This document shows, piece after piece, positions 1 to 64,000 of a stretch of 64,000 nucleotides of DNA (positions within the stretch are counted from its first letter, which is position 1; the number at the start of each line of letters is the position of its first letter). The DNA is from an uncultured bacterium (lineage in GTDB: Bacteria > Patescibacteriota > Saccharimonadia > UBA4664 > SCTI01): NCBI GenBank assembly GCA_963721685.1, contig CAVRJJ010000001.1, positions 132,870 through 196,869 of the forward strand. The letters are read 5' to 3'. The notes below the pieces were generated by a model. That model was given only the letters and a program-made list of their open reading frames with translations. It did no database searches and was not told the origin of the DNA. The translations under genes and the position numbers were made by a program.

Positions 1-2
1 AC

Positions 3-191
3 TGGCTTACTGGCGCGATTCCGCGCAGCGAGCTGGTGGTACTACCCAAGGCAGGCCATTTAGTACCGTTAGAGGAGCCGGAGCTTGTGGGCGGACATAT
101 CCTTAGCTTTCTTCAAGGGCCGGGATTGCGCATTCATCAACCTACCCCCGAACCGCTCCCCAGTAAGGGAGTGTTGACACAACCATCATAA
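3..191 (+). CDS. 3' fragment of an upstream gene; C-terminus resembles alpha/beta-hydrolase fold proteins
   Basis: Frame 3 is open from the window edge to TAA at 189-191. Translation ...IPRSELVVLPKAGHLVPLEEPELV... resembles the conserved C-terminal His region of alpha/beta hydrolases. Confidence 0.4.
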   Translation, partial: WLTGAIPRSELVVLPKAGHLVPLEEPELVGGHILSFLQGPGLRIHQPTPEPLPSKGVLTQPS

Positions 192-202
192 TAATTTAAT
201 AT
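174..202 (+). promoter_or_regulatory. sigma70-like promoter candidate upstream of rpoB (TTGACA, 17-nt spacer, TAATAT)
   Basis: TTGACA at 174-179 and TAATAT at 197-202 with a 17-nt spacer. Roughly 300 nt upstream of the rpoB start. Confidence 0.4.
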
Positions 203-426
203 ATGCTCTATAGAGGAAGCTTAAATCCAAGTAGGAACCCCCTGCCTGCTTTTTTTGCGTGGAAGATTATTTTGGCTATTCATTCGTACAGCCGAAAAAG
301 TCTTATACGCTTAAGCCGGGGACCGTGCAGCTGATTTAGAAATACCTCCTGATTAGGTGTCGCAAATAAACGAGAACAATCCTTCTCGGCGGCGCGAAAC
401 CCACCAGCGATGGTGAGAGGCAACCA

Positions 427-478
427 GTAATGGTGCCAAGCAAGCAACACCAATAATGGTGCCAAGCAAGCAACACCA
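427..478 (+). repeat. perfect tandem duplication of a 26-nt unit (taatggtgccaagcaagcaacaccaa x2) in the rpoB 5' leader
   Basis: Read directly: 427-452 and 453-478 are identical. They lie just upstream of the rpoB RBS AAGGAG (486-491). Confidence 0.9.
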
Positions 479-499
479 ATAATCAAGAAGGAGTATCTT

Positions 500-3400
500 T
501 TGCCCATTAATCAGCGCCAAGTATTTGAAAAAATTTCCGAGGTTCAGGAATTACCCAACCTCATTCGTAATCAAATTCAGTCGTACGAATGGTTTAAAAC
601 AGAAGGTTTAGAAGAGCTGTTTGCAGCCGTTAATCCTATTGAGGATTTTACCGGTAAAAACCTTGCACTATATTTTCGTGAGTTCCACTTTGAAGAGCCA
701 AAGTTTGATGAGCTCACCGCTAAATCCAAAAACGCCACCTTTGAAGTTCCCCTAAAAGCTCGCGTTGAATTGGTCAATAAAGAAACCGGCGAAGTAAAAA
801 CCCAGGAAATTTTCCTTGGCGACTATCCTTGGATGACTAAACGCGGAACCTTTTTAATTAATGGCGTTGAGCGGGTGGTGGTAAGCCAGCTGGTTCGTTC
901 TCCGGGTGTGTTCTTTACCGCTGAAAATACCGGTTCATCCTTATTATTTGGCGCTAAAGTTATCCCCGACCGCGGAGCTTGGCTAGAGTTTGATACTACG
1001 GCCGGCGGCGTTATTAGCGTTAAAATTGACCGCAAACGCAAGCTGCCCGTTACCACATTGCTGCGGTCGTTCGGATACGCGGATGACAAGGAAATAAAGG
1101 CCTTATTTGCCCATGTCGATACCGGTGAGCTTAAGTTTATTGATGAAACCCTGGATAAAGACGCCACGTCTAATTTCAGTGAAGCTTTGATGGAAGTATA
1201 CCGCCGCATTCGTCCAGGCGACCTCGCTACCGTAGAAAACTCAAAATCACTCATTGAAGGTATGTTCTTCGATCCCAAGCGTTACGACTTTTCCAAAGTC
1301 GGACGCTACAAGCTAAATAAGCGTTTGGCATTAGATGTGCCCAATACGTATGAGAACCGTATTTTCCGCCGCGAGGACTTAGTTGCGATTATCGCTGAAA
1401 TCATTCGCCAAAATAACGATCCTAGCGCCCAGCCGGAAGATATTGATAACTTAGCCAATCGCCGCTTACGGATGGTGGGCGAGCTGATCCAGCAAAAATT
1501 CCGCGTCGGATTACTGCGCATGGAGCGCAACGTAAAAGACCGGATGAGTGTCTATGATCGCGAAACGGTTACGCCCGGCCAGCTCATTAATGTGCGTCCG
1601 GTGGTAGCGAGCGTTAAGGAGTTCTTCGCTTCGTCCCAGATGAGCCAGTTTATGGATCAAACCAATCCTCTGGCAGAGATTGCCCATAAGCGTCGTATTA
1701 CGGCGATGGGTGCCGGCGGGCTTAGCCGCGAACGTGCCGGTTTTGAAGTACGTGATGTGCACCGGAGCCATTATGGCCGCCTATGCCCGATTGAAACTCC
1801 CGAAGGACCTAATATCGGCTTGGTTTCAAACCTGTCTACATACGCGCGGGTAAATGAGTATGGCTTTATTGAAACACCGTACCGCAAGGTTATTAACAGA
1901 ACTACGCCGTCTGAGGCGGTGGGCCATATCGCCCGTTCAACTATTAAGGACGACAAGGGCAACGTTATTGTAAAACCGGGCGACACCATCACTTCTGCGC
2001 AAGCCAAGAAGCTGGCCGCGCTTAAGCTGGAGTCAATTCCGGTCAAGGCAAAGGTTACCAACGATGTCCGTTTTATGGACGCGGCTGATGAAGCCGACGC
2101 GGTTATTACCGAAGCGGGAACAAAGGTTGGGCCGGATAATTACTTCTTAGAGGCCCGGGTGCCCGTTCGCCGCGGCGGTGAGGCTGAGGAAGAAGACTCA
2201 AACAACGTTGAGCACATGGATGTTTCAACCCGCCAAATTGTGTCAGTATCAGCCTCACTCATTCCCTTTATTGAGCATGACGACCCGAAGCGGGCACTCA
2301 TGGGCTCCAATATGCAGAAACAAGCCGTTGCCCTGGTAAAGCCTCAAGCTCCCATTGTGGGTACCGGTATGGAGGCTATTGTGGCGCATGATTCAGCCCA
2401 AGTAGTAGTGGCTGAAGCTAACGGTGTTGTTTCCGCTTCCAGCGCCGCTGAAATTACGGTGCAGTATGAAGGCAAAGACCTTAACGCCGTGACATATCCG
2501 CTTTTGAACTTTGTTCGCAGTAACGATGGGGCGAGCATTCATCAGCGAGCTATCGTTGGCAGCGGCCAAAAGATCAAAAAAGGCGATATTTTGGCCGACG
2601 GTATGTCAACTGAAAACGGTGAACTGGCGCTGGGCCAAAACGTCCTTGTGGCGTTTATGTCTTGGGGCGGCTATAACTTTGAGGATGCCATCATTCTCAG
2701 CCGCCGTTTAGTGCAAGACGACCGCTATAGCTCTATTCACATTGAAACTCATCAGATTGATGTCCGCGACACCAAGCTGGGGCCTGAAGTAGTAACCCGG
2801 GACATCCCTAATGTTTCTGAAGACAGCTTAAAAGACCTTGATGAAACCGGCATTGTGCGGATTGGCGCGGAGGTTACCGCCGGAGATATTTTGGTCGGTA
2901 AAATTACCCCTAAAGGTGAGCAGGAGTTATCGAGCGAAGAAAAATTGTTAAGAGCTATTTTTGGTGAAAAAGCCCGTGACGTTAAAGATACCAGCTTGCG
3001 TATGCCTAACGGAGAACGCGGCAAAGTGGTTGGTGTTAAATTATTCTCCCGCGACAATGGCGACGAGTTACCGGCGGGCGTTATTGAGCAGTACTATGTT
3101 TCGGTAGCCCAAATGCGCAAAGTCTCGGTTGGAGACAAAATGGCCGGACGCCACGGCAACAAGGGTGTCATAGCCCGGGTGCTCCCAATTGAAGATATGC
3201 CCCATTTGGAAGATGGTACGCCTGTAGATATGATTTTAAATCCGTTAGGCGTTGGCGCCCGTATGAACTTAGGCCAGGTATTTGAAACCCACATGGGCTG
3301 GGCCGCCCAAGCACTCGGCTATACCGTTGCCAGCCCGGTGTTTGATGGGATAACCATTGAAAAGATTAAATCGGAGCTTAAGCGGGCCGGTTTGCCCGAA

Positions 3401-4021
3401 GACGGTAAAGCCCAGCTTTATGACGGACGTACGGGCGAGTCGTTTCAGGAGCGTACAACCGTTGGCTATAAGTATATGTTGAAGCTTAATCACATGGTAG
3501 ATGATAAAATACACGCCCGTTCAACCGGTCCGTACGCCATGGTTACCCAGCAGCCGCTTGGCGGTAAGGCGCAACGCGGTGGCCAGCGCTTTGGTGAAAT
3601 GGAAGTATGGGCACTTGAGGCCTATGGGGCAGCCAATACCCTCCAGGAAATCCTGACCATTAAATCGGATGACGTGGTTGGACGCTCTAAGGCCTATGAG
3701 GCGATTATTAAATCGGAAGAAATCCGCGGGCCGCGTATTCCCGAAAGCTTTAACGTGCTCGTAAAGGAATTGCAGGCCTTAAGTCTAAGTGTTGACTTGA
3801 TTCGGGAAGAAACCGATGTTGAGGTTGATGCCGAAGAAGTACTGACGAAAAATATTGAAAATGAAGTTGATGAGCTCGGAACCGATCCGTTGATACAAGG
3901 GGATCAAGCCGTAGCTGATATGCCGCTGGTTGATTTGGCTGGAGGCCAGGAAGATGCACTGCAGGCTGAAGCCGAGGCATCAGAAGCCGCCGTCCGGGCA
4001 GAACAGGAACAGGAGGCTTAA
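500..4021 (+). CDS. rpoB: DNA-directed RNA polymerase subunit beta
   Basis: 1173-aa ORF with hallmark RpoB motifs (GDKMAGRHGNKGV, NLGQ...). TTG start at 500 preceded by AAGGAG. Confidence 0.97.
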   Translation: MPINQRQVFEKISEVQELPNLIRNQIQSYEWFKTEGLEELFAAVNPIEDFTGKNLALYFREFHFEEPKFDELTAKSKNATFEVPLKARVELVNKETGEVKTQEIFLGDYPWMTKRGTFLINGVERVVVSQLVRSPGVFFTAENTGSSLLFGAKVIPDRGAWLEFDTTAGGVISVKIDRKRKLPVTTLLRSFGYADDKEIKALFAHVDTGELKFIDETLDKDATSNFSEALMEVYRRIRPGDLATVENSKSLIEGMFFDPKRYDFSKVGRYKLNKRLALDVPNTYENRIFRREDLVAIIAEIIRQNNDPSAQPEDIDNLANRRLRMVGELIQQKFRVGLLRMERNVKDRMSVYDRETVTPGQLINVRPVVASVKEFFASSQMSQFMDQTNPLAEIAHKRRITAMGAGGLSRERAGFEVRDVHRSHYGRLCPIETPEGPNIGLVSNLSTYARVNEYGFIETPYRKVINRTTPSEAVGHIARSTIKDDKGNVIVKPGDTITSAQAKKLAALKLESIPVKAKVTNDVRFMDAADEADAVITEAGTKVGPDNYFLEARVPVRRGGEAEEEDSNNVEHMDVSTRQIVSVSASLIPFIEHDDPKRALMGSNMQKQAVALVKPQAPIVGTGMEAIVAHDSAQVVVAEANGVVSASSAAEITVQYEGKDLNAVTYPLLNFVRSNDGASIHQRAIVGSGQKIKKGDILADGMSTENGELALGQNVLVAFMSWGGYNFEDAIILSRRLVQDDRYSSIHIETHQIDVRDTKLGPEVVTRDIPNVSEDSLKDLDETGIVRIGAEVTAGDILVGKITPKGEQELSSEEKLLRAIFGEKARDVKDTSLRMPNGERGKVVGVKLFSRDNGDELPAGVIEQYYVSVAQMRKVSVGDKMAGRHGNKGVIARVLPIEDMPHLEDGTPVDMILNPLGVGARMNLGQVFETHMGWAAQALGYTVASPVFDGITIEKIKSELKRAGLPEDGKAQLYDGRTGESFQERTTVGYKYMLKLNHMVDDKIHARSTGPYAMVTQQPLGGKAQRGGQRFGEMEVWALEAYGAANTLQEILTIKSDDVVGRSKAYEAIIKSEEIRGPRIPESFNVLVKELQALSLSVDLIREETDVEVDAEEVLTKNIENEVDELGTDPLIQGDQAVADMPLVDLAGGQEDALQAEAEASEAAVRAEQEQEA

Positions 4022-7000
4022 ATGGAACCACTTATGTTAGACCAAACCGCCAGCGAATTTAGTGCCGTTCGTTTAAGCTTAGCCAGTCCGCAACAAATAC
4101 TGGAATGGTCACACGGCGAGGTAACGAAACCGGAAACCATTAACTACCGCACCCAAAAGCCGGAAAAAGACGGCTTATTCTGCGAACGCATTTTTGGCCC
4201 AACTAAGGACTGGGAATGTTACTGCGGAAAGTACAAGCGCATCCGCTATAAAGATGTCGTATGTGATAAGTGCGGCGTGCGCGTTACCCGCAGCATCGTC
4301 CGGCGCGAGCGCATGGGCCATATTAGCCTCGCCGTTCCCGTAACCCACATTTGGTTCCTTCGCGGAACCCCCTCAAGTGTCGGCCTGCTGTTAAATATGA
4401 GCATCCGTGACCTCGAACGAGTTGTTTACTTTGCTAATTACGTGGTTTCCGAGGTGGATGATGAGCGCCGTAAGGCCGCGCTAGCGGAGCTTGAAGCCGA
4501 TTACAAGTCGCGCCGGGAAGAAATTGAAAAAGACCACACCGCCCAGGCCGCGAGTAAAGACGCGAATGTTAAAGAAATTGCCGCTTCCCAAAGCCGTGAG
4601 CTCAGCGACCTCCAAGTAACGTACGAGAACGCTAAAGAAGAGCTGGAAGGCTTGGCCCGTTTAACACTTTTAACCGAATCAAAATACCGCGATCTCAACA
4701 TGAAGTTTGGCGATGTTTTCAAGGCCGAGATTGGGGCTGAAGCGATCTATAACCTCCTTACATCAATTGATGTCGACCAGCTTGTACAGGACTTAACCAA
4801 AGAAGCTGAAGAGGCTTCAGGGCAAAAGCAAAAGAAAATTCTTAAGCGTCTTAAAACTCTTGAAGGTATGCGCAGCGCCGGAATTCGTCCCGAATGGACG
4901 GTCTTAAAGGAGCTTCCGGTTATTCCGCCCGACCTACGTCCGATGGTTCAGCTCGCAGGTGGCCGGTTCGCGGCTTCTGACTTAAACGACCTCTATCGCC
5001 GAGTTATTAACCGTAATAACCGCTTAAAGCGGCTGATTGAGCTCGACGCCCCGGAAGTTATCCGCCGTAACGAAAAGCGGATGCTTCAGGAAGCGGTAGA
5101 TGCCTTAATTGATAACAACGCCCGCCGGGAGCGCGCTGTTAGCTCTACCGGCACCCGCCGTAAGCTAAAGAGCATCAGCGACATGCTCAAAGGCAAGCAA
5201 GGCCGGTTCCGCCAGAACTTGCTGGGTAAGCGCGTTGATTATTCCGGACGTTCCGTAATTGTTTCCGGACCAAACCTAAAACTGAATCAATGCGGCTTGC
5301 CTAAAATGATGGCCTTAGAGCTGTTTAAGCCATTTGTTATGGCCAAGTTAATTGAAGAGGGCCATGCCCATAACGTGAAAAGCGCCAGCCGCATGATTGA
5401 ACGGGCTCGCGCCGAAGTTTGGGACGCGCTCGAGTTTATTATTACCGATAAGCACGTGCTGCTTAACCGCGCTCCCACCTTGCACCGTTTAGGCATTCAG
5501 GCATTCAAGCCAAAGCTGATTGAAGGCAAAGCCATCCAGCTCCATCCATTAGTATGCTCGGCTTTTAACGCTGACTTTGACGGCGACCAAATGGCGGTTC
5601 ATGTGCCGTTAAGTGCCGCCGCGCAGCACGAGGCAGCCACGATTATGCTGTCATCCAACAACCTTTTGCGTCCAGGTGACGGCTCAGCCGTAGTAAACCC
5701 CAGCCAGGACATGGTTTTGGGATGCTACTACTTAACGTATGACAAGTATGCCGGTGAGGAGCCGAAGAAGCATTTCTCAAGTTCCGATGAAGCCATTTAC
5801 GCCTATGAGTCCGGTGTGGTAAAGCTGCAGTCACCTGTTACCATTCCCGGTAAAAATGAACGGATGGTAACCACGGTTGGAAGAATCCTTTTCAACGAGG
5901 TTCTTCCCAAAGGCATTGATTATCGTAACGAAACGATGACAAAGAAGAAACTTCAGAGCCTAGTGGGAGAGGTGTTTGTCACCTGCGGCAATGAGGCTAC
6001 CGCGACAGTGGTTGATAGTATCAAAGACCTAGGTTTTTTCCACGCTACCTCTTCCGGCCTATCAATTGGCATTGATGACTTTGTCGTTCCGGAAGATAAG
6101 GAAGAGTTAATTGCCCAAGGCGAACATCAGGTTGTTGAACTTAGTAAACAGTTTGAAATGGGGTTAATAACCGAAGAGGAACGCTATCGGCGCACCATTG
6201 AAGCTTGGCAAAAAACTAACGAAAAGATTAAAGCCGAGCTTGAGGCAGACCTAGCCCATAGTAATGCCACCATCGGATTGTTCGTCGAGTCCGGCGCCCG
6301 CGGCGACCTAAGCCAGGTAAACCAAATTTCGGGTATGTTAGGGCTGGTCAATAACCCAACCGGCCGTATCATCGAACTGCCAATCCGATCCAACTACAAA
6401 GAAGGCTTTTCGATGTTGGAATACTTCAGCTCAACCCACGGAGCTCGCAAAGGTTTAACTGACACTGCCCTTAAAACCGCTGAATCGGGATACCTGACCC
6501 GCCGCTTGGTAGATGTTGCCCAAGACGTGGTGATTACCACCGAAGATTGCCGTGATACCGAAGGAAACATGGTAAGCGCCGCTGAATCAGAGGCTATGAG
6601 TGAACGCTTTACCGCCCGCTTGGCAGGCCGCGCCGCCGCCCAGGCCATTAAGGACGGCAGCACCACTATCGTTAAGAAAGGCGAGCTTATCAGCGATGGA
6701 GCGGCTGAGCAGATTGCAGCGGCCGGGATTACGGAAGTCTTAGTTCGGAGCGTACTTTCCTGCAAAACCCAATGGGGCATATGTCAAAAGTGTTATGGCA
6801 CGGACTTGGCCCGGGGTAGAATCGTTAACCTTGGTGAACCGGTAGGAGTAATCGCTGCCCAGTCAATTGGCGAGCCGGGAACCCAGCTGACCATGCGTAC
6901 TTTCCATAAGGGTGTAGCTGCCACCGGCGCGGATATTACCCAAGGCCTCCCGCGGGTGGAAGAAATTTTTGAAGCTCGCAGTCCAAAGGGACAAGCGGTG

Positions 7001-7879
7001 CTTGCAGAACTTGACGGCATTGTCGCTATTAAGCAAATAAGCGGTAAAACCGTTGTACGGGTAACCCCGGCGAACGTAAAAGTTACCGAGTATGCTTTAG
7101 GTGACCGCATTCCCGAGATCAAGACCGGCGACAAGGTTGAAATCGGTGATATTTTGGCCGCTGACGCTAAAGGCAAGAAGTTGATTAAGGCTAAGATTGA
7201 AGGAACCGTTGAAGTTACAAAGGAAAAAATTCTGCTTACCCACGCTGGCGGAGCCTTTAAGGACCATGTGATTCCAGCCTATCAGGAAATCGAAGTTCAA
7301 AACGGTGATTTAGTTGTCCGGGGCCAACGCCTAACTGAAGGCTCAATCAACCTCCAGGATATGCTCACGTTGCGCGGGGAACTGGCGGTCCAGCGTTACA
7401 TCGTGGGAGAGGTTCAATCGATTTACGCGTCGCAGGGACAGACGATTGCCGACAAGCACATTGAGATCATTATTCGCCAGATGTTTTCTCGGGTGCAAAT
7501 TGAAGAGCCAGGTGATAGTTTGTTCGTAACCGGCGACATTGTTTCCAAAATGAGCGTTATTGAAGAGAATGCTGAGCTTGAGAAGAAAAAGAAAAAGCTC
7601 GCAACTTTCGATCAGTTGCTACTACCAATCACCAAAATCTCTTTATCTTCCGATTCTTACTTAAGCGCCGCCAGTTTCCAGGATACCTCGCGGGTACTGA
7701 TTGGCGCTGCCATCCGGGGTAAAATTGATAAATTACGCGGTTTGAAAGAAAACGTGATTATCGGACGCCTAACCCCCGTGGGAACCGGTTTTCGCAAGGC
7801 TGAAGCCGACGCCAAACAGCCGGTTGCTGCGGCCGGCGCTGCCAAGGCAGCGTTGACTCGCGCCTCTGAATCTGATTAA
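4022..7879 (+). CDS. rpoC: DNA-directed RNA polymerase subunit beta'
   Basis: 1285-aa ORF with the zinc-binding CxxC N-terminus and the NADFDGD catalytic motif. Starts directly after the rpoB stop. Confidence 0.97.
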
Positions 7880-7905
7880 ATCAACTAAGTCTAACCAAGG
7901 AATCT

Positions 7906-8319
7906 ATGCCTACTATCAACCAGCTCATTCGTAAACCGCGCAGCGCCAAGGGCCGCAAGTCCAAGACGCCGGCGCTGGGGCGTACCCTTAACTCGCTCAA
8001 AGGCCGCAGCTATGAAAAGTCAGCACCTTTAAAGCGAGGGGTCTGTACCAAGGTTTCGACCGCTACCCCGCGTAAGCCTAACTCGGCTTTGCGTAAAGTA
8101 GCGCGTGTACGGTTAACCAACGGCATGGAAGTCACCGCCTATATTCCCGGCATCGGGCACAACCTCCAGGAGCACAGTGTTGTCCTCCTGCAAGGTCGTG
8201 GCCCGAAGGATTTAGCCAACGTTCGCTATACCATTGTGCGCGGTGCCCTTGATACTGCCGGGGTATCCAACCGCAAACAAGGACGCAGTAAATACGGCGC
8301 CAAGAAAGCTGCCAAGTAA
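7906..8319 (+). CDS. rpsL: 30S ribosomal protein S12
   Basis: 137 aa starting [12 protein letters not shown]..., typical S12. Confidence 0.97.
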
Positions 8320-8389
8320 TCACTAAATAAAGCATGACAACCCGTCCCAGAACTAGGGATAGCGGGAAGTATCAAAGGAGAAACGATTC

Positions 8390-8866
8390 ATGCCGCGCAA
8401 GAAGACCAAAGACCTAGCCAGAGATATCACGCCAGACATCCAGTACAAAAGCGTGCTGGTGGCGAAAATGATCAATAAAATTATGCATAGCGGTAAAAAG
8501 CGTTTAGCTGAAAAGCTGATGTATGACGCAATGGATGAAATTAAGCTTAAGTTGAAGGCTGAACCCCTGGAAGTGTTTGAAACAGCAATTAAGAATGTAT
8601 CTCCCCAGGTGCAGGTACGGGCAAAACGGGTTGGCGGCGCAACCTACCAAGTGCCAATGGAAGTTCGCGGTGACCGTAAAATCCATCTGGCTATGATTTG
8701 GATTTTAAAGGCTGCCCGCAGTAAATCCGGCCGCTCTTTCGATAAGGTGCTTGCCCAGGAATTGATGGATGCCTACAATAATACCGGCGACGCCATGAAA
8801 AAGCGGGAAGATACCCACAAGATGGCTGAAGCCAACAAGGCCTTTGCCCACTTCGCCCGTTACTAA
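8390..8866 (+). CDS. rpsG: 30S ribosomal protein S7
   Basis: 158 aa starting MPRKKTKDLARDITPD..., typical S7. Confidence 0.97.
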   Translation: MPRKKTKDLARDITPDIQYKSVLVAKMINKIMHSGKKRLAEKLMYDAMDEIKLKLKAEPLEVFETAIKNVSPQVQVRAKRVGGATYQVPMEVRGDRKIHLAMIWILKAARSKSGRSFDKVLAQELMDAYNNTGDAMKKREDTHKMAEANKAFAHFARY

Positions 8867-8935
8867 GGATTAGCTAGGCTTACCGGGTAGTAACTTTTCT
8901 GAGCATGGTCACCATGGCTAACGCCGGGTGACGAC

Positions 8936-10597
8936 ATGCCACAAAAGTTCTACCACGGCGCGCCTACCTTAAACGTGGCCAGGATGTATACTAGATGTAT
9001 GATCCAAACCCTAACCGATGTTACTCCTGAGGTTTTATCCGATATAGCTAAAGAGAAACAGCTGCGCCAGACATCTGAGCTGTTCATTCTTATTACGCTG
9101 GGAAGTCAGTTTGACCACTTAATAAAGCAGCAGCTTGATAAGCTGGGTGTGTATTGCGTAGTGGCCGATCCGGCAAGTGTGGCCCGGACAGACATTGAAA
9201 TGCTACAGCCAACCGGCATTATTATTTCGGGCGGACCTACATCGGTACACTCTGATCCCCCTCAAATGGATGCGACTATTTTTGATATTGGTATCCCGGT
9301 CTTGGGTGTTTGTCTAGGCTTTCAACAATGGGCACAGCACGTCGGGGTAACAGTGGCGAAAGCCCCCCATCAAGAGCTTGGCACCCATACCTTTACAGTA
9401 GAAGATGAGTCTGATGAACTGTTTGCCGGGCTACCTAAGCTTATGCCGGTTCTTGAGAGCCATAACGACCGGGTGGAACCGGACAAGCGGTTGGTGGTGC
9501 TGGGTTCAACCGAGCACGCCCCAGTAGCCGCTGCCCGCTATGAGCATTTATGGGGGGTTCAATTTCACCCGGAGGTTACCGAGTCCCAGTACGGCCCCGA
9601 AATGTATGAAAACTTTGTTTTTAAGATTTGTAAGGCTAAAGACCGCTTCCCAGCTTCCGATGTAGCCGCGGCTAAAATTGCTGAAATCAAGGAGCAAGTA
9701 GGGGATAAAAAAGTTTTGCTGGCGCTTTCCGGCGGATCGGACTCCTCAGTGGTGGCCTATCTATTGAAAGAAGCGTTGAGTCCCGGACAGGTTCGAGGAA
9801 TTTACATTAAAGGCATTGATCGGCCGGATGATGAGGCCTTTGTTGCCGAACTGTTTGGTCCTGAGGAGTGGCTCGACTTAAATATTGTTGATGCGACCGA
9901 CAATTTTCTAACAGTGTTAGTCGGTGTTGAGTCCATGCCCGACAAACGTCTGGCAATGCGTGGTGTTTATAAAAGTATTCTCGAAAGGGAAGCCAAACTG
10001 TTTGGGGCAGACTTTATCGCCCAAGGCACCCTTTACACTGACTTAAGTGAAAGCGGTAGCGGCCACAGCACCGGAGCGCGTAAAGCTCAAATTAAATTGC
10101 ATCATAATACAGGATTGGACTTTACAATCCCAGAGCTATCCCCCCTCGATGATATGGTGAAGGATACCGGTCGCAATATTGGGCGTCAGATTGGGGTCCC
10201 AGAATCACTGCTGATTCGCCACCCCTTCCCCGGTCCTGGCTTGATCGTGCGGGTTGAAGGGGAGGTTACGGCCGATAAACTGCAGATTGCCCGCCAGGTG
10301 GACGGCATCTATATTGAAGAGCTGAGAGCTGCAGGACTTTACGAGACCGTGTGGCAGGCCGGGGCAGTGGTTACTCGCTCAGAAACTACTGGTAGCAAGG
10401 GTGACGATGCCTCAACCGGATTTATTATCGCTTTATGGGCGGTGTGGAGTGTAAACGGTTTTACCGCTCAATGGGCTGAGATGCCTTATGATTTTTTGCG
10501 TCAGGTGTCGCGTCGGATCACCAATGAGGTCAAAGAGGTTGGGGCTGTCGTTTATCGGGTATCTGATAAGCCGCCGACCACTATTGAGTGGGGTTAG
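8936..10597 (+). CDS. guaA: GMP synthase (glutamine-hydrolysing); start codon uncertain (alternative ATG at 8999)
   Basis: N-terminal class-I GATase region (LGVCLGFQ, HPE) followed by a PP-loop ATP pyrophosphatase (LALSGGSDSSV). Unusual position inside the str operon between rpsG and fusA. Confidence 0.85.
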   Translation: MPQKFYHGAPTLNVARMYTRCMIQTLTDVTPEVLSDIAKEKQLRQTSELFILITLGSQFDHLIKQQLDKLGVYCVVADPASVARTDIEMLQPTGIIISGGPTSVHSDPPQMDATIFDIGIPVLGVCLGFQQWAQHVGVTVAKAPHQELGTHTFTVEDESDELFAGLPKLMPVLESHNDRVEPDKRLVVLGSTEHAPVAAARYEHLWGVQFHPEVTESQYGPEMYENFVFKICKAKDRFPASDVAAAKIAEIKEQVGDKKVLLALSGGSDSSVVAYLLKEALSPGQVRGIYIKGIDRPDDEAFVAELFGPEEWLDLNIVDATDNFLTVLVGVESMPDKRLAMRGVYKSILEREAKLFGADFIAQGTLYTDLSESGSGHSTGARKAQIKLHHNTGLDFTIPELSPLDDMVKDTGRNIGRQIGVPESLLIRHPFPGPGLIVRVEGEVTADKLQIARQVDGIYIEELRAAGLYETVWQAGAVVTRSETTGSKGDDASTGFIIALWAVWSVNGFTAQWAEMPYDFLRQVSRRITNEVKEVGAVVYRVSDKPPTTIEWG

Positions 10598-10684
10598 TTC
10601 TTCGAGAAAATAATGGACTTATGAACAATAATAGTATAAAATAACCTTCTGCCGTATTGTCCAACAACCAAAGGAGCATGGCAG

Positions 10685-11140
10685 ATGCACATTTTGGCCG
10701 AAGTGATTGGAGCCCCCCAGCAGGATTCAAATGGACGGTGTGGGGTGGTTGCACGACTGATCCGCCACGTCGACGCGTGCAAGACCCTCGAACGACCCGA
10801 CCAATGGGTCGTCGTCGGCTGCGAGGATGGCACAGCCCTTCTCGGTGACGTCATCATGATCGAGTTTGCGAGCGGTTACACCAGCGGTCCAGTTCGTTAC
10901 ACCAAGATCGGAGAGCCGGTCGGCAAGGTGTACCTCGGCGCACTCATGCTCAACTCCGGCGTCACGTTCAAGACCCCCGCGGAATGGCTCGCCGAGCTGC
11001 ATCCCGGTATGCGGCTTCGCTACGCTGACCGCAACATGTCGGAAACGCCCTGGTTCAAGGAGCCGACCACGCGCGAGGACTTCCAACGGCGGCTGCCTGG
11101 AGGTCGCCTTACCAATCGGCCGCTTCCGCAGGCTCGCTAG
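10685..11140 (+). CDS. hypothetical protein (151 aa), foreign codon usage, no recognisable domain
   Basis: Long ORF with very high third-position GC. RBS AAAGGAG sits 8 nt upstream of the ATG. Composition is diverse, unlike the Arg/Gly/Ala-rich overlapping frames. Confidence 0.55.
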   Translation: MHILAEVIGAPQQDSNGRCGVVARLIRHVDACKTLERPDQWVVVGCEDGTALLGDVIMIEFASGYTSGPVRYTKIGEPVGKVYLGALMLNSGVTFKTPAEWLAELHPGMRLRYADRNMSETPWFKEPTTREDFQRRLPGGRLTNRPLPQAR

Positions 11141-11172
11141 CCCAATCCGCTACGCTTACCCGAAGGAGGTGG

Positions 11173-11271
11173 ATGATGGAGAAGTGGGTTGGAAATTTGA
11201 TTCTGTGTGTTTGCGCACTCGGTTTCCTGGTGGTGGTCGTGATCGGCCTCATGGTCGGTTTCGGTCTCTAG
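11173..11271 (+). CDS. small hydrophobic peptide (32 aa, MMEKWVGNLILCVCALGFLVVVVIGLMVGFGL), single predicted TM helix
   Basis: Strong SD GAAGGAGG at 11163-11170 immediately before the ATGATG start. Lies directly downstream of the 151-aa ORF. Too short for the ORF track. Confidence 0.4.
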   Translation: MMEKWVGNLILCVCALGFLVVVVIGLMVGFGL

Positions 11272-11363
11272 GCCCCGCTAGTTCGACGACGAGCCTCCTG
11301 GCGCAACAGCCAGTTGAAGTTCCGCGCTAGTGGGGCTTCGTCGTGCAAGGGTCTATATGATTT

Positions 11364-11413
11364 GGGTACACGAAGTGTATCATTAAGGTACATTTAATGT
11401 ATCAATTCTGTAC
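11364..11413 (+). repeat. alternating short direct repeats GGTACA / TGTATCA (GGTACA-N5-TGTATCA-N4-GGTACA-N5-TGTATCA-N4-TGTACG)
   Basis: Read directly from the AT-rich segment upstream of fusA. Regular 11-12 nt phasing suggests protein-binding sites. Confidence 0.6.
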
Positions 11414-11425
11414 GGAGGTGTGAGC

Positions 11426-11464
11426 GATGAGTGCTTGGCTCGCTTGTTGTTGTATTTTCTCTTG
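11426..11464 (+). CDS. mini-ORF MSAWLACCCIFS (12 aa) with three consecutive Cys codons; possible leader peptide
   Basis: SD GGAGGTG lies 7 nt upstream of the ATG. The ORF ends 29 nt before an intrinsic terminator hairpin. Confidence 0.25.
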
Positions 11465-11492
11465 ATTTCTAGTAGAATTCAGGTCAAGTAAG

Positions 11493-11516
11493 GCGTCAGC
11501 CGACGCTTTTTATTTT
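11493..11516 (+). terminator. rho-independent terminator/attenuator hairpin (GCGTC-AGCC-GACGC followed by TTTTTATTTT) 48 nt upstream of fusA
   Basis: 5-bp GC stem with a 4-nt loop and a 10-nt T-rich tail, read directly. Confidence 0.6.
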
Positions 11517-11563
11517 GTCTTAATTTAGTCCGGTAGTTATTAGAAAGGAACCAGCTCAACCTT

Positions 11564-13645
11564 ATGGCACGCGAATATAGTTTAGAGAAGACCCGTAACA
11601 TTGGTATTATCGCGCACATTGATGCCGGCAAAACTACTACCACCGAAGGCATTTTGTATCGAACCGGAAAGACGCACAAGATTGGGGAAGTCCACCAAGG
11701 CGAAGCTACTATGGACTGGATGGACCAGGAGCGTGAGCGGGGGATTACCATTACTTCAGCCGCCACGACCTGTTTTTGGCATGACACCCGCATCAACATT
11801 ATTGATACCCCGGGTCACATCGACTTTACCGTTGAGGTTGAACGTTCACTTCGCGTGCTTGACGGCGCTGTAACGGTATTTGACGGTAAAATGGGCGTAG
11901 AGCCGCAGTCCGAAACGGTTTGGCGTCAAGCCGATAAATACGGTGTACCGCGTATTTGTTTTATTAATAAAATTAACCAAACCGGCGGGGACTTTTATAA
12001 GAGCCTTGATAGCATACACGAGCGGCTAAGCAAGCGGGCCCATCCCATCCATTTGCCAATCGGCTTTGAGCAGACCATTAATGGCATTATTGACCTGGTT
12101 GCTATGAAAGCTTACACCTACAAAGATTATACGGACAAAGAGCTGGTAGAGATCGATATTCCAGATGACATGAAGGAAAAAGCCGCCAAGTACCGGCAGG
12201 AGCTCATTGAGGCTGCCGTTGAGGTTGATGACGCGCTCTTTGAAAAGTATCTTGAAGGCACCGAGTTAACCAATGATGAGATAAAAGGCGCAATCCGTAA
12301 AAGCGTCCTTACTGGGAAGTTTTATGTGGTGTCAGGCGGTGACGGCCGCGGCGTCATTGTTGAGAAGTTGCTCGACGCGGTAGTTGATTACCTGCCAAGC
12401 CCGCTTGATGTTCCGCCGTTGATTGGCGTAGACCCTAAAACCGGTGAAGAAATAGTGCGCAAGCCAAGTGACGACGAACCATTTTCGGCGCTTGCCTTTA
12501 AAATCGCCGCCGACCCATTCGTGGGTAAACTGGTGTTCTTCCGGGTGTATTCCGGTACGCTCAAATCCGGTTCTTACGTGCTGAACTCCAGCACCGGACA
12601 AAAAGAGCGGATTGGCCGGATCTTGCGGATGCACGCCAATAGCCGGGAAGAGGTACAACAGGTGTACGCTGGTGAAATTGCCGCGGCCGTGGGCTTAAAA
12701 GGCACCACCACCGGACACACCCTAAGCGACGAGAAGAGTCCGATTATCTTGGAATCTATTACCTTCCCTGAACCGGTTATCCAGATCGCGATTGAGCCAA
12801 AGACTAAGGCCGACCAGGAAAAGATGGGTATTGCGCTGCAGCGCTTAGGCGAAGAAGACCCGACATTCCGCATTTCCAGCAACCATGAAACCGGCCAGAC
12901 CTTAATTGCCGGTATGGGCGAGCTGCACTTGGATATTATTGTTGACCGGATGAAGCGTGAGTTTAATGTGGAGGCTAACGTGGGCCGGCCGCAAGTTGCC
13001 TATCGTGAAACGATTAAGTCTGCCGCTAAAGGCCAGGGCAAGTTTGTGCGCCAGTCCGGCGGGCGCGGCCAGTATGGCGATGTTTGGCTGGAGCTTACCC
13101 CCCAGGAGCCGGGTGATGGCTACGAGTTTGTTAACGCCATTGTGGGTGGTGCGATTCCGCGCGAATACATTAAACCGGTAGACGAGGGCATTAAGGAAGC
13201 TATGTTGAATGGTGTGGTAGCAGGCTATCCGGTAGTGGATGTTAAGGCGAAACTGTATGACGGCTCCTACCATGATGTGGACTCCAGCGAAATGGCATTT
13301 AAGATTGCCGGCTCGATTGCCTTCCAGGAAGTCGCTAAAAAAGCCGACCCGATTATTTTAGAGCCAATCATGAAAGTGGAAGTAGTGGTTCCGGAAGAGT
13401 ATATGGGGGATATTATTGGCGACCTCAACTCAAAACGCGGCCGGATTGATAAAATGGACGACCGCGGTAGCGCGAAAGTGGTTGACGCGTTCGTGCCCCT
13501 TTCGGAAATGTTTGGCTATACCACCACCTTGCGCTCGATGACCCAAGGCCGGGGATCAAATACCATGGAGTTTTACCACTACGCTGAAGTACCGCCAAAT
13601 GTTGCCCAAGAGATTATAGGGAAACAGACCGCCGCTAAAGCTTAA
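11564..13645 (+). CDS. fusA: elongation factor G
   Basis: 693 aa with G-domain motifs [17 protein letters not shown] and NKMD-like NKIN. Confidence 0.97.
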
Positions 13646-14760
13646 GGCTTGTTGCAGCGCGTATCAATAAACTGATGCAGGCAGTTGTAACACTGCTCAA
13701 GGCTTTCTTCAAAAATATATTCTTCATCGGTATGAAGGCCGCCACCCCCTGGGTAAAACACGATGGGGTGAGCGCCGGATGCCGCGTAAAAGCGGGCCTC
13801 TGATCCACCCATAGAATCCACATACTCCACATTTTTGCCGACGCACTCACACATGATACTTTGCAGCAGCTTGGTGTCGGGGTGATCAATGTTAGATGAG
13901 TGGGCTTGTGCTTCCGGCCCGAAAGTAATGGTTAAATCCGGGTTAACCTTTCCAACCGACAGGATCCTATCTTTTATTGATTCTACGGTCTGAGGTGCCG
14001 CGAAGCGGATATCCAAATCAGCTTGGGCCCACGCTGGGACTTTGTTGATGGCTTCGCCGCCGGTAATTTTGCCCAAATTCACCGTGGTGTCCTTAGGGCT
14101 GTGTCCACTGCCTGCCGATAGTACCGTACGAATATCTTCAACCGCATGAACTACTAACTCAATGGCGTTAACCCCTTGTTGAGGTCGTGAGGAATGGGCA
14201 GCGGTGCCGCAGGCTTCAATATGTGTCCATAACGCCCCTTTGGCTGAGCGCTCTATCTTCCAAGGTCCACCGCCATCAGGTAGGATAACGGTTTTGCCCT
14301 TTAATTGAAGTTTTTCTGCTAAAAATGCGCTCCCATAAATACCGTTGACTTCTTCGTCGGTAGTAATGATAATGCCAATGGGTGGCTTAACGGAGCCAAA
14401 ATCGTTAGCTAGCTCCTCATAAATGGGAATAGCAAACTTCATATCATAGACGCCGCGACCGAGTAGCTTGTTGCCTTCTTTTTTCAGGTCAAACTGCTCT
14501 TCTTCACCTTCCACTACATCCAAATGGGCGCTTAGCCATACCTCGGTTTCGTCGGATGAGCGAAAATGGGCGTAGAGGTATGGGTAGCCCTGGTTTTCAT
14601 CCACACTGCATTTCATCCCGGCTGTCGTGAGATGGGTCTCAATGCGCTTTAGTTCAGCGCGATTTACATCGGATTCATTGGAAATCGTATGCGCGTGCAC
14701 CAACTCCGCCAACCGGTTCGTGAGCTTGCCGCTAAGTTGTTTTGATGGTTTAGTAGCCAT
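13642..14760 (-). CDS. M20 family metallopeptidase (ArgE/DapE/CPG2-like)
   Basis: 372 aa with GRGVYDMK and SAHLDVV motifs typical of M20 peptidases/deacylases. Confidence 0.75.
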
Positions 14761-14808
14761 TTTCTTGATTATAACGTAAAAACCGCTATCAGAGGATATA
14801 ATGCTTGC

Positions 14809-15363
14809 ATGAATGTATGTGTATTTTGTGCCGCGAATGACCTTGAAGATAAGTATATTGCTCCGGCTAAAGAGTTTGCTCGGTTACTGGCAGAGGGTGG
14901 CCATACACTGATATGGGGAGGGTCTGACCGTGGTCTGATGAAGGTTATGGCGGATGGCGTTAGTCAGGGTGGAGGAAAAATAATTGGCATATCAATGGAG
15001 GAGCTTAAGCACAATCTTCGTAAGAATGCGGATGAGATGATAATTGCCAAAGATTTAACGGAGAGAAAAGCAACTTTTTTGAAACGGGCAGATATTTTGG
15101 TGATGATGGTCGGAGGCATTGGGACACTTGATGAAACCACTGAAATTCTTGAACATAAGAAACACAAACGCCACGAAAAGCCGATAATCATCTTAAACAG
15201 TGCTGGATTTTATGATGGCTTGCGCCAGCAGTTAGAGCAGATGGAGAACGAAGGTTTTTTGACCGACCCATTGCGCGAGCTGATTCGATTTGCGGAAACG
15301 CCAAGGCAAGCACTAACGATAATTGATGAATACGCGCGGAAGGCTGGACCAAGTGGTTTTTAA
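14809..15363 (+). CDS. LOG family (cytokinin riboside 5'-monophosphate phosphoribohydrolase-like) protein
   Basis: 184 aa with the GGIGTLDE and IWGG motifs of LOG/TIGR00730 proteins. Confidence 0.75.
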   Translation: MNVCVFCAANDLEDKYIAPAKEFARLLAEGGHTLIWGGSDRGLMKVMADGVSQGGGKIIGISMEELKHNLRKNADEMIIAKDLTERKATFLKRADILVMMVGGIGTLDETTEILEHKKHKRHEKPIIILNSAGFYDGLRQQLEQMENEGFLTDPLRELIRFAETPRQALTIIDEYARKAGPSGF

Positions 15364-15405
15364 TCGATTGTTTGTTTATGCTTATATCACTAACCCGGAG
15401 CAATC

Positions 15406-16041
15406 ATGACTCAAGCTCAAGAAGTTGCCAGAATTTTACTTAAGATTAAAGCTGTAACATTGCGTCCAAATGAGCCTTACCGCTATACGAGCGGTATCTT
15501 GAGCCCCATTTATACCGATTGCCGACTACTTATTTCTTTCCCTAAGGAACGGGATCGTGTTATTGAACTATTGGCTGGGATGCTAAATGAAAAACCGGAC
15601 GTAATCGCCGGCACTGCTACCGCCGGAATACCTCACGCGGCGTGGCTGGCTCAAAAGCTGGGCCTCCCCATGATTTACAGTCGAAGCAAGGTGAAAGCCC
15701 ATGGTAAGCAAATGCAGGTAGAGGGGGTGCTTCAAGCTGGGCAAACTGCCGTTGTGGTTGAGGACTTAATTAGTACCGGTAGGAGTTCTCTCGAAACAAT
15801 TGAAGTTGTTCGAAACAGCGGCGCGACGGCAAATAAAATCCTGGCTATCTTTAATTATCAATTGCCACAGTCGGCAGAAAATTTTAAAACAGCGAATGTT
15901 GAACTTTCCGCGCTTACAAGTTTTAAAGATGTTGTTGCTTTAGCAGTGGAAGATGGCTACTTGGACGCGAAGGACCAAGAGATGGTTGTAGCTTGGTCGG
16001 CTGATTCAGCTAATTGGGCTAAAGACCAAGGCATAGAGTAA
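15406..16041 (+). CDS. pyrE: orotate phosphoribosyltransferase
   Basis: 211 aa with the PRTase motif VVVEDLISTGRS. Confidence 0.85.
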   Translation: MTQAQEVARILLKIKAVTLRPNEPYRYTSGILSPIYTDCRLLISFPKERDRVIELLAGMLNEKPDVIAGTATAGIPHAAWLAQKLGLPMIYSRSKVKAHGKQMQVEGVLQAGQTAVVVEDLISTGRSSLETIEVVRNSGATANKILAIFNYQLPQSAENFKTANVELSALTSFKDVVALAVEDGYLDAKDQEMVVAWSADSANWAKDQGIE

Positions 16042-16860
16042 TTAGCGAAATGCATTAATTTGGTCGCGGAGTTGTGTGGCTTTAGCCTGCGCGGCCTCGG
16101 CAAAGTCTTCATCAGCGGAGGCGTAAATAGTTTCACGCGATGAGTTGATAATAAGACCGGTACCGCTGGCGTTAAGGCCGCCCTTGAGGAGCTCGGCCTG
16201 GCCGCCTTGTGCACCAGTACCTGGAACCAGAAAAATCATATTATCGCCCACTAACTTACGCAGCTCAGCCAGCTCTTCCGGATAGGTGGCGCCAATCACT
16301 AGCTGGCAGTTCTCATTTTCATTCCATTTCTCGCTAACCGACTGAGCTACTTTCAAATAAAGCTTGGTGCCGCTAACTTCTAAGTCCTGAAATTCACCCG
16401 AACCAGGGTTGGAGGTGCGCACTAACACCATAATGCCTTTGTCCTTGTAGTCGAGGAACGGCTGGATAGCGTCGCGACCGAGATAGGGTTGGAGGGTTAC
16501 CGCGTCAACGCCAAGGTATTCAAACGCAAACTTAGCATAAGCATGGTTGGTGTTCCCAATATCGCCGCGCTTAAAATCTAGGATGATAGGGATGTGCGGA
16601 TAATTTTCGCTTATGTAGTGGCAGGTGGCGTGCAGTTGATCAATACCAGCCGTGCCCTCGGCCTCATAAAATGCCGAATTGGGTTTAAATGCGCAAACTA
16701 GGTCCGCGGTAGCATCAATAATGGCTTTATTAAAACTAAAAATCGTATCATTTTGCTTTTTGAAATGAGGGGGAATGCGATCGATGGTAGGGTCGAGTCC
16801 GACACAGAGCAGTGAGTTATTTTTCATTACTGCGTCGGCCAGCTTGGTTTTAAAATCCAT
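16042..16860 (-). CDS. pyrF: orotidine 5'-phosphate decarboxylase
   Basis: 272 aa with LDFKRGDIGNT, characteristic of OMP decarboxylase. Confidence 0.85.
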   Translation of the reverse strand: MDFKTKLADAVMKNNSLLCVGLDPTIDRIPPHFKKQNDTIFSFNKAIIDATADLVCAFKPNSAFYEAEGTAGIDQLHATCHYISENYPHIPIILDFKRGDIGNTNHAYAKFAFEYLGVDAVTLQPYLGRDAIQPFLDYKDKGIMVLVRTSNPGSGEFQDLEVSGTKLYLKVAQSVSEKWNENENCQLVIGATYPEELAELRKLVGDNMIFLVPGTGAQGGQAELLKGGLNASGTGLIINSSRETIYASADEDFAEAAQAKATQLRDQINAFR

Positions 16861-16881
16861 ATGATTACTTTAGTATAGATA

Positions 16882-17991
16882 GTGAATGGGAGCAAAAGAT
16901 TGACCAAGCTGACAACCTCGCTCTACGACCCGGCAAAGACATATGAAGACAATTTTAACCACGGACCTTTTGGCGAACCCGTGTCCGAGCCTTACCAAAA
17001 TGAGAGTGAGCCGCGGTATGAGGCGTTTGGATATAAGCTCTACTCGCCATTTGGCATCCCGGCCGGACCGCTTCTTAATAGCAACTTTGTAAAAGACGCT
17101 TTTGAACGCGGTTTTGATGTGGTGGTTTATAAAACACAGCGCAGCGTACCATTTGAGGTTAATACATTTCCTCAGATCTTATACGTTGACGTTGATGGCG
17201 ATTTAACCCATGAAAAGGCGGCTAAGCCGCTGTTAGGCCAAGCTTCAACCCCTAAGCCGGTTGAGAAGTTTTCCATAACCAACTCCTTCGGTATGCCGTC
17301 AAACGGACCGGACTATTGGATTGAAGATATGAAGAAAGCTTTAAGCTACCAAGGAAAAGGCCAGTTAATGGTTATGGGTATTGTCGGGACAATTCAAAAG
17401 GGGTTTAGCCAGGAAGATTATTTGCGAGACTTTGCCTATACCGCCGGGTTAGCGGTTGATGGCGGAGCAAAGGTTATCGAAGCCAACCTTTCCTGCCCCA
17501 ACGTGGCGACTGAAGGCGTGCTTTGCTATAGTCCCGATTCAGTCATTGACATCGTAAAGGGAGTAAAAGAACGGGTTGGTAACGTGCCGCTGATTATCAA
17601 AGTGGGGGATTACACACCCGACCAGCAGGAGCTGCTGGAAAAAATCGTGCAGGATGTTGCTCCTTATGTCGATGGCATCTCGGCAATTAACACCATTCCG
17701 GCGCCAATTGTTGATGAAGCCGGCAACCAGGCGCTGCCAGGCCCTAACCGGCTCAAAAGTGGGGTTTGCGGGGCCAGCATCAAATGGGCCGGATTGGACA
17801 TGAGCCGAAAACTAAAAAATATTAGAGATAAATACAGCCTAGAATATAAGATCATTGGCGTGGGCGGTGTTATGTCGGCTGCTGACTTTCAAGAGTATCG
17901 CGGCGCCGGTGCCGATATTGTACAGTCGGCAACTGGCGCCATGTGGAATCCGAATTTAGCGGCGGAGGTTAAGGCCAGCGGCAAGTTTTAA
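16882..17991 (+). CDS. pyrD: dihydroorotate dehydrogenase (with N-terminal extension)
   Basis: 369 aa with the NLSCPN motif and an FMN-binding TIM-barrel C-terminus (GVGGVMSAADF). Confidence 0.8.
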   Translation: MNGSKRLTKLTTSLYDPAKTYEDNFNHGPFGEPVSEPYQNESEPRYEAFGYKLYSPFGIPAGPLLNSNFVKDAFERGFDVVVYKTQRSVPFEVNTFPQILYVDVDGDLTHEKAAKPLLGQASTPKPVEKFSITNSFGMPSNGPDYWIEDMKKALSYQGKGQLMVMGIVGTIQKGFSQEDYLRDFAYTAGLAVDGGAKVIEANLSCPNVATEGVLCYSPDSVIDIVKGVKERVGNVPLIIKVGDYTPDQQELLEKIVQDVAPYVDGISAINTIPAPIVDEAGNQALPGPNRLKSGVCGASIKWAGLDMSRKLKNIRDKYSLEYKIIGVGGVMSAADFQEYRGAGADIVQSATGAMWNPNLAAEVKASGKF

Positions 17992-18740
17992 ATTAAGATT
18001 TGAATCCCTAACGCCACACAGACGATCGCCGATAACATAACGGCTGCTAAGACCAGTTTGTGATAGAGCTTGGCATTAACCCTTTTCGACAAAACCCTAC
18101 CCAATGTATAACCAATGATAACCACCGGTATCATCCATCCGGCTACAATTAAACCCTCAAGACGTAGGGATGAGCGCTGGAACAGGTAGATTGCCGGAAT
18201 GCTGGCACAGTTCATGAAAAGAAAAATCGCCGCTAAATTATGGCGGGTTTGGTTTGGCGTGGCATTGTGGGCTCTCATCCACATAACCAGCGGGGCCGGT
18301 GCTGTTGTGGCTGCGCTTGTTAGCAGTCCGGCCACAAAGCCGCTGGCGTGTATGCTTGGAGACACCTTAAAAAGCCTTTTGGGCGTAGGGAATAGGTATT
18401 CTTGGATCATCAAACTAACAGCAATTAACACGCCAATGGCCACCAAGAGGGCTCCCTTGTCGCCGTGGGTTACAATGTAGGCGCCCAATACGATCCCCGG
18501 CAAGGATGATACGAATAGTCTTATAACCACCGACCAGACAAGCTTACTGGTTTTACGTTCATTGAAAAGTACTAACAGGCATAAAATGTTAGCGATAAAT
18601 AAAATAATGGTTATCGCGGTCGCGGGATCAAAAAGAATAAAGAGGATCGGTAGTAAAAAGGCCGCGACGCCAAACCCTACAATTGTTTGGGCAATAACGC
18701 CCAGCAAAGTAAAAAGCGCAACAAGAAATAACTCAGTCAT
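17988..18740 (-). CDS. TSUP/TauE-SafE family membrane transporter (DUF81)
   Basis: 250 aa, polytopic, with the internal two-fold repeat typical of the sulfite-exporter TauE family. Confidence 0.65.
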   Translation of the reverse strand: MTELFLVALFTLLGVIAQTIVGFGVAAFLLPILFILFDPATAITIILFIANILCLLVLFNERKTSKLVWSVVIRLFVSSLPGIVLGAYIVTHGDKGALLVAIGVLIAVSLMIQEYLFPTPKRLFKVSPSIHASGFVAGLLTSAATTAPAPLVMWMRAHNATPNQTRHNLAAIFLFMNCASIPAIYLFQRSSLRLEGLIVAGWMIPVVIIGYTLGRVLSKRVNAKLYHKLVLAAVMLSAIVCVALGIQILI

Positions 18741-18816
18741 AAGCTGAACAATATCAGAATCCTGGCATAGAACCTATGGTTTCAACTGATAGGAACTGAT
18801 ATAATTATGTTTACCT

Positions 18817-19788
18817 ATGGAAATTACCCCCTCGAAGCGACTTCAAATTCTTAGCGGCAGTTCCAAGAGTGTGCTCCCAAAGTTGGTGGCAGACCACCTC
18901 GACATTAAATTAGGTGAGGTACACCTGGCACGTTTTGCCAACGGAGAAATCAGCTGTCGGCTTGATGAATCGGTACGAGGGGCCGATGTTTTTATTTTTC
19001 AAAGTCATGACCGACCGGTAAACGAATCAATTATGAAACAAGCCATTGTGATTGACGCGGCTAAGCGCGCATCGGCAAAACGGATCACCGCGGTGTGTCC
19101 GTTTTTTGGTTATGCCCGCCAAGACCGTAAAGCCACCGGCCGAGAACCGATAACCGCCAAGTTGGTGGTGGATATTCTGGAGGCAGCCGGGGCCGACCGG
19201 ATTGTCAGCCTTGATTTACATTCCGGGCAAATACAAGGCTTTTTTGACGGCCCGTTTGATCATTTAACCGCCATGCCGGTGCTGCTTGATTACATCCGTG
19301 GAAACTTAGGGGGGGATCTTGTGATGGTTGCCCCAGACGCCGGGCGGGTGAAAATGGCTGAACGCTATGCCGGACTGCTCAACGCCGGGCTCGCAATTGT
19401 GCACAAACGTCGCTCCCGCACTGAAGCCAACAGTGTTGAAGCATTGGACGTGATTGGCGAGGTGGAAGGTAAGCGCTGTGTGTTAATGGACGATATGATT
19501 GATACCGCCGGAACGATGTGCGCCGCCGCCGAGCAATTGAAAAAGCATGGTGCTGCTGAAATTTATGCTCTGGCTACCCATCCGGTTTTATCTGATCCGG
19601 CTATTGAGCGACTCAACAATTCACCGATTGATAAGGTTATTATCACGAATACGCTACCAATTCATACAACCAGTCCAACTGATAAGATTGAAGTGGTTTC
19701 TGTCGCCCCCATTATTGCTGACGCTATTTCAGCAATTTTCCACGACATCTCCGTCTCGCAAATCTTCAGTGGTGAGAATCAAATCTAG
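18817..19788 (+). CDS. prs: ribose-phosphate pyrophosphokinase (PRPP synthetase)
   Basis: 323 aa with VDLHSGQIQGFF and the DDMIDTAGT PRPP-binding loop. Confidence 0.9.
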   Translation: MEITPSKRLQILSGSSKSVLPKLVADHLDIKLGEVHLARFANGEISCRLDESVRGADVFIFQSHDRPVNESIMKQAIVIDAAKRASAKRITAVCPFFGYARQDRKATGREPITAKLVVDILEAAGADRIVSLDLHSGQIQGFFDGPFDHLTAMPVLLDYIRGNLGGDLVMVAPDAGRVKMAERYAGLLNAGLAIVHKRRSRTEANSVEALDVIGEVEGKRCVLMDDMIDTAGTMCAAAEQLKKHGAAEIYALATHPVLSDPAIERLNNSPIDKVIITNTLPIHTTSPTDKIEVVSVAPIIADAISAIFHDISVSQIFSGENQI

Positions 19789-19998
19789 CCTTTACAAACC
19801 CGTTATTTCTCCCTTATACTGGGAGAGTCCAAAAAACTTGGGCGTTATTTTTTGTGGCTGAAGGGTCGGACTCTTCAGTTCATGCGTTTTAAACAAGAGG
19901 TCCGACCTCAGTTTCATTGCAGAAAGCTGACCCGTTCGGCAAGCCCCCGCGGATGCAGGGTTATCATTCTGAAATGAAACCACAATCAAGGAGAACCA

Positions 19999-21180
19999 AT
20001 GGCAGAATATAAGCGAACTAAGCCACACGTTAACGTTGGTACTATGGGTCACGTTGATCACGGCAAAACTACCCTAACAGCCGCTATCACCGCGGTGTTA
20101 GCTAAAAAGCTGCCGAGCGATATCAACAAGGCAGTGGCTTTTGACCAAATTGATAAAGCTCCTGAAGAGCGCCAACGTGGTATAACCATTGCTACCTCAC
20201 ACCAAGAGTATGAAAGCGAAAAGCGTCACTATGCCCACGTTGATATGCCAGGTCATGCCGACTATGTAAAGAATATGATTACCGGTGCCGCTCAGATTGA
20301 CGGTGCAATTCTTGTGGTAAGCGCCGCTGACGGTCCTATGCCTCAGACCCGCGAGCACATTTTGCTCGCCCGCCAGGTAGGTGTACCTTATATTTTGGTA
20401 TTTATGAACAAAATGGATACCGCTGACCCCGAGCTGGCTGAGCTTGTAGAGATAGAAATTCGCGAACTGCTTGAAAAGCAGGGCTATGACGAGAACGCTC
20501 CAATTATAAAGGGTTCAGCCCTCAAGGCCCTTGAAGGTGACGCCGCTGCCGAAGAAGTTATTATGGAGCTGGTTAAAGCACTGGATGACTCTGTTCCGGA
20601 ACCGAAGCGTGAAGTTGATAAGCCGTTCTTAATGCCAATTGAAGATGTTTTCTCCATTAAAGGCCGCGGTACGGTTGCTACCGGTCGAATCGAGCAAGGG
20701 AAAGTTGCCGTGGGTGACGAGATTGAAATTGTTGGTATTCGTGACACGAAGAAAACCACCGTTACCGGCGTTGAAATGTTTAAGAAGCTGCTGCCTGATG
20801 CCCAGGCCGGTGACAATGTTGGCGCGTTATTGCGCGGTATTGAGCGTGACGATATCGAGCGCGGTCAGGTTTTGGCTAAGCCCGGATCAATAACTCCACA
20901 CACTGAATTTGATTCAGAAGTGTATGTATTGAAAAAAGAGGAAGGCGGCCGACATACACCGTTTTTCAAGGGTTACAAGCCTCAGTTCTATATTCGAACC
21001 ACCGATGTTACCGGAGAAATTCAGCTCCCTGAAGGTGTAGAAATGGTTATGCCAGGCGACAACATCCAGATGAAAGTAAAACTGATTGCCCCAATTGCTA
21101 TGCATGATGGTTTGCGTTTCGCTATTCGTGAGGGCGGCAGAACCGTTGGCGCCGGTGTTGTAACCAAGATTACCAAGTAA
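19999..21180 (+). CDS. tuf: elongation factor Tu
   Basis: 393 aa with [17 protein letters not shown] and NKMD motifs. AAGGAG RBS upstream. Confidence 0.97.
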
Positions 21181-21190
21181 CGGATATCTC

Positions 21191-21517
21191 ATGACCAAAG
21201 ACGACGCCGCACCTAAACAACGCATCCGTATTCGCCTCAAAGCTTACGACAATAAGGTCATTGACCAGTCGGCAAAGCAGATCCTCGATACCGCTACGCG
21301 GACCGGGGCTAAAGTGGCGGGACCAATTCCGTTGCCCACAGACCGTAAGGTGCAAACCGTTATACGCAGTCCTCACATTTTTAAAAAGTCCCGCGAGCAG
21401 TTTGAAATGCGGACCCACAAACGACTTCTTGATATAACTGAACCGACACCAAAAACCGTTGATTCGTTGATGAACCTCAATCTACCCGCTGGAGTTGATA
21501 TCGAAATCAAAATGTAA
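21191..21517 (+). CDS. rpsJ: 30S ribosomal protein S10
   Basis: 108 aa starting [20 protein letters not shown]..., typical S10. Confidence 0.95.
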
Positions 21518-21543
21518 GCGCTCATGCTTGCGATTCAGAACCC

Positions 21544-22095
21544 TTGCGTGGACAATGGGTCTACAACAGGATACAGACCATGGATTTACCGCAATCAATT
21601 CAATATGCCGCGGCGATTATTGTAATCGTTGGCGCCGGTGTGCTCTTAGGGTTTTCCCTGCGCCGCCGTCAGCCGTTGCAAGCGGCTCATTCCCAACATG
21701 AACGCTTGCAAACGTACGCGGACCTCATTAACTCAATGGATGGCTTACGAACGGCTGATGAGCGGCACAAAGCCGAGTTTGTAGCAGCTTACTACCGGGC
21801 TTTGGTATACGCCCCTGACAGTGTCGTGACAAGCTTAAACGCTTTTTTGCAAACGGTTACGGCGTCCGAGGGCCAGTACGAGAGTTCCAAGCAAACCGCT
21901 GCTCGGGATGCTGCGGTGCTTCAGATGCGCAGGGATGCCCAAAAGCAACTTGATAACACTACCAACCTCAAGCAAGGTAACTTATACAGCATAGAAGTTA
22001 ACAGTGCCGAGTCAAATACCGCGATAATGAAACCTGAGTCTCAGGTGGACACTTCGCCGATTCTGGCGGAGGCGAAAGCGGGCAACGCCAAGTAA
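21544..22095 (+). CDS. hypothetical membrane-anchored protein (N-terminal TM, helical C-terminus); likely true start at M 21580
   Basis: ORF inserted between rpsJ and rplC with a hydrophobic N-terminus (AAIIVIVGAGVLLGF). No recognisable domain. Confidence 0.4.
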   Translation: MRGQWVYNRIQTMDLPQSIQYAAAIIVIVGAGVLLGFSLRRRQPLQAAHSQHERLQTYADLINSMDGLRTADERHKAEFVAAYYRALVYAPDSVVTSLNAFLQTVTASEGQYESSKQTAARDAAVLQMRRDAQKQLDNTTNLKQGNLYSIEVNSAESNTAIMKPESQVDTSPILAEAKAGNAK

Positions 22096-22151
22096 GGATT
22101 GTTCATCTCTAGCATAAGCGCTATAGTGAAAATATTAAATGAAAAGCATCT

Positions 22152-22616
22152 ATGTCTCGGAAACCTAAGCGGCGGGTAAGGCGAAATTCTGGCGGACGCC
22201 AAGAGCTGGTTCGTTCAATTACCGAGCGTTCCTGGTTTCAGCTGCCTGACTGGGGAGTTGCCTGGCTGGAAAAGTATGCCGGCCGGGTGGTTTTTGGCAT
22301 GGTTATTTTACTAACTCCGATAGCTCTATTAGCCGTGGTCTTGGGTTTTAACTCGCTTCCGCTCCACATTGTCGGTATGCCGGCTGAAGATAATGGTTTA
22401 GGTCTTAAGGCTGTGCTTTTCCTCTTTACCTTTAGCCTGCTGGCTTTAGCGGTTAAGCCATTGATGCGCGGGTTACGACGGGGATGGTGGTTGGTGATCG
22501 CGGCCGCGGCTATGCATGTAACTAACAATGTCGTATCCGGTGAAGGCTTCAGCGGTATACTTCTGCTGCTATTGTCGGCATATCTCTATGCGCAGGTCCG
22601 TTACCGCTTGGATTAG
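22152..22616 (+). CDS. hypothetical polytopic membrane protein (154 aa)
   Basis: Three to four hydrophobic helices. No recognisable motif. Confidence 0.4.
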   Translation: MSRKPKRRVRRNSGGRQELVRSITERSWFQLPDWGVAWLEKYAGRVVFGMVILLTPIALLAVVLGFNSLPLHIVGMPAEDNGLGLKAVLFLFTFSLLALAVKPLMRGLRRGWWLVIAAAAMHVTNNVVSGEGFSGILLLLLSAYLYAQVRYRLD

Positions 22617-22668
22617 CGGCCGCGTTCTTGTTTGGCTTTTGTTCGTCTAACCAGATATAATATGAGAT

Positions 22669-23871
22669 ATGAATCTATTTGATGCGTCCCATCAGCCGTT
22701 AGCTGATCTTTTGCGCCCTAAGCAAATTGATGATGTAATCGGCCAAGAGCATTTGGTTGGAACCGGCAAGTTTATCCGCCAGCTGATTGAAAACGGCAAG
22801 CCGGTTTCACTAATCTTGTGGGGGCCTCCCGGCAGCGGAAAAACAACCCTGGCAAGAATTATTGCCGGCAGCAGCTCACACGCATTCGAGGAGCTCAGCG
22901 CGGCCATTGCCGGTGTGGCTGATGTGCGCAAGGTTATTGACCGGGCTAAGGAACGCAATAGAATGGGGCAGGGAACAATTCTGTTTGTTGATGAGATACA
23001 TCGATTCAATAAATCCCAACAGGATGCTTTTTTGCCTCATGTTGAAAATGGGACGATTGTGCTAATTGGCGCTACCACCGAGAACCCATCTTTTGAGGTG
23101 GTTTCACCGCTGCTGTCGCGCAGTCGGGTTGTAACCCTCAATCCTTTGTCACACGAGCAGCTTATCCAATTGATTGAACGGGCCATGGTGCAGTATAAAA
23201 ACAAGAAACTTCAGCCGGAAGCGGCAACACTATTAGCGGAATTGGCCGCCGGAGATGCCCGAGTGGCACTGGGTGGATTGGAGGCGGCTGCGGCTACTAC
23301 CGAGGTGGTAACTCCAGATAGCATCAAGCAGGCAATGCAAAAGACCAGTCTGCGCTACGACAAGGGTGGCGAGTTTCACTACAACTTGATTTCCGCCTTT
23401 ATTAAGTCAATGCGGGGAGGCGCAGTAGACGCGGCGCTTTTTTACCTTGCCCGGATGTTGGAGGCAGGAGAAGACCCTAAATTCATTGCTCGTCGAATTG
23501 TGATTTTCGCGTCTGAGGATGTGGGGGCAGCCGATCATGCCATGCTGCAGCTAGCCGTTTCGACGTTTCAGGCGATCGAGCGGATAGGGATGCCGGAAGG
23601 AAGGATTATTCTCGCGCAAGCGGCCATAGCGATGGCTCGAGCCCCTAAAAACCGGGATACCTATAACGCTATTGGATCTGCTGGGCAGGCCGTTCGGGAC
23701 AACCCTAGCGCTGAACCGCCGCTCCATCTGCGTAACGCCCCAACCAAGCTCATGAAGAATCTAGGCTACGGCAAAGACACAAAATGGGAACCCGGCTTTG
23801 AGCATCCTAAAGGTTTTATGCCCGAGGGCCTTGAAAATTTGAAATTGTATAAGCCGGAAAAACCCTCCTAA
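22669..23871 (+). CDS. rarA: replication-associated recombination protein A (AAA+ ATPase MgsA/RarA)
   Basis: 400 aa with Walker A GPPGSGKTT, Walker B ILFVDEIHRFNK and the RarA C-terminal helical domain. Confidence 0.85.
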   Translation: MNLFDASHQPLADLLRPKQIDDVIGQEHLVGTGKFIRQLIENGKPVSLILWGPPGSGKTTLARIIAGSSSHAFEELSAAIAGVADVRKVIDRAKERNRMGQGTILFVDEIHRFNKSQQDAFLPHVENGTIVLIGATTENPSFEVVSPLLSRSRVVTLNPLSHEQLIQLIERAMVQYKNKKLQPEAATLLAELAAGDARVALGGLEAAAATTEVVTPDSIKQAMQKTSLRYDKGGEFHYNLISAFIKSMRGGAVDAALFYLARMLEAGEDPKFIARRIVIFASEDVGAADHAMLQLAVSTFQAIERIGMPEGRIILAQAAIAMARAPKNRDTYNAIGSAGQAVRDNPSAEPPLHLRNAPTKLMKNLGYGKDTKWEPGFEHPKGFMPEGLENLKLYKPEKPS

Positions 23872-23908
23872 CAGCCTTATAGATTTCTATTCCGTTTACG
23901 CTTATACT

Positions 23909-24166
23909 GTGAACATGGCAAAAACCCAAAAAACCTTGGACAACGAATACGACAGCGTCTACTTCCTGAAAGTCCTACTCTATTTATTGCTTGGTACCGT
24001 TTGGATCGCGTTTGATGAAAAAAGGTATATACCGGCGGGGATTATCATTGGCATATTGATTGCCCAACACGAGCGGTTGCAGCTGGACCGTAAAATTGAG
24101 TACGCCATGTTAATTATTGGCGGGCTGCTCGGCTTGGTGGGTATTGGTTTAACGGTCAGGCTCTAG
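23909..24166 (+). CDS. small hypothetical membrane protein (85 aa, 2 TM)
   Basis: Hydrophobic ORF with no recognisable family. Confidence 0.3.
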   Translation: MNMAKTQKTLDNEYDSVYFLKVLLYLLLGTVWIAFDEKRYIPAGIIIGILIAQHERLQLDRKIEYAMLIIGGLLGLVGIGLTVRL

Positions 24167-24183
24167 CGGTTTCAACAATCCGT

Positions 24184-24216
24184 TGACAGATAGCCACCAG
24201 GTTTGATATAGTTTCT
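24184..24216 (+). promoter_or_regulatory. promoter candidate for the rplC operon (TTGACA ... TATAGT)
   Basis: TTGACA followed about 18 nt later by TATAGT, in the 160-nt gap upstream of rplC. Confidence 0.3.
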
Positions 24217-24328
24217 TGGTGACTCTTGCTGGGCCAAATAAGTTCAGCTGGCTGGGAATCAGATAGGATCGGTCATAACCGGTAACCGCCTGAATCCCGG
24301 GATTATTTTTTGTTAATAGGATGCTTTA

Positions 24329-24955
24329 ATGAAAGCCTTGCTTGGGAAAAAACTTGGAATGACCCAGCTGTTCGACGAGAACGGTAATGTTTCACGCGTT
24401 ACCATTATTGAGGCAGGTCCCTGTGTGGTGACCCAAGTAAAAACCGCCGACACGGATGGCTACCAGGCGGTTCAAATTGGTTTAGGTATCGCTAAACATC
24501 CTGCCAAACCCCAGGTCGGGCACGCTTCCTTTAAGGATATGACACCGAAGCATTTTCGCGAGGTGCGTCTGGATAAGGTGGGAGCAAAGCCTAGTGAGAC
24601 AGAAACAAAAGTAGGGGATACCTGGAAGGCAGATACATTTGAAATTGGTGACACGGTAGAGGTTGTTGGGACGAGTAAAGGCAAAGGTTTTGCCGGCACG
24701 ATAAAACGTCATAACTTCCACCGCGGCCCCAAGACACATGGTTCACATAATTACCGCGCACCCGGTTCAATTGGTTCAGGCTATCCGCAGCACGTCTTAA
24801 AGGGACAAAAAATGGCTGGCCGGATGGGCGGCGACCAAGTAACCGTTAAAGGTCTGACTATTGTCCACGTAGACGCGGAAAAAAACTTGCTGGCAATTAG
24901 TGGTGCTGTGCCCGGTCCTCGCAAGAGCCTGGTAATGATTCGAGAGGCACGCTAA
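24329..24955 (+). CDS. rplC: 50S ribosomal protein L3
   Basis: 208 aa starting LGKKLGMTQ..., typical L3. Confidence 0.95.
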   Translation: MKALLGKKLGMTQLFDENGNVSRVTIIEAGPCVVTQVKTADTDGYQAVQIGLGIAKHPAKPQVGHASFKDMTPKHFREVRLDKVGAKPSETETKVGDTWKADTFEIGDTVEVVGTSKGKGFAGTIKRHNFHRGPKTHGSHNYRAPGSIGSGYPQHVLKGQKMAGRMGGDQVTVKGLTIVHVDAEKNLLAISGAVPGPRKSLVMIREAR

Positions 24956-25644
24956 TGGCGCAGGCAGTTCTTTATACCAAGAGCGGAACTAAAAAAGATA
25001 CTGCCGTTACGTTGCCAGCAGCGGTGTTTAGCGCTAAACCGAATCATGAGCTTATCAACTCCGCTTACCAAACCTATGTCGCCAATGGCCGGCATGCCGG
25101 TGCTAAAACCTTAACCCGCGGTGAAGTCCGTGGTGGCGGGAAGAAGCCATGGAAGCAAAAAGGCACCGGTCGTGCTCGTGCCGGCTCCAGCCGTTTGCCG
25201 CATTGGACTGGCGGCGGCGTGGCCTTTGGTCCGGTAGGGCTGGAAAACCATAGCCGTTCGATGCCCGTTAAGGCTAAACGCGCGGCAATTAGGCAAGCTC
25301 TCAGTTTGCAGGCAGCCGACAAAAAGCTGCGGGTTATTGAAGATTTCGTAATGGCGGATGGCAAAGTCAGTTCAACGGTAAAATTGCTGGCCAAACTTAA
25401 CGTTGAAGGCACTATCTTAATGGTGGTTGCCACCAAAGACCCACTAACCGACCGAGCCACCCGTAATATGCCAGGTGTGGAGATGGTAAGTGCTACTTAT
25501 CTGAACGTATTTACGATCTTGAATGCCGATGTCATCATTATAACCCAAGAGGCATTAGCCCAGATTGAAAAATGGCTTGGTACCGCTGAAACCCCAACGG
25601 CTGCTAAAAAGCCAGCCGCGAAGAAGTCGGAGGCAACCTCATGA
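24955..25644 (+). CDS. rplD: 50S ribosomal protein L4
   Basis: 229 aa in the synteny position of L4, with KPWKQKGTGRAR. Confidence 0.95.
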   Translation: MAQAVLYTKSGTKKDTAVTLPAAVFSAKPNHELINSAYQTYVANGRHAGAKTLTRGEVRGGGKKPWKQKGTGRARAGSSRLPHWTGGGVAFGPVGLENHSRSMPVKAKRAAIRQALSLQAADKKLRVIEDFVMADGKVSSTVKLLAKLNVEGTILMVVATKDPLTDRATRNMPGVEMVSATYLNVFTILNADVIIITQEALAQIEKWLGTAETPTAAKKPAAKKSEATS

Positions 25645-25940
25645 GTTTTGCCGTAGTTCGACCACATATAAGCGAAAAAGCTATTGGCATGGCGGAAGGT
25701 GGAACCTACGTGTTTGACGTACCTTCAAGTTCCAATAAGATTGAAGTTGCCAAAGCGGTGGAAAAAAGCTTTAGCGTCAAAGTCGCTTCCGTCAATATGA
25801 TGATTGTAAAAGGCAAGACCGTGGCATTGCGGCGTAAAGGTGGAAAAAACACTACCGGTCGTCGCAGTAACTTGAAAAAAGCTATGGTTCGTTTACAGCC
25901 GGGCCAAAAAATTAACTTATTCGATGAGAAGGCAAAGTAA
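25641..25940 (+). CDS. rplW: 50S ribosomal protein L23
   Basis: 99 aa in synteny position. Confidence 0.9.
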
Positions 25941-26773
25941 TGGCAATCCGTTTATACAAGCCAACCACACCTGCCCGGCGCGGTATGACAACAGCCGATA
26001 CGGCTATGTTAACGCGTAAAAAACCGGAAAAGTCATTATTAGTTGCTAAAAAAGCCGGATCCGGCCGCAACAACCAAGGCAAGATTACCATCCGGCATCG
26101 TGGCGGCGGCGTTAAGCGCTATTACCGGCTTATTGATTTTCGTTTACTGCCAGGTTTTAAGGGTACCATTACCGCTTTAGAATATGACCCTAACCGTTCG
26201 TCTCATATCGCGCTGGTATTGCGTGACAACGGAACCAAAGCTTACATTTTAGCGGGAAGTGATATGCAGGTTGGCCAAACGGTTGAAAGCGGGCCGGAAG
26301 CCGATATTCGTAAAGGTAACCGCTTGCCGCTTGCAAACATTCCGGTTGGTACCCAAATCTATAATATTGAATTGGTTCTTGGCAAAGGCGGTCAGATAGC
26401 TCGTAGTGCCGGCTCAAAAGCCCAACTGGTTGCTAAAGAAGGCACGTTCTGCCAGGTACGGCTTCCAAGCGGTGAGGTGCGCCTAATCCATCAGAACTGC
26501 ATGGCCACGATTGGCACCGTGGGCAATGAAGCCCATCAAAACATTAAGTATGGTAGTGCCGGCCGCCGCCGCCGGTTAGGATGGCGTCCCACCGTCCGCG
26601 GTAAAGCAATGAACCCGGTTGACCACCCCCATGGAGGCGGTGAGGGCAATACCAGCCCGGGAATGAATCCGAAAACCCCGTGGGGTAAACCAGCCCTGGG
26701 ACTTAAAACCCGCCGCCGCAAGCTAACCGATCGAATGATTGTCCGCGGCCGTAACCAAGGACGGAGGCGCTAA
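25940..26773 (+). CDS. rplB: 50S ribosomal protein L2
   Basis: 277 aa with the L2 signature [10 protein letters not shown]... and HPHGGGEG. Confidence 0.97.
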
Positions 26774-26774
26774 G

Positions 26775-27050
26775 ATGAGTCGTTCACTTAAAAAAGGTCC
26801 CTTTATGGACGAAAAATTAATGATGAAAGTTGCTAAGATTAAAGCTGGCGACAAAACCGTAATTAAAACCTGGGCCAGAGCCAGCACCATATCTCCCGAA
26901 ATGGTGGGGATGAACTTCGCTGTGCATAACGGCAAGGTTCATGTGCCCGTGTTTGTGACGGAAAACATGGTTGGCCACAAGCTTGGCGAGTTTGCTGCCA
27001 CCCGTAAATTTCGTGGTCATGGTGGAAAGCTCGCGAAGGGGCAACGCTAA
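26775..27050 (+). CDS. rpsS: 30S ribosomal protein S19 (start trimmed to [10 protein letters not shown])
   Basis: S19 N-terminus SRSLKKGPF. The ORF-track start at 26739 would overlap the rplB end in another frame. Confidence 0.9.
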
Positions 27051-27562
27051 TGAACGTCCGCGCTACAGCCAAATTTGTTGGCACCTCCCATCGAAAGGTT
27101 GGCTTAGTGGCAGCTATTATCCGTGGCCATAAGGCCAAAGAGGCCGTTACGCTTTTAAGCCAAACTCCGCAAAGGGCCACGGAGCCGGTAGGGAAAGTTT
27201 TAAATTCCGCTATCGCGAACGCTGAAAATAATTACCGGTTGAAAGTGGCGGACTTAATAGTTGAATCAGTCTTAGTGGGGCCTGGACCAACCCTGAAGCG
27301 CTTCCGGCCGCGCGCCCAAGGCCGGGCGTTTCCCATACTCAAGCGCACTAGCCATATTACCGTGGTGTTAAGTGACGGGACCGCTAAGCAAGTTGCGGCT
27401 GAAAAATCTGCCGCTCCGGTTGCTTCAACGTCCGAATCAGCAACTGTACCAGCCGCAAAGGTAAAACCGGCTAAAGGATTGCGGCCTTCGGGCGATGCAA
27501 AAGCCAATACACGAAGCCAGGCTTCGGCCAGGCGCACTAACCAACGCAAGGGGAACGCATAA
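27050..27562 (+). CDS. rplV: 50S ribosomal protein L22 with Ala/Lys-rich C-terminal extension
   Basis: 170 aa, longer than the typical L22 of about 110 aa. The tail AAEKSAAPVASTSES...RRTNQRKGNA is low-complexity. Confidence 0.9.
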   Translation: MNVRATAKFVGTSHRKVGLVAAIIRGHKAKEAVTLLSQTPQRATEPVGKVLNSAIANAENNYRLKVADLIVESVLVGPGPTLKRFRPRAQGRAFPILKRTSHITVVLSDGTAKQVAAEKSAAPVASTSESATVPAAKVKPAKGLRPSGDAKANTRSQASARRTNQRKGNA

Positions 27563-28189
27563 ATGGGACAAAAGATTAATCCGCGCAGTATGCGCCTCCA
27601 AGTTGATAAAGACTGGTCATCAAAGTGGTTTGCCACTAAAGACTACGCGTCACAATTAATTAGTGATGTTCAGATCCGCCGGGCAATTGACAAAAAACTT
27701 TCCCGCCGTGCCAGTGTTTGCCGGGTTGACGTTGAGCGTTCGCCTAGCCTCGTAACCGTAACGATTTATACGGCAAAGCCGGGGGTAGTAATCGGGCGCG
27801 GCGGCAGCGGTGCCGAAGAGCTTAAGCAAATGCTGTCCAAACTTGTCACCGGCGACGTTAAGGTAAGTATTGAAGAAGTAAAAAAGCCTGAAACAAACGC
27901 AAAGCTGGTCGCGGAAAACATTGCGGGCCAGCTCGAGCGGCGTATCTCGTTTCGCCGGGCGATGAAAATGTCTGTCGAGAATGCGATAAAATCCGGTGCT
28001 CTTGGCGCTAAGGTAGCGGTGGGTGGCCGCTTAAATGGAGCTGAGATGGGCCGCCGCGAGAAGGTAGCCCAAGGTTCTATCCCGCTGCACACCTTGCGGG
28101 CGGATATCGATTTCGCGCAAGCCCAGGCACGTACTACCTACGGCATTATTGGGGTGAAGGTTTGGATCAATAAAGGGAATAAGTTTTAG
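27563..28189 (+). CDS. rpsC: 30S ribosomal protein S3
   Basis: 208 aa starting MGQKINPRS..., with a KH domain. Confidence 0.95.
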
Positions 28190-28200
28190 AGGTTTATGCA

Positions 28201-28629
28201 ATGTTAATGCCACGTAAAACCAAATATCGGAAACAGATGAAAGGCCGGGTTAAGGGCGTGGCTACGCGCGGTACTGAAATTTCTTTTGGCCAATTTGGAC
28301 TGAAATCTGAAGGGACCGAGCGGATTACTTCCCGCCAGATTGAGGCATCCCGTCGTGCTATGACGCGCTACATTAAGCGTGGTGGCAAGATTTGGATTCG
28401 AATTTTTCCCGACGTGCCAATTACCCGTAAGCCGGCCGAAGTTCGTATGGGTAGCGGCAAGGGGTCGGTTGACCATTATGCTGCCCGCGTAACTCCTGGA
28501 CGCATGTTGTTTGAAATGGAAGGCGTAAAAGAAGAGGTTGCCCGTGAAGCTATGCGGCTAGCCGCCATGAAGCTTCCAATTAAAACCCGTTTTGTAGTAC
28601 GCCGGACACCAGGGGAAACAACAGAATGA
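28201..28629 (+). CDS. rplP: 50S ribosomal protein L16
   Basis: 142 aa starting [12 protein letters not shown]... Confidence 0.95.
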
Positions 28630-28835
28630 AGTACGCTGAAATAACCAAAAAATCCAATCAAGAGCTAACGCTGCTCATACAGGAAACCCAGGAGCAAATT
28701 CGCCAACTGGCAATTGAAATGCGTACCAAGCAAGTTCCTAATATTAAACAAATGCACCAGCTTAAACGAACGGCAGCTCAGAGCTTAACCGAACAACGTC
28801 AGCGCGAAATGCAGAAGGAGGAGCACCATGGCTAG
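28626..28835 (+). CDS. rpmC: 50S ribosomal protein L29
   Basis: 69 aa in synteny position, coiled-coil. Confidence 0.85.
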
Positions 28836-29079
28836 AATACTGCGAGGAACTGTCTCCTCAAATAAAATGGATAAAACGGTGGTTGTGCGCGTTGACCGGG
28901 TAAAAGAGCATCCCTTGTACCGCAAAAAGTATAGTGTTTCCACCAACTTTAAAGCTCACGATGCCGAAAACAGCTGCAGCGTTGGCGATGTAGTTGAAAT
29001 TACCGAGAGTCGGCCAATTAGCCGCGACAAGCGCTGGGTTGTAACCCGGACCATAACCGCCCCGGAGGCAACGGCATGA
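28828..29079 (+). CDS. rpsQ: 30S ribosomal protein S17
   Basis: 83 aa in synteny position, starting [14 protein letters not shown]... Confidence 0.9.
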
Positions 29080-29444
29080 TTCAAGCTGAATCCCGCCTTA
29101 AAGTAGCCGACAACAGCGGTGCGCGCGATGTCTTGTGCATTAAAGTGCTGGGCAGTTCGCGGCGGCGTTATGCTCGGGTGGGTGATGTCATCACGGCTAG
29201 CGTTAAAATAGCTTCACCCGGCGGAAACGTAAAGAAGAAGGAAGTGGTGAAGGCTGTGGTGGTGCGCGCTACGCAGCCTACCCGCCGTCCTGACGGTTCC
29301 CAGGTTCGCTTTGATGATAATGCCGTGGTAATCATCGATGCCAATAAACAGCCCCGGGGAACCCGGGTGTTTGGTCCGGTTGCCAGGGAATTACGCGAAG
29401 CCGGATATATGAAAATTATCTCGCTTGCTCCGGAGGTACTCTAA
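29076..29444 (+). CDS. rplN: 50S ribosomal protein L14
   Basis: 122 aa starting [17 protein letters not shown]... Confidence 0.95.
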
Positions 29445-29764
29445 TGAAGCTGCGTAAAGGCGATAAAGTGGTTGTGCTGGCCGGCAAGGACAAAGGCAAA
29501 AGCGGTGAGATTACCGCTGTGCTGCCAAAATCCGGCAAGGTTGTGGTTACCGGCATAAATATTGCCAAGCGTCACACCAAGCCTTCTAGTAAGTTTCCTC
29601 AGGGCGGAATTCTGGAGCTCACCAAACCAATCGCTACTTCTAAAGTTATGGCAGTTGACCCCCAAACCGGTGTTCCCGGTCGGGTGGGCTACCGCATCAA
29701 TCCTGACGGCAGCAAAGAACGGGTATTTAAACTCAGCAAACGTAAGAAAGTAAAGAAGGCATAA
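29444..29764 (+). CDS. rplX: 50S ribosomal protein L24
   Basis: 106 aa with a KOW motif (KGDKVVVLAGKDKGK). Confidence 0.9.
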   Translation: MKLRKGDKVVVLAGKDKGKSGEITAVLPKSGKVVVTGINIAKRHTKPSSKFPQGGILELTKPIATSKVMAVDPQTGVPGRVGYRINPDGSKERVFKLSKRKKVKKA

Positions 29765-29766
29765 CC

Positions 29767-30312
29767 ATGAACCGACTACGCACGAAATACCAAAAAGAGG
29801 TTCGCCCGGCTTTACAAAAAGAGCTTGGGTATACCAACCTGCATCAGATTCCGGGTGTCGAGAAGATTGTTATTAATTCGGGGGTGGGCCGGGCAGTAAC
29901 CGATGCCAAGCACTTAGAGCTGGTAACTTCAACAATCCAGAAAGTTACCGGCCAAGCCCCGGTAACTACCGTAGCAAAAAACAGCATTGCCGGTTTTAAG
30001 CTGCGCGAGGGAAATAAGATTGGTGTAATGGTAACGTTACGGGGTGAGCGGATGTATAGCTTTATGGATCGTTTGATCGCCTTGGTATTGCCGCGTATCC
30101 GCGATTTCCGTGGTATTGCGGTCAAGTCCTGTGACGCCCAGGGTAATTACAGCATTGGGCTAAACGACCAGTCGGTTTTTCCGGAGTTGACGTTTGAGGA
30201 GACGTCCAATCGTCATGGCATTCAGGTGAATATTATTACCACTGCCAAAACCCCGGAGGAAAGTAAGCGATTATTAGAGTTAATGGGATTTCCCTTTCAG
30301 AGGAGCAGTTAG
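29767..30312 (+). CDS. rplE: 50S ribosomal protein L5
   Basis: 181 aa in synteny position. Confidence 0.95.
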
Positions 30313-30498
30313 ATGGCAAGACTAGCATTAATTAATAAGGCCAATAAGACACCAAAGTATTCGACCCGCAAGGTCAACCGATGTAAGCTGTGCGGCCGTC
30401 CGCGCGGGTATATGCGGCAGTTTAGCATGTGCCGGATTTGTTTCCGCGAGCATGCCAGCCGCGGCCAAATCCCCGGTGTTACTAAGGCTAGTTGGTAA
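30313..30498 (+). CDS. rpsN: 30S ribosomal protein S14 type Z (zinc-binding)
   Basis: 61 aa with a CxxC...CxxC pattern (CKLCGRPRG...CRIC). Confidence 0.9.
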
Positions 30499-30510
30499 GG
30501 AGATAATAGT

Positions 30511-30900
30511 ATGACTGATCCCATTGCAGACATGTTAACTCGAATCCGTAACGCCATTGCCGCTTCCCGCGCCTATGTGGTGCTGCCCCATTCAAAGATC
30601 AAAGAAGGAATTGCTAAGATCCTTAAAGATAGTGGGTTTATCGCGCATTATGAAGTTGAAAAGAACGGCATCTTTACTTCCTTAAAGCTGACCCTTCAGA
30701 GCGACGGCGAATTGCCGGCCATTAATGATTTACAGAGAGTTTCCAAGCCCGGTCGACGGGTCTATACGGCCGCCGACAACATTCCCTTAGTCCTTGGCGG
30801 CCGGGGAATGGTTATCGTTTCTACCTCGGGAGGCTTAATGACCGGCCGTGAAGCCAGAGGCAAAGGCCTTGGCGGTGAACTAATCTGTAAGGTGTGGTAA
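30511..30900 (+). CDS. rpsH: 30S ribosomal protein S8
   Basis: 129 aa starting [15 protein letters not shown]... Confidence 0.95.
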
Positions 30901-30901
30901 G

Positions 30902-31438
30902 ATGAGTCGCGTAGGACGTCAACCAATTCAAGTACCATCGGGAGTAAAGGTTGAACTTAATGGCGAGACCGTTACGGCAACCGGCCCGAAAGGTACATTA
31001 TCGGTGCAGTTGCTGACTGGAATCACGCTCGATCAAACGCCGGAGCAGATTACCGTAGTTAAAGCCATTGACGATGACGAGCGGCAAAAAACCTTTGGTT
31101 TAATGCGTACGCTTATTAATAACATGGTTGTGGGCGTTAGTGCCGGTTTCCAGCGCCAGTTGGAAATTAACGGGGTGGGCTACCGGGCCAGCTTGGCCGG
31201 TAACACCATTAACCTTTCGCTGGGCTACTCCCATCCGATAGCTTTTGAGCTTCCCGCGGGTGTTGATGCTAAGATTGAACGTAACGTCATAACGCTGAGC
31301 GGCGCTGACAAACAGAAGGTGGGGCAAGTGGCGGCCAATATTAGGGCCTTGCGCAAACCGGAGCCGTATAAGGGCAAAGGTATAAAATATGTTGAAGAGC
31401 GCATTCGCCGTAAAGCTGGTAAGGCAGCATCCAAATAA
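30902..31438 (+). CDS. rplF: 50S ribosomal protein L6
   Basis: 178 aa starting MSRVGRQPIQVP... Confidence 0.95.
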   Translation: MSRVGRQPIQVPSGVKVELNGETVTATGPKGTLSVQLLTGITLDQTPEQITVVKAIDDDERQKTFGLMRTLINNMVVGVSAGFQRQLEINGVGYRASLAGNTINLSLGYSHPIAFELPAGVDAKIERNVITLSGADKQKVGQVAANIRALRKPEPYKGKGIKYVEERIRRKAGKAASK

Positions 31439-31448
31439 GGATTAGATT

Positions 31449-31799
31449 ATGAGTACTACCGTTATATCAAGAACCATCCAACGCCGGAACCGGACTCGCG
31501 CTAAAATTAGCGGCACGGCAGTTCGCCCCCGTCTGAATGTTCATATTAGTAACCGGCATGTTACCGCCCAGCTTATCGACGACAGCGCGGGCAAAACAAT
31601 TGCTTTTGTAACAACCGCGAAAACCGCTGACGCAAAAGGCAATTTAACCACCAAGGCTGTTTGGGTTGGTGAACAGATTGCCGCTCTGGCAAAAAAGGCA
31701 AAAATAACCCAAGTAGTGTTTGACCGCGGCAGCCGCATCTATCACGGGCGACTGCACGCCTTGGCCGAAGCCGCCCGCAGCAAAGGATTGGAGTTCTAA
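31449..31799 (+). CDS. rplR: 50S ribosomal protein L18
   Basis: 116 aa in synteny position. Confidence 0.9.
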   Translation: MSTTVISRTIQRRNRTRAKISGTAVRPRLNVHISNRHVTAQLIDDSAGKTIAFVTTAKTADAKGNLTTKAVWVGEQIAALAKKAKITQVVFDRGSRIYHGRLHALAEAARSKGLEF

Positions 31800-32320
31800 T
31801 GGCTATTTCGCAGCAACCTAAAGAGTTTGAAGAGAAGGTAATTGCCATTGACCGCGTAGCCCGCGTGGTTAAAGGCGGCCGCCGATTCCGTTTCCGGGCA
31901 ACAGTGGTTATTGGAGACAAAAAAGGCCGTGTTGGCTTAGGTATCGGCAAGGGCGGAGAAGTGATGACGGCAATTGCCAAAGCCATATCGCGCGCCCGCC
32001 GCAATATGATTACCATTCCCTTGAAAAACGGGACTATCCCGCACGAAATAACGGTTCGCTTTTCCGGCGCCCAAGTTATGCTAAAGCCGGCATCAACCGG
32101 GACCGGTGTGATTGCTGGCGGTGCCGTTCGTAACGTGGTGGAGGTTGCTGGAATTCATGACTTATTAACCAAATCATTTGGCTCAACCAATAAAGTAAAC
32201 AACGCCTACGCCACTATTATGGCCCTTTCAAGGGTCAAGCCTATCAGCAGTAGCCCTTTGTCCAAGCCTCGCCCCAAGGCAGTAAAAAGTACCGCAAAGA
32301 CGGAAAAGGTCGCGGTCTAA
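31799..32320 (+). CDS. rpsE: 30S ribosomal protein S5
   Basis: 173 aa with GRRFRFRATVVIGD. Followed directly by L15, with no L30 gene. Confidence 0.95.
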   Translation: MAISQQPKEFEEKVIAIDRVARVVKGGRRFRFRATVVIGDKKGRVGLGIGKGGEVMTAIAKAISRARRNMITIPLKNGTIPHEITVRFSGAQVMLKPASTGTGVIAGGAVRNVVEVAGIHDLLTKSFGSTNKVNNAYATIMALSRVKPISSSPLSKPRPKAVKSTAKTEKVAV

Positions 32321-32329
32321 GGAAAAACT

Positions 32330-32812
32330 ATGAAAATTCACGAACTTACTCTCACATCAGGCAAAGACAGTAAACGTATCGGACGGGGCATTGGTTCCGG
32401 CAAGGGAAAAACCGCCGGCCGCGGTACCAAGGGTCAAAATTCGCGCTCAGGTGGAGGCGTGCGTCCCGGTTTTGAGGGTGGTCAAAACCCTTTATCCAAG
32501 CGTTTGCCAAAAAAGCGAGGGTTTGTCTCACTCAGCCGCGTGAGTTACTTAACGGTTTCCTTAGCCGATCTTAATCGAGTCAGCGCCTCAACAATTACCA
32601 ATGCTGTGATGGCAGAAGAAAAATTTATTAAAAATGCGATCGCCCCGGTTAAAGTATTGGGCACCGGCGAACTAACGAAGAAAAAAACAGTTAACTTGCA
32701 GGCCGCGACAAAAGAGGCTGTTCAGGCTATTGTTAAGGCTGGCGGCACTTTTACCGAAGCTGTCCATTCCAAGCGTGCCAAGAAGCCATCCAAACGTAAC
32801 CGCACCACTTAA
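32330..32812 (+). CDS. rplO: 50S ribosomal protein L15
   Basis: 160 aa with a Gly-rich N-terminus. Confidence 0.92.
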   Translation: MKIHELTLTSGKDSKRIGRGIGSGKGKTAGRGTKGQNSRSGGGVRPGFEGGQNPLSKRLPKKRGFVSLSRVSYLTVSLADLNRVSASTITNAVMAEEKFIKNAIAPVKVLGTGELTKKKTVNLQAATKEAVQAIVKAGGTFTEAVHSKRAKKPSKRNRTT

Positions 32813-32833
32813 CGAAACGAGCAAATACGTCTC

Positions 32834-34147
32834 ATGAATTTGCAAACATTACGTAACGCCTGGGGATCCAAAGAGCTGCGAAACCGTATTTTGGTGGTGG
32901 CAGGCATTCTGCTCATTTTTAGGCTTCTGTCCTATGTTCCGGTTCCGGTTCCCGACAACCAGGCGCTTTCAGTTTTTTTAAAGCAGCTTTTCGGCTCAAG
33001 CCAGTTGCTTGGTTTTGCTAACCTTTTTTCAGGGGGCAGTTTAGCCAACTTCTCAATTATTATGATGGGTTTAGGTCCCTATATTAACGCCTCAATTATT
33101 GTACAGCTGCTTACTAAAGTTATCCCCCATCTGGAGTCGTTAAGTAAGGAAGGGGACCGGGGACGTAAAAAAATTAATCAGTATACCCGTTTACTCACCG
33201 TTCCTTTGGCAATCGTACAGGCAATCGGGATGGTTGTACTTATAAGGCAAACTTCAATTCAAGCCACCCAAACCGACCTTATCGGGAATGCCAGCCTGTT
33301 CCAGTGGTTCCTGATGGTGGTAACCATGACCGCGGGCACCATCTTCCTCATGTGGCTAGGCGAGCTTATAACCGAAAAAGGCATTGGTAACGGAATATCC
33401 TTAATTATTTTTGCGGGTATTATAGCGGCGCTTCCCGCCAGCGCTACCCAGCTTTTAAGCTTGGCCTCCAATGATACGGGAAGGATCCTCCAACTTATTT
33501 TCTTCTTGGTAGCTTTATTCGCGGTTATTTACTTCCTTGTTATGCTCAATGAAGGAAAACGCTCTATTCCGGTTTCATACGCGAGGAGGGCACGGGGGAA
33601 CCGTATTTATTCGGGAGTGGACACTTATTTGCCAATCAGGCTTATTACGGCGGGGGTTATTCCGATTATCTTTGCGTTGGCCTTTTTAGCCGTACCGGCT
33701 TTTGTGGGGCAACTGCTTGCCGGCGCTAAAACCGAGTGGGTCGCCAGTTTTGCCGGGTGGCTAACTACCTTCTTCGCCACTACGAGCATCGGGTATCCCA
33801 TCGCTTACTTTTTATTGGTGGTTGTGTTTACGTATTTTTATACCGGGATTATTTTCAACCCGAAAGATATTTCTGAAAATATGCAAAAACAAGGCGGGTT
33901 TATACCTGGTATTCGGCCGGGGAACGAAACCGCGGCTTACTTAACTAAAGTGGTAAACCGCCTGACGTTAATTGGAGCGGTCGCGTTAGGGCTGGTCGCT
34001 ATATTACCGTTTATTGTGGAGCGATTTACCAATACGCAGGCGTTAACACTTGGGGGTACCGGGCTGCTGATTGTGGTGGTGGTTGCGTTAGAAACCATGA
34101 AACAACTTGAGTCGCGGGCAATCCAAGTAAATTACGACAAATATTAG
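32834..34147 (+). CDS. secY: preprotein translocase subunit SecY
   Basis: 437 aa, 10 TM, in synteny position after rplO. Confidence 0.95.
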   Translation: MNLQTLRNAWGSKELRNRILVVAGILLIFRLLSYVPVPVPDNQALSVFLKQLFGSSQLLGFANLFSGGSLANFSIIMMGLGPYINASIIVQLLTKVIPHLESLSKEGDRGRKKINQYTRLLTVPLAIVQAIGMVVLIRQTSIQATQTDLIGNASLFQWFLMVVTMTAGTIFLMWLGELITEKGIGNGISLIIFAGIIAALPASATQLLSLASNDTGRILQLIFFLVALFAVIYFLVMLNEGKRSIPVSYARRARGNRIYSGVDTYLPIRLITAGVIPIIFALAFLAVPAFVGQLLAGAKTEWVASFAGWLTTFFATTSIGYPIAYFLLVVVFTYFYTGIIFNPKDISENMQKQGGFIPGIRPGNETAAYLTKVVNRLTLIGAVALGLVAILPFIVERFTNTQALTLGGTGLLIVVVVALETMKQLESRAIQVNYDKY

Positions 34148-34149
34148 CC

Positions 34150-34734
34150 TTGGCAAACCCAATCTACTTTATCACGAGTAACGTCGCTAAATTTGAGGCA
34201 ATTAAGCAAGTATTGCCGCAAGTTCAGCAAATTAAGCTTGATCTTCCGGAAATTCAAGAACTTGATCCTCATAAAGTAGTAGCCGCGAAGGTGCAGCAGG
34301 CTCTCATGCACCACGAAGGCCCCGTGCTGGTTGATGACACCTCCTTGGCAATCAAAAGTCTGGGCGGCCTCCCTGGGCCGTTTGTGAAGTGGTTTGAGCA
34401 AGCGGTTGGATTACACGGGGTATATGAGATGGCAAAATCCGGGGGAAGCACCAAAGCCATTGCCAGTTGCATTTTGGGATATGCCGAATCTGCCGATAAT
34501 ATTCAATATTTTGAAGGAGTTCAGGAGGGGCAACTGGTTGTGCCCAGGGGGAGTAATTCGTTTGGCTGGGATCCATTATTTTTACCTGACGGGCACAAAA
34601 AAACCTTTGCCGAAATGACCCCGGAAGAAAAAGATGCGATCAGCCACCGAAAAAAGCGGCGCAAAACTTGCTTGCCGCGCTTCAACGCTAACTCTGGAGA
34701 AAATAGCCTTTACAGATGGAAGCAATCTGTGTAG
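34150..34734 (+). CDS. non-canonical purine NTP pyrophosphatase (RdgB/HAM1 family, dITP/XTP pyrophosphatase)
   Basis: 194 aa with FITSN, K.E and GWDPLF...TFAEM motifs. Occupies the slot normally held by adk/map after secY. Confidence 0.8.
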   Translation: MANPIYFITSNVAKFEAIKQVLPQVQQIKLDLPEIQELDPHKVVAAKVQQALMHHEGPVLVDDTSLAIKSLGGLPGPFVKWFEQAVGLHGVYEMAKSGGSTKAIASCILGYAESADNIQYFEGVQEGQLVVPRGSNSFGWDPLFLPDGHKKTFAEMTPEEKDAISHRKKRRKTCLPRFNANSGENSLYRWKQSV

Positions 34735-34755
34735 AATATTCAATTGTAGTTCACT

Positions 34756-34980
34756 ATGTCAGATACAAAGGAAGTAATCGAATTGTCCGGAACCGTTCTG
34801 GAGACCCTGCCAAACGCAATGTTTAAGGTAGAGCTCGAGAACGGTCACGTTATTTTAGCCCATATTTCGGGAAAAATGCGCATGTATTACATTAAGATCC
34901 TTCCAGGAGACAGAGTGACGGTGCAGATGACACCCTACGACCTGAGTAAAGGCCGGATCACCTACCGGCATAAAGATTAG
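34756..34980 (+). CDS. infA: translation initiation factor IF-1
   Basis: 74 aa with an S1-like fold sequence ([13 protein letters not shown]). Confidence 0.92.
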
Positions 34981-34991
34981 AGGAAGAAAAC

Positions 34992-35105
34992 GTGAAAGTA
35001 CGGCCTAGTGTCAAACCAATGTGTTCCAAATGTAAGATCGTCCGCCGCGGCGGCACGGTCTACAACCTTTGCGAAGTTCCTAAGCATAAGCAGCGACAGG
35101 GTTAA
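34992..35105 (+). CDS. rpmJ: 50S ribosomal protein L36
   Basis: 37-aa [40 protein letters not shown] with a GTG start and a zinc ribbon. Below the ORF-track length cut-off. Confidence 0.85.
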
Positions 35106-35111
35106 TCACTA

Positions 35112-35498
35112 ATGGCTCGTATTTCCGGTATCAACCTCCCCAACAATAAGCGCGTAGAGATTGGCCTTACCTATATATACGGTGTCGGTTTAACCCAGAG
35201 CCAGAAGATCCTAGCAAGCGTGAAGATCGACCCCAATACCCGGGTGAAGGACCTGACCGAGGCTGAAGAGGTCAAATTACGCGAGTATATTGATAAAAAC
35301 CTGACCGTCGAAGGCGACCTGCAGCGAACGGTTGCCCAGGCGATCAGCCGCTTAAAAGAAATTGGGTCGTACAAAGGCGCGCGGCATAAGAATAACCTGC
35401 CGGTACACGGGCAACGTACCAAGACGAACGGCCGAACCAAGCGGGGTAAGCGCGTAACAATGGGTAGCGGACGTAAAAAGTCGGCATCCAAGACCTAA
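35112..35498 (+). CDS. rpsM: 30S ribosomal protein S13
   Basis: 128 aa starting [10 protein letters not shown]... Confidence 0.95.
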
Positions 35499-35514
35499 GG
35501 ATAAATGAGGAATT

Positions 35515-35910
35515 ATGGCTAAAACAGCAACCAAACCAACCCGCCGCAAGAAGGCCAAGCGCAACGTCGCCGTTGGACAGGTGCATATCCATGCCACTTT
35601 CAATAACACCATTATTTCGATTAGCGATGAACAGGGTGGCGTTATTGCTTGGGCTAGCGCTGGCGGAGCCGGATTCAAGGGCTCGCGAAAGTCTACTCCC
35701 TACGCGGCTGGAGTAGCGGCCGAGCGAGCGGCAGCCGCCGCTAAGGACATGGGCTTGGTAAAAGCCCATGTGCTGGTTCGGGGAATCGGAAGCGGACGCG
35801 AATCGGCTGTTCGGGCCTTGGCCGCATCAAACATCCAGGTTACCAGCATAAAAGATGTAACCCCGGTAGCCCATAACGGCTGCCGACCTAAAAAGGCGAG
35901 GCGCGTCTAA
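35515..35910 (+). CDS. rpsK: 30S ribosomal protein S11
   Basis: 131 aa in synteny position. Confidence 0.95.
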
Positions 35911-36527
35911 TGGCACGTGATTTAACCCCCATTGTAAAGCGTTCGCGTCGTGAAAAAACCCCGCTCCATCCCAAGGCCGTCAAAGGGTTAACCCTTCGCA
36001 ATTATGGGCCAGGTCAGCACGGCCAATCGAGTATGCGGCAAAAATTGAGTCAGTACGCGATTCAGCTTCGCGAAAAGCAAAAGGTAAAACGCATGTATGG
36101 TTTACTTGAAAAGCAGTTTCGCCGTGTAGTCGCCGAAGCCGAGCGCCGATCGGGCGTTACCGGAGACACCTTGCTCGAATTGCTGGAAGGACGCCTTGAT
36201 AACGTGATTTACCGCTTGAACTGGGCACCGTCGCGCCAGTCAGCCCGTCAAATTGTTACCCACGGTCACATTTTGCTTAATGGCCGTCGGGTGGACATTC
36301 CCTCAATCCAGGTAAAACCAGGTGATGTGATTGGGGTGAGGCCAAAAAGTGCCGCGAACGCGTACTTTGAGGTGCTAAAGCAAGAACTAGGCAAGAACGA
36401 AGCGACGATTGGCTGGTTAAGCTCGGATGCTAAAAAGTTGACGGCTAAAGTAACCGGATCTCCAGTACGGACAGAGATTGCCGAAGAAATTAATGAACAA
36501 CTCATTATTGAGTTTTACTCACGCTAA
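35910..36527 (+). CDS. rpsD: 30S ribosomal protein S4
   Basis: 205 aa with a C-terminal S4 RNA-binding domain. Confidence 0.95.
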   Translation: MARDLTPIVKRSRREKTPLHPKAVKGLTLRNYGPGQHGQSSMRQKLSQYAIQLREKQKVKRMYGLLEKQFRRVVAEAERRSGVTGDTLLELLEGRLDNVIYRLNWAPSRQSARQIVTHGHILLNGRRVDIPSIQVKPGDVIGVRPKSAANAYFEVLKQELGKNEATIGWLSSDAKKLTAKVTGSPVRTEIAEEINEQLIIEFYSR

Positions 36528-36543
36528 CAAGGAAGGATTTAAG

Positions 36544-37488
36544 GTGTTATACGACATTCAACTGCCAGCAATTAAGGCTCTCAAGGAAGAAGGCAACAAG
36601 GCTACTTTTACGGTTGAGCCGCTCTATCCCGGCTACGGGATGACGCTGGGCAACAGCCTGCGTCGGGTTATTCTTTCCAGCTTAGGTGGATCTGCCGTAA
36701 CAGCGGTTAAGATTGACTCGGTTGCTCATGAGTTTTCAACAATTAAAGGTGTCAAAGAAGATGTGGTTGAAATTATCCTTAACCTGAAACGTCTACGTTT
36801 TAAGGTTTACAGCGATGAGCCTCAGTATCTCATCCTTACAAAAAAGGGTGCAGGAGCCGTTACCGGCGCTGATATTAAAACCAATGCCGATGTTGAGATT
36901 GTTAATCCCGAGCAGCATATCGCCACCATTGACGCCGCCAGCACTCAAATCGGTATGGAGATCAAAATCGAAAAGGGACGCGGCTATATTCCCGTGGAAG
37001 CCCGCGAGCACGAAAAGCTTGAAGTGGGCATGATTGCCGTGGATGCCATTTATTCACCAATCAAGCGAGTCCGCTATAACGTGGAAAACACTCGTGTTGG
37101 GCAAGTTACCGACCTAGACCGCTTAGTCCTTGAAGTTGAAACCGATGGTTCAATCTCGCCAAGTGAAGCGGTTACCCAAGCAGCCGAAATTCTGGTGCAG
37201 CATTTCGCGGTTGTTTCCGGACAGTCAGCCCCTGAAGCATCGCCAAGCGCTTCGCCCATTGATGATGTAACTGAATCAAACGCCTCTCGTATTATGATTG
37301 AAGAAGTCAACTTTTCTCCTCGTACTACCAATGCCTTAATGAACAATGACATCCGGACGATGAAAGAGTTGCTGCGCTTAAGTAACGCCGAGTTGCGTGA
37401 ACTTAAAGGATTTGGCGCTAAGGCCTACGAGGAAGTAAAAAGTAAGATTGCCGAACTTGGTTTAATTCGGGAAACCGAGGAAATCTAA
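36544..37488 (+). CDS. rpoA: DNA-directed RNA polymerase subunit alpha (GTG start preferred over overlapping ATG at 36478)
   Basis: Alpha NTD and CTD recognisable. RBS AAGGAAGGA lies 6 nt before the GTG at 36544. The longer ORF would overlap rpsD by 50 nt. Confidence 0.9.
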   Translation: MLYDIQLPAIKALKEEGNKATFTVEPLYPGYGMTLGNSLRRVILSSLGGSAVTAVKIDSVAHEFSTIKGVKEDVVEIILNLKRLRFKVYSDEPQYLILTKKGAGAVTGADIKTNADVEIVNPEQHIATIDAASTQIGMEIKIEKGRGYIPVEAREHEKLEVGMIAVDAIYSPIKRVRYNVENTRVGQVTDLDRLVLEVETDGSISPSEAVTQAAEILVQHFAVVSGQSAPEASPSASPIDDVTESNASRIMIEEVNFSPRTTNALMNNDIRTMKELLRLSNAELRELKGFGAKAYEEVKSKIAELGLIRETEEI

Positions 37489-37967
37489 TGCATCGCCATG
37501 GCTATCAGGGAAAGAAGTTGCAATTGGCTGCCGGGCCGCGCCGAGCGTTGATACGCGGCCAGGTTACTTCATTGGTGCTGCACGAGCAGATTACCACCAC
37601 TGAAGCTAAAGCTAAAGAAATAGCTCCCTATTTTGAACGGCTGGTTACCAAGGCCAAAAAGGGCGACTTGCATAACCGCAGGCAAATCAGCAGCTTTCTT
37701 TTAACCGATACGGCGGTAGAAAAGATGATTCGGGAGATTGCTCCGGCGTTCAAGGACCGCGAGGGTGGTTATACCCGGGTAGTAAAGTTGGGCAACCGGC
37801 AAGGTGATAATGCTAAAATGGCAGTTGTTATGCTCACTGAGGAGCCAAAGCGTGACGCTGAGGAGCCAAAACCAACAAAAGCCGCGACAGCAAAAAAGCC
37901 AGCCGCTAAAACCGCAAAACCAGTAGCTAAAAAAGTAACTGCAAAAAAGGAGGTGGCGAGCAAATGA
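37488..37967 (+). CDS. rplQ: 50S ribosomal protein L17 with Lys/Ala-rich C-terminal extension
   Basis: 159 aa. L17 core followed by the tail KAATAKKPAAKTAKPVAKKVTAKK. Confidence 0.9.
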   Translation: MHRHGYQGKKLQLAAGPRRALIRGQVTSLVLHEQITTTEAKAKEIAPYFERLVTKAKKGDLHNRRQISSFLLTDTAVEKMIREIAPAFKDREGGYTRVVKLGNRQGDNAKMAVVMLTEEPKRDAEEPKPTKAATAKKPAAKTAKPVAKKVTAKKEVASK

Positions 37968-38404
37968 TAAAAACCTATTCAGCCAAACCTTCTGAAGTTA
38001 CCCGGCAGTGGTATGTGGTTGATGCCAAAGGCATGAACTTGGGCAGGCTTGCCACTTTGATTGCCACCCATTTAATGGGTAAGCATAAACCGATGTACAC
38101 TACCCATATTGATTGCGGTGACAGTGTGGTTGTTATTAACGCGGCCGAAGTCGCCGTTACCGGCAATAAGCTGGTTGATAAAAAATATTATCGTCATTCC
38201 GGCTATCCGGGAGGAATCAAAGAAACTACGCTGGAGAGGATGCTGCAAGACCACCCAGAGCGGCCGATAGAACACGCTGTTTCCGGTATGCTGCCAAAAA
38301 ATAAACTGCACGCCGACCGTATGAAGCGGCTTAAAGTTTATGCCGGATCCGAGCACCCGCACGACCCTCAATCACCTAAACCGCTAGGAGTTAACCATGG
38401 CTGA
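37964..38404 (+). CDS. rplM: 50S ribosomal protein L13
   Basis: 146 aa starting MIKTYSAKPSEVTRQWYVVDA... Confidence 0.95.
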   Translation: MIKTYSAKPSEVTRQWYVVDAKGMNLGRLATLIATHLMGKHKPMYTTHIDCGDSVVVINAAEVAVTGNKLVDKKYYRHSGYPGGIKETTLERMLQDHPERPIEHAVSGMLPKNKLHADRMKRLKVYAGSEHPHDPQSPKPLGVNHG

Positions 38405-38804
38405 AACAAAACCCACCGGACATTATTATTACGGCCTAGGCCGGCGCAAGGAAGCAATTGCTACCGCCCGCCTTTATAAAGGTGCTGGCGAGTTGTTGGT
38501 GGGCGAGCAATTGGCCAAGGACTATTTTAATAACGACGCGTTGATCCAGCTGCTAGAACAACCGGTTGCTCTAGCGGGACAAGAGAAAAAACTGCGGATA
38601 ACCCTTCATGTTAGTGGCGGCGGTAAGCGCGGCCAAGCCGATGCGGCCCGTTTAGCTATTGCCCGTGCCCTTGACGGCATGACTGATGATCTCCATACGA
38701 CACTTAAAAAAGCTGGGTACCTTACGCGTGACCCTCGTGAAAAAGAGCGTAAAAAACCTGGACTTAAGCGGGCTCGCAAAGCTCCGCAGTTTTCCAAGCG
38801 CTAG
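38397..38804 (+). CDS. rpsI: 30S ribosomal protein S9
   Basis: 135 aa ending ...KRARKAPQFSKR. Confidence 0.95.
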   Translation: MAETKPTGHYYYGLGRRKEAIATARLYKGAGELLVGEQLAKDYFNNDALIQLLEQPVALAGQEKKLRITLHVSGGGKRGQADAARLAIARALDGMTDDLHTTLKKAGYLTRDPREKERKKPGLKRARKAPQFSKR

Positions 38805-38805
38805 C

Positions 38806-39483
38806 GTGCAAGTCCCCAACCTTACGGTTCTCTATGAGGACAAGGATGTCTTGGCAGTTGATAAGCCTGCTAAACTCGTGGTGCACAACGCTGAAACCGC
38901 CACCATCCAACCAACCGTCGCGGACTTCGCGCGGGAGCGAGGGGTTATTGATACCGACGATGAGCGACCCGGTATTGTCCATCGACTCGATAAAGATACT
39001 TCCGGTGTCATGCTTCTCGCCAAGCATCCTGAGGCCAAAGCGTTTTTACAGCACCAGTTTAAGCAGCGCGAAGTTCAAAAAACCTATATCGCGCTGGTTC
39101 GCGGCCGCCTAAGAGAAAAGCACGCCATTATTCGTCTCCCTATTGGGCGCCATCGTAAACAGCCGGTTAAGCGCGCAGTGGTGCCCGGTGGCCGCGAAGC
39201 GGTTACCGAATACCGGGTTCGGGAAGTATACCCTGGCGCGTCGTTAGTTGAAATTTCTCTGCACACCGGGCGAACCCATCAAATACGCGTTCACTTTAGC
39301 CATCTTGGTAATCCGGTAATTGGAGACACCTTTTATGGTGAAAAAGCGTTGCCCCAAGGATTAACCCGGCAATTTTTGCACGCGGAAAAAATCAGATTAA
39401 ATTTGCCTTCAGGTAAACCTGTAACCATTACCAGTCCATTGCCATCTGAGCTGGAATTATATCTTCAAAACCTTGCGAGTTAG
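38806..39483 (+). CDS. RluA-family pseudouridine synthase (short form; start uncertain, GTG 38806 proposed)
   Basis: Catalytic HRLDKDTSG motif. The longer ORF from 38686 would overlap rpsI in another frame. Confidence 0.7.
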   Translation: MQVPNLTVLYEDKDVLAVDKPAKLVVHNAETATIQPTVADFARERGVIDTDDERPGIVHRLDKDTSGVMLLAKHPEAKAFLQHQFKQREVQKTYIALVRGRLREKHAIIRLPIGRHRKQPVKRAVVPGGREAVTEYRVREVYPGASLVEISLHTGRTHQIRVHFSHLGNPVIGDTFYGEKALPQGLTRQFLHAEKIRLNLPSGKPVTITSPLPSELELYLQNLAS

Positions 39484-39496
39484 GTATACTAAAATC

Positions 39497-40369
39497 ATGA
39501 AATTATTACTTCATCCAGCGGCGGCTCCCAAAGTGAATGCCTTGGCTGCAAGCCCCGGCGGAAGCGTTTTGCTCTATGGTGTGAAGGGTGTAGGGAAGCG
39601 AACGATAGCCCAAGAAATTGCCCGCCAGCTTAACTGTCTTGGCTGTGAGCATAATGATTGCCGCGCGTGCCGCATGGTTTTAGGTGCCAATCATCCCGAC
39701 GTTATTACGATTAACCCGGACGCAAAAGGCAAGATTGGGATTGAGCAGGTTCACCAGCTGCTCCACGACCTGCAATATGAGCAATATGAGCCGGCCGGAA
39801 AGCGGGTAGTGATCATTGCTCAAGCCCATTGTCTCACTCTGCCTGCCCAAAACAGCTTGCTTAAGTGTCTGGAAGAGCCGCCCAATACCACCATAATTCT
39901 CACCAGTGAAAACCTTCAATCCCTGCTGCCAACTGTTATCTCCCGTTGCCGGTCAGTGCATGTTCCCCGGGTAAGCGATGATCGGCTAGCCGCATATTTG
40001 CATCCTATTTTTCCCGCCCAAGAAAAGACAATACAAACGGTTGTAGCCTTAAGCCAGGGAGCGGTGGGGATAGCGCTTAGCCTGTTAAATGATGCTAAAG
40101 CTCTTGAGCAGCATCAGCAGCTCAAGGAAGAGGTTGAAAACCTCTTTAAAAGCAGCGAGCTGTTTGACCGAATGCAACTGGCATCGAAAATGGCTGCCAA
40201 AGACAATCTAGACGCGTATGTGTCAATCATCACTGCAACCAGCCATAACCTGGCCCGCGAGGGGGGCGGTTTGCACGTTCCCGGGGCAGTAGAGCGGTTG
40301 AACCAACGTTTAAGCGCCAATGTTAGCCCCAGAACCGCCCTTGAGGCGTTGGCGGTAGAACTGTCATGA
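39497..40369 (+). CDS. holB: DNA polymerase III delta' subunit-like clamp-loader protein
   Basis: Degenerate Walker A GVKGVGKRT, CxxC zinc module, LKCLEEPP and SRC motifs. Confidence 0.75.
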   Translation: MKLLLHPAAAPKVNALAASPGGSVLLYGVKGVGKRTIAQEIARQLNCLGCEHNDCRACRMVLGANHPDVITINPDAKGKIGIEQVHQLLHDLQYEQYEPAGKRVVIIAQAHCLTLPAQNSLLKCLEEPPNTTIILTSENLQSLLPTVISRCRSVHVPRVSDDRLAAYLHPIFPAQEKTIQTVVALSQGAVGIALSLLNDAKALEQHQQLKEEVENLFKSSELFDRMQLASKMAAKDNLDAYVSIITATSHNLAREGGGLHVPGAVERLNQRLSANVSPRTALEALAVELS

Positions 40370-41058
40370 TGTCGCTTCTGATAGTTGGATTAGCTGGTTT
40401 TATTTTGTTTCGGCTCCTGGGAGGCACGCCTTTACGGCGCCGACGGGTAAAACCAGGTGGCGATACGGCGGCAAAAATTGTGGAACTAATCGAGTATGCC
40501 AGTAAGCTGAGGGCAGTGAGCAATTACCCAGCGGCGGAAAAAGTATACCTCGAAATTCTCAAGCTCGACCACCGGCACGCTGAAACCTATAGCCGACTTG
40601 GCACACTTTACTCTGCCATGAACAACCAAACCGACGCGATCGAGTGCTTTCAAATAGCTACCCAGCTTAATCCTACAGGCGCAACGTATCATAACTTGGG
40701 CTTGGCTTATTATGAGAATCGTAACTCTATGAAAGCCATCGCCGCTCTAGAGAAATCAGTCATGTTTGAACCAACGGTCCAGCGTCATCTGGCGCTCGCT
40801 AAAGCACTCAATAAAATGGGCAAGGGTGACCAAATGATTGCAGCCCTGGAGCAGGCAGCGAACCTTGACCCAACCACCAAAGTATTGTGGTTGTTAGCTG
40901 ACGCCTATGCCGCCGCTGGCCGCCAGGATGACCAAGCCCATGTATATGAGAGAATTAGGAAGGTTGACCCGCGTGATAAGCGGATGAAAGCTATTGAAAA
41001 AATAACCGCCGCCGGTGCTTCCCAAAGCCGTCGCCCAGTTGAAAAGGCTAAGCGCTGA
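40366..41058 (+). CDS. TPR-repeat protein with N-terminal TM anchor
   Basis: 230 aa with multiple 34-residue TPR-like repeats (YSRLGTLYSAMNNQTDAIECFQIATQLNP...). Confidence 0.6.
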   Translation: MMSLLIVGLAGFILFRLLGGTPLRRRRVKPGGDTAAKIVELIEYASKLRAVSNYPAAEKVYLEILKLDHRHAETYSRLGTLYSAMNNQTDAIECFQIATQLNPTGATYHNLGLAYYENRNSMKAIAALEKSVMFEPTVQRHLALAKALNKMGKGDQMIAALEQAANLDPTTKVLWLLADAYAAAGRQDDQAHVYERIRKVDPRDKRMKAIEKITAAGASQSRRPVEKAKR

Positions 41059-41100
41059 TGTTATGCTATTCAGGTTAAACGCCCAAGACAAAAGGTTTAC

Positions 41101-41175
<75 letters not shown>

Positions 41176-41178
41176 TAT

Positions 41179-41264
41179 GCCGGGTTACCCAAGTGGCCAA
41201 CGGGGGCTGACTGTAAATCAGCTGGTGTACGCCTTCGGGAGTTCGAATCTCTCACCCGGCACCA
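41179..41264 (+). tRNA. tRNA-Tyr (anticodon GTA), long variable arm
   Basis: Acceptor gccgggt/acccggc, anticodon loop CT-GTA-AA, long extra arm, CCA end. Confidence 0.85.
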
Positions 41265-41288
41265 ATAACGTTCCGACGCTTGCCGCGT

Positions 41289-41363
41289 GCCGACGTAGCT
41301 CAATGGTAGAGCAACAGTTTTGTAAACTGTAGGTTGCGGGTTCAATTCCTGTCGTCGGCTCCA
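41289..41363 (+). tRNA. tRNA-Thr (anticodon TGT)
   Basis: Acceptor gccgacg/cgtcggc, anticodon stem acagt/actgt with loop TT-TGT-AA, CCA end. Confidence 0.75.
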
Positions 41364-41402
41364 TATATCAGATACAATGAAAGGTAACCCCAAGGAAGAC
41401 CA

Positions 41403-41564
41403 ATGCCAAAACGTAACCGACCCTATTTTGCGCTTGAATGCACCGAGTGCCACAACCGCAACTACACAACCAGTAAAAACCCCAAAAATACTACCGACCG
41501 CTTAGAGCTGAAGAAATTTTGCCGTCATGACGGCAAGGTAACGGTTCATCGTGAAAGCAAGTAA
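41403..41564 (+). CDS. rpmG: 50S ribosomal protein L33
   Basis: 53 aa [26 protein letters not shown]...[15 protein letters not shown], a zinc-ribbon L33. Below the ORF-track cut-off. Confidence 0.85.
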
Positions 41565-41763
41565 CGCGCCAAAGCGGCTTACCAAAAGTCGCGACCGTAT
41601 GCTTTTTGGGGTGTGCGGCGGCGTGGCCGACTATTTTAATGTGGATCCAACCATGGTTCGACTGGGTTTTGTGGCTATTTCGGTCCTTTCGGCCGCATTT
41701 CCTGGAATACTGGTGTACATCATTGGCGCCATTATCATGCCCGAGCCCAGCGAACAGCCCTAA
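41551..41763 (+). CDS. PspC-domain small membrane protein (start uncertain; GTG 41551 overlaps rpmG end)
   Basis: [33 protein letters not shown] matches the PspC N-terminal domain consensus, followed by one TM helix. Confidence 0.65.
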
Positions 41764-41792
41764 TCTAGTCTATAATAGCTCGGGTAACGCAT

Positions 41793-41868
41793 AGGGGTGT
41801 AGCTCAGCTGGTAGAGCAACGGTCTCCAAAACCGTGTGTCGTGGGTTCGAGTCCTGCCACCCCTGCCA
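41793..41868 (+). tRNA. tRNA-Trp (anticodon CCA)
   Basis: Acceptor aggggtg/cacccct, anticodon stem acggt/accgt with loop CT-CCA-AA, T-arm GGTTCGAGTCC, CCA end. Confidence 0.85.
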
Positions 41869-41969
41869 TTGCACTTATGCTTTTATTTTTACAATTTATG
41901 TGGTAAAAACAGTGAGACCAATAGGGTAGGTTAGCCCTTCAAACAAGCTGGTGATCCAAGGAGGTCACA

Positions 41970-42458
41970 ATGAGAGCGGAGCAAGCACTGCCAACAGTCA
42001 ACCTTGGGGTACTGCGTGCAGCTGAGCGCAGAGTCACCGAGACCAAGGACGCACTTGCCGAGGCCAAGCAGGCCGACAGCATTGCCGGCCAAGCTCTTGC
42101 AAATGAGCTGCACAAGTTCAACCAGAAGTGGGTCTTCCTTCGGCTGGATGACCTCCCGGGCGTCTACCTGCAAGAAGGTGGCTCATGGAGCGCCGTGACG
42201 CTTCGGGTCTGCATGGGCTTCGTGTCGAGAGTCGGTTCACACGAGAACTCACGTCCCGTTCGCACCTACGTCGAGGTGGAGAGCGACATCAACGAGACCG
42301 GGGAGAAAGCGGTCTTCCGCATCGACGTTGACACGATCCAGGGAGGCTTCATCTGCCCGGAGTACGGGTATCAGATGCTTCTGAAAGCCCTTCTCGAGGG
42401 CAAAGTGTTCGACGAGGACACGGTTGCCGAACTGGGCTTCATGGTCTTCCAGAACTAA
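41970..42458 (+). CDS. hypothetical protein (162 aa), foreign codon usage, helical N-terminus, no recognisable domain
   Basis: SD AAGGAGG lies 7 nt upstream of the ATG. High GC3 in a single frame. Confidence 0.55.
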   Translation: MRAEQALPTVNLGVLRAAERRVTETKDALAEAKQADSIAGQALANELHKFNQKWVFLRLDDLPGVYLQEGGSWSAVTLRVCMGFVSRVGSHENSRPVRTYVEVESDINETGEKAVFRIDVDTIQGGFICPEYGYQMLLKALLEGKVFDEDTVAELGFMVFQN

Positions 42459-42462
42459 GACC

Positions 42463-42660
42463 ATGCTCGGCTACTGGATAGGAATCTGCATCGCTCTGTT
42501 CATCGCTCTTCTCGGGGCAATGATGTTGTATCGCCATGGAAGGTGGACATGGGGCATGCGCTCACCAGGGAGAGAGACCTACATCTTCATTGCAGGATGC
42601 TGTGTGATCATGGGTCTAGTCGCGGCACTCGTGCTCGGCCTAGCTGCCATCAATGCATGA
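42463..42660 (+). CDS. small two-TM membrane protein (65 aa from ATG 42463; alternative TTG start 42424 overlapping upstream gene)
   Basis: MLGYWIGICIALFIALLGAMMLY...IFIAGCCVIMGLVAALVLGLAAINA has two hydrophobic helices. Starts 5 nt after the upstream stop, same foreign composition. Confidence 0.45.
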   Translation: MLGYWIGICIALFIALLGAMMLYRHGRWTWGMRSPGRETYIFIAGCCVIMGLVAALVLGLAAINA

Positions 42661-42710
42661 AGATAGAGATAAGCGGCGGGGACAGCAGATACGTTCCCGC
42701 CGTTTGGCAT

Positions 42711-42751
42711 TAGCCGCGTTACAAAAGTAGCGCGGCTACTTTTTAGTTTTT
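42711..42751 (+). terminator. rho-independent terminator (TAGCCGCG...CGCGGCTA + CTTTTTAGTTTTT), preceded by a second GC hairpin at 42674-42700
   Basis: 8-bp GC-rich stem followed by a T-tract, read directly. Confidence 0.7.
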
Positions 42752-42840
42752 AAACTGTATATTCCGTCATACGGGATGCTGGCTGAAGCTGTATAATAGT
42801 TATGACATCTATTAGAATGCCCTGCCAAAGAGATGATATT

Positions 42841-43731
42841 ATGCAAAAAATTATTCTTTATTATAAATTCGTCCCAGTGACCGATCCGCAAGCGGTGATG
42901 CTGTGGCAAAAAACGCTTTGTGAAGGCTTAGGCCTTAAAGGCAGGATTATTATTAGCGCTCACGGCATCAATGGCACCCTTGGTGGGAACCTCCAAGCCC
43001 TTAAAAAGTATGCCAAAGCCACAAAGCTGTTTCAACCCTTCAAAGGCATGATGTTTAAATGGAGCGATGGTAAGGTTGAGCATTTTCCTAAGCTGAGCGT
43101 GAAGGTGCGCGACGAGATTGTGACATTTGGCGCGGCAGATGAGATTAAGGTCGACGAGCGTGGTGTGGTAGGGGGTGGCAAGCACCTCTCCCCGGCCGCT
43201 GTCCATCGGCTCATTAAGGAGCGGGGGGATGAGGTGGTGTTCTTTGACGGACGCAATGTTCATGAAGCTGCCATTGGACGCTTTAAAGACGCTGTAATCC
43301 CTGATGTTGAGTACACCCGGGAGTTTCTGGACGAGCTTGATGATGCTAAATATGACGCGATCAAAGAAAAGCCGGTTGTAACCTACTGCACCGGAGGTAT
43401 ACGCTGCGAAGTGCTTTCCAGCCTCATGGCAAACCGCGGTTTCAAAGAGGTTTACCAAATTGAGGGCGGGATTGTTAAATATGGTGAAAAATACAAAGAC
43501 AAAGGGCTATGGGAAGGTTCGCTCCGGGTATTTGATGACCGCATGAATATGTGGTTTGGAGAAACTGAGGAGCATATTGCTAAGTGTGTAAGCTGCGGAG
43601 TAAAAACCAGTAATCAAATAAGTTGTCATGGCACTGGGTGCCGTAGGCTAATGGTTGTTTGTGAAGGGTGCAGTATAAGATCTACTCACGTATACCACGC
43701 TGAGAATTGCCGTGAAACGCAAAAGGCATAA
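42841..43731 (+). CDS. trhO: rhodanese-domain tRNA uridine(34) hydroxylase (TrhO/YceA, UPF0176)
   Basis: Rhodanese active-site loop YCTGGIRCE and a C-terminal Cys-rich tail. Start trimmed to MQKIILYY. Confidence 0.7.
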   Translation: MQKIILYYKFVPVTDPQAVMLWQKTLCEGLGLKGRIIISAHGINGTLGGNLQALKKYAKATKLFQPFKGMMFKWSDGKVEHFPKLSVKVRDEIVTFGAADEIKVDERGVVGGGKHLSPAAVHRLIKERGDEVVFFDGRNVHEAAIGRFKDAVIPDVEYTREFLDELDDAKYDAIKEKPVVTYCTGGIRCEVLSSLMANRGFKEVYQIEGGIVKYGEKYKDKGLWEGSLRVFDDRMNMWFGETEEHIAKCVSCGVKTSNQISCHGTGCRRLMVVCEGCSIRSTHVYHAENCRETQKA

Positions 43732-43749
43732 TACGGTGCGCTTTCACTT

Positions 43750-45396
43750 TTAGGCTGGACCGATTTGCACTACCTCCGCGTCAAAGTTTTTAGCAAAATA
43801 GGTATCGTGTGATACATAAAGGATGGCTCCAGAGTAATTTGCCAAAGCCTTTTCCAGCTCTTCAATCGAAGGAAGGTCCAGGTGGTTGGTGGGCTCATCT
43901 AGGATTAATAGATTTGGTATATTGCAGAGCATTTTAATGATTTGCAGGCGGGCCTTCTGGCCTCCGGATAGTTGCTTGACTGTTAATTTTCCATCTTGAA
44001 TTGGATCAAACAAATAATCTGAAAGAATTTGTCTAACGCGCTGATCATTGATAGGCACGTTTTTATCATAATAGGTTTGCCCGATCGCTTCCGATAGTGT
44101 TAATGGTAGGTACTTTTCATTTATTTCTTGTTCATATAATCCAATTTCCAACTTTGGGTTTGGCGTGATACTGCCTTCAAAAGTTTTGACTGATGAGGTG
44201 TGGGTGGTGGCCGCGTCCAGGATCGCGCGAACTAAGGTAGTTTTACCGGCGCCATTACGGCCTTTAATATGAATCTGACTCCCAGACGATAAGCTAAGGT
44301 TCAAATTTGCAAATAATGGCTGAGTGTAGCCCAGCGATAAGCCTCGAATGAGTAGTAGATCCCGGACTGCGCTCGTATTCTGATGACGGCCTATCCGAAT
44401 GTTTTTGTCCTTGTATTTATGATAGCTATCGGATGCCTTCTCCGACATTTGTGTAACGCTTTCCTGGTCTATCCAAAACGACGGCTTTTGAATTGATTGC
44501 TTCAAATCATCATATTGCCGCTGTAAGCGCTCTTCCATGATGCGAAACTTGGAGTCGCTTGACGCGTACTTTTTTGTGCGGGCTGCCAGGATTTGCTTTG
44601 TTAAATTCTGTAGCGTCCTTTGAGCGTTTTCATAATCGGTTATATGCTTAACGGTCGAGCTGCTGTTCTGGCGCAGGTAAGCGTTATAATTACCAGGAAA
44701 ACTGATGGCTTTCTTGTCTTTAATCTCAATAATACGATCAACGTAAGCTAGCACATCACGATCGTGAGTAATCACCGCGACCGCGTGCTTAGCACTGGTA
44801 AGCCACTTAATAAAGGATTCTTTGCCAACATAATCCATATGGTTAGTAGGCTCGTCCACGAGAGCTAAGTCGGTATCGGAAAGCTCAACCCGAACGAGGT
44901 CAGCTAGACGCTTTTGGCCACCCGAAAAGCTGGCAAACGGTTGCTCCGATTGTTCAGCCGAAATTTGGTAGGCTTCTAAGTTTTGTAGAATTTTGTCGTA
45001 AATATCGTAGTACCCCAGTTCGGTGAATCGCTCGACAGCATTGGTATAGTGCGTAATCTTAATAGGGTCATTACCCATGGCTGCAGGGGCATCGGTAAGA
45101 ATAGTTTGCAGGCGCCTGAAGTCCGGCAGGTTGTCCAAGATGTAGTCGATGCAGGTTTTTTCGGCTAGTGTGTGGAATTCTTGCCGCGTCGCCGCTACCC
45201 TCAGGCCTTTGCGATGCGTAATATCGCCGGAATAATACTTATCATGTCCGGCTAGAATGTTAAAAAGAGTAGTTTTGCCCACCCCATTACGGCCGATAAT
45301 AGCAACTTTCTCTTTTGACTCCAGCTTGATCCTTAGCTCTCGGAATAATTCCTTTGAACCCATGGCTTTTTTGGTTATTTCTACTCCGAGAATCAT
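43750..45396 (-). CDS. ABC-F family ATPase (tandem ABC domains, no TMD; ribosome-associated EttA/Uup-like)
   Basis: Two Walker A motifs (GRNGVGKTT, GRNGAGKTT), two LSGGQ signatures and an interdomain linker. Confidence 0.85.
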   Translation of the reverse strand: MILGVEITKKAMGSKELFRELRIKLESKEKVAIIGRNGVGKTTLFNILAGHDKYYSGDITHRKGLRVAATRQEFHTLAEKTCIDYILDNLPDFRRLQTILTDAPAAMGNDPIKITHYTNAVERFTELGYYDIYDKILQNLEAYQISAEQSEQPFASFSGGQKRLADLVRVELSDTDLALVDEPTNHMDYVGKESFIKWLTSAKHAVAVITHDRDVLAYVDRIIEIKDKKAISFPGNYNAYLRQNSSSTVKHITDYENAQRTLQNLTKQILAARTKKYASSDSKFRIMEERLQRQYDDLKQSIQKPSFWIDQESVTQMSEKASDSYHKYKDKNIRIGRHQNTSAVRDLLLIRGLSLGYTQPLFANLNLSLSSGSQIHIKGRNGAGKTTLVRAILDAATTHTSSVKTFEGSITPNPKLEIGLYEQEINEKYLPLTLSEAIGQTYYDKNVPINDQRVRQILSDYLFDPIQDGKLTVKQLSGGQKARLQIIKMLCNIPNLLILDEPTNHLDLPSIEELEKALANYSGAILYVSHDTYFAKNFDAEVVQIGPA

Positions 45397-45493
45397 CTTG
45401 CTAGCTTACCACATGTCTGCCTGCTAGCTTTTAACCTTAAACCATGCTATAGTTCTGTATGTCTTAAACGGCGCCACTTGGCGTTATTTTTTT

Positions 45494-47323
45494 ATGGATC
45501 AAAAACCTACCCACATACGTAACATTGCAATTATCGCCCACGTCGACCACGGTAAAACTACCTTGGTTGACGGGCTGTTGAAGCAATCTAAAACTTTTGC
45601 CGAACATCAGTCCGAAATGGGCCAGGAGTTGATTATGGATAGCGGTGAGCAGGAGAAGGAGCGGGGGATTACGATTACCGCTAAGATTACCGCCGTTGTG
45701 CATGATGACTATCGCATTAATATCATTGACACGCCCGGCCACGCTGACTTTAGCGGCGAGGTGGAGCGCACCCTGGGTATGGCCGACGGCTGCCTGCTGA
45801 TTGTGGATGCCCAGGAGGGCCCCATGCCCCAAACCAAGTTTGTATTAACCCAAGCGCTGGCCCATAACTTGAAACCAATTGTTGTTATCAACAAGATTGA
45901 TAAATCTGCCAGCCGGATTGCTGAAGTTGAGGACGAGCTGGCCGACTTATTTTTGGAGCTGGCCGTCCATGAGGACCAGCTGCACTACCCGGTATATTAC
46001 GCCATAGGGCGCGAAGGGAAGGCCTGGAAAAGTTTACCTGCAGACCCAAGCGCCCCTGGAGATCTTTCGCCAATTTTTAAAGCTATCACTAGTGACGTCC
46101 CCGCCCCTCAGGTTGAGCCCGACAAACCACTGCAAATGATGGTGACAGCCTTAGCTTTTGACAGCTACAAAGGAAAATATGCCATTGGGCGTATTAATCG
46201 CGGGAACATTGTGGCTGGCGATCAGGTGTCCATCTGTAAAAAAGACGGCACTATTGCAAAGGCACGGGTTGAAGCGGTTTTTATGAGCCATGGTCTTAGT
46301 AAGTTTACCGTAGAAGGCGGGGTTGCCGGGGACATTGTTCAGTTAACTGGGCTGGGTGATATTCAAATTGGTGAAACCGTGGCCGATGCTACCAACCCGG
46401 AGGCGTTGCCTATTCTTGAAGTTGAGGCGCCGACGTTACAGGTTTATATTGGCCCTAATACCAGTCCTTTTAAAAGCCGGGAAGGTAAGTTTGTAACCGG
46501 CCAACAGATAGGTGCGCGGCTATACAAAGAGCTGGAAATTAATATTGGGTTAAAAGTTGAAGATACCGGTCTTGGGTACTTGGTTTCCGGGCGCGGTGAA
46601 CTTCATTTAAGCGTGTTAATTGAAGCTATGCGCCGTGAGGGTTTTGAAATGGAGGTTGGACGGCCTCAGGTGGTTACCCGCGAAGTAAATGGTAAGACCG
46701 AAGAACCGGTTGAGGAAGCAATTATTGAAGTTCCTGCAGAGCACTCCGGAACCGTTCAAATGGAGTTTGGGCTTAGGCGAGCAACCATCAAAGACCAATT
46801 TAATAGCTCTAAGGGCGTAACAAAATTAATATATGAGCTACCTACTCGTGCCATCCTGGGATTGCGTACTATTCTTATGACAAAAACTAAGGGCACCACT
46901 ATCATGAACACTTTAGTGGTCGGCTATCAACCTTTGGGCCAGTCATTACGTCAATTACGCAATGGGGCCCTTATTGCTTTTGAATCCGGCACAACCACAC
47001 CGTTTGCGCTGCAGAACGCCCAAGAACGTGGCACTACGTTAGTAGGGCCAGCCGAGCAAGTCTACGCCGGGCAAATAATTGGTTTAAATTCCCGCTCCGA
47101 TGACATGGAAGTTAATGTTTGCAAAGGAAAGCACTTAACCAATATGCGCGCCAGCAGCAGCGACGGAATTGTAAAGCTTACGCCCCATATTATCTTTAGT
47201 CTTGAAGAGTGCTTAGATTTTATTGAAAATGACGAGCTTCTTGAAGTAACACCCAAAAGCTTGCGCCTGCGTAAGCGCGAGCTTGAAGCTAATAGGCGCA
47301 AGAAGGTTAGTAAAAATAATTAG
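45494..47323 (+). CDS. typA: translational GTPase BipA/TypA
   Basis: 609 aa with [21 protein letters not shown] and the BipA-specific C-terminal domain. Confidence 0.9.
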   Translation: MDQKPTHIRNIAIIAHVDHGKTTLVDGLLKQSKTFAEHQSEMGQELIMDSGEQEKERGITITAKITAVVHDDYRINIIDTPGHADFSGEVERTLGMADGCLLIVDAQEGPMPQTKFVLTQALAHNLKPIVVINKIDKSASRIAEVEDELADLFLELAVHEDQLHYPVYYAIGREGKAWKSLPADPSAPGDLSPIFKAITSDVPAPQVEPDKPLQMMVTALAFDSYKGKYAIGRINRGNIVAGDQVSICKKDGTIAKARVEAVFMSHGLSKFTVEGGVAGDIVQLTGLGDIQIGETVADATNPEALPILEVEAPTLQVYIGPNTSPFKSREGKFVTGQQIGARLYKELEINIGLKVEDTGLGYLVSGRGELHLSVLIEAMRREGFEMEVGRPQVVTREVNGKTEEPVEEAIIEVPAEHSGTVQMEFGLRRATIKDQFNSSKGVTKLIYELPTRAILGLRTILMTKTKGTTIMNTLVVGYQPLGQSLRQLRNGALIAFESGTTTPFALQNAQERGTTLVGPAEQVYAGQIIGLNSRSDDMEVNVCKGKHLTNMRASSSDGIVKLTPHIIFSLEECLDFIENDELLEVTPKSLRLRKRELEANRRKKVSKNN

Positions 47324-47432
47324 CTAATCTTAAGATTATCCCAGAGGATTCGGGACATGAGTTGCATAGCGCTGAGCCATAAGCATTTTACTGTGTTAAA
47401 ATATAATGAAGATTTAAGAAAATGAGGTACAT

Positions 47433-47618
47433 GTGAGAGTCATCCTAGCGTATTTGGATCCCGGTTCAGGCAGTATTATTTGGCAGGCTATTATTGGCGG
47501 TGCACTTGGCGGCGCCTATGTGCTTCGGAGTACCGCGGGACGTATTATCCACGCCGGCCGGGCCGCCCTGAGCCGCAATCAGAATTCAGAAAAAACCGAC
47601 AGCGATTCGAAACAATAG
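47433..47618 (+). CDS. small hypothetical protein (61 aa) with Gly-rich hydrophobic N-terminus
   Basis: GTG start. N-terminus ILAYLDPGSGSIIWQAIIGGALGGAYVL. Lies 6 nt upstream of the next gene. Confidence 0.3.
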   Translation: MRVILAYLDPGSGSIIWQAIIGGALGGAYVLRSTAGRIIHAGRAALSRNQNSEKTDSDSKQ

Positions 47619-47624
47619 GCCGCT

Positions 47625-49028
47625 ATGAGCACCTCAGAACAGGTGCAGTCTTCCTTTAGGGATCCTGCCGGCCACGTTTTTACTTATCAAAGTACGGTAT
47701 ACCGCCAGGTTAATCTGGTAGGAAAAGACGACTACGATAGCTTCCTCTCTTCGGGTTTATATGACGATTTAGTTGCCAAGCAGCTGATTATTGAGCATAA
47801 GGAAGTCGACAAGGTTAAAGGGCTTGAACTTCCGGACGGTTGCTATAAGCTTCTGCGCCCCAAGCAACTGGACTTTATTTCCTATCCGTATGAATGGTCT
47901 TTTTCACAGTATAAAGACGCGGCGCTCTTTACACTCAAAATTCAGCATGAGGCGGTAAAACACGGAATGGTGTTAAAAGACGCTTCTGCTTATAACATTC
48001 AGTTTGTGGAGAATAAGCCCGTATTTATTGACACTTTGTCATTTGAAAAACTGACGGAAGCTCGCGCCTGGGTTGCCTACAAGCAGTTTTGTCAGCATTT
48101 TCTTGCCCCTTTGGCCCTGATGTCCCAAGTGGACGTGCGCTTAAGCTCGTTAATGCGCAATTACATTGATGGTGTTCCTCTTGACTTGGCGGCCATGTTA
48201 CTGCCGCGCCATAAGCGCTTAAGGCCGGGCTTATTAATCCATCTGTGGTTGCATGCTAAAGCACAACAGCGGTTTGCCGATGGCACCAAGGCCTCCCCTA
48301 AGCCGCAGGGAAGCCGCGCTAACGAAAGGGTGTTAATTGCCCAGGCCGACAGTTTACGGCGGCTCATACAGTCACTACGGCTGCAGCGCAAGCATTCAAC
48401 TGAATGGGGGGAGTACTATTCCTTTACCAATTATGAGGAATCAGCCTTTAAGGTTAAGCAAAAACTGGTCGCGCGGTATGTTTCAGCATTGGCGCCCGCT
48501 GATGTGTGGGACCTGGGGGGTAATGATGGCCGTTTTACCCGGGTGGCGGTAGAGGCGGGGGCGCCAAAGGCAATTTGTTTTGATATCGACCCGCTGGCTG
48601 TGGAGAAAAACTATTTGCATGGCAAATACGCTAAATCCGGGGTAGTTTTGCCCTTGCTTTTGGATTTAACTAATCCTAGCCCTGGCTTAGGGTGGGCTAA
48701 TCAGGAGCGAGAAAGCCTTGCTCAGCGCGCCAACCCAAAGACAACGGTCATGGCCCTGGCGCTTATTCATCATCTGGCTATCTCCAATAACCTCCCTTTT
48801 GAGCAAATTGCCGACTATTTTGCGCAACTGGGCAGCCATCTGATAATTGAATTTGTTCCCAAGCAGGATTCAAAGGTAGAAATACTGCTGGCAACCCGCA
48901 AGGATATTTTTCCCGAGTACACTAAAACCGGGTTTGAAAAAGCTTTTAGTAAGTATTTTTCTATTCTCAAGCAGGACAAAATTAGCGGCAGTGCCCGGAC
49001 TCTCTATCTTATGAAGGTTAAGCCCTAA
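47625..49028 (+). CDS. fusion protein: N-terminal kinase-like domain + C-terminal class I SAM-dependent methyltransferase-like domain
   Basis: N-terminal half has FRDPAGHVF...YRQV, YPYEW and LKDASAYNIQF/FIDTLSF, arranged like a kinase catalytic loop and DFG. C-terminal half has VWDLGGNDGRF...CFDID, like SAM-binding motif I. Confidence 0.45.
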   Translation: MSTSEQVQSSFRDPAGHVFTYQSTVYRQVNLVGKDDYDSFLSSGLYDDLVAKQLIIEHKEVDKVKGLELPDGCYKLLRPKQLDFISYPYEWSFSQYKDAALFTLKIQHEAVKHGMVLKDASAYNIQFVENKPVFIDTLSFEKLTEARAWVAYKQFCQHFLAPLALMSQVDVRLSSLMRNYIDGVPLDLAAMLLPRHKRLRPGLLIHLWLHAKAQQRFADGTKASPKPQGSRANERVLIAQADSLRRLIQSLRLQRKHSTEWGEYYSFTNYEESAFKVKQKLVARYVSALAPADVWDLGGNDGRFTRVAVEAGAPKAICFDIDPLAVEKNYLHGKYAKSGVVLPLLLDLTNPSPGLGWANQERESLAQRANPKTTVMALALIHHLAISNNLPFEQIADYFAQLGSHLIIEFVPKQDSKVEILLATRKDIFPEYTKTGFEKAFSKYFSILKQDKISGSARTLYLMKVKP

Positions 49029-50696
49029 GTGAAACATTCCGGTAAAAGGAAGGCGTTTGATTTTAAGGAATACGCGCTGTTGCTGGCACTTGTGCTGGGA
49101 GTGGTTATTACTTTTCCGTTTATTGATTACACCCGCCAAGACATCAATATTTCCCAGGTCGGCGAGCTTGGATTATTGTTTGGGATGCATATTGTGGTGG
49201 GATTTCTATTTTTCAATCTTTATTTTGCAACGCTGACTACAAGGTGGGGAAGGATTTTTGCGACGGTTGGTGGCACCTTCATTTTGTTGCAAAAATTTCC
49301 CCGGCTGTACGATATTCTTTCAGCGTGGACGCAAAGCTGGCCGCCGGCCCTAAACAGTTTTTTGATAACCGCGCTGGTGCTGGCCGCTTTGGGGGCTGGG
49401 GTAAGAGTTGCGGAACTGATTATTCAAAGATGGCAGCCCAACTGGCATAAACAGCTGTTTATTGTTGGATTGTTTATTAGCGCCAGTATTGTGGGTGTAA
49501 ACAGCTATAATTTCATTTCCTACCTGGCGAAGCAGCATCAATCATATACCTATCAACCCAGCAGCACATTAACTGATACGAAGTTAATGACAGGCGAAGA
49601 ACGTGATATTTATTATTTTGTTTTCGACCGATACGCCAGTCAGCAAACGCTGCAGGAACAATTTAATTATGATAACAGCCCCTTTTTAAACACTCTGCGC
49701 GCCCAGGGCTTTACCGTTAAGGATGATTCCGTGGCTAATTATCAGTACACGGCCCCCTCAATTGCTTCAACCCTCCGAATGGACTACCACCGCGATATCG
49801 CTAAGGATTTACCCGGCGCGCGGCCTCCGAGCTATGTGCCGTATAAAACCATATTCGAAGATTCACCTACAAGCGCGCTGCTTCGCGGGAGGGGTTATAC
49901 TTCTTACAATCTCGGAAACTGGTGGAATGTTACCAAAAAACAAAAGCAGGCAATTAATATTGAGCCGTACCGCGTAATCTTATTTGGAAAGACCTACAAC
50001 TTGAGTGACCTGCAATCAAATGGCCTGCAACGTACTTTTTTAAACAATCCTCTCCAAAAAGGCCTAAACACAAAAAAAACCGCGATTATCCGGCTGGAGC
50101 TGGCCTCGCCGCGTAGCCTCTACCTTGGACAAATGGATGAGCTGACTAAGATTGCAAAGCAGCGTGGAAAAGAGCCCAAGTTTGTTTTTGCGCATTTACT
50201 CAATCCCCATCCGCCCTACGTTTTTACCAGCTCCGGGGACCCGGTTCCGTATTTTCCCGATGAAAACAACGCCGGTGCCCCCAGGCGCGACAAGTACATA
50301 AACCAAATGGAGTACGCGAACAAAACCCTTACGGACTTAATCGCAACCATTAAAACCAATGCCGCGAAACCGCCAATCATTATTATTCAATCAGATGAAG
50401 GGCCGTACCCAATTGAGCCCACGCCGCCTTGGCAAAAAGCTCCGGAAGAAACATTGCAGCTTAAGTTTGGCACGCTGGCCGCCTATGATCTGCCCGGCGC
50501 AACCCCCGAGCAGGCCTCCCAAGTTAGCTCGCCGGTAAATATCTTCCGGTTTGTTTTCAACCAGTATTTTGGTGCAAAGCTCTCATATCTTCCCGATTGT
50601 TCCTATGTTTTTAATAACGCCGACCAGCCCTATCACTTCTACGACATAACTGCCAAGCTCCATACAGCCGACGAGAAGTGCCAAAACATTCACTAA
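49029..50696 (+). CDS. membrane-anchored sulfatase/LTA-synthase-like (alkaline-phosphatase superfamily) protein
   Basis: N-terminal block of about 5 TM helices followed by an extracytoplasmic domain with YYFVFDRY and HLLNPHPPY motifs. Confidence 0.55.
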   Translation: MKHSGKRKAFDFKEYALLLALVLGVVITFPFIDYTRQDINISQVGELGLLFGMHIVVGFLFFNLYFATLTTRWGRIFATVGGTFILLQKFPRLYDILSAWTQSWPPALNSFLITALVLAALGAGVRVAELIIQRWQPNWHKQLFIVGLFISASIVGVNSYNFISYLAKQHQSYTYQPSSTLTDTKLMTGEERDIYYFVFDRYASQQTLQEQFNYDNSPFLNTLRAQGFTVKDDSVANYQYTAPSIASTLRMDYHRDIAKDLPGARPPSYVPYKTIFEDSPTSALLRGRGYTSYNLGNWWNVTKKQKQAINIEPYRVILFGKTYNLSDLQSNGLQRTFLNNPLQKGLNTKKTAIIRLELASPRSLYLGQMDELTKIAKQRGKEPKFVFAHLLNPHPPYVFTSSGDPVPYFPDENNAGAPRRDKYINQMEYANKTLTDLIATIKTNAAKPPIIIIQSDEGPYPIEPTPPWQKAPEETLQLKFGTLAAYDLPGATPEQASQVSSPVNIFRFVFNQYFGAKLSYLPDCSYVFNNADQPYHFYDITAKLHTADEKCQNIH

Positions 50697-50708
50697 GTAA
50701 AATCAGGT

Positions 50709-51893
50709 ATGATTAGTTCTATGAATGCTTTGGACGTAGGAATTATTATTATTTTATTAGCCGATATTTTGCACGGCGCCCGCATTGGTTTTGTGCGTTC
50801 ATTTTTTAGTTTCGCCGGATTTTGGGGCGGCATTTTTGTGGCTGCTATGTTCGCGCCCACGGCTGCCCGTTACGGATCAACTCCGATAGAAAAGATTGGA
50901 CTGATTCTTGGAACGGCTTTAGTAATTGGTTTGAGTTTGAGTATGCTTGGCGAATTTTTGGCAAAGCGGCTGGGTCGGCTGGTTAAACGTTTTAATGTTG
51001 GTCCCATAGACGCAAGTCTGGGCTCCGCGTTTGGCGTGATTTTAGTTACCTTGTCGGTTTGGTTGATATCGGCAATGTTGTTTAATGTTCCCAATAGGGC
51101 TATTAGTAATCAGGTACATGATTCAAAGATAGTCCAACTTATCAATGAAGCCTTTCCGCCAGCCCCGCCGGTGGTCGCTAAAATCCAGGGCCTTATTAAT
51201 CCTGGCGGATTTCCTCAAGTTTTTCTTGGCCCTGAGCCCAAGGCCGGGTTTGTTGATGGGGGTGCTACTAAGGCAGAGGTTGAACAGGCGCTGACGGCGG
51301 ACGGACTTTCAACCGTAAAAATCTTAGGCAGGGGATGTGGCGGCGAGCAGGTTGGGTCGGGCTTTGTTGCAGGGGCCGGAATCGTTATGACCAACGCGCA
51401 TGTGGTAGCGGGCATTGACGAACCAATCGTCTTGGACCAGAACGGCGTGCACCGCTCAAGTGTAGTGGCTTTTGATTCCAATTTAGACGCGGCTGTTCTT
51501 CGGACTACCGGGTTGGCGGGACCGGCATTGCCGCTGGAAACGACAATTGTCGAAAGCGGGACTCACAGCATAGCCCTTGGTTATCCGGGAGGAGGTCCAT
51601 TAACTGCTGCCCCGGCCGCGGTTATCCAAAGCTACCAGGCAACCGGTAGAAATATTTATGGCGGAGGCATTACCACCCGCCGGGTGTATGAGATTAAAGC
51701 CGATATCCATCCGGGCAACTCCGGCGGGCCCCTAGTGCTGCCCACCGGACAGGTTATTGGGTTGATTTTCGCTCGGTCGCAGACCAATGAACGAATTGGA
51801 TATGCTTTAACTGCCAGGTCTATTGCACCGATGATTGATGCCGCTTCAACCAACCGCCGGGCGGTTTCAAGCGGTGTTTGCATCGCCGACTAA
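50709..51893 (+). CDS. CvpA-domain membrane protein fused to trypsin-like serine protease (MarP/Rv3671c-like)
   Basis: N-terminal CvpA-like four-TM region. C-terminal S1 protease with TNAHVV (His), D, and GNSGGP (Ser) motifs. Confidence 0.7.
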   Translation: MISSMNALDVGIIIILLADILHGARIGFVRSFFSFAGFWGGIFVAAMFAPTAARYGSTPIEKIGLILGTALVIGLSLSMLGEFLAKRLGRLVKRFNVGPIDASLGSAFGVILVTLSVWLISAMLFNVPNRAISNQVHDSKIVQLINEAFPPAPPVVAKIQGLINPGGFPQVFLGPEPKAGFVDGGATKAEVEQALTADGLSTVKILGRGCGGEQVGSGFVAGAGIVMTNAHVVAGIDEPIVLDQNGVHRSSVVAFDSNLDAAVLRTTGLAGPALPLETTIVESGTHSIALGYPGGGPLTAAPAAVIQSYQATGRNIYGGGITTRRVYEIKADIHPGNSGGPLVLPTGQVIGLIFARSQTNERIGYALTARSIAPMIDAASTNRRAVSSGVCIAD

Positions 51894-51943
51894 AACTAAG
51901 GAGCTAGGCTTCTTAAGCTAATCTTTAGTATAATTAAATTCCT

Positions 51944-52372
51944 ATGACCTTCTCATCAAAACCGAGCGACGATGACTTGAAGCGAAAGCTTACGCCTGAG
52001 CAGTACGCGGTGGTGCGCGAACAGGCTACGGAGCCACCATTTTCCGGAAAGTATCTCGACCATAAGGAAAGCGGTATGTATCACTGTGTTTCCTGCGAAA
52101 CAGCCCTATTCTCTTCTGATACCAAGTATGATTCACATTCAGGGTGGCCGAGCTTCTGGAAGGCGGTGGATGCAGACGCGATTACTCTTATCCCCGACGA
52201 TAGCCTTGGTACGCGCCGGCTTGAAGCCGCCTGTGGTCATTGCGGTGCCCATTTGGGCCATATGTTTGAAGACGGACCCAAGCCTACCGGAAAAAGATAC
52301 TGCATCAACTCTTTAGCCCTGGACTTCATGCCGGCTGCGGATAAAACAGTCGTTCGAGCATCCCGCCAATGA
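51944..52372 (+). CDS. msrB: peptide-methionine (R)-S-oxide reductase
   Basis: 142 aa with GWPSFW and CGHCGAHLGHMF zinc/catalytic motifs. Confidence 0.9.
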   Translation: MTFSSKPSDDDLKRKLTPEQYAVVREQATEPPFSGKYLDHKESGMYHCVSCETALFSSDTKYDSHSGWPSFWKAVDADAITLIPDDSLGTRRLEAACGHCGAHLGHMFEDGPKPTGKRYCINSLALDFMPAADKTVVRASRQ

Positions 52373-53763
52373 TCCAACAACCCATCTCGCTCACCATTTT
52401 TGGCATTTCCGGTGACTTGGCCTCTAGAAAACTGCTTCCTTCCCTTTACTGGTTACTCGCGGCCGGGGAGCTTCCTGAGCACATGGTCATTATTGGCGTA
52501 TCGCGTCAAGAAATTAGTGTTGAGCGCTTGATGAAGAAAGTTACCCTTTATGTAGGTAAAAAAGCCGACCCCCTCATTATTAGCCGTTTAGGGTCAATGA
52601 TCCGAATGGTTCGGATGGATAGCGGGCAAGCCAGTGAGTACATTAATTTAAAGCAAGTGTATAAATCAATTGAGTCTAGCGACGAAGCCGTACGGCTTCT
52701 CTATTTGGCCCTGCCCCCGGTGGTTTCGAAGCCGGTTATTTCAGCCATGGCCGAAGCCGGTATTACCAAGAAGGCGCATAAAGATATTCGTTTGCTGCTA
52801 GAGAAGCCATTTGGATTTAATTTGGCCTCAGCCAAGGAGCTTGATGCCTGTTTGGAGCAGGCCGTCCAAGAAAAGCAGATCTATCGGATAGACCACTATC
52901 TGGCCAAGGAGACGGCTCAAAACATAACGGTTTTTCGTTTTGCCAATCCGATCATGTCGGCAATCTGGAATAATAAGTTTATTGAGCGAATCGAAATTGA
53001 AGCTAGCGAGCGCATTGGCATTGAGAACCGCGTAGACTTTTATGAGCAAACCGGAGCGCTGCGTGATGTAGTGCAAAGCCATCTGTTGTCATTGCTGGCG
53101 CTCGTAATGATGGAAGAGCCGAAACATGACGATGAAGCCGATTTTCATCGTAAGCGACGGAAAGTCTTAGAGTCGATAACCCCTTATAACCCCAAGGATG
53201 TAACAACCCGATCGTACCGCGGCCAATACACAACCTACCGTAACGAAGTTGGGAACCCGGAATCAATTATCGAAACCTGGGCTGCCCTGCAATTGGAATT
53301 GAAATCCCGTCGCTGGAAGGGCGTCCCTCTTTACTTAAGCGGCGGAAAGTCACTTGACGAGCGGCGAGCAAGTATCCGCGTATTTTTTAAAGCCTCCCCC
53401 AAGCAGCACTACAATTGCCTAACCTTCCGGCTGCAGCCACGTGAAGGTATTGAATTGCAGCTTGAGGCAAAGCGGGAAGGACTGACCGATGTAACCGAGC
53501 CAATCTTTTTGAAGTTTGCCTATGGAGCGTCATCATCCGGGCGGCGACCCGACGGATACGAACGCGTTCTGAGTGACGCGATCAACGGTGACCGAGCCAG
53601 CTTTTTAACCGGGCCGGAGATTCTAGCCACCTGGCGTCTGGTGGAGCCGGTACTCCAGGCCTGGCAGCGAGACGGGGAGAGCCTTCACTACTATCAACCC
53701 GGATCAAAACCGCCCCTATCCTCCCTTCATGACGAACGCGGCCGCATTATACCCTCAACCTAA
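52369..53763 (+). CDS. zwf: glucose-6-phosphate 1-dehydrogenase-like protein
   Basis: 464 aa with the N-terminal GxSGDLAxRKLxP NADP-binding motif and RIDHYLAKE. Confidence 0.8.
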   Translation: MIQQPISLTIFGISGDLASRKLLPSLYWLLAAGELPEHMVIIGVSRQEISVERLMKKVTLYVGKKADPLIISRLGSMIRMVRMDSGQASEYINLKQVYKSIESSDEAVRLLYLALPPVVSKPVISAMAEAGITKKAHKDIRLLLEKPFGFNLASAKELDACLEQAVQEKQIYRIDHYLAKETAQNITVFRFANPIMSAIWNNKFIERIEIEASERIGIENRVDFYEQTGALRDVVQSHLLSLLALVMMEEPKHDDEADFHRKRRKVLESITPYNPKDVTTRSYRGQYTTYRNEVGNPESIIETWAALQLELKSRRWKGVPLYLSGGKSLDERRASIRVFFKASPKQHYNCLTFRLQPREGIELQLEAKREGLTDVTEPIFLKFAYGASSSGRRPDGYERVLSDAINGDRASFLTGPEILATWRLVEPVLQAWQRDGESLHYYQPGSKPPLSSLHDERGRIIPST

Positions 53764-53793
53764 GCCTCGACGCTTACCCTTAAATACACTATT

Positions 53794-55125
53794 ATGAGTG
53801 CCATGAGTAAGCCTGAAATTATTGCTGTTGAGGACGTTTCCAACCATATTGATAAAAGCGTTACGATCCGCGGTTGGGTGCAAACCATTCGTGACCAAAG
53901 CAAAATTAAATTTATGGTGGTACGGGACAGAAGCGGAGTTATGCAGTCTGTCATACTATCCTCCGCTGCTCAACCCTTCGCCTTAATTTCCAAACTTACC
54001 ACCGAGTCGGTGGTGGCGCTTACAGGAAAAGCGGTGTCATCAAAACAAGCCCCCGGCGGGGTTGAGATTGTGGCGGAGTATTTGGAAATAATATCGCAGG
54101 CTGATCCGCAATTGCCAATCCAGGTTATTGAAAAAAACGTTGAAGAAGCGGATATGAACATTCGGCTCGATTGGCGCTGGATTGACCTTCGCAAACCGGA
54201 AAAACAATTAATTTTTAAAACCTGGACCGTGATGGATCAGGCATTTCACAACTATTTAATTGAAAAGGACTATATTCAAATATACTCCCCTAAGCTTATC
54301 AACACTCCAAGCGAATCAGGCGCCGAGGTTTTTGAAGTAGATTACTTTGACCGCAAGGCCTATTTAGCCCAATCACCGCAGTTTTATAAGCAAATGGCAA
54401 TGGCGTCCGGTTTTGAAAAAGTGTTTGAGGCGGGGCCGGTATTTCGGGCCGAGCCGTCCTTTACTACCCGGCACGCGACGGAATTTACCGGTTACGACTT
54501 AGAGCTCGCTTATATTGATTCCCATGAGGATGTAATGAGGGAACAGGAAGGGGTGCTGGTTGCCATGCTTGGCGTTGCCAAGAAAGCCTATGGCCCCTCA
54601 ATAAGAGAACAATATCAAGAAGAGGTAACTGTTCCCCAAATGCCGTTCCCAAGAGTTACCTTAGCCGAGGCCAAATCCATGCTGAAGGCCGCCGGTGTTA
54701 CCAGCGAGAAATTGGATGACTTGAACCCGGAAGAGGAACGCGAGCTCTCCCGGCTTATAAAAGAGCGGGATAATCATGAGTTTGTATTTGTATCCGACTA
54801 CCCGGCTACCGCCCGGCCGTTTTATCACATGCGTCATGAAGATAAGCCGGAATTGACGAAGAGCTACGACTTGTTATTTCGAGGAATTGAAATTACAACC
54901 GGCGCCCAACGCGAGCATCGTTATGACCAGTTGATTGCGCAAGCCAAGGAAAAACAGATGAATCTTGAGCAATTGGCGTTTTATTTTAACTTCTTTAAGT
55001 ACGGATGCCCGCCTCATGGTGGTTTGGGTATGGGCCCCAACCGCCTGTTAATGCGAATGTTTAATCTGCCCAGCTTGCGTGAAGCTATGTATATTTACCG
55101 CGGTCCGCACCGTCTGGTGCCCTAG
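53794..55125 (+). CDS. class IIb aminoacyl-tRNA synthetase, archaeal/eukaryal-type short Asp-tRNA (or Asn-tRNA) ligase
   Basis: OB-fold anticodon-binding N-terminus. Motif 2 FRAEPSFTTRHATEF and motif 3 GGLGMGPNRLLM. The 443-aa size fits the non-bacterial-type AspRS/AsnRS. Confidence 0.75.
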   Translation: MSAMSKPEIIAVEDVSNHIDKSVTIRGWVQTIRDQSKIKFMVVRDRSGVMQSVILSSAAQPFALISKLTTESVVALTGKAVSSKQAPGGVEIVAEYLEIISQADPQLPIQVIEKNVEEADMNIRLDWRWIDLRKPEKQLIFKTWTVMDQAFHNYLIEKDYIQIYSPKLINTPSESGAEVFEVDYFDRKAYLAQSPQFYKQMAMASGFEKVFEAGPVFRAEPSFTTRHATEFTGYDLELAYIDSHEDVMREQEGVLVAMLGVAKKAYGPSIREQYQEEVTVPQMPFPRVTLAEAKSMLKAAGVTSEKLDDLNPEEERELSRLIKERDNHEFVFVSDYPATARPFYHMRHEDKPELTKSYDLLFRGIEITTGAQREHRYDQLIAQAKEKQMNLEQLAFYFNFFKYGCPPHGGLGMGPNRLLMRMFNLPSLREAMYIYRGPHRLVP

Positions 55126-55127
55126 TA

Positions 55128-55559
55128 ATGGGCAGGTGGCTATTGCTGCTTATGGCAGCGGCGGTAATGGTTTTTTCAACGCAAGCCCAGGCTAGCGACG
55201 CGTCGTTATTGGGTCCGCAAGGCTCGCTGGGCTCGACTTCCACGATAAACAACAGCGGCACTTCGGTTCCCCAGACCGGCAGTTTGTTGCAGCCTGCCGG
55301 TACCAGTACCGCCCCTATTCAGGAAGCCGACGCGCAGGCCGGGGGAATTACCGGATCGCAATCCGAAACCCTCCAGCAAACCGCACCTTCCGATCAAATC
55401 AAACTGCTCATTGGGAGTGAGGGTGAAGGCGAGCAAACGCTAGACAATGAGGGTAACTTTAGCTGGCTGCTAATTATTTTGGCAATACTCGTAACGGCAA
55501 CAATCATTACAGCCGTCCTGGTTTGGATCGAACGCCGCCGGGCTTTAGCTTCTTTATAA
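55128..55559 (+). CDS. secreted, C-terminally membrane-anchored Ser/Thr/Gln-rich low-complexity protein
   Basis: Signal peptide MGRWLLLLMAAAVMVFSTQAQA, then a low-complexity region and a C-terminal TM helix plus RRR. Confidence 0.45.
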   Translation: MGRWLLLLMAAAVMVFSTQAQASDASLLGPQGSLGSTSTINNSGTSVPQTGSLLQPAGTSTAPIQEADAQAGGITGSQSETLQQTAPSDQIKLLIGSEGEGEQTLDNEGNFSWLLIILAILVTATIITAVLVWIERRRALASL

Positions 55560-55607
55560 CCAACTCCGCAATTGTGCTTGTGCTTATTCGATGGTTAAAT
55601 ATAGGTA

Positions 55608-56651
55608 ATGAAGTGTCAACATTGCGGTTCAAAAGATATTATAGGCATCCAAGGCCAGAACTTTTGTCTTAATTGCGGGGTAGAGGTTATGGCGGCGGCA
55701 ATACCGATTACCAAAGTTAAAAAAAATAAAACGTCGAACACTTTTCAGAACAGCGCTTACGGACCGGCCGCCAAGCCACAAATTGTCCAAGCCTCCGTAC
55801 CCAAGCAAAAGCATTCCCACCGTGCTTCCTTAAAGAACAGCGGCATACATCCGCTGCGGTTTGCTCTGAAAGTGGCTTCCAGCTTGGCTTTGTTCGTTGG
55901 TGCGTTTATTGGGGTAGCTATATGGTTTGAATTAGATAATGACCTACTGCTTTATTTTGCCGTTACCAGTCTCGCGGTAGTAGCAATTTATATGGTACTG
56001 GCCCAAGCCGCGCTGCTTTATGGCTTTGCCAAAAAATTTGACGGCAATCCAGCACCCCATCGGCTGTGGTGGGCGGCTGCGAGGTCGGGGTTTATGGATA
56101 TTGTGAATGTCAACCTGATTAGCCTAATTGTTGCCGTCATCGCGGTGGGTATTGATGTAACGGCTTGGAGCTTTCTTAATGCCCAAGAGGGGGTTAATAG
56201 CGTTGCAATGGGCAGCCTGCTTGGTTTGCTGAACGTGGCAATACTTTGGGTATTACTCGGTGCCTATGTTGCCAAACGGCTGGCGGTACCGGCAGTGGCT
56301 GTCGGCGGCATGACTGCCGTTCAGGCACTGAGGATTGGCTGGCGGTTTTATGTTAAGGCAGGCGGTCATCTTGTAGCGGCAGCCCTTGAGGTGGCGGTGG
56401 TGAGAGTTTTTGCCATAGTGGTGGTTGGTTTACTCATCTACGGGGGATTCTCAATTGACTGGGGCAGCACTTCCATGAACGCTGCTTTAGGCGGCGCCTT
56501 CGTTGCGGCAGGAATAAGCTTTTTAGCCGTTATGACCTTGTTAGAGCTAGAAATGCGTATTTGGCAACGCCAATACCGACAGTGGACTAGTATGCTGCCG
56601 GCGGCATTGCGCTTTCGCCTTATTACCGGCCGCGTTAAGCCCCAGCCGTAG
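55608..56651 (+). CDS. polytopic membrane protein with N-terminal zinc-ribbon (CxxC-x10-CxxC)
   Basis: MKCQHCGSKDIIGIQGQNFCLNCG followed by about 6 hydrophobic helices. Confidence 0.45.
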   Translation: MKCQHCGSKDIIGIQGQNFCLNCGVEVMAAAIPITKVKKNKTSNTFQNSAYGPAAKPQIVQASVPKQKHSHRASLKNSGIHPLRFALKVASSLALFVGAFIGVAIWFELDNDLLLYFAVTSLAVVAIYMVLAQAALLYGFAKKFDGNPAPHRLWWAAARSGFMDIVNVNLISLIVAVIAVGIDVTAWSFLNAQEGVNSVAMGSLLGLLNVAILWVLLGAYVAKRLAVPAVAVGGMTAVQALRIGWRFYVKAGGHLVAAALEVAVVRVFAIVVVGLLIYGGFSIDWGSTSMNAALGGAFVAAGISFLAVMTLLELEMRIWQRQYRQWTSMLPAALRFRLITGRVKPQP

Positions 56652-56729
56652 TCTGTTTGCTTGACTTATCAGATGGTTTTGCTAGAATTAACCTTAAGAA
56701 AGCCCCAGGGCTTTTTAAAATTGCCAAAA

Positions 56730-56930
56730 ATGGAGCTGAGCGTGCAAACTTTATTCCGCTACATCCAGTCGTCCGGAGCTGAGCTGCGCAAAGTTACCTG
56801 GCCATCCCGAAGAAACGCCGTTCGGATGAGCGTGATTGTAATCATATTTTCTATAATCATGGCGGTTGGTATTGGCCTTGTTGATTTTGCTCTCACTAAA
56901 GTACTACAAACCATAATTCTGAAGGGATAA
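56730..56930 (+). CDS. secE: preprotein translocase subunit SecE (short form; longer ORF from 56661 also possible)
   Basis: Single C-terminal TM helix following KVTWPSRRNAV. Immediately precedes nusG. Confidence 0.75.
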   Translation: MELSVQTLFRYIQSSGAELRKVTWPSRRNAVRMSVIVIIFSIIMAVGIGLVDFALTKVLQTIILKG

Positions 56931-56931
56931 C

Positions 56932-57468
56932 ATGACATCGCAGGCGACTAAAAACTGGTACGTTATCCATACTTATTCCGGCTATGAAGACCGCGTAGCT
57001 GAAAACTTAAAACAGCGCATTGTTTCCCTTGGCATGGAAAACAAAATATTTGATATTATTGTCCCGAAGGAAAACCAGATTGAGATAAAAAACGGCCGAC
57101 GGCGTATAGTTGAGCGCCGGATTTTTCCAGGATACGTTTTGGTTCAAATGGATGTTACCGACGACTCTTGGTACGTAGTGCGAAACACTCCCAACGTAAC
57201 CGGTTTTGTGGGCAGCGGTACGACGCCGACCCCTATCGACCAAGCGGAAGTGCGGCATATCCAGAAGCGCATGGGTGTCGAAGAGCCCAAATATAATATC
57301 GATTTCAGCATTGGTGAAACCGTCAACATTACCGACGGACCATTTAAAGGGTTTGATGGCGCGGTCAGTGACATTGATGAAAGCAAAGGCAAGATAAAGG
57401 TCCTGGTGAACATGTTTGGCCGCGAAACTCCAGTTGAGCTTGACAGCCTTCAAGTAAAGAAACTCTAA
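56932..57468 (+). CDS. nusG: transcription termination/antitermination factor NusG
   Basis: 178 aa with NGN and KOW domains (WYVIHTYSGYE...). Confidence 0.92.
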   Translation: MTSQATKNWYVIHTYSGYEDRVAENLKQRIVSLGMENKIFDIIVPKENQIEIKNGRRRIVERRIFPGYVLVQMDVTDDSWYVVRNTPNVTGFVGSGTTPTPIDQAEVRHIQKRMGVEEPKYNIDFSIGETVNITDGPFKGFDGAVSDIDESKGKIKVLVNMFGRETPVELDSLQVKKL

Positions 57469-57481
57469 GAAAGCAGGAATT

Positions 57482-57913
57482 ATGGCACAAGTAAAAAAAA
57501 TTAAGGGCGTAGTGAAATTCCGGCTTCAGGCTGGCAAGGCCAGTCCGGCCCCCCCGGTTGGCTCTATTCTGGGTGCTCAGGGCGTAAACATGATGGAATT
57601 TGTAAACGGCTTTAATGAGCAAACCCGTGACCTAGGCGATGTTCAGCTGGCGGTGAAGGTCACCATTTACGAAGACCGCAGTTTTAGTTTTGCGACCAAA
57701 GGTGAGCCAACCGCCAACTTAATCCGCAAAGCCGCCGGGGTTTCAAAGGGTTCGGGGAATTCAGTTAAGGAAAAAGTAGCCTCCCTCAGCAAGGCCCAGG
57801 TTACCGAGATTGCCGAGCAAAAAATGTCGGATTTAAACGCCAATGATCCAGCAGCTGCCTTTAAGGTTGTAGCCGGCACCGCCCGCAGTATGGGCATTAC
57901 CGTCGAAAAGTAA
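57482..57913 (+). CDS. rplK: 50S ribosomal protein L11
   Basis: 143 aa with PPVGSILG... Confidence 0.95.
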   Translation: MAQVKKIKGVVKFRLQAGKASPAPPVGSILGAQGVNMMEFVNGFNEQTRDLGDVQLAVKVTIYEDRSFSFATKGEPTANLIRKAAGVSKGSGNSVKEKVASLSKAQVTEIAEQKMSDLNANDPAAAFKVVAGTARSMGITVEK

Positions 57914-57970
57914 CTTAAACCACACGTGGGAGGCTGAAAACCAGCCGCTTGGACCACGAAGGAGATATAA

Positions 57971-58972
57971 ATGGCAGAAGCCAAACCTAAAACCAGCAAA
58001 GCAAAGCCTAAAGCTGCAGCCAAAGTCAAAGCAGAAGAAATTATAGAAAAGGCCCCGGAAGAAACGGCCGAACCGGTGACTGAGGCTACTAACATAGAGG
58101 CGCAGCCGGAAGAAGCAGCAGCCGCTGAGCATACCACGAAGGCCGGCAAACACAGCGCCAAGGCTAAACGTGAAGTTGAAGAAGAAGCGGCCCGTAAAGC
58201 CGCTGCTGCCACAAAACCGGAAGAAAAGCCCAAACCGCCCGCGCCTAAGCGCAACCCCCTAAAGCACCACGGTAAAGCATACCGGGAAGCCGCGGCAAAG
58301 GTGGACCGCACTAAGCACTATGAGCTGGCTGAAGCTCTTGAGTTAACAAAAAGTACTGCTACCACCAAGTTTGACGCTTCGATTGAGCTGCACATGAATT
58401 TAGGCGTTGATCCCCGCCAAGCCGACCAAATGGTCCGCTCAACTGTGGTACTGCCAGCAGGAACCGGTAAGACTCTGCGCATTGCCGTGGTTGCCAAAGG
58501 TGACCAACAGGCGGCCGCTAAAAAGGCAGGCGCCGATTTAGTGGGAGATGACGAGCTAGTGACTTCCATTGAAAAAGGTAAACTGGATTTTGATGTGCTG
58601 ATCGCAACGCCGGATATGATGGCAAAACTTGGCAAAGCCGCCAAAGTCCTTGGACCGCGCGGGTTAATGCCCAACCCAAAAAGCGGCACGGTAACGGCCA
58701 ACGTAGCCACCGCCATTGAACAAGCCAAGGCCGGCAAGGTGGAGTTTCGTATAGATAAGCAAGCAATTGTTCATATGGTGATTGGCAAAGCCAGCTTTAG
58801 CGGGGATAAGCTTATGAGTAATGCCACTACCGCCATTGACGCGGTAATGAAAGCCAAACCGGCGGCCACCAAGGGTACCTATGTTCAAGCTATTGCCTTA
58901 AGCAGCTCAATGGGTCCAGGTGTTAAACTTGATGTCCAAGGGGCTATTGCCGCCGCTAACCCTAAGCGGTAA
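57971..58972 (+). CDS. rplA: 50S ribosomal protein L1 with ~100-aa Lys/Ala/Glu/Pro-rich N-terminal extension
   Basis: L1 core begins at ...KHHGKAYREAAAKVDRTKHYELAEA. It is preceded by a low-complexity extension. Strong RBS AAGGAG lies 7 nt before the ATG at 57971. Confidence 0.9.
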   Translation: MAEAKPKTSKAKPKAAAKVKAEEIIEKAPEETAEPVTEATNIEAQPEEAAAAEHTTKAGKHSAKAKREVEEEAARKAAAATKPEEKPKPPAPKRNPLKHHGKAYREAAAKVDRTKHYELAEALELTKSTATTKFDASIELHMNLGVDPRQADQMVRSTVVLPAGTGKTLRIAVVAKGDQQAAAKKAGADLVGDDELVTSIEKGKLDFDVLIATPDMMAKLGKAAKVLGPRGLMPNPKSGTVTANVATAIEQAKAGKVEFRIDKQAIVHMVIGKASFSGDKLMSNATTAIDAVMKAKPAATKGTYVQAIALSSSMGPGVKLDVQGAIAAANPKR

Positions 58973-59007
58973 ACGTGATATTATAGGGAAAGTTTAAGGA
59001 GCAACTG

Positions 59008-59682
59008 GTGGGAGTATTTAGCGACCGGGAAATTAAAGCCGCGCTTAAAAGCGGACAAATTGTCATTGATCCTTACGAGCCTGCCAATGTAAAGGGGAGC
59101 AGTGTCGATGTTCGACTTGGCGAATGGTTTTATGTAACCGACAGCGCCACCAACCAGGACTACTACAACCCGTTTGATGTGAAGTCGGTTGAAGACTACT
59201 TTAAGGGTCCACTTAAAGCCATTAGCAACCAAGAATGGGCTGAGCACCATAACCGCCGCCCGTGGAAGAACATCCCGCTGAACCATCCGATTATAGTGTT
59301 GCGCCCGCATGAACGTATTTTAGCCCATACGGTTGAATTTGCCGGAATAGCTTATGAAGGCACTACCACCATGCAGGCCCGCTCAACTTGGGGTCGTAAC
59401 GGGATCGTGGTGTGCAAAGACGCCGGATGGGGCGATCCGGGCTACATTAACCGCTGGACGATGGAAATCCAAAACGACAATGACGTTTCCGTACCGCTGC
59501 CGGTTGGCATGCGGGTGGCTCAGTTGGTGTTCTACCATATGGCAAAGTCGGATAAAACTTATGGTGACAGCGATAAGTATCAGCTTAAGGGTTCAATTAA
59601 GGATATTAAAAAATCTTGGAAACCAGAGATGATGCTGCCGCGGGCCTACAATGATAAGATTTCTTTACCAAAAAATAAGTAA
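59008..59682 (+). CDS. dcd: dCTP deaminase family protein
   Basis: 224 aa with SVDVRLG and the Dcd/Dut fold signature. GTG start after AAGGAG. Confidence 0.8.
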   Translation: MGVFSDREIKAALKSGQIVIDPYEPANVKGSSVDVRLGEWFYVTDSATNQDYYNPFDVKSVEDYFKGPLKAISNQEWAEHHNRRPWKNIPLNHPIIVLRPHERILAHTVEFAGIAYEGTTTMQARSTWGRNGIVVCKDAGWGDPGYINRWTMEIQNDNDVSVPLPVGMRVAQLVFYHMAKSDKTYGDSDKYQLKGSIKDIKKSWKPEMMLPRAYNDKISLPKNK

Positions 59683-60380
59683 TGGCAAAATCGGGCGCAT
59701 TTATTGTCATTGAAGGTACCGATGGAGCCGGCAAGGGTACTCAGACCGACCTGCTTCATGCCCGTTTAAAAAAAGCCGGGTATAAGGTGGCAGTTTTTGA
59801 CTTTCCGCAGTACGGCCAGCCCAGCGCCCATTTTGTGGAACGTTATCTTAATGGAAAGTATGGCGGTATTGATGAGGTGAATGTCTACCAGGCTTCCCTT
59901 TATTACGCCATGGATCGCCTGGAGGCCGGCTTTGCCATACGGGAGGCTCTGGCTGACGGTAAAATTGTTTTAGCCAACCGCTACGTTGGCTCAAATATGG
60001 CCCACCAAGGTGCGCGTTTTGACGACGACAAGGAACGGGAAGCCTTTTTTGAATGGATCCAAGATTTAGAGTTTGGCCTACTTGATATTCCGCGCCCTGA
60101 CCTTAATCTGGTGCTTCACATGCCTGCCAAAATAGCCCAAAAACTGGTAGACAACAAAAGCCAGCGTGAATACCTGGGAACGAAAAAACGCGATATTCAT
60201 GAGGACGACTTGAACCACCTTGAAAAAGCCGAACGGGCCTACTTGCAAATGTGCAAGCTATTTCCCCATATGTTCCAGCTGATTGAATGCATGAAAGGAA
60301 GCGCTGTGGCCTCAAAGAAGGAGGTAAGCGAGCGGATTTGGCATGAAGTTTCAGGAAAACTCATCCATCAAAACAAGTAA
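59682..60380 (+). CDS. tmk: thymidylate kinase
   Basis: 232 aa with P-loop IVIEGTDGAGKGTQ, the DRY motif and a lid region. Confidence 0.88.
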   Translation: MAKSGAFIVIEGTDGAGKGTQTDLLHARLKKAGYKVAVFDFPQYGQPSAHFVERYLNGKYGGIDEVNVYQASLYYAMDRLEAGFAIREALADGKIVLANRYVGSNMAHQGARFDDDKEREAFFEWIQDLEFGLLDIPRPDLNLVLHMPAKIAQKLVDNKSQREYLGTKKRDIHEDDLNHLEKAERAYLQMCKLFPHMFQLIECMKGSAVASKKEVSERIWHEVSGKLIHQNK

Positions 60381-60382
60381 GA

Positions 60383-60874
60383 CTACATTCTTATAAGCTT
60401 ACAAAAACTATAAGCATATTCATTCTTTTCATCAGCGTTATGCTCCTCACGGCTAACTTCCTTCCATTGGGTTGGGTCATAGGCAAAGCGGACATCACCT
60501 TCAGGGCTAGCATGAACCAAGGTTATATACAAAACATTGGCCAGCGGCAGGGCTTGCTCATATACCGCCCCTCCGCCAATTACAAAAATTTCTTTATCAC
60601 CTGATGAAGCGGCCTTATCAATAGCGGCTTCCAGCGAGCTAACCACCTCGCAGCCTTCTGCCAGATAAGCAGTATTGCGACTGATCACAATATTGCGGCG
60701 CCCGGGGAGGGGGCGGCCAATGGATTCATAGGTATTACGGCCCATAATGATGGGGTGACCCATAGTGGTCTTTTTGAAATATGCCATGTCGGCAGATAGC
60801 TTCCAGGGAATGCTGCCGTCGTTGCGGCCGATAACGCCATTTTCAGCTGCGGCCACAATAAGGCTTAGCGTCAC
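60383..60874 (-). CDS. folA: dihydrofolate reductase
   Basis: 163 aa with IVAAAENGVIG...PW, GRNTYESIG and VIGGGAVY. Confidence 0.9.
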   Translation of the reverse strand: MTLSLIVAAAENGVIGRNDGSIPWKLSADMAYFKKTTMGHPIIMGRNTYESIGRPLPGRRNIVISRNTAYLAEGCEVVSSLEAAIDKAASSGDKEIFVIGGGAVYEQALPLANVLYITLVHASPEGDVRFAYDPTQWKEVSREEHNADEKNEYAYSFCKLIRM

Positions 60875-60877
60875 TGT

Positions 60878-61795
60878 TTAAACCGCGATTGGGGCTTTAA
60901 TGGGCGGATGAGGGTCGTAGCCGGTAAGCTCAAAATCGTCAAAACTAAAATCAAAGATTGATGTTATCTGGGGATTAATCTTCATTGTCGGCAGTGGCCG
61001 CGGCTCACGGCTCAGCTGTTCATGCACCTGGTCGGTGTGGTTGCTGTAAATATGCGTATCACCAAGGGTATGGACAAAATCACCCGGCTTTAATCCCGTA
61101 ACTTGGGCGATCATCATCGTAAGCAGCGCGTAGGAAGCAATGTTGAAAGGTACGCCCAGAAATGTATCGGCGCTGCGCTGGTATAGTTGGCAGCTTAATT
61201 TGCCGTCGGCCACGTAAAACTGAAACAGCGTATGGCAAGGAGGCAGGCCGGCTTTAGCCATCTCTTCAATTTCGGCGACATTCCAGGCAGACACAATAAT
61301 GCGCCGGGAGTCGGGATTGGTCTTAATCATATCAATCGCCCCCTGGATTTGGTCAACATGGTCGCCGCCGGGAGTCGGCCAGCTGCGCCATTGGTAGCCA
61401 TACACCGGGCCAAGCTCGCCGTGGTCTTTAGCGAAGCTGCCGTCGGCCTTAATTTTTTCAGTAAACTCTTTAATACCAGCCTTCCATGCTTCACTATTCG
61501 AATCCGGAACATCCTTACCCTGGCCTTGGAGGTAAGCCCGGTACGGCCATTCATCCCAAATATGGACGTCATTATCCACCAGATACTTAATATTGGTACT
61601 GCCCTGTAAAAACCACAATAGCTCATGAATAATACTGCGAAGATACAGTTTTTTGGTAGTAACGGCGGGAAAGCCTTCGCTTAAATCAAACCGCATTTGG
61701 CGGCCAAATACGCTGGTAGTGCCTGTGCCGGTGCGGTCGCTTTTAATAGTCCCATTGATTTGAATGTCTTTCAAAAGATCCAAGTATTGTTTCAT
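60878..61795 (-). CDS. thyA: thymidylate synthase (start trimmed to MKQYLDLL)
   Basis: ThyA motifs [13 protein letters not shown] and the [10 protein letters not shown]-like run. The upstream in-frame extension to 61876 lacks homology. Confidence 0.9.
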
Positions 61796-61849
61796 ACGTA
61801 TAATATTAACATTTTTGCAGCTTTGGGTGGCAGCCGCTACAATTGGGGT

Positions 61850-63115
61850 ATGAACAAATTTAGCGAACTGACACAAGCCGAGTATGCCCGCCAGCGAGAC
61901 ACCTTAAATTTAATTGCATCAGAAAATTATCCTTCTCCAAAGGCCTTGGCCTTGATGGGCTCAATTTGGAGCACGAAGTACGCTGAAGGTTCTCCGGGGA
62001 AACGCTACTACGCCGGCGTAACACTGGCAGATGAAATGGAGCTGCTCGTTCAGCAAAAAGCGCTGGAAGTATACGACTCTACCGGCGAGTATGGCGTGAA
62101 TGTGCAGGTGCTATCCGGTTCTCCGGCTAATACCATGGTTTATCTGGCCATGCTGGAGCCTGGCGACAAGATCTTAAGCCTTAGCTTGGCTAATGGCGGC
62201 CACCTTTCCCATCTGCATGCCACCAGCAACTATAAAAAGTTTTTTGAGCATGAAACCTATGATGTCAAAGAGGTTGCCCCTGACACCTTTGAAGTCGATA
62301 TAGATGACTATATGGCAAAGCTAAAAAGCTACAAGCCAAAGCTCGTCATTATCGGGTTCTCAGCCTATCCCCGCAAGTATGAATTTGAGGCTATGTGTAG
62401 GGCCGCCCATGAAGCCGGCGCGTTGGTGTTGGCAGATATTGCACATATTAACGGGTTGGTAGCGGCGGGGCTGCATGATACGCCCTTTAAAGCTGGTGCG
62501 TCTGGAGCCGATTTTGTATCGATGACTACCCATAAGACGATGCGCGGACCGCGCGGTGCCATGCTGTTTGCCAAGAATGATTACATTGGTGACATTAATA
62601 AGACGATTTTTCCTGGCACCAGCGGCGGCCCGCACTTGCAGCAGATGGCGGGGATTGGTCAGTCCCTTCTTGAAATTCTTGGCGAAGACAACTATCCCGA
62701 CAATGTTGACTTCAAGACCTACAGCCAAACCGTACTGGATACTTCAACCGCCCTTGAATCAGGGTGTAAGGAGGCTGGGCTGGGTGTGGTAAGTCCTACT
62801 CAAAACCACTTGTGCCTCATTAAGCTGCCTGATGAAGTGGACAGCTTTGATTTTCAAAAGCGCCTGGAAGCGGTTGGCATTATCACCAACCGCAATATGC
62901 TGCCATTTGATACCAAATCGGCTTGGCGCCCTTCGGGGATGCGCTTTGGTACCGCCGCATTGGTTAGCCGCGGGCTTGATGTTGAGGGAGCCACAAAACT
63001 AGGCAAACTGATTGGCGGTATGGCAACTGGCAAAGTTGATGATGCCGGCGCAACGAGTGAAGTTAAGGATATGGTTTCCAGCTTGAAGTGGTACTACCCC
63101 GAATTTAAAGGGTAG
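61850..63115 (+). CDS. glyA: serine hydroxymethyltransferase (start trimmed to MNKFSELT)
   Basis: SENYPSP, the PLP-lysine motif [15 protein letters not shown], 421 aa. Confidence 0.92.
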
Positions 63116-63118
63116 TAT

Positions 63119-63275
63119 TGACGCTCATCTGATTATCAGATACAATTCTTTTGATTACTGAAGACCGGAGCAGCTGCAAGGCTTAATTGGCTCCCGAGGT
63201 AAACATTCAACCTAATTGGTTTGTCTGTTACGGTCTTCGGCTCAATCGCCGAAGTTTTTGTTTTAGGAGGCCTGC
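63119..63275 (+). promoter_or_regulatory. rplJ promoter (TTGACG-17-TACAAT) and L10-leader-like 5' UTR with terminator-like hairpin (CTTCGGC-TCAATC-GCCGAAG + TTTTTGTTTT)
   Basis: Motifs read directly. The arrangement resembles the autoregulatory L10(L12) leader/attenuator of Gram-positive-type rplJL operons. Confidence 0.5.
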
Positions 63276-63806
63276 GTGGCAATTACCCGCCAAGAAAAAG
63301 AACAGACCGTTATTCAGCTGCAGGATGAACTAGCCCAGCTGAAGCTGGTGGTGCTAACTGATTACCGTGGGCTGTCAGTTACTGAGATCAGCGAGTTACG
63401 CGGTAAGCTGCGCGACGAAGGTATGACCTACCGGGTTACTAAAAACACCTTGCTGCGCATTGCGGCAAAAAACATTCCCTCCCTGGCAGCTATTGATCCG
63501 GCAACTTTTACCGGCCCAATGGCCCTAGCCATTAGCACGACCGATGAGGTGGCGCCGGCCCGAGTGGTTTTCCAGTACGCCAAGGAGCATCAAGCGCTGG
63601 AAATAGTGGGTGCGTTAACCGGTGAAGGTGAGCTTCTCTCGGTTGCCCAGGTTAAGGCCCTGGCTACCCTGCCAACCCGCGAGCAGCTGCTAGGCCAATT
63701 GGTGGGTACTATTGCCGCCCCAATCAGTAGCCTGGTGGGAGTGATGGGGGCGAACGTCCGCAGTATTGTGCTGGTACTAAATGCAATTAAAGAAGTTAAA
63801 GAATAA
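63276..63806 (+). CDS. rplJ: 50S ribosomal protein L10
   Basis: 176 aa in synteny position before rplL. Confidence 0.92.
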   Translation: MAITRQEKEQTVIQLQDELAQLKLVVLTDYRGLSVTEISELRGKLRDEGMTYRVTKNTLLRIAAKNIPSLAAIDPATFTGPMALAISTTDEVAPARVVFQYAKEHQALEIVGALTGEGELLSVAQVKALATLPTREQLLGQLVGTIAAPISSLVGVMGANVRSIVLVLNAIKEVKE

Positions 63807-63818
63807 CAAGGAGATATC

Positions 63819-64000
63819 ATGGCAGACGAAGCAACTGCAGCTGAAGTAAAGCAAGTTCCCAAGAAATTTAAAGAGTTAGTTGAGCAGATTGATAAGCTCA
63901 GCGTACTTGAATTAAGTGAGCTGGTTAAAGTATTGGAAGACCACTACGGTGTTTCGGCCGCCGCCCCTATGGCCATGGCCGCCGCACCGGCCGGTGGAGG
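63819..64000 (+). CDS. rplL: 50S ribosomal protein L7/L12 (5' fragment, continues past the window)
   Basis: N-terminus ...[24 protein letters not shown] followed by the Ala/Pro hinge. The ORF is open to the window end. Confidence 0.9.

Follow-up and report, generated by a model that had tools for sequence, protein, structure and literature searches.

A compositionally deviant two-gene islet in the variable interval between guaA and fusA of an uncultured member of the Saccharimonadia

The window analysed for the current report (the whole stretch of DNA, 64 kb in length) belongs, to judge from the source names of guaA homologues, to the genome of a member of the Saccharimonadia (TM7), in agreement with the suggestion in the initial annotation that the organism might be an epibiotic CPR bacterium such as the Saccharibacteria. 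Between its genes for GMP synthase and elongation factor EF-G lies a small cassette, whose features are collected in Table 1 together with those of a second, similarly designed islet. Both ORFs of the cassette, of 151 and 32 codons, were found at the positions originally assigned to them, and each is preceded, as had been claimed, by a canonical Shine-Dalgarno (SD) sequence.

Table 1. Features of the guaA-fusA interval and of the second islet in the window
Feature	Coordinates	Strand	Basis
guaA (GMP synthase), left flank	8936..10597	+	Pfam
Promoter-like TGGACT-17-TAAAAT in the AT-rich junction just 3' of the guaA stop codon	10614..10642	+	consensus scan
Shine-Dalgarno AAAGGAG, 8 nt 5' of the orf151 ATG	10670..10676	+	sequence
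orf151, 151-aa soluble orphan protein	10685..11140	+	ORF list, composition, six-frame scoring
Shine-Dalgarno GAAGGAGG of the micropeptide gene	11162..11169	+	sequence
orf32, single-pass hydrophobic micropeptide M(M)EKWVGNLILCVCALGFLVVVVIGLMVGFGL	11173..11271	+	ORF list
Long imperfect GC-rich hairpin directly 3' of the orf32 stop codon	11269..11355	+	RNA fold
Two 17-bp palindromes GGTACA-N5-TGTATC, 22 bp apart	11365..11403	.	pattern search
Native fusA upstream block, outside the cassette	11450..11519	+	alignment with relatives
fusA (EF-G), right flank	11564..13645	+	ORF list; Pfam for orthologues in relatives
Second islet, same design, directly 3' of a tRNA gene (41793-41865)	41921..42750	+	
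orf162, orphan, GC3 0.74, Shine-Dalgarno CAAGGAGG	41970-42458	+	
65-aa ORF with two transmembrane (TM) segments	42463-42660	+	no family match
Strong terminator of the second islet	42711-42750	+	RNA fold

The product of orf151 is predicted to have a beta-rich N-terminal half and a basic C-terminal tail that is probably disordered; an AF2 model computed without an alignment reached a pLDDT of only 44, which is of low confidence. Its N-terminus (MHILAEVIGAPQQDSNGR), read by eye, is not signal-like, and no toxin domain could be recognised in the protein. The micropeptide gene offers two adjacent start codons, the second of which (11176) stands 6 nt past GAAGGAGG and yields 31 residues; the gene call in an independent Logan assembly is likewise 31 aa, and we consider the start at 11176 more likely than that at 11173 and refer to the gene below as orf31. 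The initial description of its product as a hydrophobic transmembrane peptide held up, with a 19-residue Kyte-Doolittle maximum of 3.16, a GRAVY score of 2.05 and a predicted single pass through the membrane. The C-terminus is hydrophobic (...MVGFGL) and devoid of a charged tail.

The promoter-like site next to guaA may be a putative promoter of the cassette's own; read-through from guaA is also possible, since the hairpin at the 3' end of that gene (10578-10591) is weak. At the other end, the GC-rich segment is bounded by the hairpin behind orf31, which folds with -42.1 kcal/mol (z -3.4; none of 200 shuffled sequences folded equally well) and is probably a terminator of the cassette or an RNA-stabilising stem. 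The palindromes beyond it, the only two exact matches in the pattern search, fold as a hairpin (z -4.3) and look like operators; they are not conserved in related genomes and are therefore probably part of the cargo. An Rfam search of the cassette returned no match.

The native sequence upstream of fusA contains a conserved TTG (11450-11452) and TAGAAT (11473-11478), followed by an invariant hairpin and U-run (AGGCGTCAGCCGACGCTTTTTATTTTGTC, 11491-11519) that is terminator-like in our scan. In loci L002-L004 of the relatives, 33 nt of this leader are 100% identical to the window, as are 29/29 nt in L008, an invariance that stands beside a guaA product only ~72% identical at the protein level. 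This conserved fusA promoter/leader is the right boundary of the variable interval, and the right edge of the cassette, formerly drawn at 11520, has to be set further to the left, the stretch from ~11450 to 11520 being native and shared with the relatives. A hairpin at 11490-11509, considered as a terminator for the cassette, is part of the same native leader, and a 12-aa mini-ORF (MSAWLACCCIFS, 11428-11466) was rejected as a gene; it overlaps the conserved -35 region of fusA and a hairpin.

The segment had originally been described as an interruption of the conserved gene order rpsL-rpsG-fusA-tuf. This description does not fit the locus, in that guaA already stands between rpsG and fusA in all of the fetched relatives whose guaA is at least ~70% identical, and 6.3 kb with seven genes separate fusA from tuf in the window. 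What does vary is the content of the guaA-fusA interval, for which six lineages exhibit five different cargo states; the cargo in the relatives consists of an ABC-F ATPase, a 900-aa Big_7/fn3 protein or other orphans. The intervals of L001-L009 all hold cargo unrelated to the cassette, and when the cassette was compared with these loci by tblastn and blastn, the fusA leader was the sole match; the syntenic comparison recommended in the initial annotation uncovered no orthologous cassette. Because each lineage has different cargo, we regard the interval as a variable slot and, as far as gene content can tell, it is apparently a recurrently exchanged cargo slot in this clade of the Saccharimonadia.

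The left boundary of the slot is equally sharp. Alignment with the relatives shows conservation ending exactly at the guaA stop codon, where the sliding identity to the closest of them drops from ~0.75 to 0.42, the random level. The 3' end of guaA exhibits neither mosaicism nor a shift in GC3, and the possibility that the cassette was imported together with this end of guaA by homologous recombination was rejected for want of any identity drop or GC3 shift inside the gene. The idea that the cassette is a remnant of the ABC-F or fn3 genes occupying the slot in relatives was likewise rejected, no similarity to them being found in any frame. The window's own homologue of the ABC-F gene is located at 43750-45396. 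Estimates of timing and of the polarity of the change (gain versus loss) are weak because the closest relative available is ~76% identical in nucleotide sequence and its contig stops 366 bp past guaA.

The foreign composition proposed for the segment was borne out by sliding GC and GC3. At 10700-11340 the GC content is 0.613, the highest among the 650-bp windows of the 64 kb (mean 0.497, SD 0.028; z ~4.1), and orf151, with a GC content of 0.623, has a GC3 of 0.73, as compared to a mean of 0.515 (SD 0.051, maximum 0.642) in 75 host chunks of 151 codons each (z ~4.2). The high-GC cassette of 10598-11520 stands as to its level, ~0.61 over 10700-11350, but not as to its extent, since its two ends are rich in AT (GC 0.36 and 0.41) and the full span has a GC content of only 0.546. 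Two further statements were too strong: third positions in the host genes are roughly balanced (GC3 0.515) rather than A/T-rich, and ~73% of the codons in orf151 end in G or C rather than almost all of them.

No further copy of the cassette was found within the 64-kb window. The islet behind the tRNA gene at 41793-41865 is comparable in design, and these two islets, both with sharp edges, deviate more strongly in GC than any other part of the 64 kb. When the codon usage of each islet was used as a model for the other, the log-likelihood ratios were +0.09 and +0.18, whereas the host chunks scored means of -0.22 and -0.16 under the same models, with maxima of -0.10 and -0.05. The codon usage of the islets fits each other and higher-GC genomes better than the host. 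The shared preferences include GTC for Val (7/12 and 9/17 codons) and TTC for Phe (3/4 and 8/8), and the TTA codon is absent from the genes of both; as compared to the related Saccharimonadia, the bias towards GTC, TTC and ATC is greater in the islets. A strong SD sequence precedes orf151, orf31 and orf162, and many host genes are leaderless or without an SD. Neither orf162 nor the 65-aa ORF has a family match in Pfam, PHROGs, NCBIfam or PADLOC (the best that can be cited for the latter is a sub-threshold match to Phage_holin_2, E 0.16), and the AF2 model of orf162, computed without an alignment, has a pLDDT of 41. The two islets probably derive from one kind of source.

These comparisons bear on the idea that the genes of the cassette are native to the lineage, either fast-evolving or formed de novo, that no transfer took place and that the excess of GC reflects a local bias in mutation or selection. 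Orphan genes abound in patescibacterial genomes, and in the relatives the slots around guaA do contain small membrane proteins and orphans specific to a lineage, all of host-like composition. The two islets, however, are sharp-edged extremes, and the cargo of the relatives' slots is not deviant in composition. Under the reciprocal models derived from the islets, all host chunks score lower than the islets do, and under four of five codon models derived from relatives only 1-2 chunks score as high. We therefore consider a purely native origin to be quite improbable.

The sequence is that of a metagenome-assembled contig, and a chimeric insertion of reads from an organism of higher GC content might in principle generate a similar picture. 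Against such an artefact, the segment is embedded in a contig of 405 kb and flanked on either side by native sequence, its junctions fall in intergenic DNA and leave the signals there intact, and two equally clean chimeric insertions would be an unlikely coincidence. Moreover, a second assembler (Logan, run ERR12037361) placed guaA, orf151 and the 31-aa reading frame on a single contig and reproduced orf162 separately. We regard an origin by misassembly as extremely remote.

Whether the ORFs are genes at all is a separate matter, since foreign DNA might have become fixed in a permissive intergenic slot as inert sequence, its reading frames being relics or by-products of a high GC content. The length of orf151 is by itself not significant at such a GC content (equally long stop-free stretches turned up in ~10% of shuffles of the region, P ~0.1), the region contains three overlapping ORFs of more than 100 aa, and a codon model that ranks the annotated orf151 frame best of six (+0.055) gives the antisense frame a score close to it (-0.001). 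For orf31, the generic codon model shows no preference for the annotated frame. The ORFs are orphans and the AF2 models are poor, as would be in keeping with inert DNA. The alternative frames, of 154 aa on the plus strand and 119 aa on the minus strand, had no matches in NCBIfam or in the related loci. On the other side of the ledger, the three-base periodicity of GC in orf151 is significant (0/5000 shuffles) and falls in the annotated frame; an ATG with a strong and well-spaced SD opens a frame that runs through to its stop codon three times across the two islets; the orientation is that of the flanking genes; terminal hairpins are present; and the two-gene layout is seen twice. We think it unlikely that the cassette is inert.

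In searches for relatives of the encoded proteins, orf151 matched only itself among 5.8 G proteins searched by word index and 1.84 G cluster representatives compared exhaustively, apart from one weak match to a WD40-like repeat. That match pairs residues 22-55 with a single type of repeat in a TIR-NACHT-WD40 protein (E 2e-4) and is not taken as homology; its score is inflated because five repeats align to the one orf151 segment. Overall, no credible homologue of orf151 was found in ~15 billion proteins, in which the Actinobacteria are well sampled. Nor were there family matches for orf151 or for the micropeptide in Pfam, NCBIfam, PHROGs or PADLOC, and for orf151 neither Pfam and NCBIfam nor a sequence search of the PDB gave a match with an E value of 1 or lower, the best in the PDB having an E value of 1.1. 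The cassette found no match by blastn and tblastn among GenBank phages and PLSDB plasmids, and back-translated peptides gave none in IMG/VR, JGI metagenomes or GTDB genomes either.

These results are of particular relevance to the proposal, made in the initial annotation, that the cassette may be DNA of an actinobacterial host and encode a module of the toxin/immunity or phage-exclusion type. On this view the toxin or sensor would be the soluble protein, and the transmembrane peptide would be the immunity factor or effector. A soluble protein combined with a small transmembrane protein is a common layout of conflict systems, and orf151 and orf31 have this layout. The C-ending codon bias, higher than in the related Saccharimonadia, is typical of many high-GC Gram-positive bacteria. 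The organism is a member of the Saccharimonadia, and Saccharibacteria in culture are epibionts of Actinobacteria with natural competence (PMC10633639; PMC8406219). The GC3 of 0.73 and the GC of 0.61 nevertheless fall within the range of the related Saccharimonadia themselves, whose housekeeping genes have GC3 values of 0.66-0.69 when pooled per locus and of up to 0.75 singly, so that this GC3 does not by itself single out actinobacterial genes. No homologue came from the proteins surveyed, from GTDB genomes, or from phages, plasmids, IMG/VR and JGI data, and the proposed function finds no support in Pfam, NCBIfam, PHROGs, PADLOC or the PDB, or in a signal peptide or recognisable toxin domain of orf151. 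Nothing ties the cassette to the Actinobacteria, and it is not evidence for the capture of actinobacterial genes; we hold the proposal in its full form to be rather improbable.

Taking into account the observed anomaly in composition, coding periodicity, SD sites, orphan status, variability of the slot and sharp boundaries, we consider it fairly likely that the islet is a small, moron-like accessory unit acquired horizontally by a Saccharimonadia chromosome. As no donor homologue was found, transfer is deduced from composition and patchy distribution only. A self-contained unit, in which a promoter-like site is followed by two genes with SD sequences and by a large hairpin at the end, would have been inserted between two housekeeping genes, where it now fills the stretch from the guaA stop codon to the conserved fusA promoter/leader. 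It is predicted to encode a cytosolic, beta-rich orphan of 151 aa and a single-pass membrane micropeptide of 31 aa, which are probably co-transcribed, either from a promoter of their own or by read-through from rpsL-rpsG-guaA. The donor would have had a GC content of ~60% and a bias towards C-ending codons. Entry might have been by natural transformation, or by way of a fragment of a phage or a mobile element; Saccharibacteria in culture have been shown to possess ComEC-dependent natural competence (PMC10633639), and an exchange of cargo in the slot by transformation with homology in the flanks is a plausible, though putative, route.

Units of this kind resemble the morons of phage genomes and other small genomic islets, with which the cassette shares the self-contained arrangement of promoter-like site, SD-led genes and terminal hairpin, a GC content unlike that of the flanks, the exact intergenic placement between conserved genes and its absence from relatives. 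It differs from phage morons in lying outside any recognisable prophage and with no phage genes nearby, in lacking a match in PHROGs, GenBank phages or IMG/VR, and in having two genes instead of the usual one. Variable slots and hot spots offer a second parallel, in that the guaA-fusA cargo varies by lineage and the flanks and fusA leader are conserved, and the position of the second islet directly next to a tRNA gene recalls tRNA-adjacent islands. The cargo is tiny (~0.85 kb) for an integration hot spot, and an integrase, att repeats and a target-site duplication are lacking. A mobile element with terminal inverted repeats or target-site duplications was rejected; among the neighbouring genes we found no integrase or transposase, the repeats flanking the cassette are short and at chance level, and there is no repeated copy in the window. 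An integron cassette was rejected on the grounds that inspection of the 3' hairpin (11269-11355) revealed no properly placed RYYYAAC/GTTRRRY and that no integrase is nearby, and a phage lysis cassette on the grounds that PHROGs E values were no better than 0.16 and that orf31 has no charged C-terminal tail.

With regard to function, orf31 invites comparison with the type I toxins (Hok, Fst, TisB, Ldr), which it resembles in its size of ~30 aa, nearly all of it one transmembrane helix, in its short polar N-terminus and in its mobile-looking context; at 31-32 aa it also falls under the limit for a hydrophobic type I toxin-antitoxin peptide (<60 aa). It is unlike the known families, however, and its partner is the upstream protein gene rather than an sRNA. 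A consensus-based scan of 11100-11450, a weak negative, detected no promoter-like site on the minus strand from which an antisense RNA might be transcribed. In two-gene defence or abortive infection systems of the RexAB kind, the order and sizes of the genes would fit a soluble and a membrane partner as seen here, but without a PADLOC match or a recognisable sensor domain the likeness is one of architecture only. Our guess, offered with low confidence, is that the two products might work together at the membrane, as a pair of the accessory or conflict type. A bolder idea, to which we attach little probability, is that both islets belong to a hitherto undescribed class of very small two-gene mobile modules, each combining a soluble protein of unique sequence with a membrane micropeptide, that the Saccharimonadia take up by natural transformation from their bacterial hosts or the phages of these hosts and use in epibiont-host or anti-phage conflict. 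If such a class were to exist, the common architecture and codon bias would mark a shared pool of donors and could provide a sequence-based clue to the host of an uncultured member of the Saccharimonadia.

The modest case at present is that of an ordinary small islet of horizontal gene transfer. Even so, two units of similar composition within 64 kb, each an orphan gene with a micropeptide, are a candidate pair for tests of expression and toxicity, and if a donor were ever to be found, the islets would offer a way of approaching the host or virome of an uncultured lineage. Those who study gene regulation in the Patescibacteria may be interested in the fusA leader, with its invariant hairpin and U-run, and in the presence of guaA within the str cluster. 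If our reading of the locus as a small acquired accessory unit is right, it would mean that even epibionts as highly reduced as the Saccharimonadia retain particular slots between genes for the swapping of small foreign units, and that one such slot adjoins core genes of translation.

The GC-rich, two-ORF cassette between guaA and fusA is confirmed, although with corrected boundaries, and its compositional anomaly is real. The 650-bp segment of highest GC content (10700-11350; 0.612, z about 4.1) stands out against a window mean of 0.497 (SD 0.028 among 650-bp windows), and orf151, the larger cassette gene, has GC1/GC2/GC3 values of 0.66/0.47/0.73, the last of these above the host maximum of 0.642 (host GC3 0.515, SD 0.051; host genes in 151-codon chunks, n = 75). 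The host has a GC content of about 50%; contrary to the initial annotation, its third positions are balanced rather than A/T-rich, and 73% of the orf151 codons, not almost all of them, end in G or C. The span it had assigned to the cassette, 10598-11520, has a GC content of only 0.546 because its left and right edges are AT-rich. The left edge stands: in the alignment, conservation with relatives breaks off precisely where guaA ends, at its stop codon. Along the gene, nucleotide identity to the closest relative is about 0.65-0.82, falling to 0.42 across the stop, and since GC3 at the guaA 3' end is host-like there is no sign that the left flank was co-imported. The right end, from about 11450, belongs to a conserved block upstream of fusA, which leaves about 10598-11445 as the lineage-specific segment. 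An assembly chimera is extremely improbable, as a second assembler on run ERR12037361 reproduces the guaA-orf151-orf31 contig, and orf162 of the second islet as well. Flanking inverted or direct repeats above chance were not detected around the cassette, nor was a further copy elsewhere in the window.

Features of the two islets, their flanks and the guaA-fusA interval (slot) in related loci L001-L009 (percentages after locus names, guaA identity)
Feature	Position	Remarks
rpoC	4022-7879	preceded by rpoB
rpsL	7906-8319	
rpsG	8390-8866	
guaA	8936-10597	left flank
guaA-fusA spacer		966 bp; contains both cassette ORFs
Promoter-like site	10614-10642	predicted; in lineage-specific segment
SD of orf151	10670-10676	AAAGGAG; strong
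orf151	10685-11140	151 aa
SD of small peptide gene	11162-11169	GAAGGAGG; strong
32-aa ORF	11173-11271	
GC-rich hairpin	11269-11355	87 nt; closes GC-rich part; fold -42 kcal/mol, z -3.4
Two exact 17-bp palindromes	11365-11403	GGTACA-N5-TGTATC; 22 bp apart (two helical turns)
TTG	11450-11452	conserved in relatives
TAGAAT	11473-11478	TACAAT or TATAAT in relatives
Hairpin and U-run	11491-11519	AGGCGTCAGCCGACGCTTTTTATTTTGTC; about 45 nt before fusA start
Same fusA-upstream block	L002 10687-10719; L008 5327-5355; L005 4647-4673; L009 3612-3642	relatives
fusA	11564-13645	right flank
tRNA gene	41793-41865	immediately before second islet
SD of orf162		CAAGGAGG
orf162	41970-42458	soluble protein; GC3 0.74
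65-aa ORF	42463-42660	two hydrophobic helices
Intrinsic terminator	42711-42750	strong; predicted
ABC-F homologue	43750-45396 (-)	50-52% identical to relatives' ABC-F; outside slot
ABC-F ATPase	L005 2262-3923; L008 3584-5281	in slot of relatives
Slot, L001 (87%)	7554-7919	GCA_964547205.1, closest relative; unrelated 58% GC stretch, up to contig end
Slot, L002-L004 (72%)		Big_7/fn3 protein, 913-978 aa
Slot, L005-L007 (71%)		ABC-F ATPase; also 189-aa ORF in L005 and L006
Slot, L008 (72%)		ABC-F ATPase
Slot, L009 (71%)		two orphans, 282 and 116 aa

The palindrome pair, lying shortly before the fusA promoter block, occurs nowhere else in the window and is absent from the relatives; it looks like a candidate operator. 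Beyond it, the TTG and TAnAAT elements form a promoter-like pair, and the first 18 nt of the hairpin that follows are invariant in 5/5 aligned lineages. The 33 nt at 11491-11523 are matched in full (100%) by loci that share only about 72% guaA protein identity with the window. A terminator-like hairpin scored at 11490-11509 was rejected as a cassette part; because the block is conserved upstream of fusA among the aligned relatives, this hairpin is the native fusA leader. It has no Rfam match and might attenuate or stabilise the fusA mRNA from its 5' end, or act as a terminator shared with upstream cargo.

ORF length is uninformative by itself in so GC-rich a stretch, since about 10% of shuffles give an equally long stop-free run and three ORFs of >100 aa overlap there. 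Such lengths could thus arise in inert foreign DNA, but three-base GC periodicity is highly significant (0/5000 shuffles for orf151, 0/5000 for orf162) and codon scores from a model trained on related genomes rank the annotated frame of each first of six (for orf151, the antisense frame comes close behind), so that this explanation is unlikely. As initially annotated, both cassette ORFs carry an SD; that of the small ORF is better spaced from its second ATG (11176), giving the 31-aa product, orf31, that a second gene call also returned independently. The transmembrane character proposed for this peptide was borne out by a hydrophobic helix (Kyte-Doolittle 19-residue maximum 3.16). The SDs of orf151, orf31 and orf162 are canonical and well spaced. 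Many host genes lack an SD and show, 5-10 nt 5' of the start codon, a TATAAT-like box (for example upstream of 14760(-), 14809, 18817, 22669, 42802 and 55608), strong SDs being confined to rpoB, rpoC, rpsG, tuf and the islet genes, which suggests that leaderless or very short-leader mRNAs are widespread in this genome. We take orf151, orf31 and orf162 as intact genes, the weaker case being that of orf31, with its SD, ATG and hydrophobic helix.

By sequence, orf151 is an orphan. The protein searches proposed at the outset returned only orf151 itself from 5.8 billion clustered proteins and, exhaustively, itself and one weak match from 1.84 billion representatives; none was obtained in GenBank phages, PLSDB plasmids, IMG/VR, JGI metagenomes or GTDB genomes, or in Pfam, PHROGs, NCBIfam, PADLOC or PDB. 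The weak match is to a TIR-NACHT-WD40 protein of 1444 aa and involves residues 22-55 (10748-10849, VARLIRHVDACKTLERPDQWVVVGCEDGTALLGDV), which weakly resemble one WD40-type blade motif; its E of 2e-4, a sum over five repeats, is repeat-inflated and probably does not reflect homology. An AF2 model built without an alignment, of low confidence (pLDDT 44), points to an N-terminal half rich in beta structure, followed by a basic tail that is helical or disordered.

Outside ribosomal genes, the 64 kb contain just one further strong GC outlier, 41921-42441, which marks a second islet (41921-42750; GC 0.60) of the same design. Four tRNA genes lie at 41101-41865 (Rfam). Like orf151, orf162 is an orphan in searches, with no homologues or family matches and a poor AF2 model, and neither the two soluble proteins nor the membrane peptides of the two islets resemble each other in sequence. 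In synonymous-codon choice, however, orf151 and orf162 fit each other far better than they fit the host: orf151 scores +0.09 per codon under a model built on orf162 (75 host chunks: mean -0.22, SD 0.06, maximum -0.10), and orf162 scores +0.18 in the reciprocal test (host mean -0.16, maximum -0.05). This recurrence of layout and codon bias, the most interesting result of the analysis, argues that both islets were genuinely acquired, from a similar source, and are not noise. With such a codon bias, native, fast-evolving orphans are a very unlikely explanation.

The actinobacterial codon usage first proposed does not hold up. A GC3 of 0.73 is within reach of related Saccharimonadia, whose housekeeping genes have 0.66-0.69 pooled per locus (single genes up to 0.75) and whose codon tables suit orf151 better than the host's own. 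Beyond those relatives, orf151 and orf162 both clearly favour codons with a final C (GTC, TTC, ATC) and never use TTA, a bias compatible with many high-GC donors, some Actinobacteria included, and not diagnostic. Tests of membership in known toxin-antitoxin, toxin/immunity, holin/endolysin, defence and integron cassette classes placed the cassette in none of these. A conflict module derived from an actinobacterial host is distinctly improbable.

That the genome is saccharibacterial was correctly guessed, the source names of the guaA homologues being those of Saccharimonadia (Saccharibacteria/TM7). In every fetched relative with a guaA identity of at least about 70%, guaA adjoins fusA, and rpsG lies upstream if the contig extends that far; in two more distant loci (67% and 65%) guaA lies elsewhere, near IMP dehydrogenase. 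Slot contents vary by lineage, and none of the cargo in L001-L009 resembles the window cassette. The closest relative, about 76% identical in nucleotides over rpoC-guaA, has a bidirectional terminator (about 7600-7633) after guaA and then a convergent short ORF (7657-7836), and may carry GC-rich foreign cargo here too. The ABC-F gene may be the ancestral occupant of the slot; its window homologue adjoins a rhodanese gene bordering the second islet. The cassette is indeed missing from the relatives' slots, but since their cargo differs and the guaA-fusA neighbourhood is common to them, it breaks no pristine str operon; seven genes already separate fusA from tuf-rpsJ in the window (M20 peptidase (-, convergent), LOG, a phosphoribosyltransferase (PRTase) gene, pyrF (-), pyrD, TauE (-) and prs). 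The cassette occupies a slot with routine turnover in this clade.

Nucleotide-metabolism genes are interleaved throughout the str/S10 region (7906-21517), including guaA between rpsG and fusA. Two ORFs of host-like composition, 21544-22095 (183 aa) and 22152-22616 (154 aa), lie between rpsJ and an mgsA-like AAA+ gene; they have no significant Pfam match and form a further patch of lineage-specific genes within the ribosomal cluster. A ribosomal protein L10 leader (RF00557, 50.6 bits, Rfam) at 63140-63270 precedes the ORF at 63276.

What survives of the initial proposal is that a Saccharimonadia genome carries a cassette of foreign appearance; operon disruption, actinobacterial origin and toxin/immunity function are not supported. 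We consider it reasonably probable that the cassette is a moron-like accessory transcription unit (a self-contained set of promoter-like site, genes and terminal hairpin), horizontally acquired into a permissive slot. Such a unit would be taken up horizontally, plausibly by ComEC-dependent natural transformation, a process demonstrated by experiment for Saccharibacteria in culture (PMC10633639), and would then settle in the slot and produce a cytosolic orphan protein (orf151) and a membrane micropeptide (orf31). From the architecture, one might guess at a joint action of both products at the membrane, following a sensor/toxin and effector/immunity logic. As a small islet of horizontally transferred orphan cargo in a variable slot, the cassette represents an already known type of element, and the twin-islet architecture and the invariant fusA leader element add slightly to an otherwise modest case.

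Follow-up and report, generated by a model that had tools for sequence, protein, structure and literature searches.

The DNA that follows tRNA-Trp in this soil Saccharimonadia genome (TM7/CPR, ~50% GC) is compositionally foreign and patchily distributed among relatives, and its left junction is the exact CCA end of the tRNA gene. On balance, we think it somewhat probable that the segment from 41869 to ~42820 of the window (the whole 64-kb stretch of DNA that was analysed) is a horizontally acquired, non-autonomous cassette of two genes with its own terminator, which sits in a hypervariable slot 3' of tRNA-Trp and was placed there by site-specific recombination supplied in trans. As far as sequence comparison can indicate, the occupancy of this slot in related genomes points to an undescribed tRNA-anchored cassette slot.

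All features of the locus described here lie on the + strand. The insertion is anchored by an intact tRNA-Trp gene (41793–41868, anticodon CCA, encoded 3' CCA), which was called by ARAGORN and matched the Rfam tRNA model at 65.7 bits. A TATAAT -10 box of the tRNA-Trp promoter (41771–41776), read from the sequence, lies 17 nt 5' of the tRNA start; the promoter was not called in the consensus scan because it has no good -35 element, and the block TAGTCTATAAT is conserved 5' of tRNA-Trp in two related loci (L030 and L032, see below). Abutting the CCA is a 14-mer, TTGCACTTATGCTT (41869–41882), which forms the left edge of the cassette and is present in one copy in the 64-kb window. It is followed by an AT-rich leader (41883–41969, GC 0.39) whose RNA fold is unremarkable (z = -0.47) and which carries a Shine–Dalgarno sequence, AAGGAGG (41958–41964), 5 nt 5' of the ATG of the cargo gene ORF162 (41970–42458, 162 aa, GC 0.59). 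The ATG of the second gene, ORF65 (42463–42660, 65 aa, GC3 0.62–0.63), lies 4 nt past the ORF162 stop, and the two genes are probably translationally coupled. Downstream of these, an inverted-repeat search and RNA folding located a GC-rich hairpin with 13-nt arms (42671–42705), while a terminator scan located an intrinsic terminator (42711–42751) made up of a 12-bp stem (42711–42738) and a T-run; the fold of 42661–42760 reaches -45.2 kcal/mol (z = -6.1). In the same scan, the stretch from the tRNA to ORF162 was free of terminators, and nothing resembling one came up on the + strand ahead of 42711. The tRNA, the Shine–Dalgarno sequence, both ORFs, the two hairpins and the terminator were thus all present as the earlier note had described them.

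The right edge of the insert falls somewhere in 42752–42840, and GC in this post-terminator region is 0.44. The right host flank, outside the cassette, begins with a TrhO/UPF0176 rhodanese gene (42841–43731; Pfam UPF0176_N, Rhodanese and Rhodanese_C), and the genes directly 5' of the cassette are rpmG, PspC and tRNA-Trp. With AAGAGATGATATT as the stretch immediately 5' of the TrhO ATG, the predicted empty-site junction is tRNA-Trp-CCA + AAGAGATGATATT-ATG, and the predicted junction of a circular cassette is ...GAATGCCCTGCCA joined to TTGCACTTATGC.

Composition sets the cassette apart from its surroundings. GC in 200-bp windows peaks at 0.59–0.605 over the cassette, as compared with ~0.50 for the 64-kb window, and the GC3 of ORF162 is 0.74, whereas the 66 window ORFs of at least 100 aa average 0.523 (sd 0.044); this deviation (z ~ +5) is the most extreme in the window. 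This anomaly, together with the absence of both genes from the three closest relatives, bears out the earlier note's view of the segment as foreign. An actinobacterial donor, which the note had entertained, was not found, nor was any other donor, and the ORF162 family has two members in the protein collections searched. Elsewhere in the window, rpsL (7906–8319) has high GC3 yet is native, and ORF151, from the other high-GC segment, proved to be unrelated to ORF162.

Relatives useful for comparing the slot were obtained through PspC homologs, the more distant of which came from unrelated phyla. TrhO relatives were uninformative as an empty-site test, TrhO not being located beside tRNA-Trp in other Saccharibacteria. 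The closest relatives with the rpmG-PspC(-tRNA-Trp) flank are three loci, L030, L031 and L032, whose flanks are 75–86% identical to those in the window. None of the three contains ORF162 or ORF65, and the content of the slot differs in each. Homology to L030 ends exactly at the CCA (41868), in agreement with the earlier note, in which the insertion lies directly behind tRNA-Trp; with L032, the match continues 18 nt past the CCA, to 41886. The breakpoints relative to L031, where TrhO lies directly 3' of PspC, are 41756 and 42841. On the right-hand side, homology to L031 and to L001, in which TrhO is 79% identical, resumes only at the TrhO ATG (42841).

The distance to secE-nusG had also been taken as a sign of insertion. 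While nusG is indeed located ~14 kb downstream, at 56932 (secE was not located here), this distance is not evidence of insertion, since the genes between the cassette and nusG (TypA, an LtaS-like sulfatase, CvpA-trypsin, MsrB, G6PD and an Asn/Lys-type tRNA synthetase) are core genes and TrhO-TypA is syntenic in a relative. The 14-kb stretch was therefore rejected as an island, its genes being housekeeping genes.

The source is metagenome-assembled, and an abrupt change of GC at a conserved tRNA is a typical chimera point, such that a high-GC fragment of another organism could have been mis-joined here. We consider such an artefact highly improbable. Host-like AT-rich DNA is found inside the insert on both sides of the ORFs, namely in the leader and after the terminator, and the downstream TrhO and TypA are syntenic with relatives. 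Moreover, both junction regions are spanned by an independent Logan contig of 998 bp (run ERR12037361; ~41840–42837), which includes the gene, 130 nt of its upstream and 379 nt of its downstream sequence, and the homolog of ORF162 at locus L029 has the same tRNA-adjacent context.

That homolog, P0002 (30–32% identity, E = 2.7e-12), is the only one found for ORF162 among 5.8 billion clustered and 1.84 billion representative proteins, the latter searched with full phmmer. A single-sequence word-index search returned the query itself only, a two-sequence profile recovered only ORF162 and P0002, and homologs were absent from IMG/VR, the JGI metagenomes and GenBank phages. The P0002 gene (GC3 0.79) is the first after a tRNA-Glu and a variant of the 14-mer. 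The likeness between its leader and that in the window is not significant, as 57 of 1000 shuffles reach the same level.

Neither cargo protein is readily assigned to a family. ORF162 and ORF65 had no match in Pfam, NCBIfam or PHROG, and nothing above threshold in PADLOC or in a PDB sequence profile for cargo proteins; ORF162 also lacked matches in phages, and its fold searches were uninformative. ORF162 is predicted to be soluble (AF2, pLDDT 73.8), with an N-terminal helix at residues 12–48, a small beta-barrel and two C-terminal helices, while ORF65, read directly from its sequence, has two hydrophobic stretches with a basic loop between them. The Pfam hits of ORF65 were sub-threshold only (DUF7322, E = 0.003), and its identification as a holin was rejected, given a Phage_holin_2 score of 12.6 bits (E = 0.16) against a cut-off of 32 and no lysin gene nearby. 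Going by architecture, which is the whole basis of this low-confidence reading, the cargo could be a cytosolic coiled-coil/beta-barrel protein plus a small two-TM membrane peptide, together a membrane-acting accessory module of the defence/addiction type. Defence and addiction accessory modules are typical island cargo.

The 14-mer at the left edge has a wide distribution behind tRNA genes. It abuts the encoded CCA of at least eight different tRNA species in soil metagenome contigs, and was found after tRNA-Lys, Tyr, Ala, Glu (two anticodons), Gln, Arg and Trp at 14 metagenome loci and at L029; after tRNA-Trp in L032 it is identical to that in the window. When the metagenomes were searched for a pattern joining tRNA T-loop, CCA and 14-mer, 15 matches were obtained, all but one at real tRNAs (seven species), with 14 of the 16 unconstrained pattern positions conserved in these matches. 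The earlier note did not mention this sharing of the cassette's opening 14 nt among many tRNA 3' flanks. Given that the motif occurs at many tRNAs with unrelated downstream DNA, we rejected the view that it belongs to the ORF162 cassette in particular, even though both the window and L029 have it. Matches to the 14-mer in viral contigs were all in coding sequence away from tRNAs and were attributed to chance. The motif-bearing metagenome loci are mostly without established taxonomy (cluster names gave none), and we did not find the 14-mer described in the literature, including Patescibacteria work on tRNA introns and on HGT.

At three sister loci, direct repeats of 24–27 nt bracket cassettes of 0.64–1.06 kb that carry unrelated cargo. 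The repeat unit joins the terminal 10 nt of the tRNA to the 14-mer, and its distal copy follows a pseudo-T-loop, such that the distal sites of L032, L161 and L173 all read GTTCGAA-N19-CCA and then the 14-mer; this distal-site pattern had no matches in viral contigs (IMG/VR). In L032, ACCCCTGCCA[T/A]TGCACTTATGCTT[T/A]TAT brackets a 1056-bp one-gene cassette at tRNA-Trp. The two cassettes at tRNA-Lys measure 641 bp (L161) and 1057 bp (L173), and the two share 90% identity over the distal 39 nt but carry unrelated cargo. The idea of an att-like repeat, raised in the earlier note for the window, thus holds at both tRNAs in these sister loci.

For the window itself, that idea fared less well. At the left end of the cassette the site is complete and matches that of L032 exactly; an intact right site is found in L032, L161 and L173. 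The 8-mer CCCTGCCA, with which tRNA-Trp ends, does recur at 42820–42827, where it could be a decayed distal att remnant, but its recurrence is within chance: an 8-mer of any kind reappears in the following 1 kb with an empirical probability of 0.026. It is also present at two other places in the window, and a repeat search found no longer direct repeat flanking the cassette there. The copy at 42820–42827 lies 959 nt from the CCA, a spacing similar to the 1056 and 1057 nt of L032 and L173.

Could the 14-mer instead be a native tRNA 3' trailer or processing signal, with no mobile system at all? The slot would then be a strain-variable hotspot that gains DNA through ordinary indels, or through natural transformation and subsequent homologous recombination in which the tRNA serves as one arm, and ORF162 and ORF65 would be a recently acquired orphan operon. 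Consistent with this, the 14-mer always abuts the CCA, often runs straight into an ordinary terminator, and across divergent loci is conserved as strongly as the tRNA itself; a recombinase was not found, and the 8-mer is within chance. Loci with the same tRNA can be aligned over the tRNA and 14-mer alone, which results from divergence and does not necessarily imply recombination. We nonetheless judge this explanation unlikely. In L030 and L162, the orthologs of this tRNA-Trp gene have no 14-mer and run straight into a terminator, and most terminal tRNAs in the same loci also lack it, indicating that it is not required for tRNA maturation. In addition, a native trailer leaves unexplained why distal copies with 10 nt of acceptor end and a pseudo-T-loop, at a fixed 19-nt spacing, occur at two tRNAs, and distal arms of 24–39 nt are short for RecA-driven exchange.

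The earlier note had remarked on the lack of an integrase, and indeed none is present in the insert or downstream of it, where the genes from 42 to 64 kb are all housekeeping. No integrase or recombinase was found among ORF162, ORF65 and the annotated neighbours up to 64 kb (the region before 37 kb is incompletely annotated), nor any recombinase in the flanks of L173, L166 and L163. IMG/VR yielded no attP-bearing contig or attP-like site, and an autonomous element sharing the att site turned up neither in IMG/VR nor in the flanks of the motif loci. Such a picture would also fit the decayed remnant of a larger prophage or genomic island whose own tyrosine integrase entered tRNA-Trp and of which later deletions left two cargo genes and a vestigial attR; the tRNA 3' end as the site, the foreign composition and the mere 8 nt of distal repeat are as expected, and remnant decay is the commonest fate of tRNA-borne islands. 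This origin seems to us improbable, however, as the repeats at three sister loci are intact and enclose cassettes that are equally small (641–1057 bp, one or two genes, no integrase), the sole ORF162 homolog is likewise the first gene after a tRNA, and no phage-like signal was seen (PHROGs; tblastn against phages).

If, as we favour, the segment is a cassette placed by recombination in trans, then cassettes would enter and be exchanged by site-specific recombination between a cassette att and the tRNA 3' end. The pseudo-T-loop (GTTCGAA-N19-CCA), with the 14-mer behind it, would serve as the cassette att, and the recombinase would come from another part of the genome or from a helper element. 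In the window, the distal att would have decayed to at most 8 nt, and for this reason the cassette is probably now immobile. Transcription that starts at the tRNA-Trp promoter probably reads through into ORF162 and ORF65, whose message would be freed by tRNA processing and presumably ends at the cassette's own terminator.

A wider possibility, which we put forward only tentatively, is that soil Saccharibacteria have an as yet undescribed tRNA-anchored cassette-capture system. Integrase-less cassettes of 0.6–1.1 kb, starting with the 14-mer after the CCA and ending in a pseudo-tRNA end (GTTCGAA-N19-acceptor-CCA), would be stacked and swapped behind tRNAs and expressed from tRNA promoters, through either a trans-acting recombinase or an RNA/CCA-primed route. 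Their cargo may be orphan proteins, often small membrane proteins. If true, the system would be integron-like in function, with tRNA 3' ends as its attachment site. Gene gain and exchange are poorly understood in the tiny-genome, host-dependent Saccharibacteria and other CPR, and an integrase-free slot for gene-sized cassettes would provide these genomes with a compact route of gene flux, tagged by a 14-mer that can be searched for in any genome; in the handful of strains that can be cultivated, genetic tools might also use tRNA slots as ready landing sites. The ORF162 family, for which billions of proteins yielded two members, points to a gene pool that databases have barely sampled. Even should the mobile reading fail, a 14-mer fused to the CCA of many tRNA genes would still be an unexplained conserved element.

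Among known systems, the tRNA-targeting islands, prophages, ICEs and IMEs with tyrosine integrases (P4-like islands, pSAM2, mycobacteriophage L5) also insert at tRNA 3' ends and leave the tRNA intact, and they share the foreign composition and strain-specific presence seen here; the sister loci further resemble them in having flanking repeats with the tRNA 3' end, of which the distal copy mimics the T-loop-to-CCA region. In contrast, the inserts described here contain no integrase or excisionase, are only 0.64–1.06 kb long with one or two cargo genes, and have as their repeat the last 10 nt of the tRNA plus 14–17 nt past the CCA. One post-CCA sequence is, moreover, common to many different tRNAs, and in the window the distal repeat is essentially gone. 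Recombination genes are likewise lacking from the cis-mobilisable elements (CIMEs) of Streptococcus thermophilus and the integrase-less satellite tycheposons of Prochlorococcus islands, which are att-flanked and mobilised in trans, form tandem accretions at tRNA genes and bear niche or defence genes, much as is proposed here. These are usually several kb long, however, and can be traced to a known autonomous element whose att site they share, whereas our cassettes are gene-sized and neither such a partner nor a recombinase was found.

Xer-dependent dif/pdif modules (Acinetobacter plasmids) and IMEX are likewise small integrase-less modules with short sites, theirs being moved by a host recombinase. 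The pdif sites are 28-bp XerC/XerD sites with dyad symmetry in inverted arrangement, while the repeats here are direct, without a clear dyad, and anchored to the tRNA end. Integron cassettes differ in that no IntI, attI or Pc is present here, the junction does not fit GTTRRRY, and the anchor is a tRNA gene; nor is there an imperfect palindrome like attC, since tRNA end and 14-mer together are directly repeated at the boundary and the hairpins at 42671–42738 are terminator-like. Yet in organization the two are alike: units of ~1 kb with one or two genes and diverse orphan cargo lie in one orientation behind a fixed anchor, possibly dependent on an upstream promoter, and the slot holds different cassettes in related genomes.

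The segment lying directly 3' of tRNA-Trp (41793-41868) in the window is real and foreign. The features that the earlier note had picked out are all present: an SD (AAGGAGG, 41958-41964), the 162-aa ORF162 (41970-42458), the 65-aa ORF65 (42463-42660), which starts 4 nt past the ORF162 stop, and two GC hairpins, the second with a T-run; RNA folding of 42661-42760 gave -45.2 kcal/mol (z = -6.1). Its foreign composition also held up. ORF162 has a GC of 0.59 and a GC3 of 0.74 in a window of ~50% mean GC, and with a z of about +5 it is the most extreme of the 66 window ORFs of at least 100 aa (mean GC3 0.523, sd 0.044); ORF65 has a GC3 of 0.62. Composition is host-like in the leader (GC 0.39) and past the terminator (GC 0.44). 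That the junctions come from a chimeric assembly is unlikely, as these inner flanks are host-like, the same tRNA-adjacent context occurs in L029, a 652-bp contig from farmland soil, and an independent 998-bp Logan contig contains the gene together with 130 nt of upstream and 379 nt of downstream sequence. This contig (run ERR12037361, equivalent to window ~41840-42837) would begin ~29 nt inside the 3' end of tRNA-Trp and stop just before the ATG of the rhodanese gene TrhO, extending about one k-mer past each insert edge; its ends match graph branching at the cassette boundaries, a match that is not decisive.

The local order runs rplM, rpsI, pseudouridine synthase, holB, a TPR protein, tRNA-Thr, tRNA-Tyr and tRNA-Thr (41101-41363), rpmG, a PspC-domain protein (41551-41763), tRNA-Trp, the cassette, TrhO/UPF0176 (42841-43731), an ABC-F ATPase (43750-45396, minus strand, GC 0.45) and TypA. 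The best matches of TrhO are Candidatus Saccharimonadia/Saccharimonadales MAGs (63-79% identity). It also shares 57-61% identity with the TrhO proteins of Corynebacterium and Nanopelagicales/Actinomycetota MAGs, nearly matching its identity to other Saccharibacteria, which hints at exchange with actinobacterial hosts. The 14-kb gap to nusG (56932), previously read as a sign of insertion, is weak evidence: the genes in between (TypA, LtaS-like sulfatase, CvpA-trypsin, MsrB, G6PD, aminoacyl-tRNA synthetase) are core, and TrhO-TypA is syntenic in comparison locus L001. There the two genes are adjacent and the ABC-F ATPase gene is absent, another indel in the neighbourhood of the cassette.

Three relatives with the same left flank were found via PspC homologues (L030, L031 and L032; 75-86% nucleotide identity), and none carries ORF162 or ORF65, contrary to what ordinary lineage genes would lead one to expect. 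L030 has a terminator hairpin directly 3' of tRNA-Trp and then an unrelated surface-protein gene, its homology to the window ending exactly at the CCA end (41868). L032 shares the 18 nt after tRNA-Trp, up to 41886, and continues into an unrelated 300-aa coiled-coil ORF. In L031, which lacks tRNA-Trp, TrhO follows PspC by 23 nt, and homology ends at 41756 and picks up again at the TrhO ATG (42841). Among close relatives, then, the tRNA-Trp/TrhO slot is hypervariable. The L031 spacer (3146-3168) starts cAGGGG, resembling the tRNA 5' end; the other relatives retain tRNA-Trp, and its absence here could reflect deletion, tRNA relocation or assembly error. In MAG DASVGB01, the gene after tRNA-Trp (L030 4345-5075) runs past the contig end, and the TrhO-TypA contig (L001 1-314) opens inside a dockerin-like protein, of which it has the C-terminus; the pair may be neighbours in the genome, which would put a surface-protein gene in this slot.

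The only homologue of ORF162, P0002, is likewise the first gene after a tRNA, the tRNA-Glu(CTC) of L029, and has a GC3 of 0.79 behind an AT-rich leader. Beyond the CCA the two loci begin almost identically (TTGCACTTATGCTT in the window, TTGCAATCATGCTT in L029). Scanning JGI metagenomes for a tRNA T-loop, 12 N, CCA and this motif, with two free positions, yielded 15 loci, 14 of them real tRNAs. The 14-mer (41869-41882 in the window) comes immediately after the encoded CCA of tRNAs for Lys(TTT), Tyr, Ala(TGC), Glu(TTC, CTC), Gln, Arg(TCT) and Trp (Trp in the window and L032), and the tRNA bearing it is in every case the last of its cluster. Its free positions are conserved in 14/16, and loci with the same tRNA align over the tRNA and 14-mer only, so that the motif shows the same conservation as the tRNA. 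The tRNA-Trp orthologues in L030 and L162 lack it, as do most other terminal tRNAs, which argues against an obligatory role in tRNA processing. None of the papers searched contained the sequence. Near two of these sites, ~250-bp units (…ggcctagggcg…ccgaacaaaaatcattggg…) appear, by eye, repeated at L162 3260-3990, occupying some of the insert that separates tRNA-Tyr plus 14-mer from tRNA-Thr, and a 334-aa reverse transcriptase-like ORF (L166 6348-7352; YLDD motif read by eye) lies among small unassigned genes ~4.6 kb downstream of tRNA-Glu plus 14-mer.

At three loci a second copy of the motif lies downstream, each joined to the final 10 nt of the tRNA at that locus. The cassettes thus bracketed are (i) 1056 bp behind tRNA-Trp in L032, encoding the 300-aa coiled-coil protein, (ii) 641 bp behind tRNA-Lys in L161, encoding a 122-aa membrane-anchored protein and (iii) 1057 bp behind tRNA-Lys in L173, encoding a TM2-domain protein and a 169-aa TM protein. 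All three distal copies read (A/G)GTTCGAA, 19 nt ending in the acceptor strand, CCA and 14-mer, a design 5 nt longer than the real T-arm-to-CCA segment. L161 and L173 come from related genomes (81% identity upstream of the tRNA) and share 90% identity over the distal 39 nt, while the cassettes between are unrelated. To judge from these sequences, the pattern is characteristic of att-type recombination at the 3' end of a tRNA in which one cassette replaces another. A native trailer motif combined with ordinary indels would fit the cases in which a terminator follows the motif, as well as the missing recombinase, but leaves the distal pseudo-tRNA ends unexplained. No integrase was found in L173 (11 kb), in the flanks of L166 and L163 or between 42 and 64 kb of the window, nor was an attP-like site found in IMG/VR. 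A remnant of a larger, integrase-bearing island is plausible for the window locus taken alone, but less so beside three intact mini-cassettes elsewhere.

The left junction of the window cassette equals that of L032 over 27 nt (41860-41886). Its right end is less clear. The proposed att-like 8-mer CCCTGCCA does recur at 42820-42827, which would give a 959-nt insert in the size class of the sister cassettes, but it also turns up at two other places in the window, for any given 8-mer the chance of a further copy inside 1 kb is 0.026, and the insert has no flanking direct repeat of greater length. By manual count, 17/30 positions of AGTTATGAC...CCCTGCCA agree with the distal site of L032, and no 14-mer follows it. 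Of the distal site at most a vestige remains, and the cassette is therefore probably now fixed. The reading of the tRNA 3' end as an integration site is largely right; of the arguments first given for it, the 8-mer and secE-nusG are weak.

No terminator separates tRNA-Trp from ORF162 in the window, in contrast to L030 and L162, where tRNA-Trp leads at once into one. ORF162 and ORF65 would thus be expressed by read-through from the conserved tRNA-Trp promoter (TATAAT, 41771-41776), stopping at the cassette's own terminator.

ORF162 matched no family in Pfam, PHROG, PADLOC or NCBIfam, and a single-sequence search of 5.8 billion clustered proteins returned itself alone. Full phmmer against 1.84 billion representatives added one relative, P0002 (159 aa, 30-32% identity, E = 2.7e-12); a profile of the two, run against the 5.8 billion proteins, returned the same two, and there were no homologues in IMG/VR, JGI metagenomes or GenBank phages. 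In the AF2 model (pLDDT 73.8), a helix of 37 residues at the N-terminus precedes a small beta-barrel, and two further helices form the C-terminus. ORF65 contains a pair of hydrophobic helices, and its Pfam matches are all sub-threshold. Architecture and typical island cargo, the sole basis here, suggest a putative membrane-acting accessory pair. A second high-GC segment between guaA and fusA (10650-11340; GC 0.61-0.63 in 300-bp windows) has the same architecture, with a 151-aa orphan ORF (10685-11140), an SD and a single-TM peptide of ~31 aa (~11176-11271). It has no adjoining tRNA, no 14-mer and no similarity to ORF162, matched nothing in Pfam, NCBIfam or phages, and is probably the 'first' cassette implied when ours was called the second.

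Set against known systems, the locus behaves like a tRNA-targeted integrative element, but has no integrase and, in the window, at most a vestigial distal repeat. It resembles CIMEs and satellite tycheposons, elements that are att-flanked and integrase-less, although no autonomous partner is known here. Integron cassettes are alike in size, orphan cargo and presumed promoter dependence, whereas this locus is without attC and IntI, and from Xer/pdif modules it differs in repeat orientation and anchor. What it adds to these is the recurrent CCA-abutting 14-mer, together with the bracketed mini-cassettes of the sister loci.
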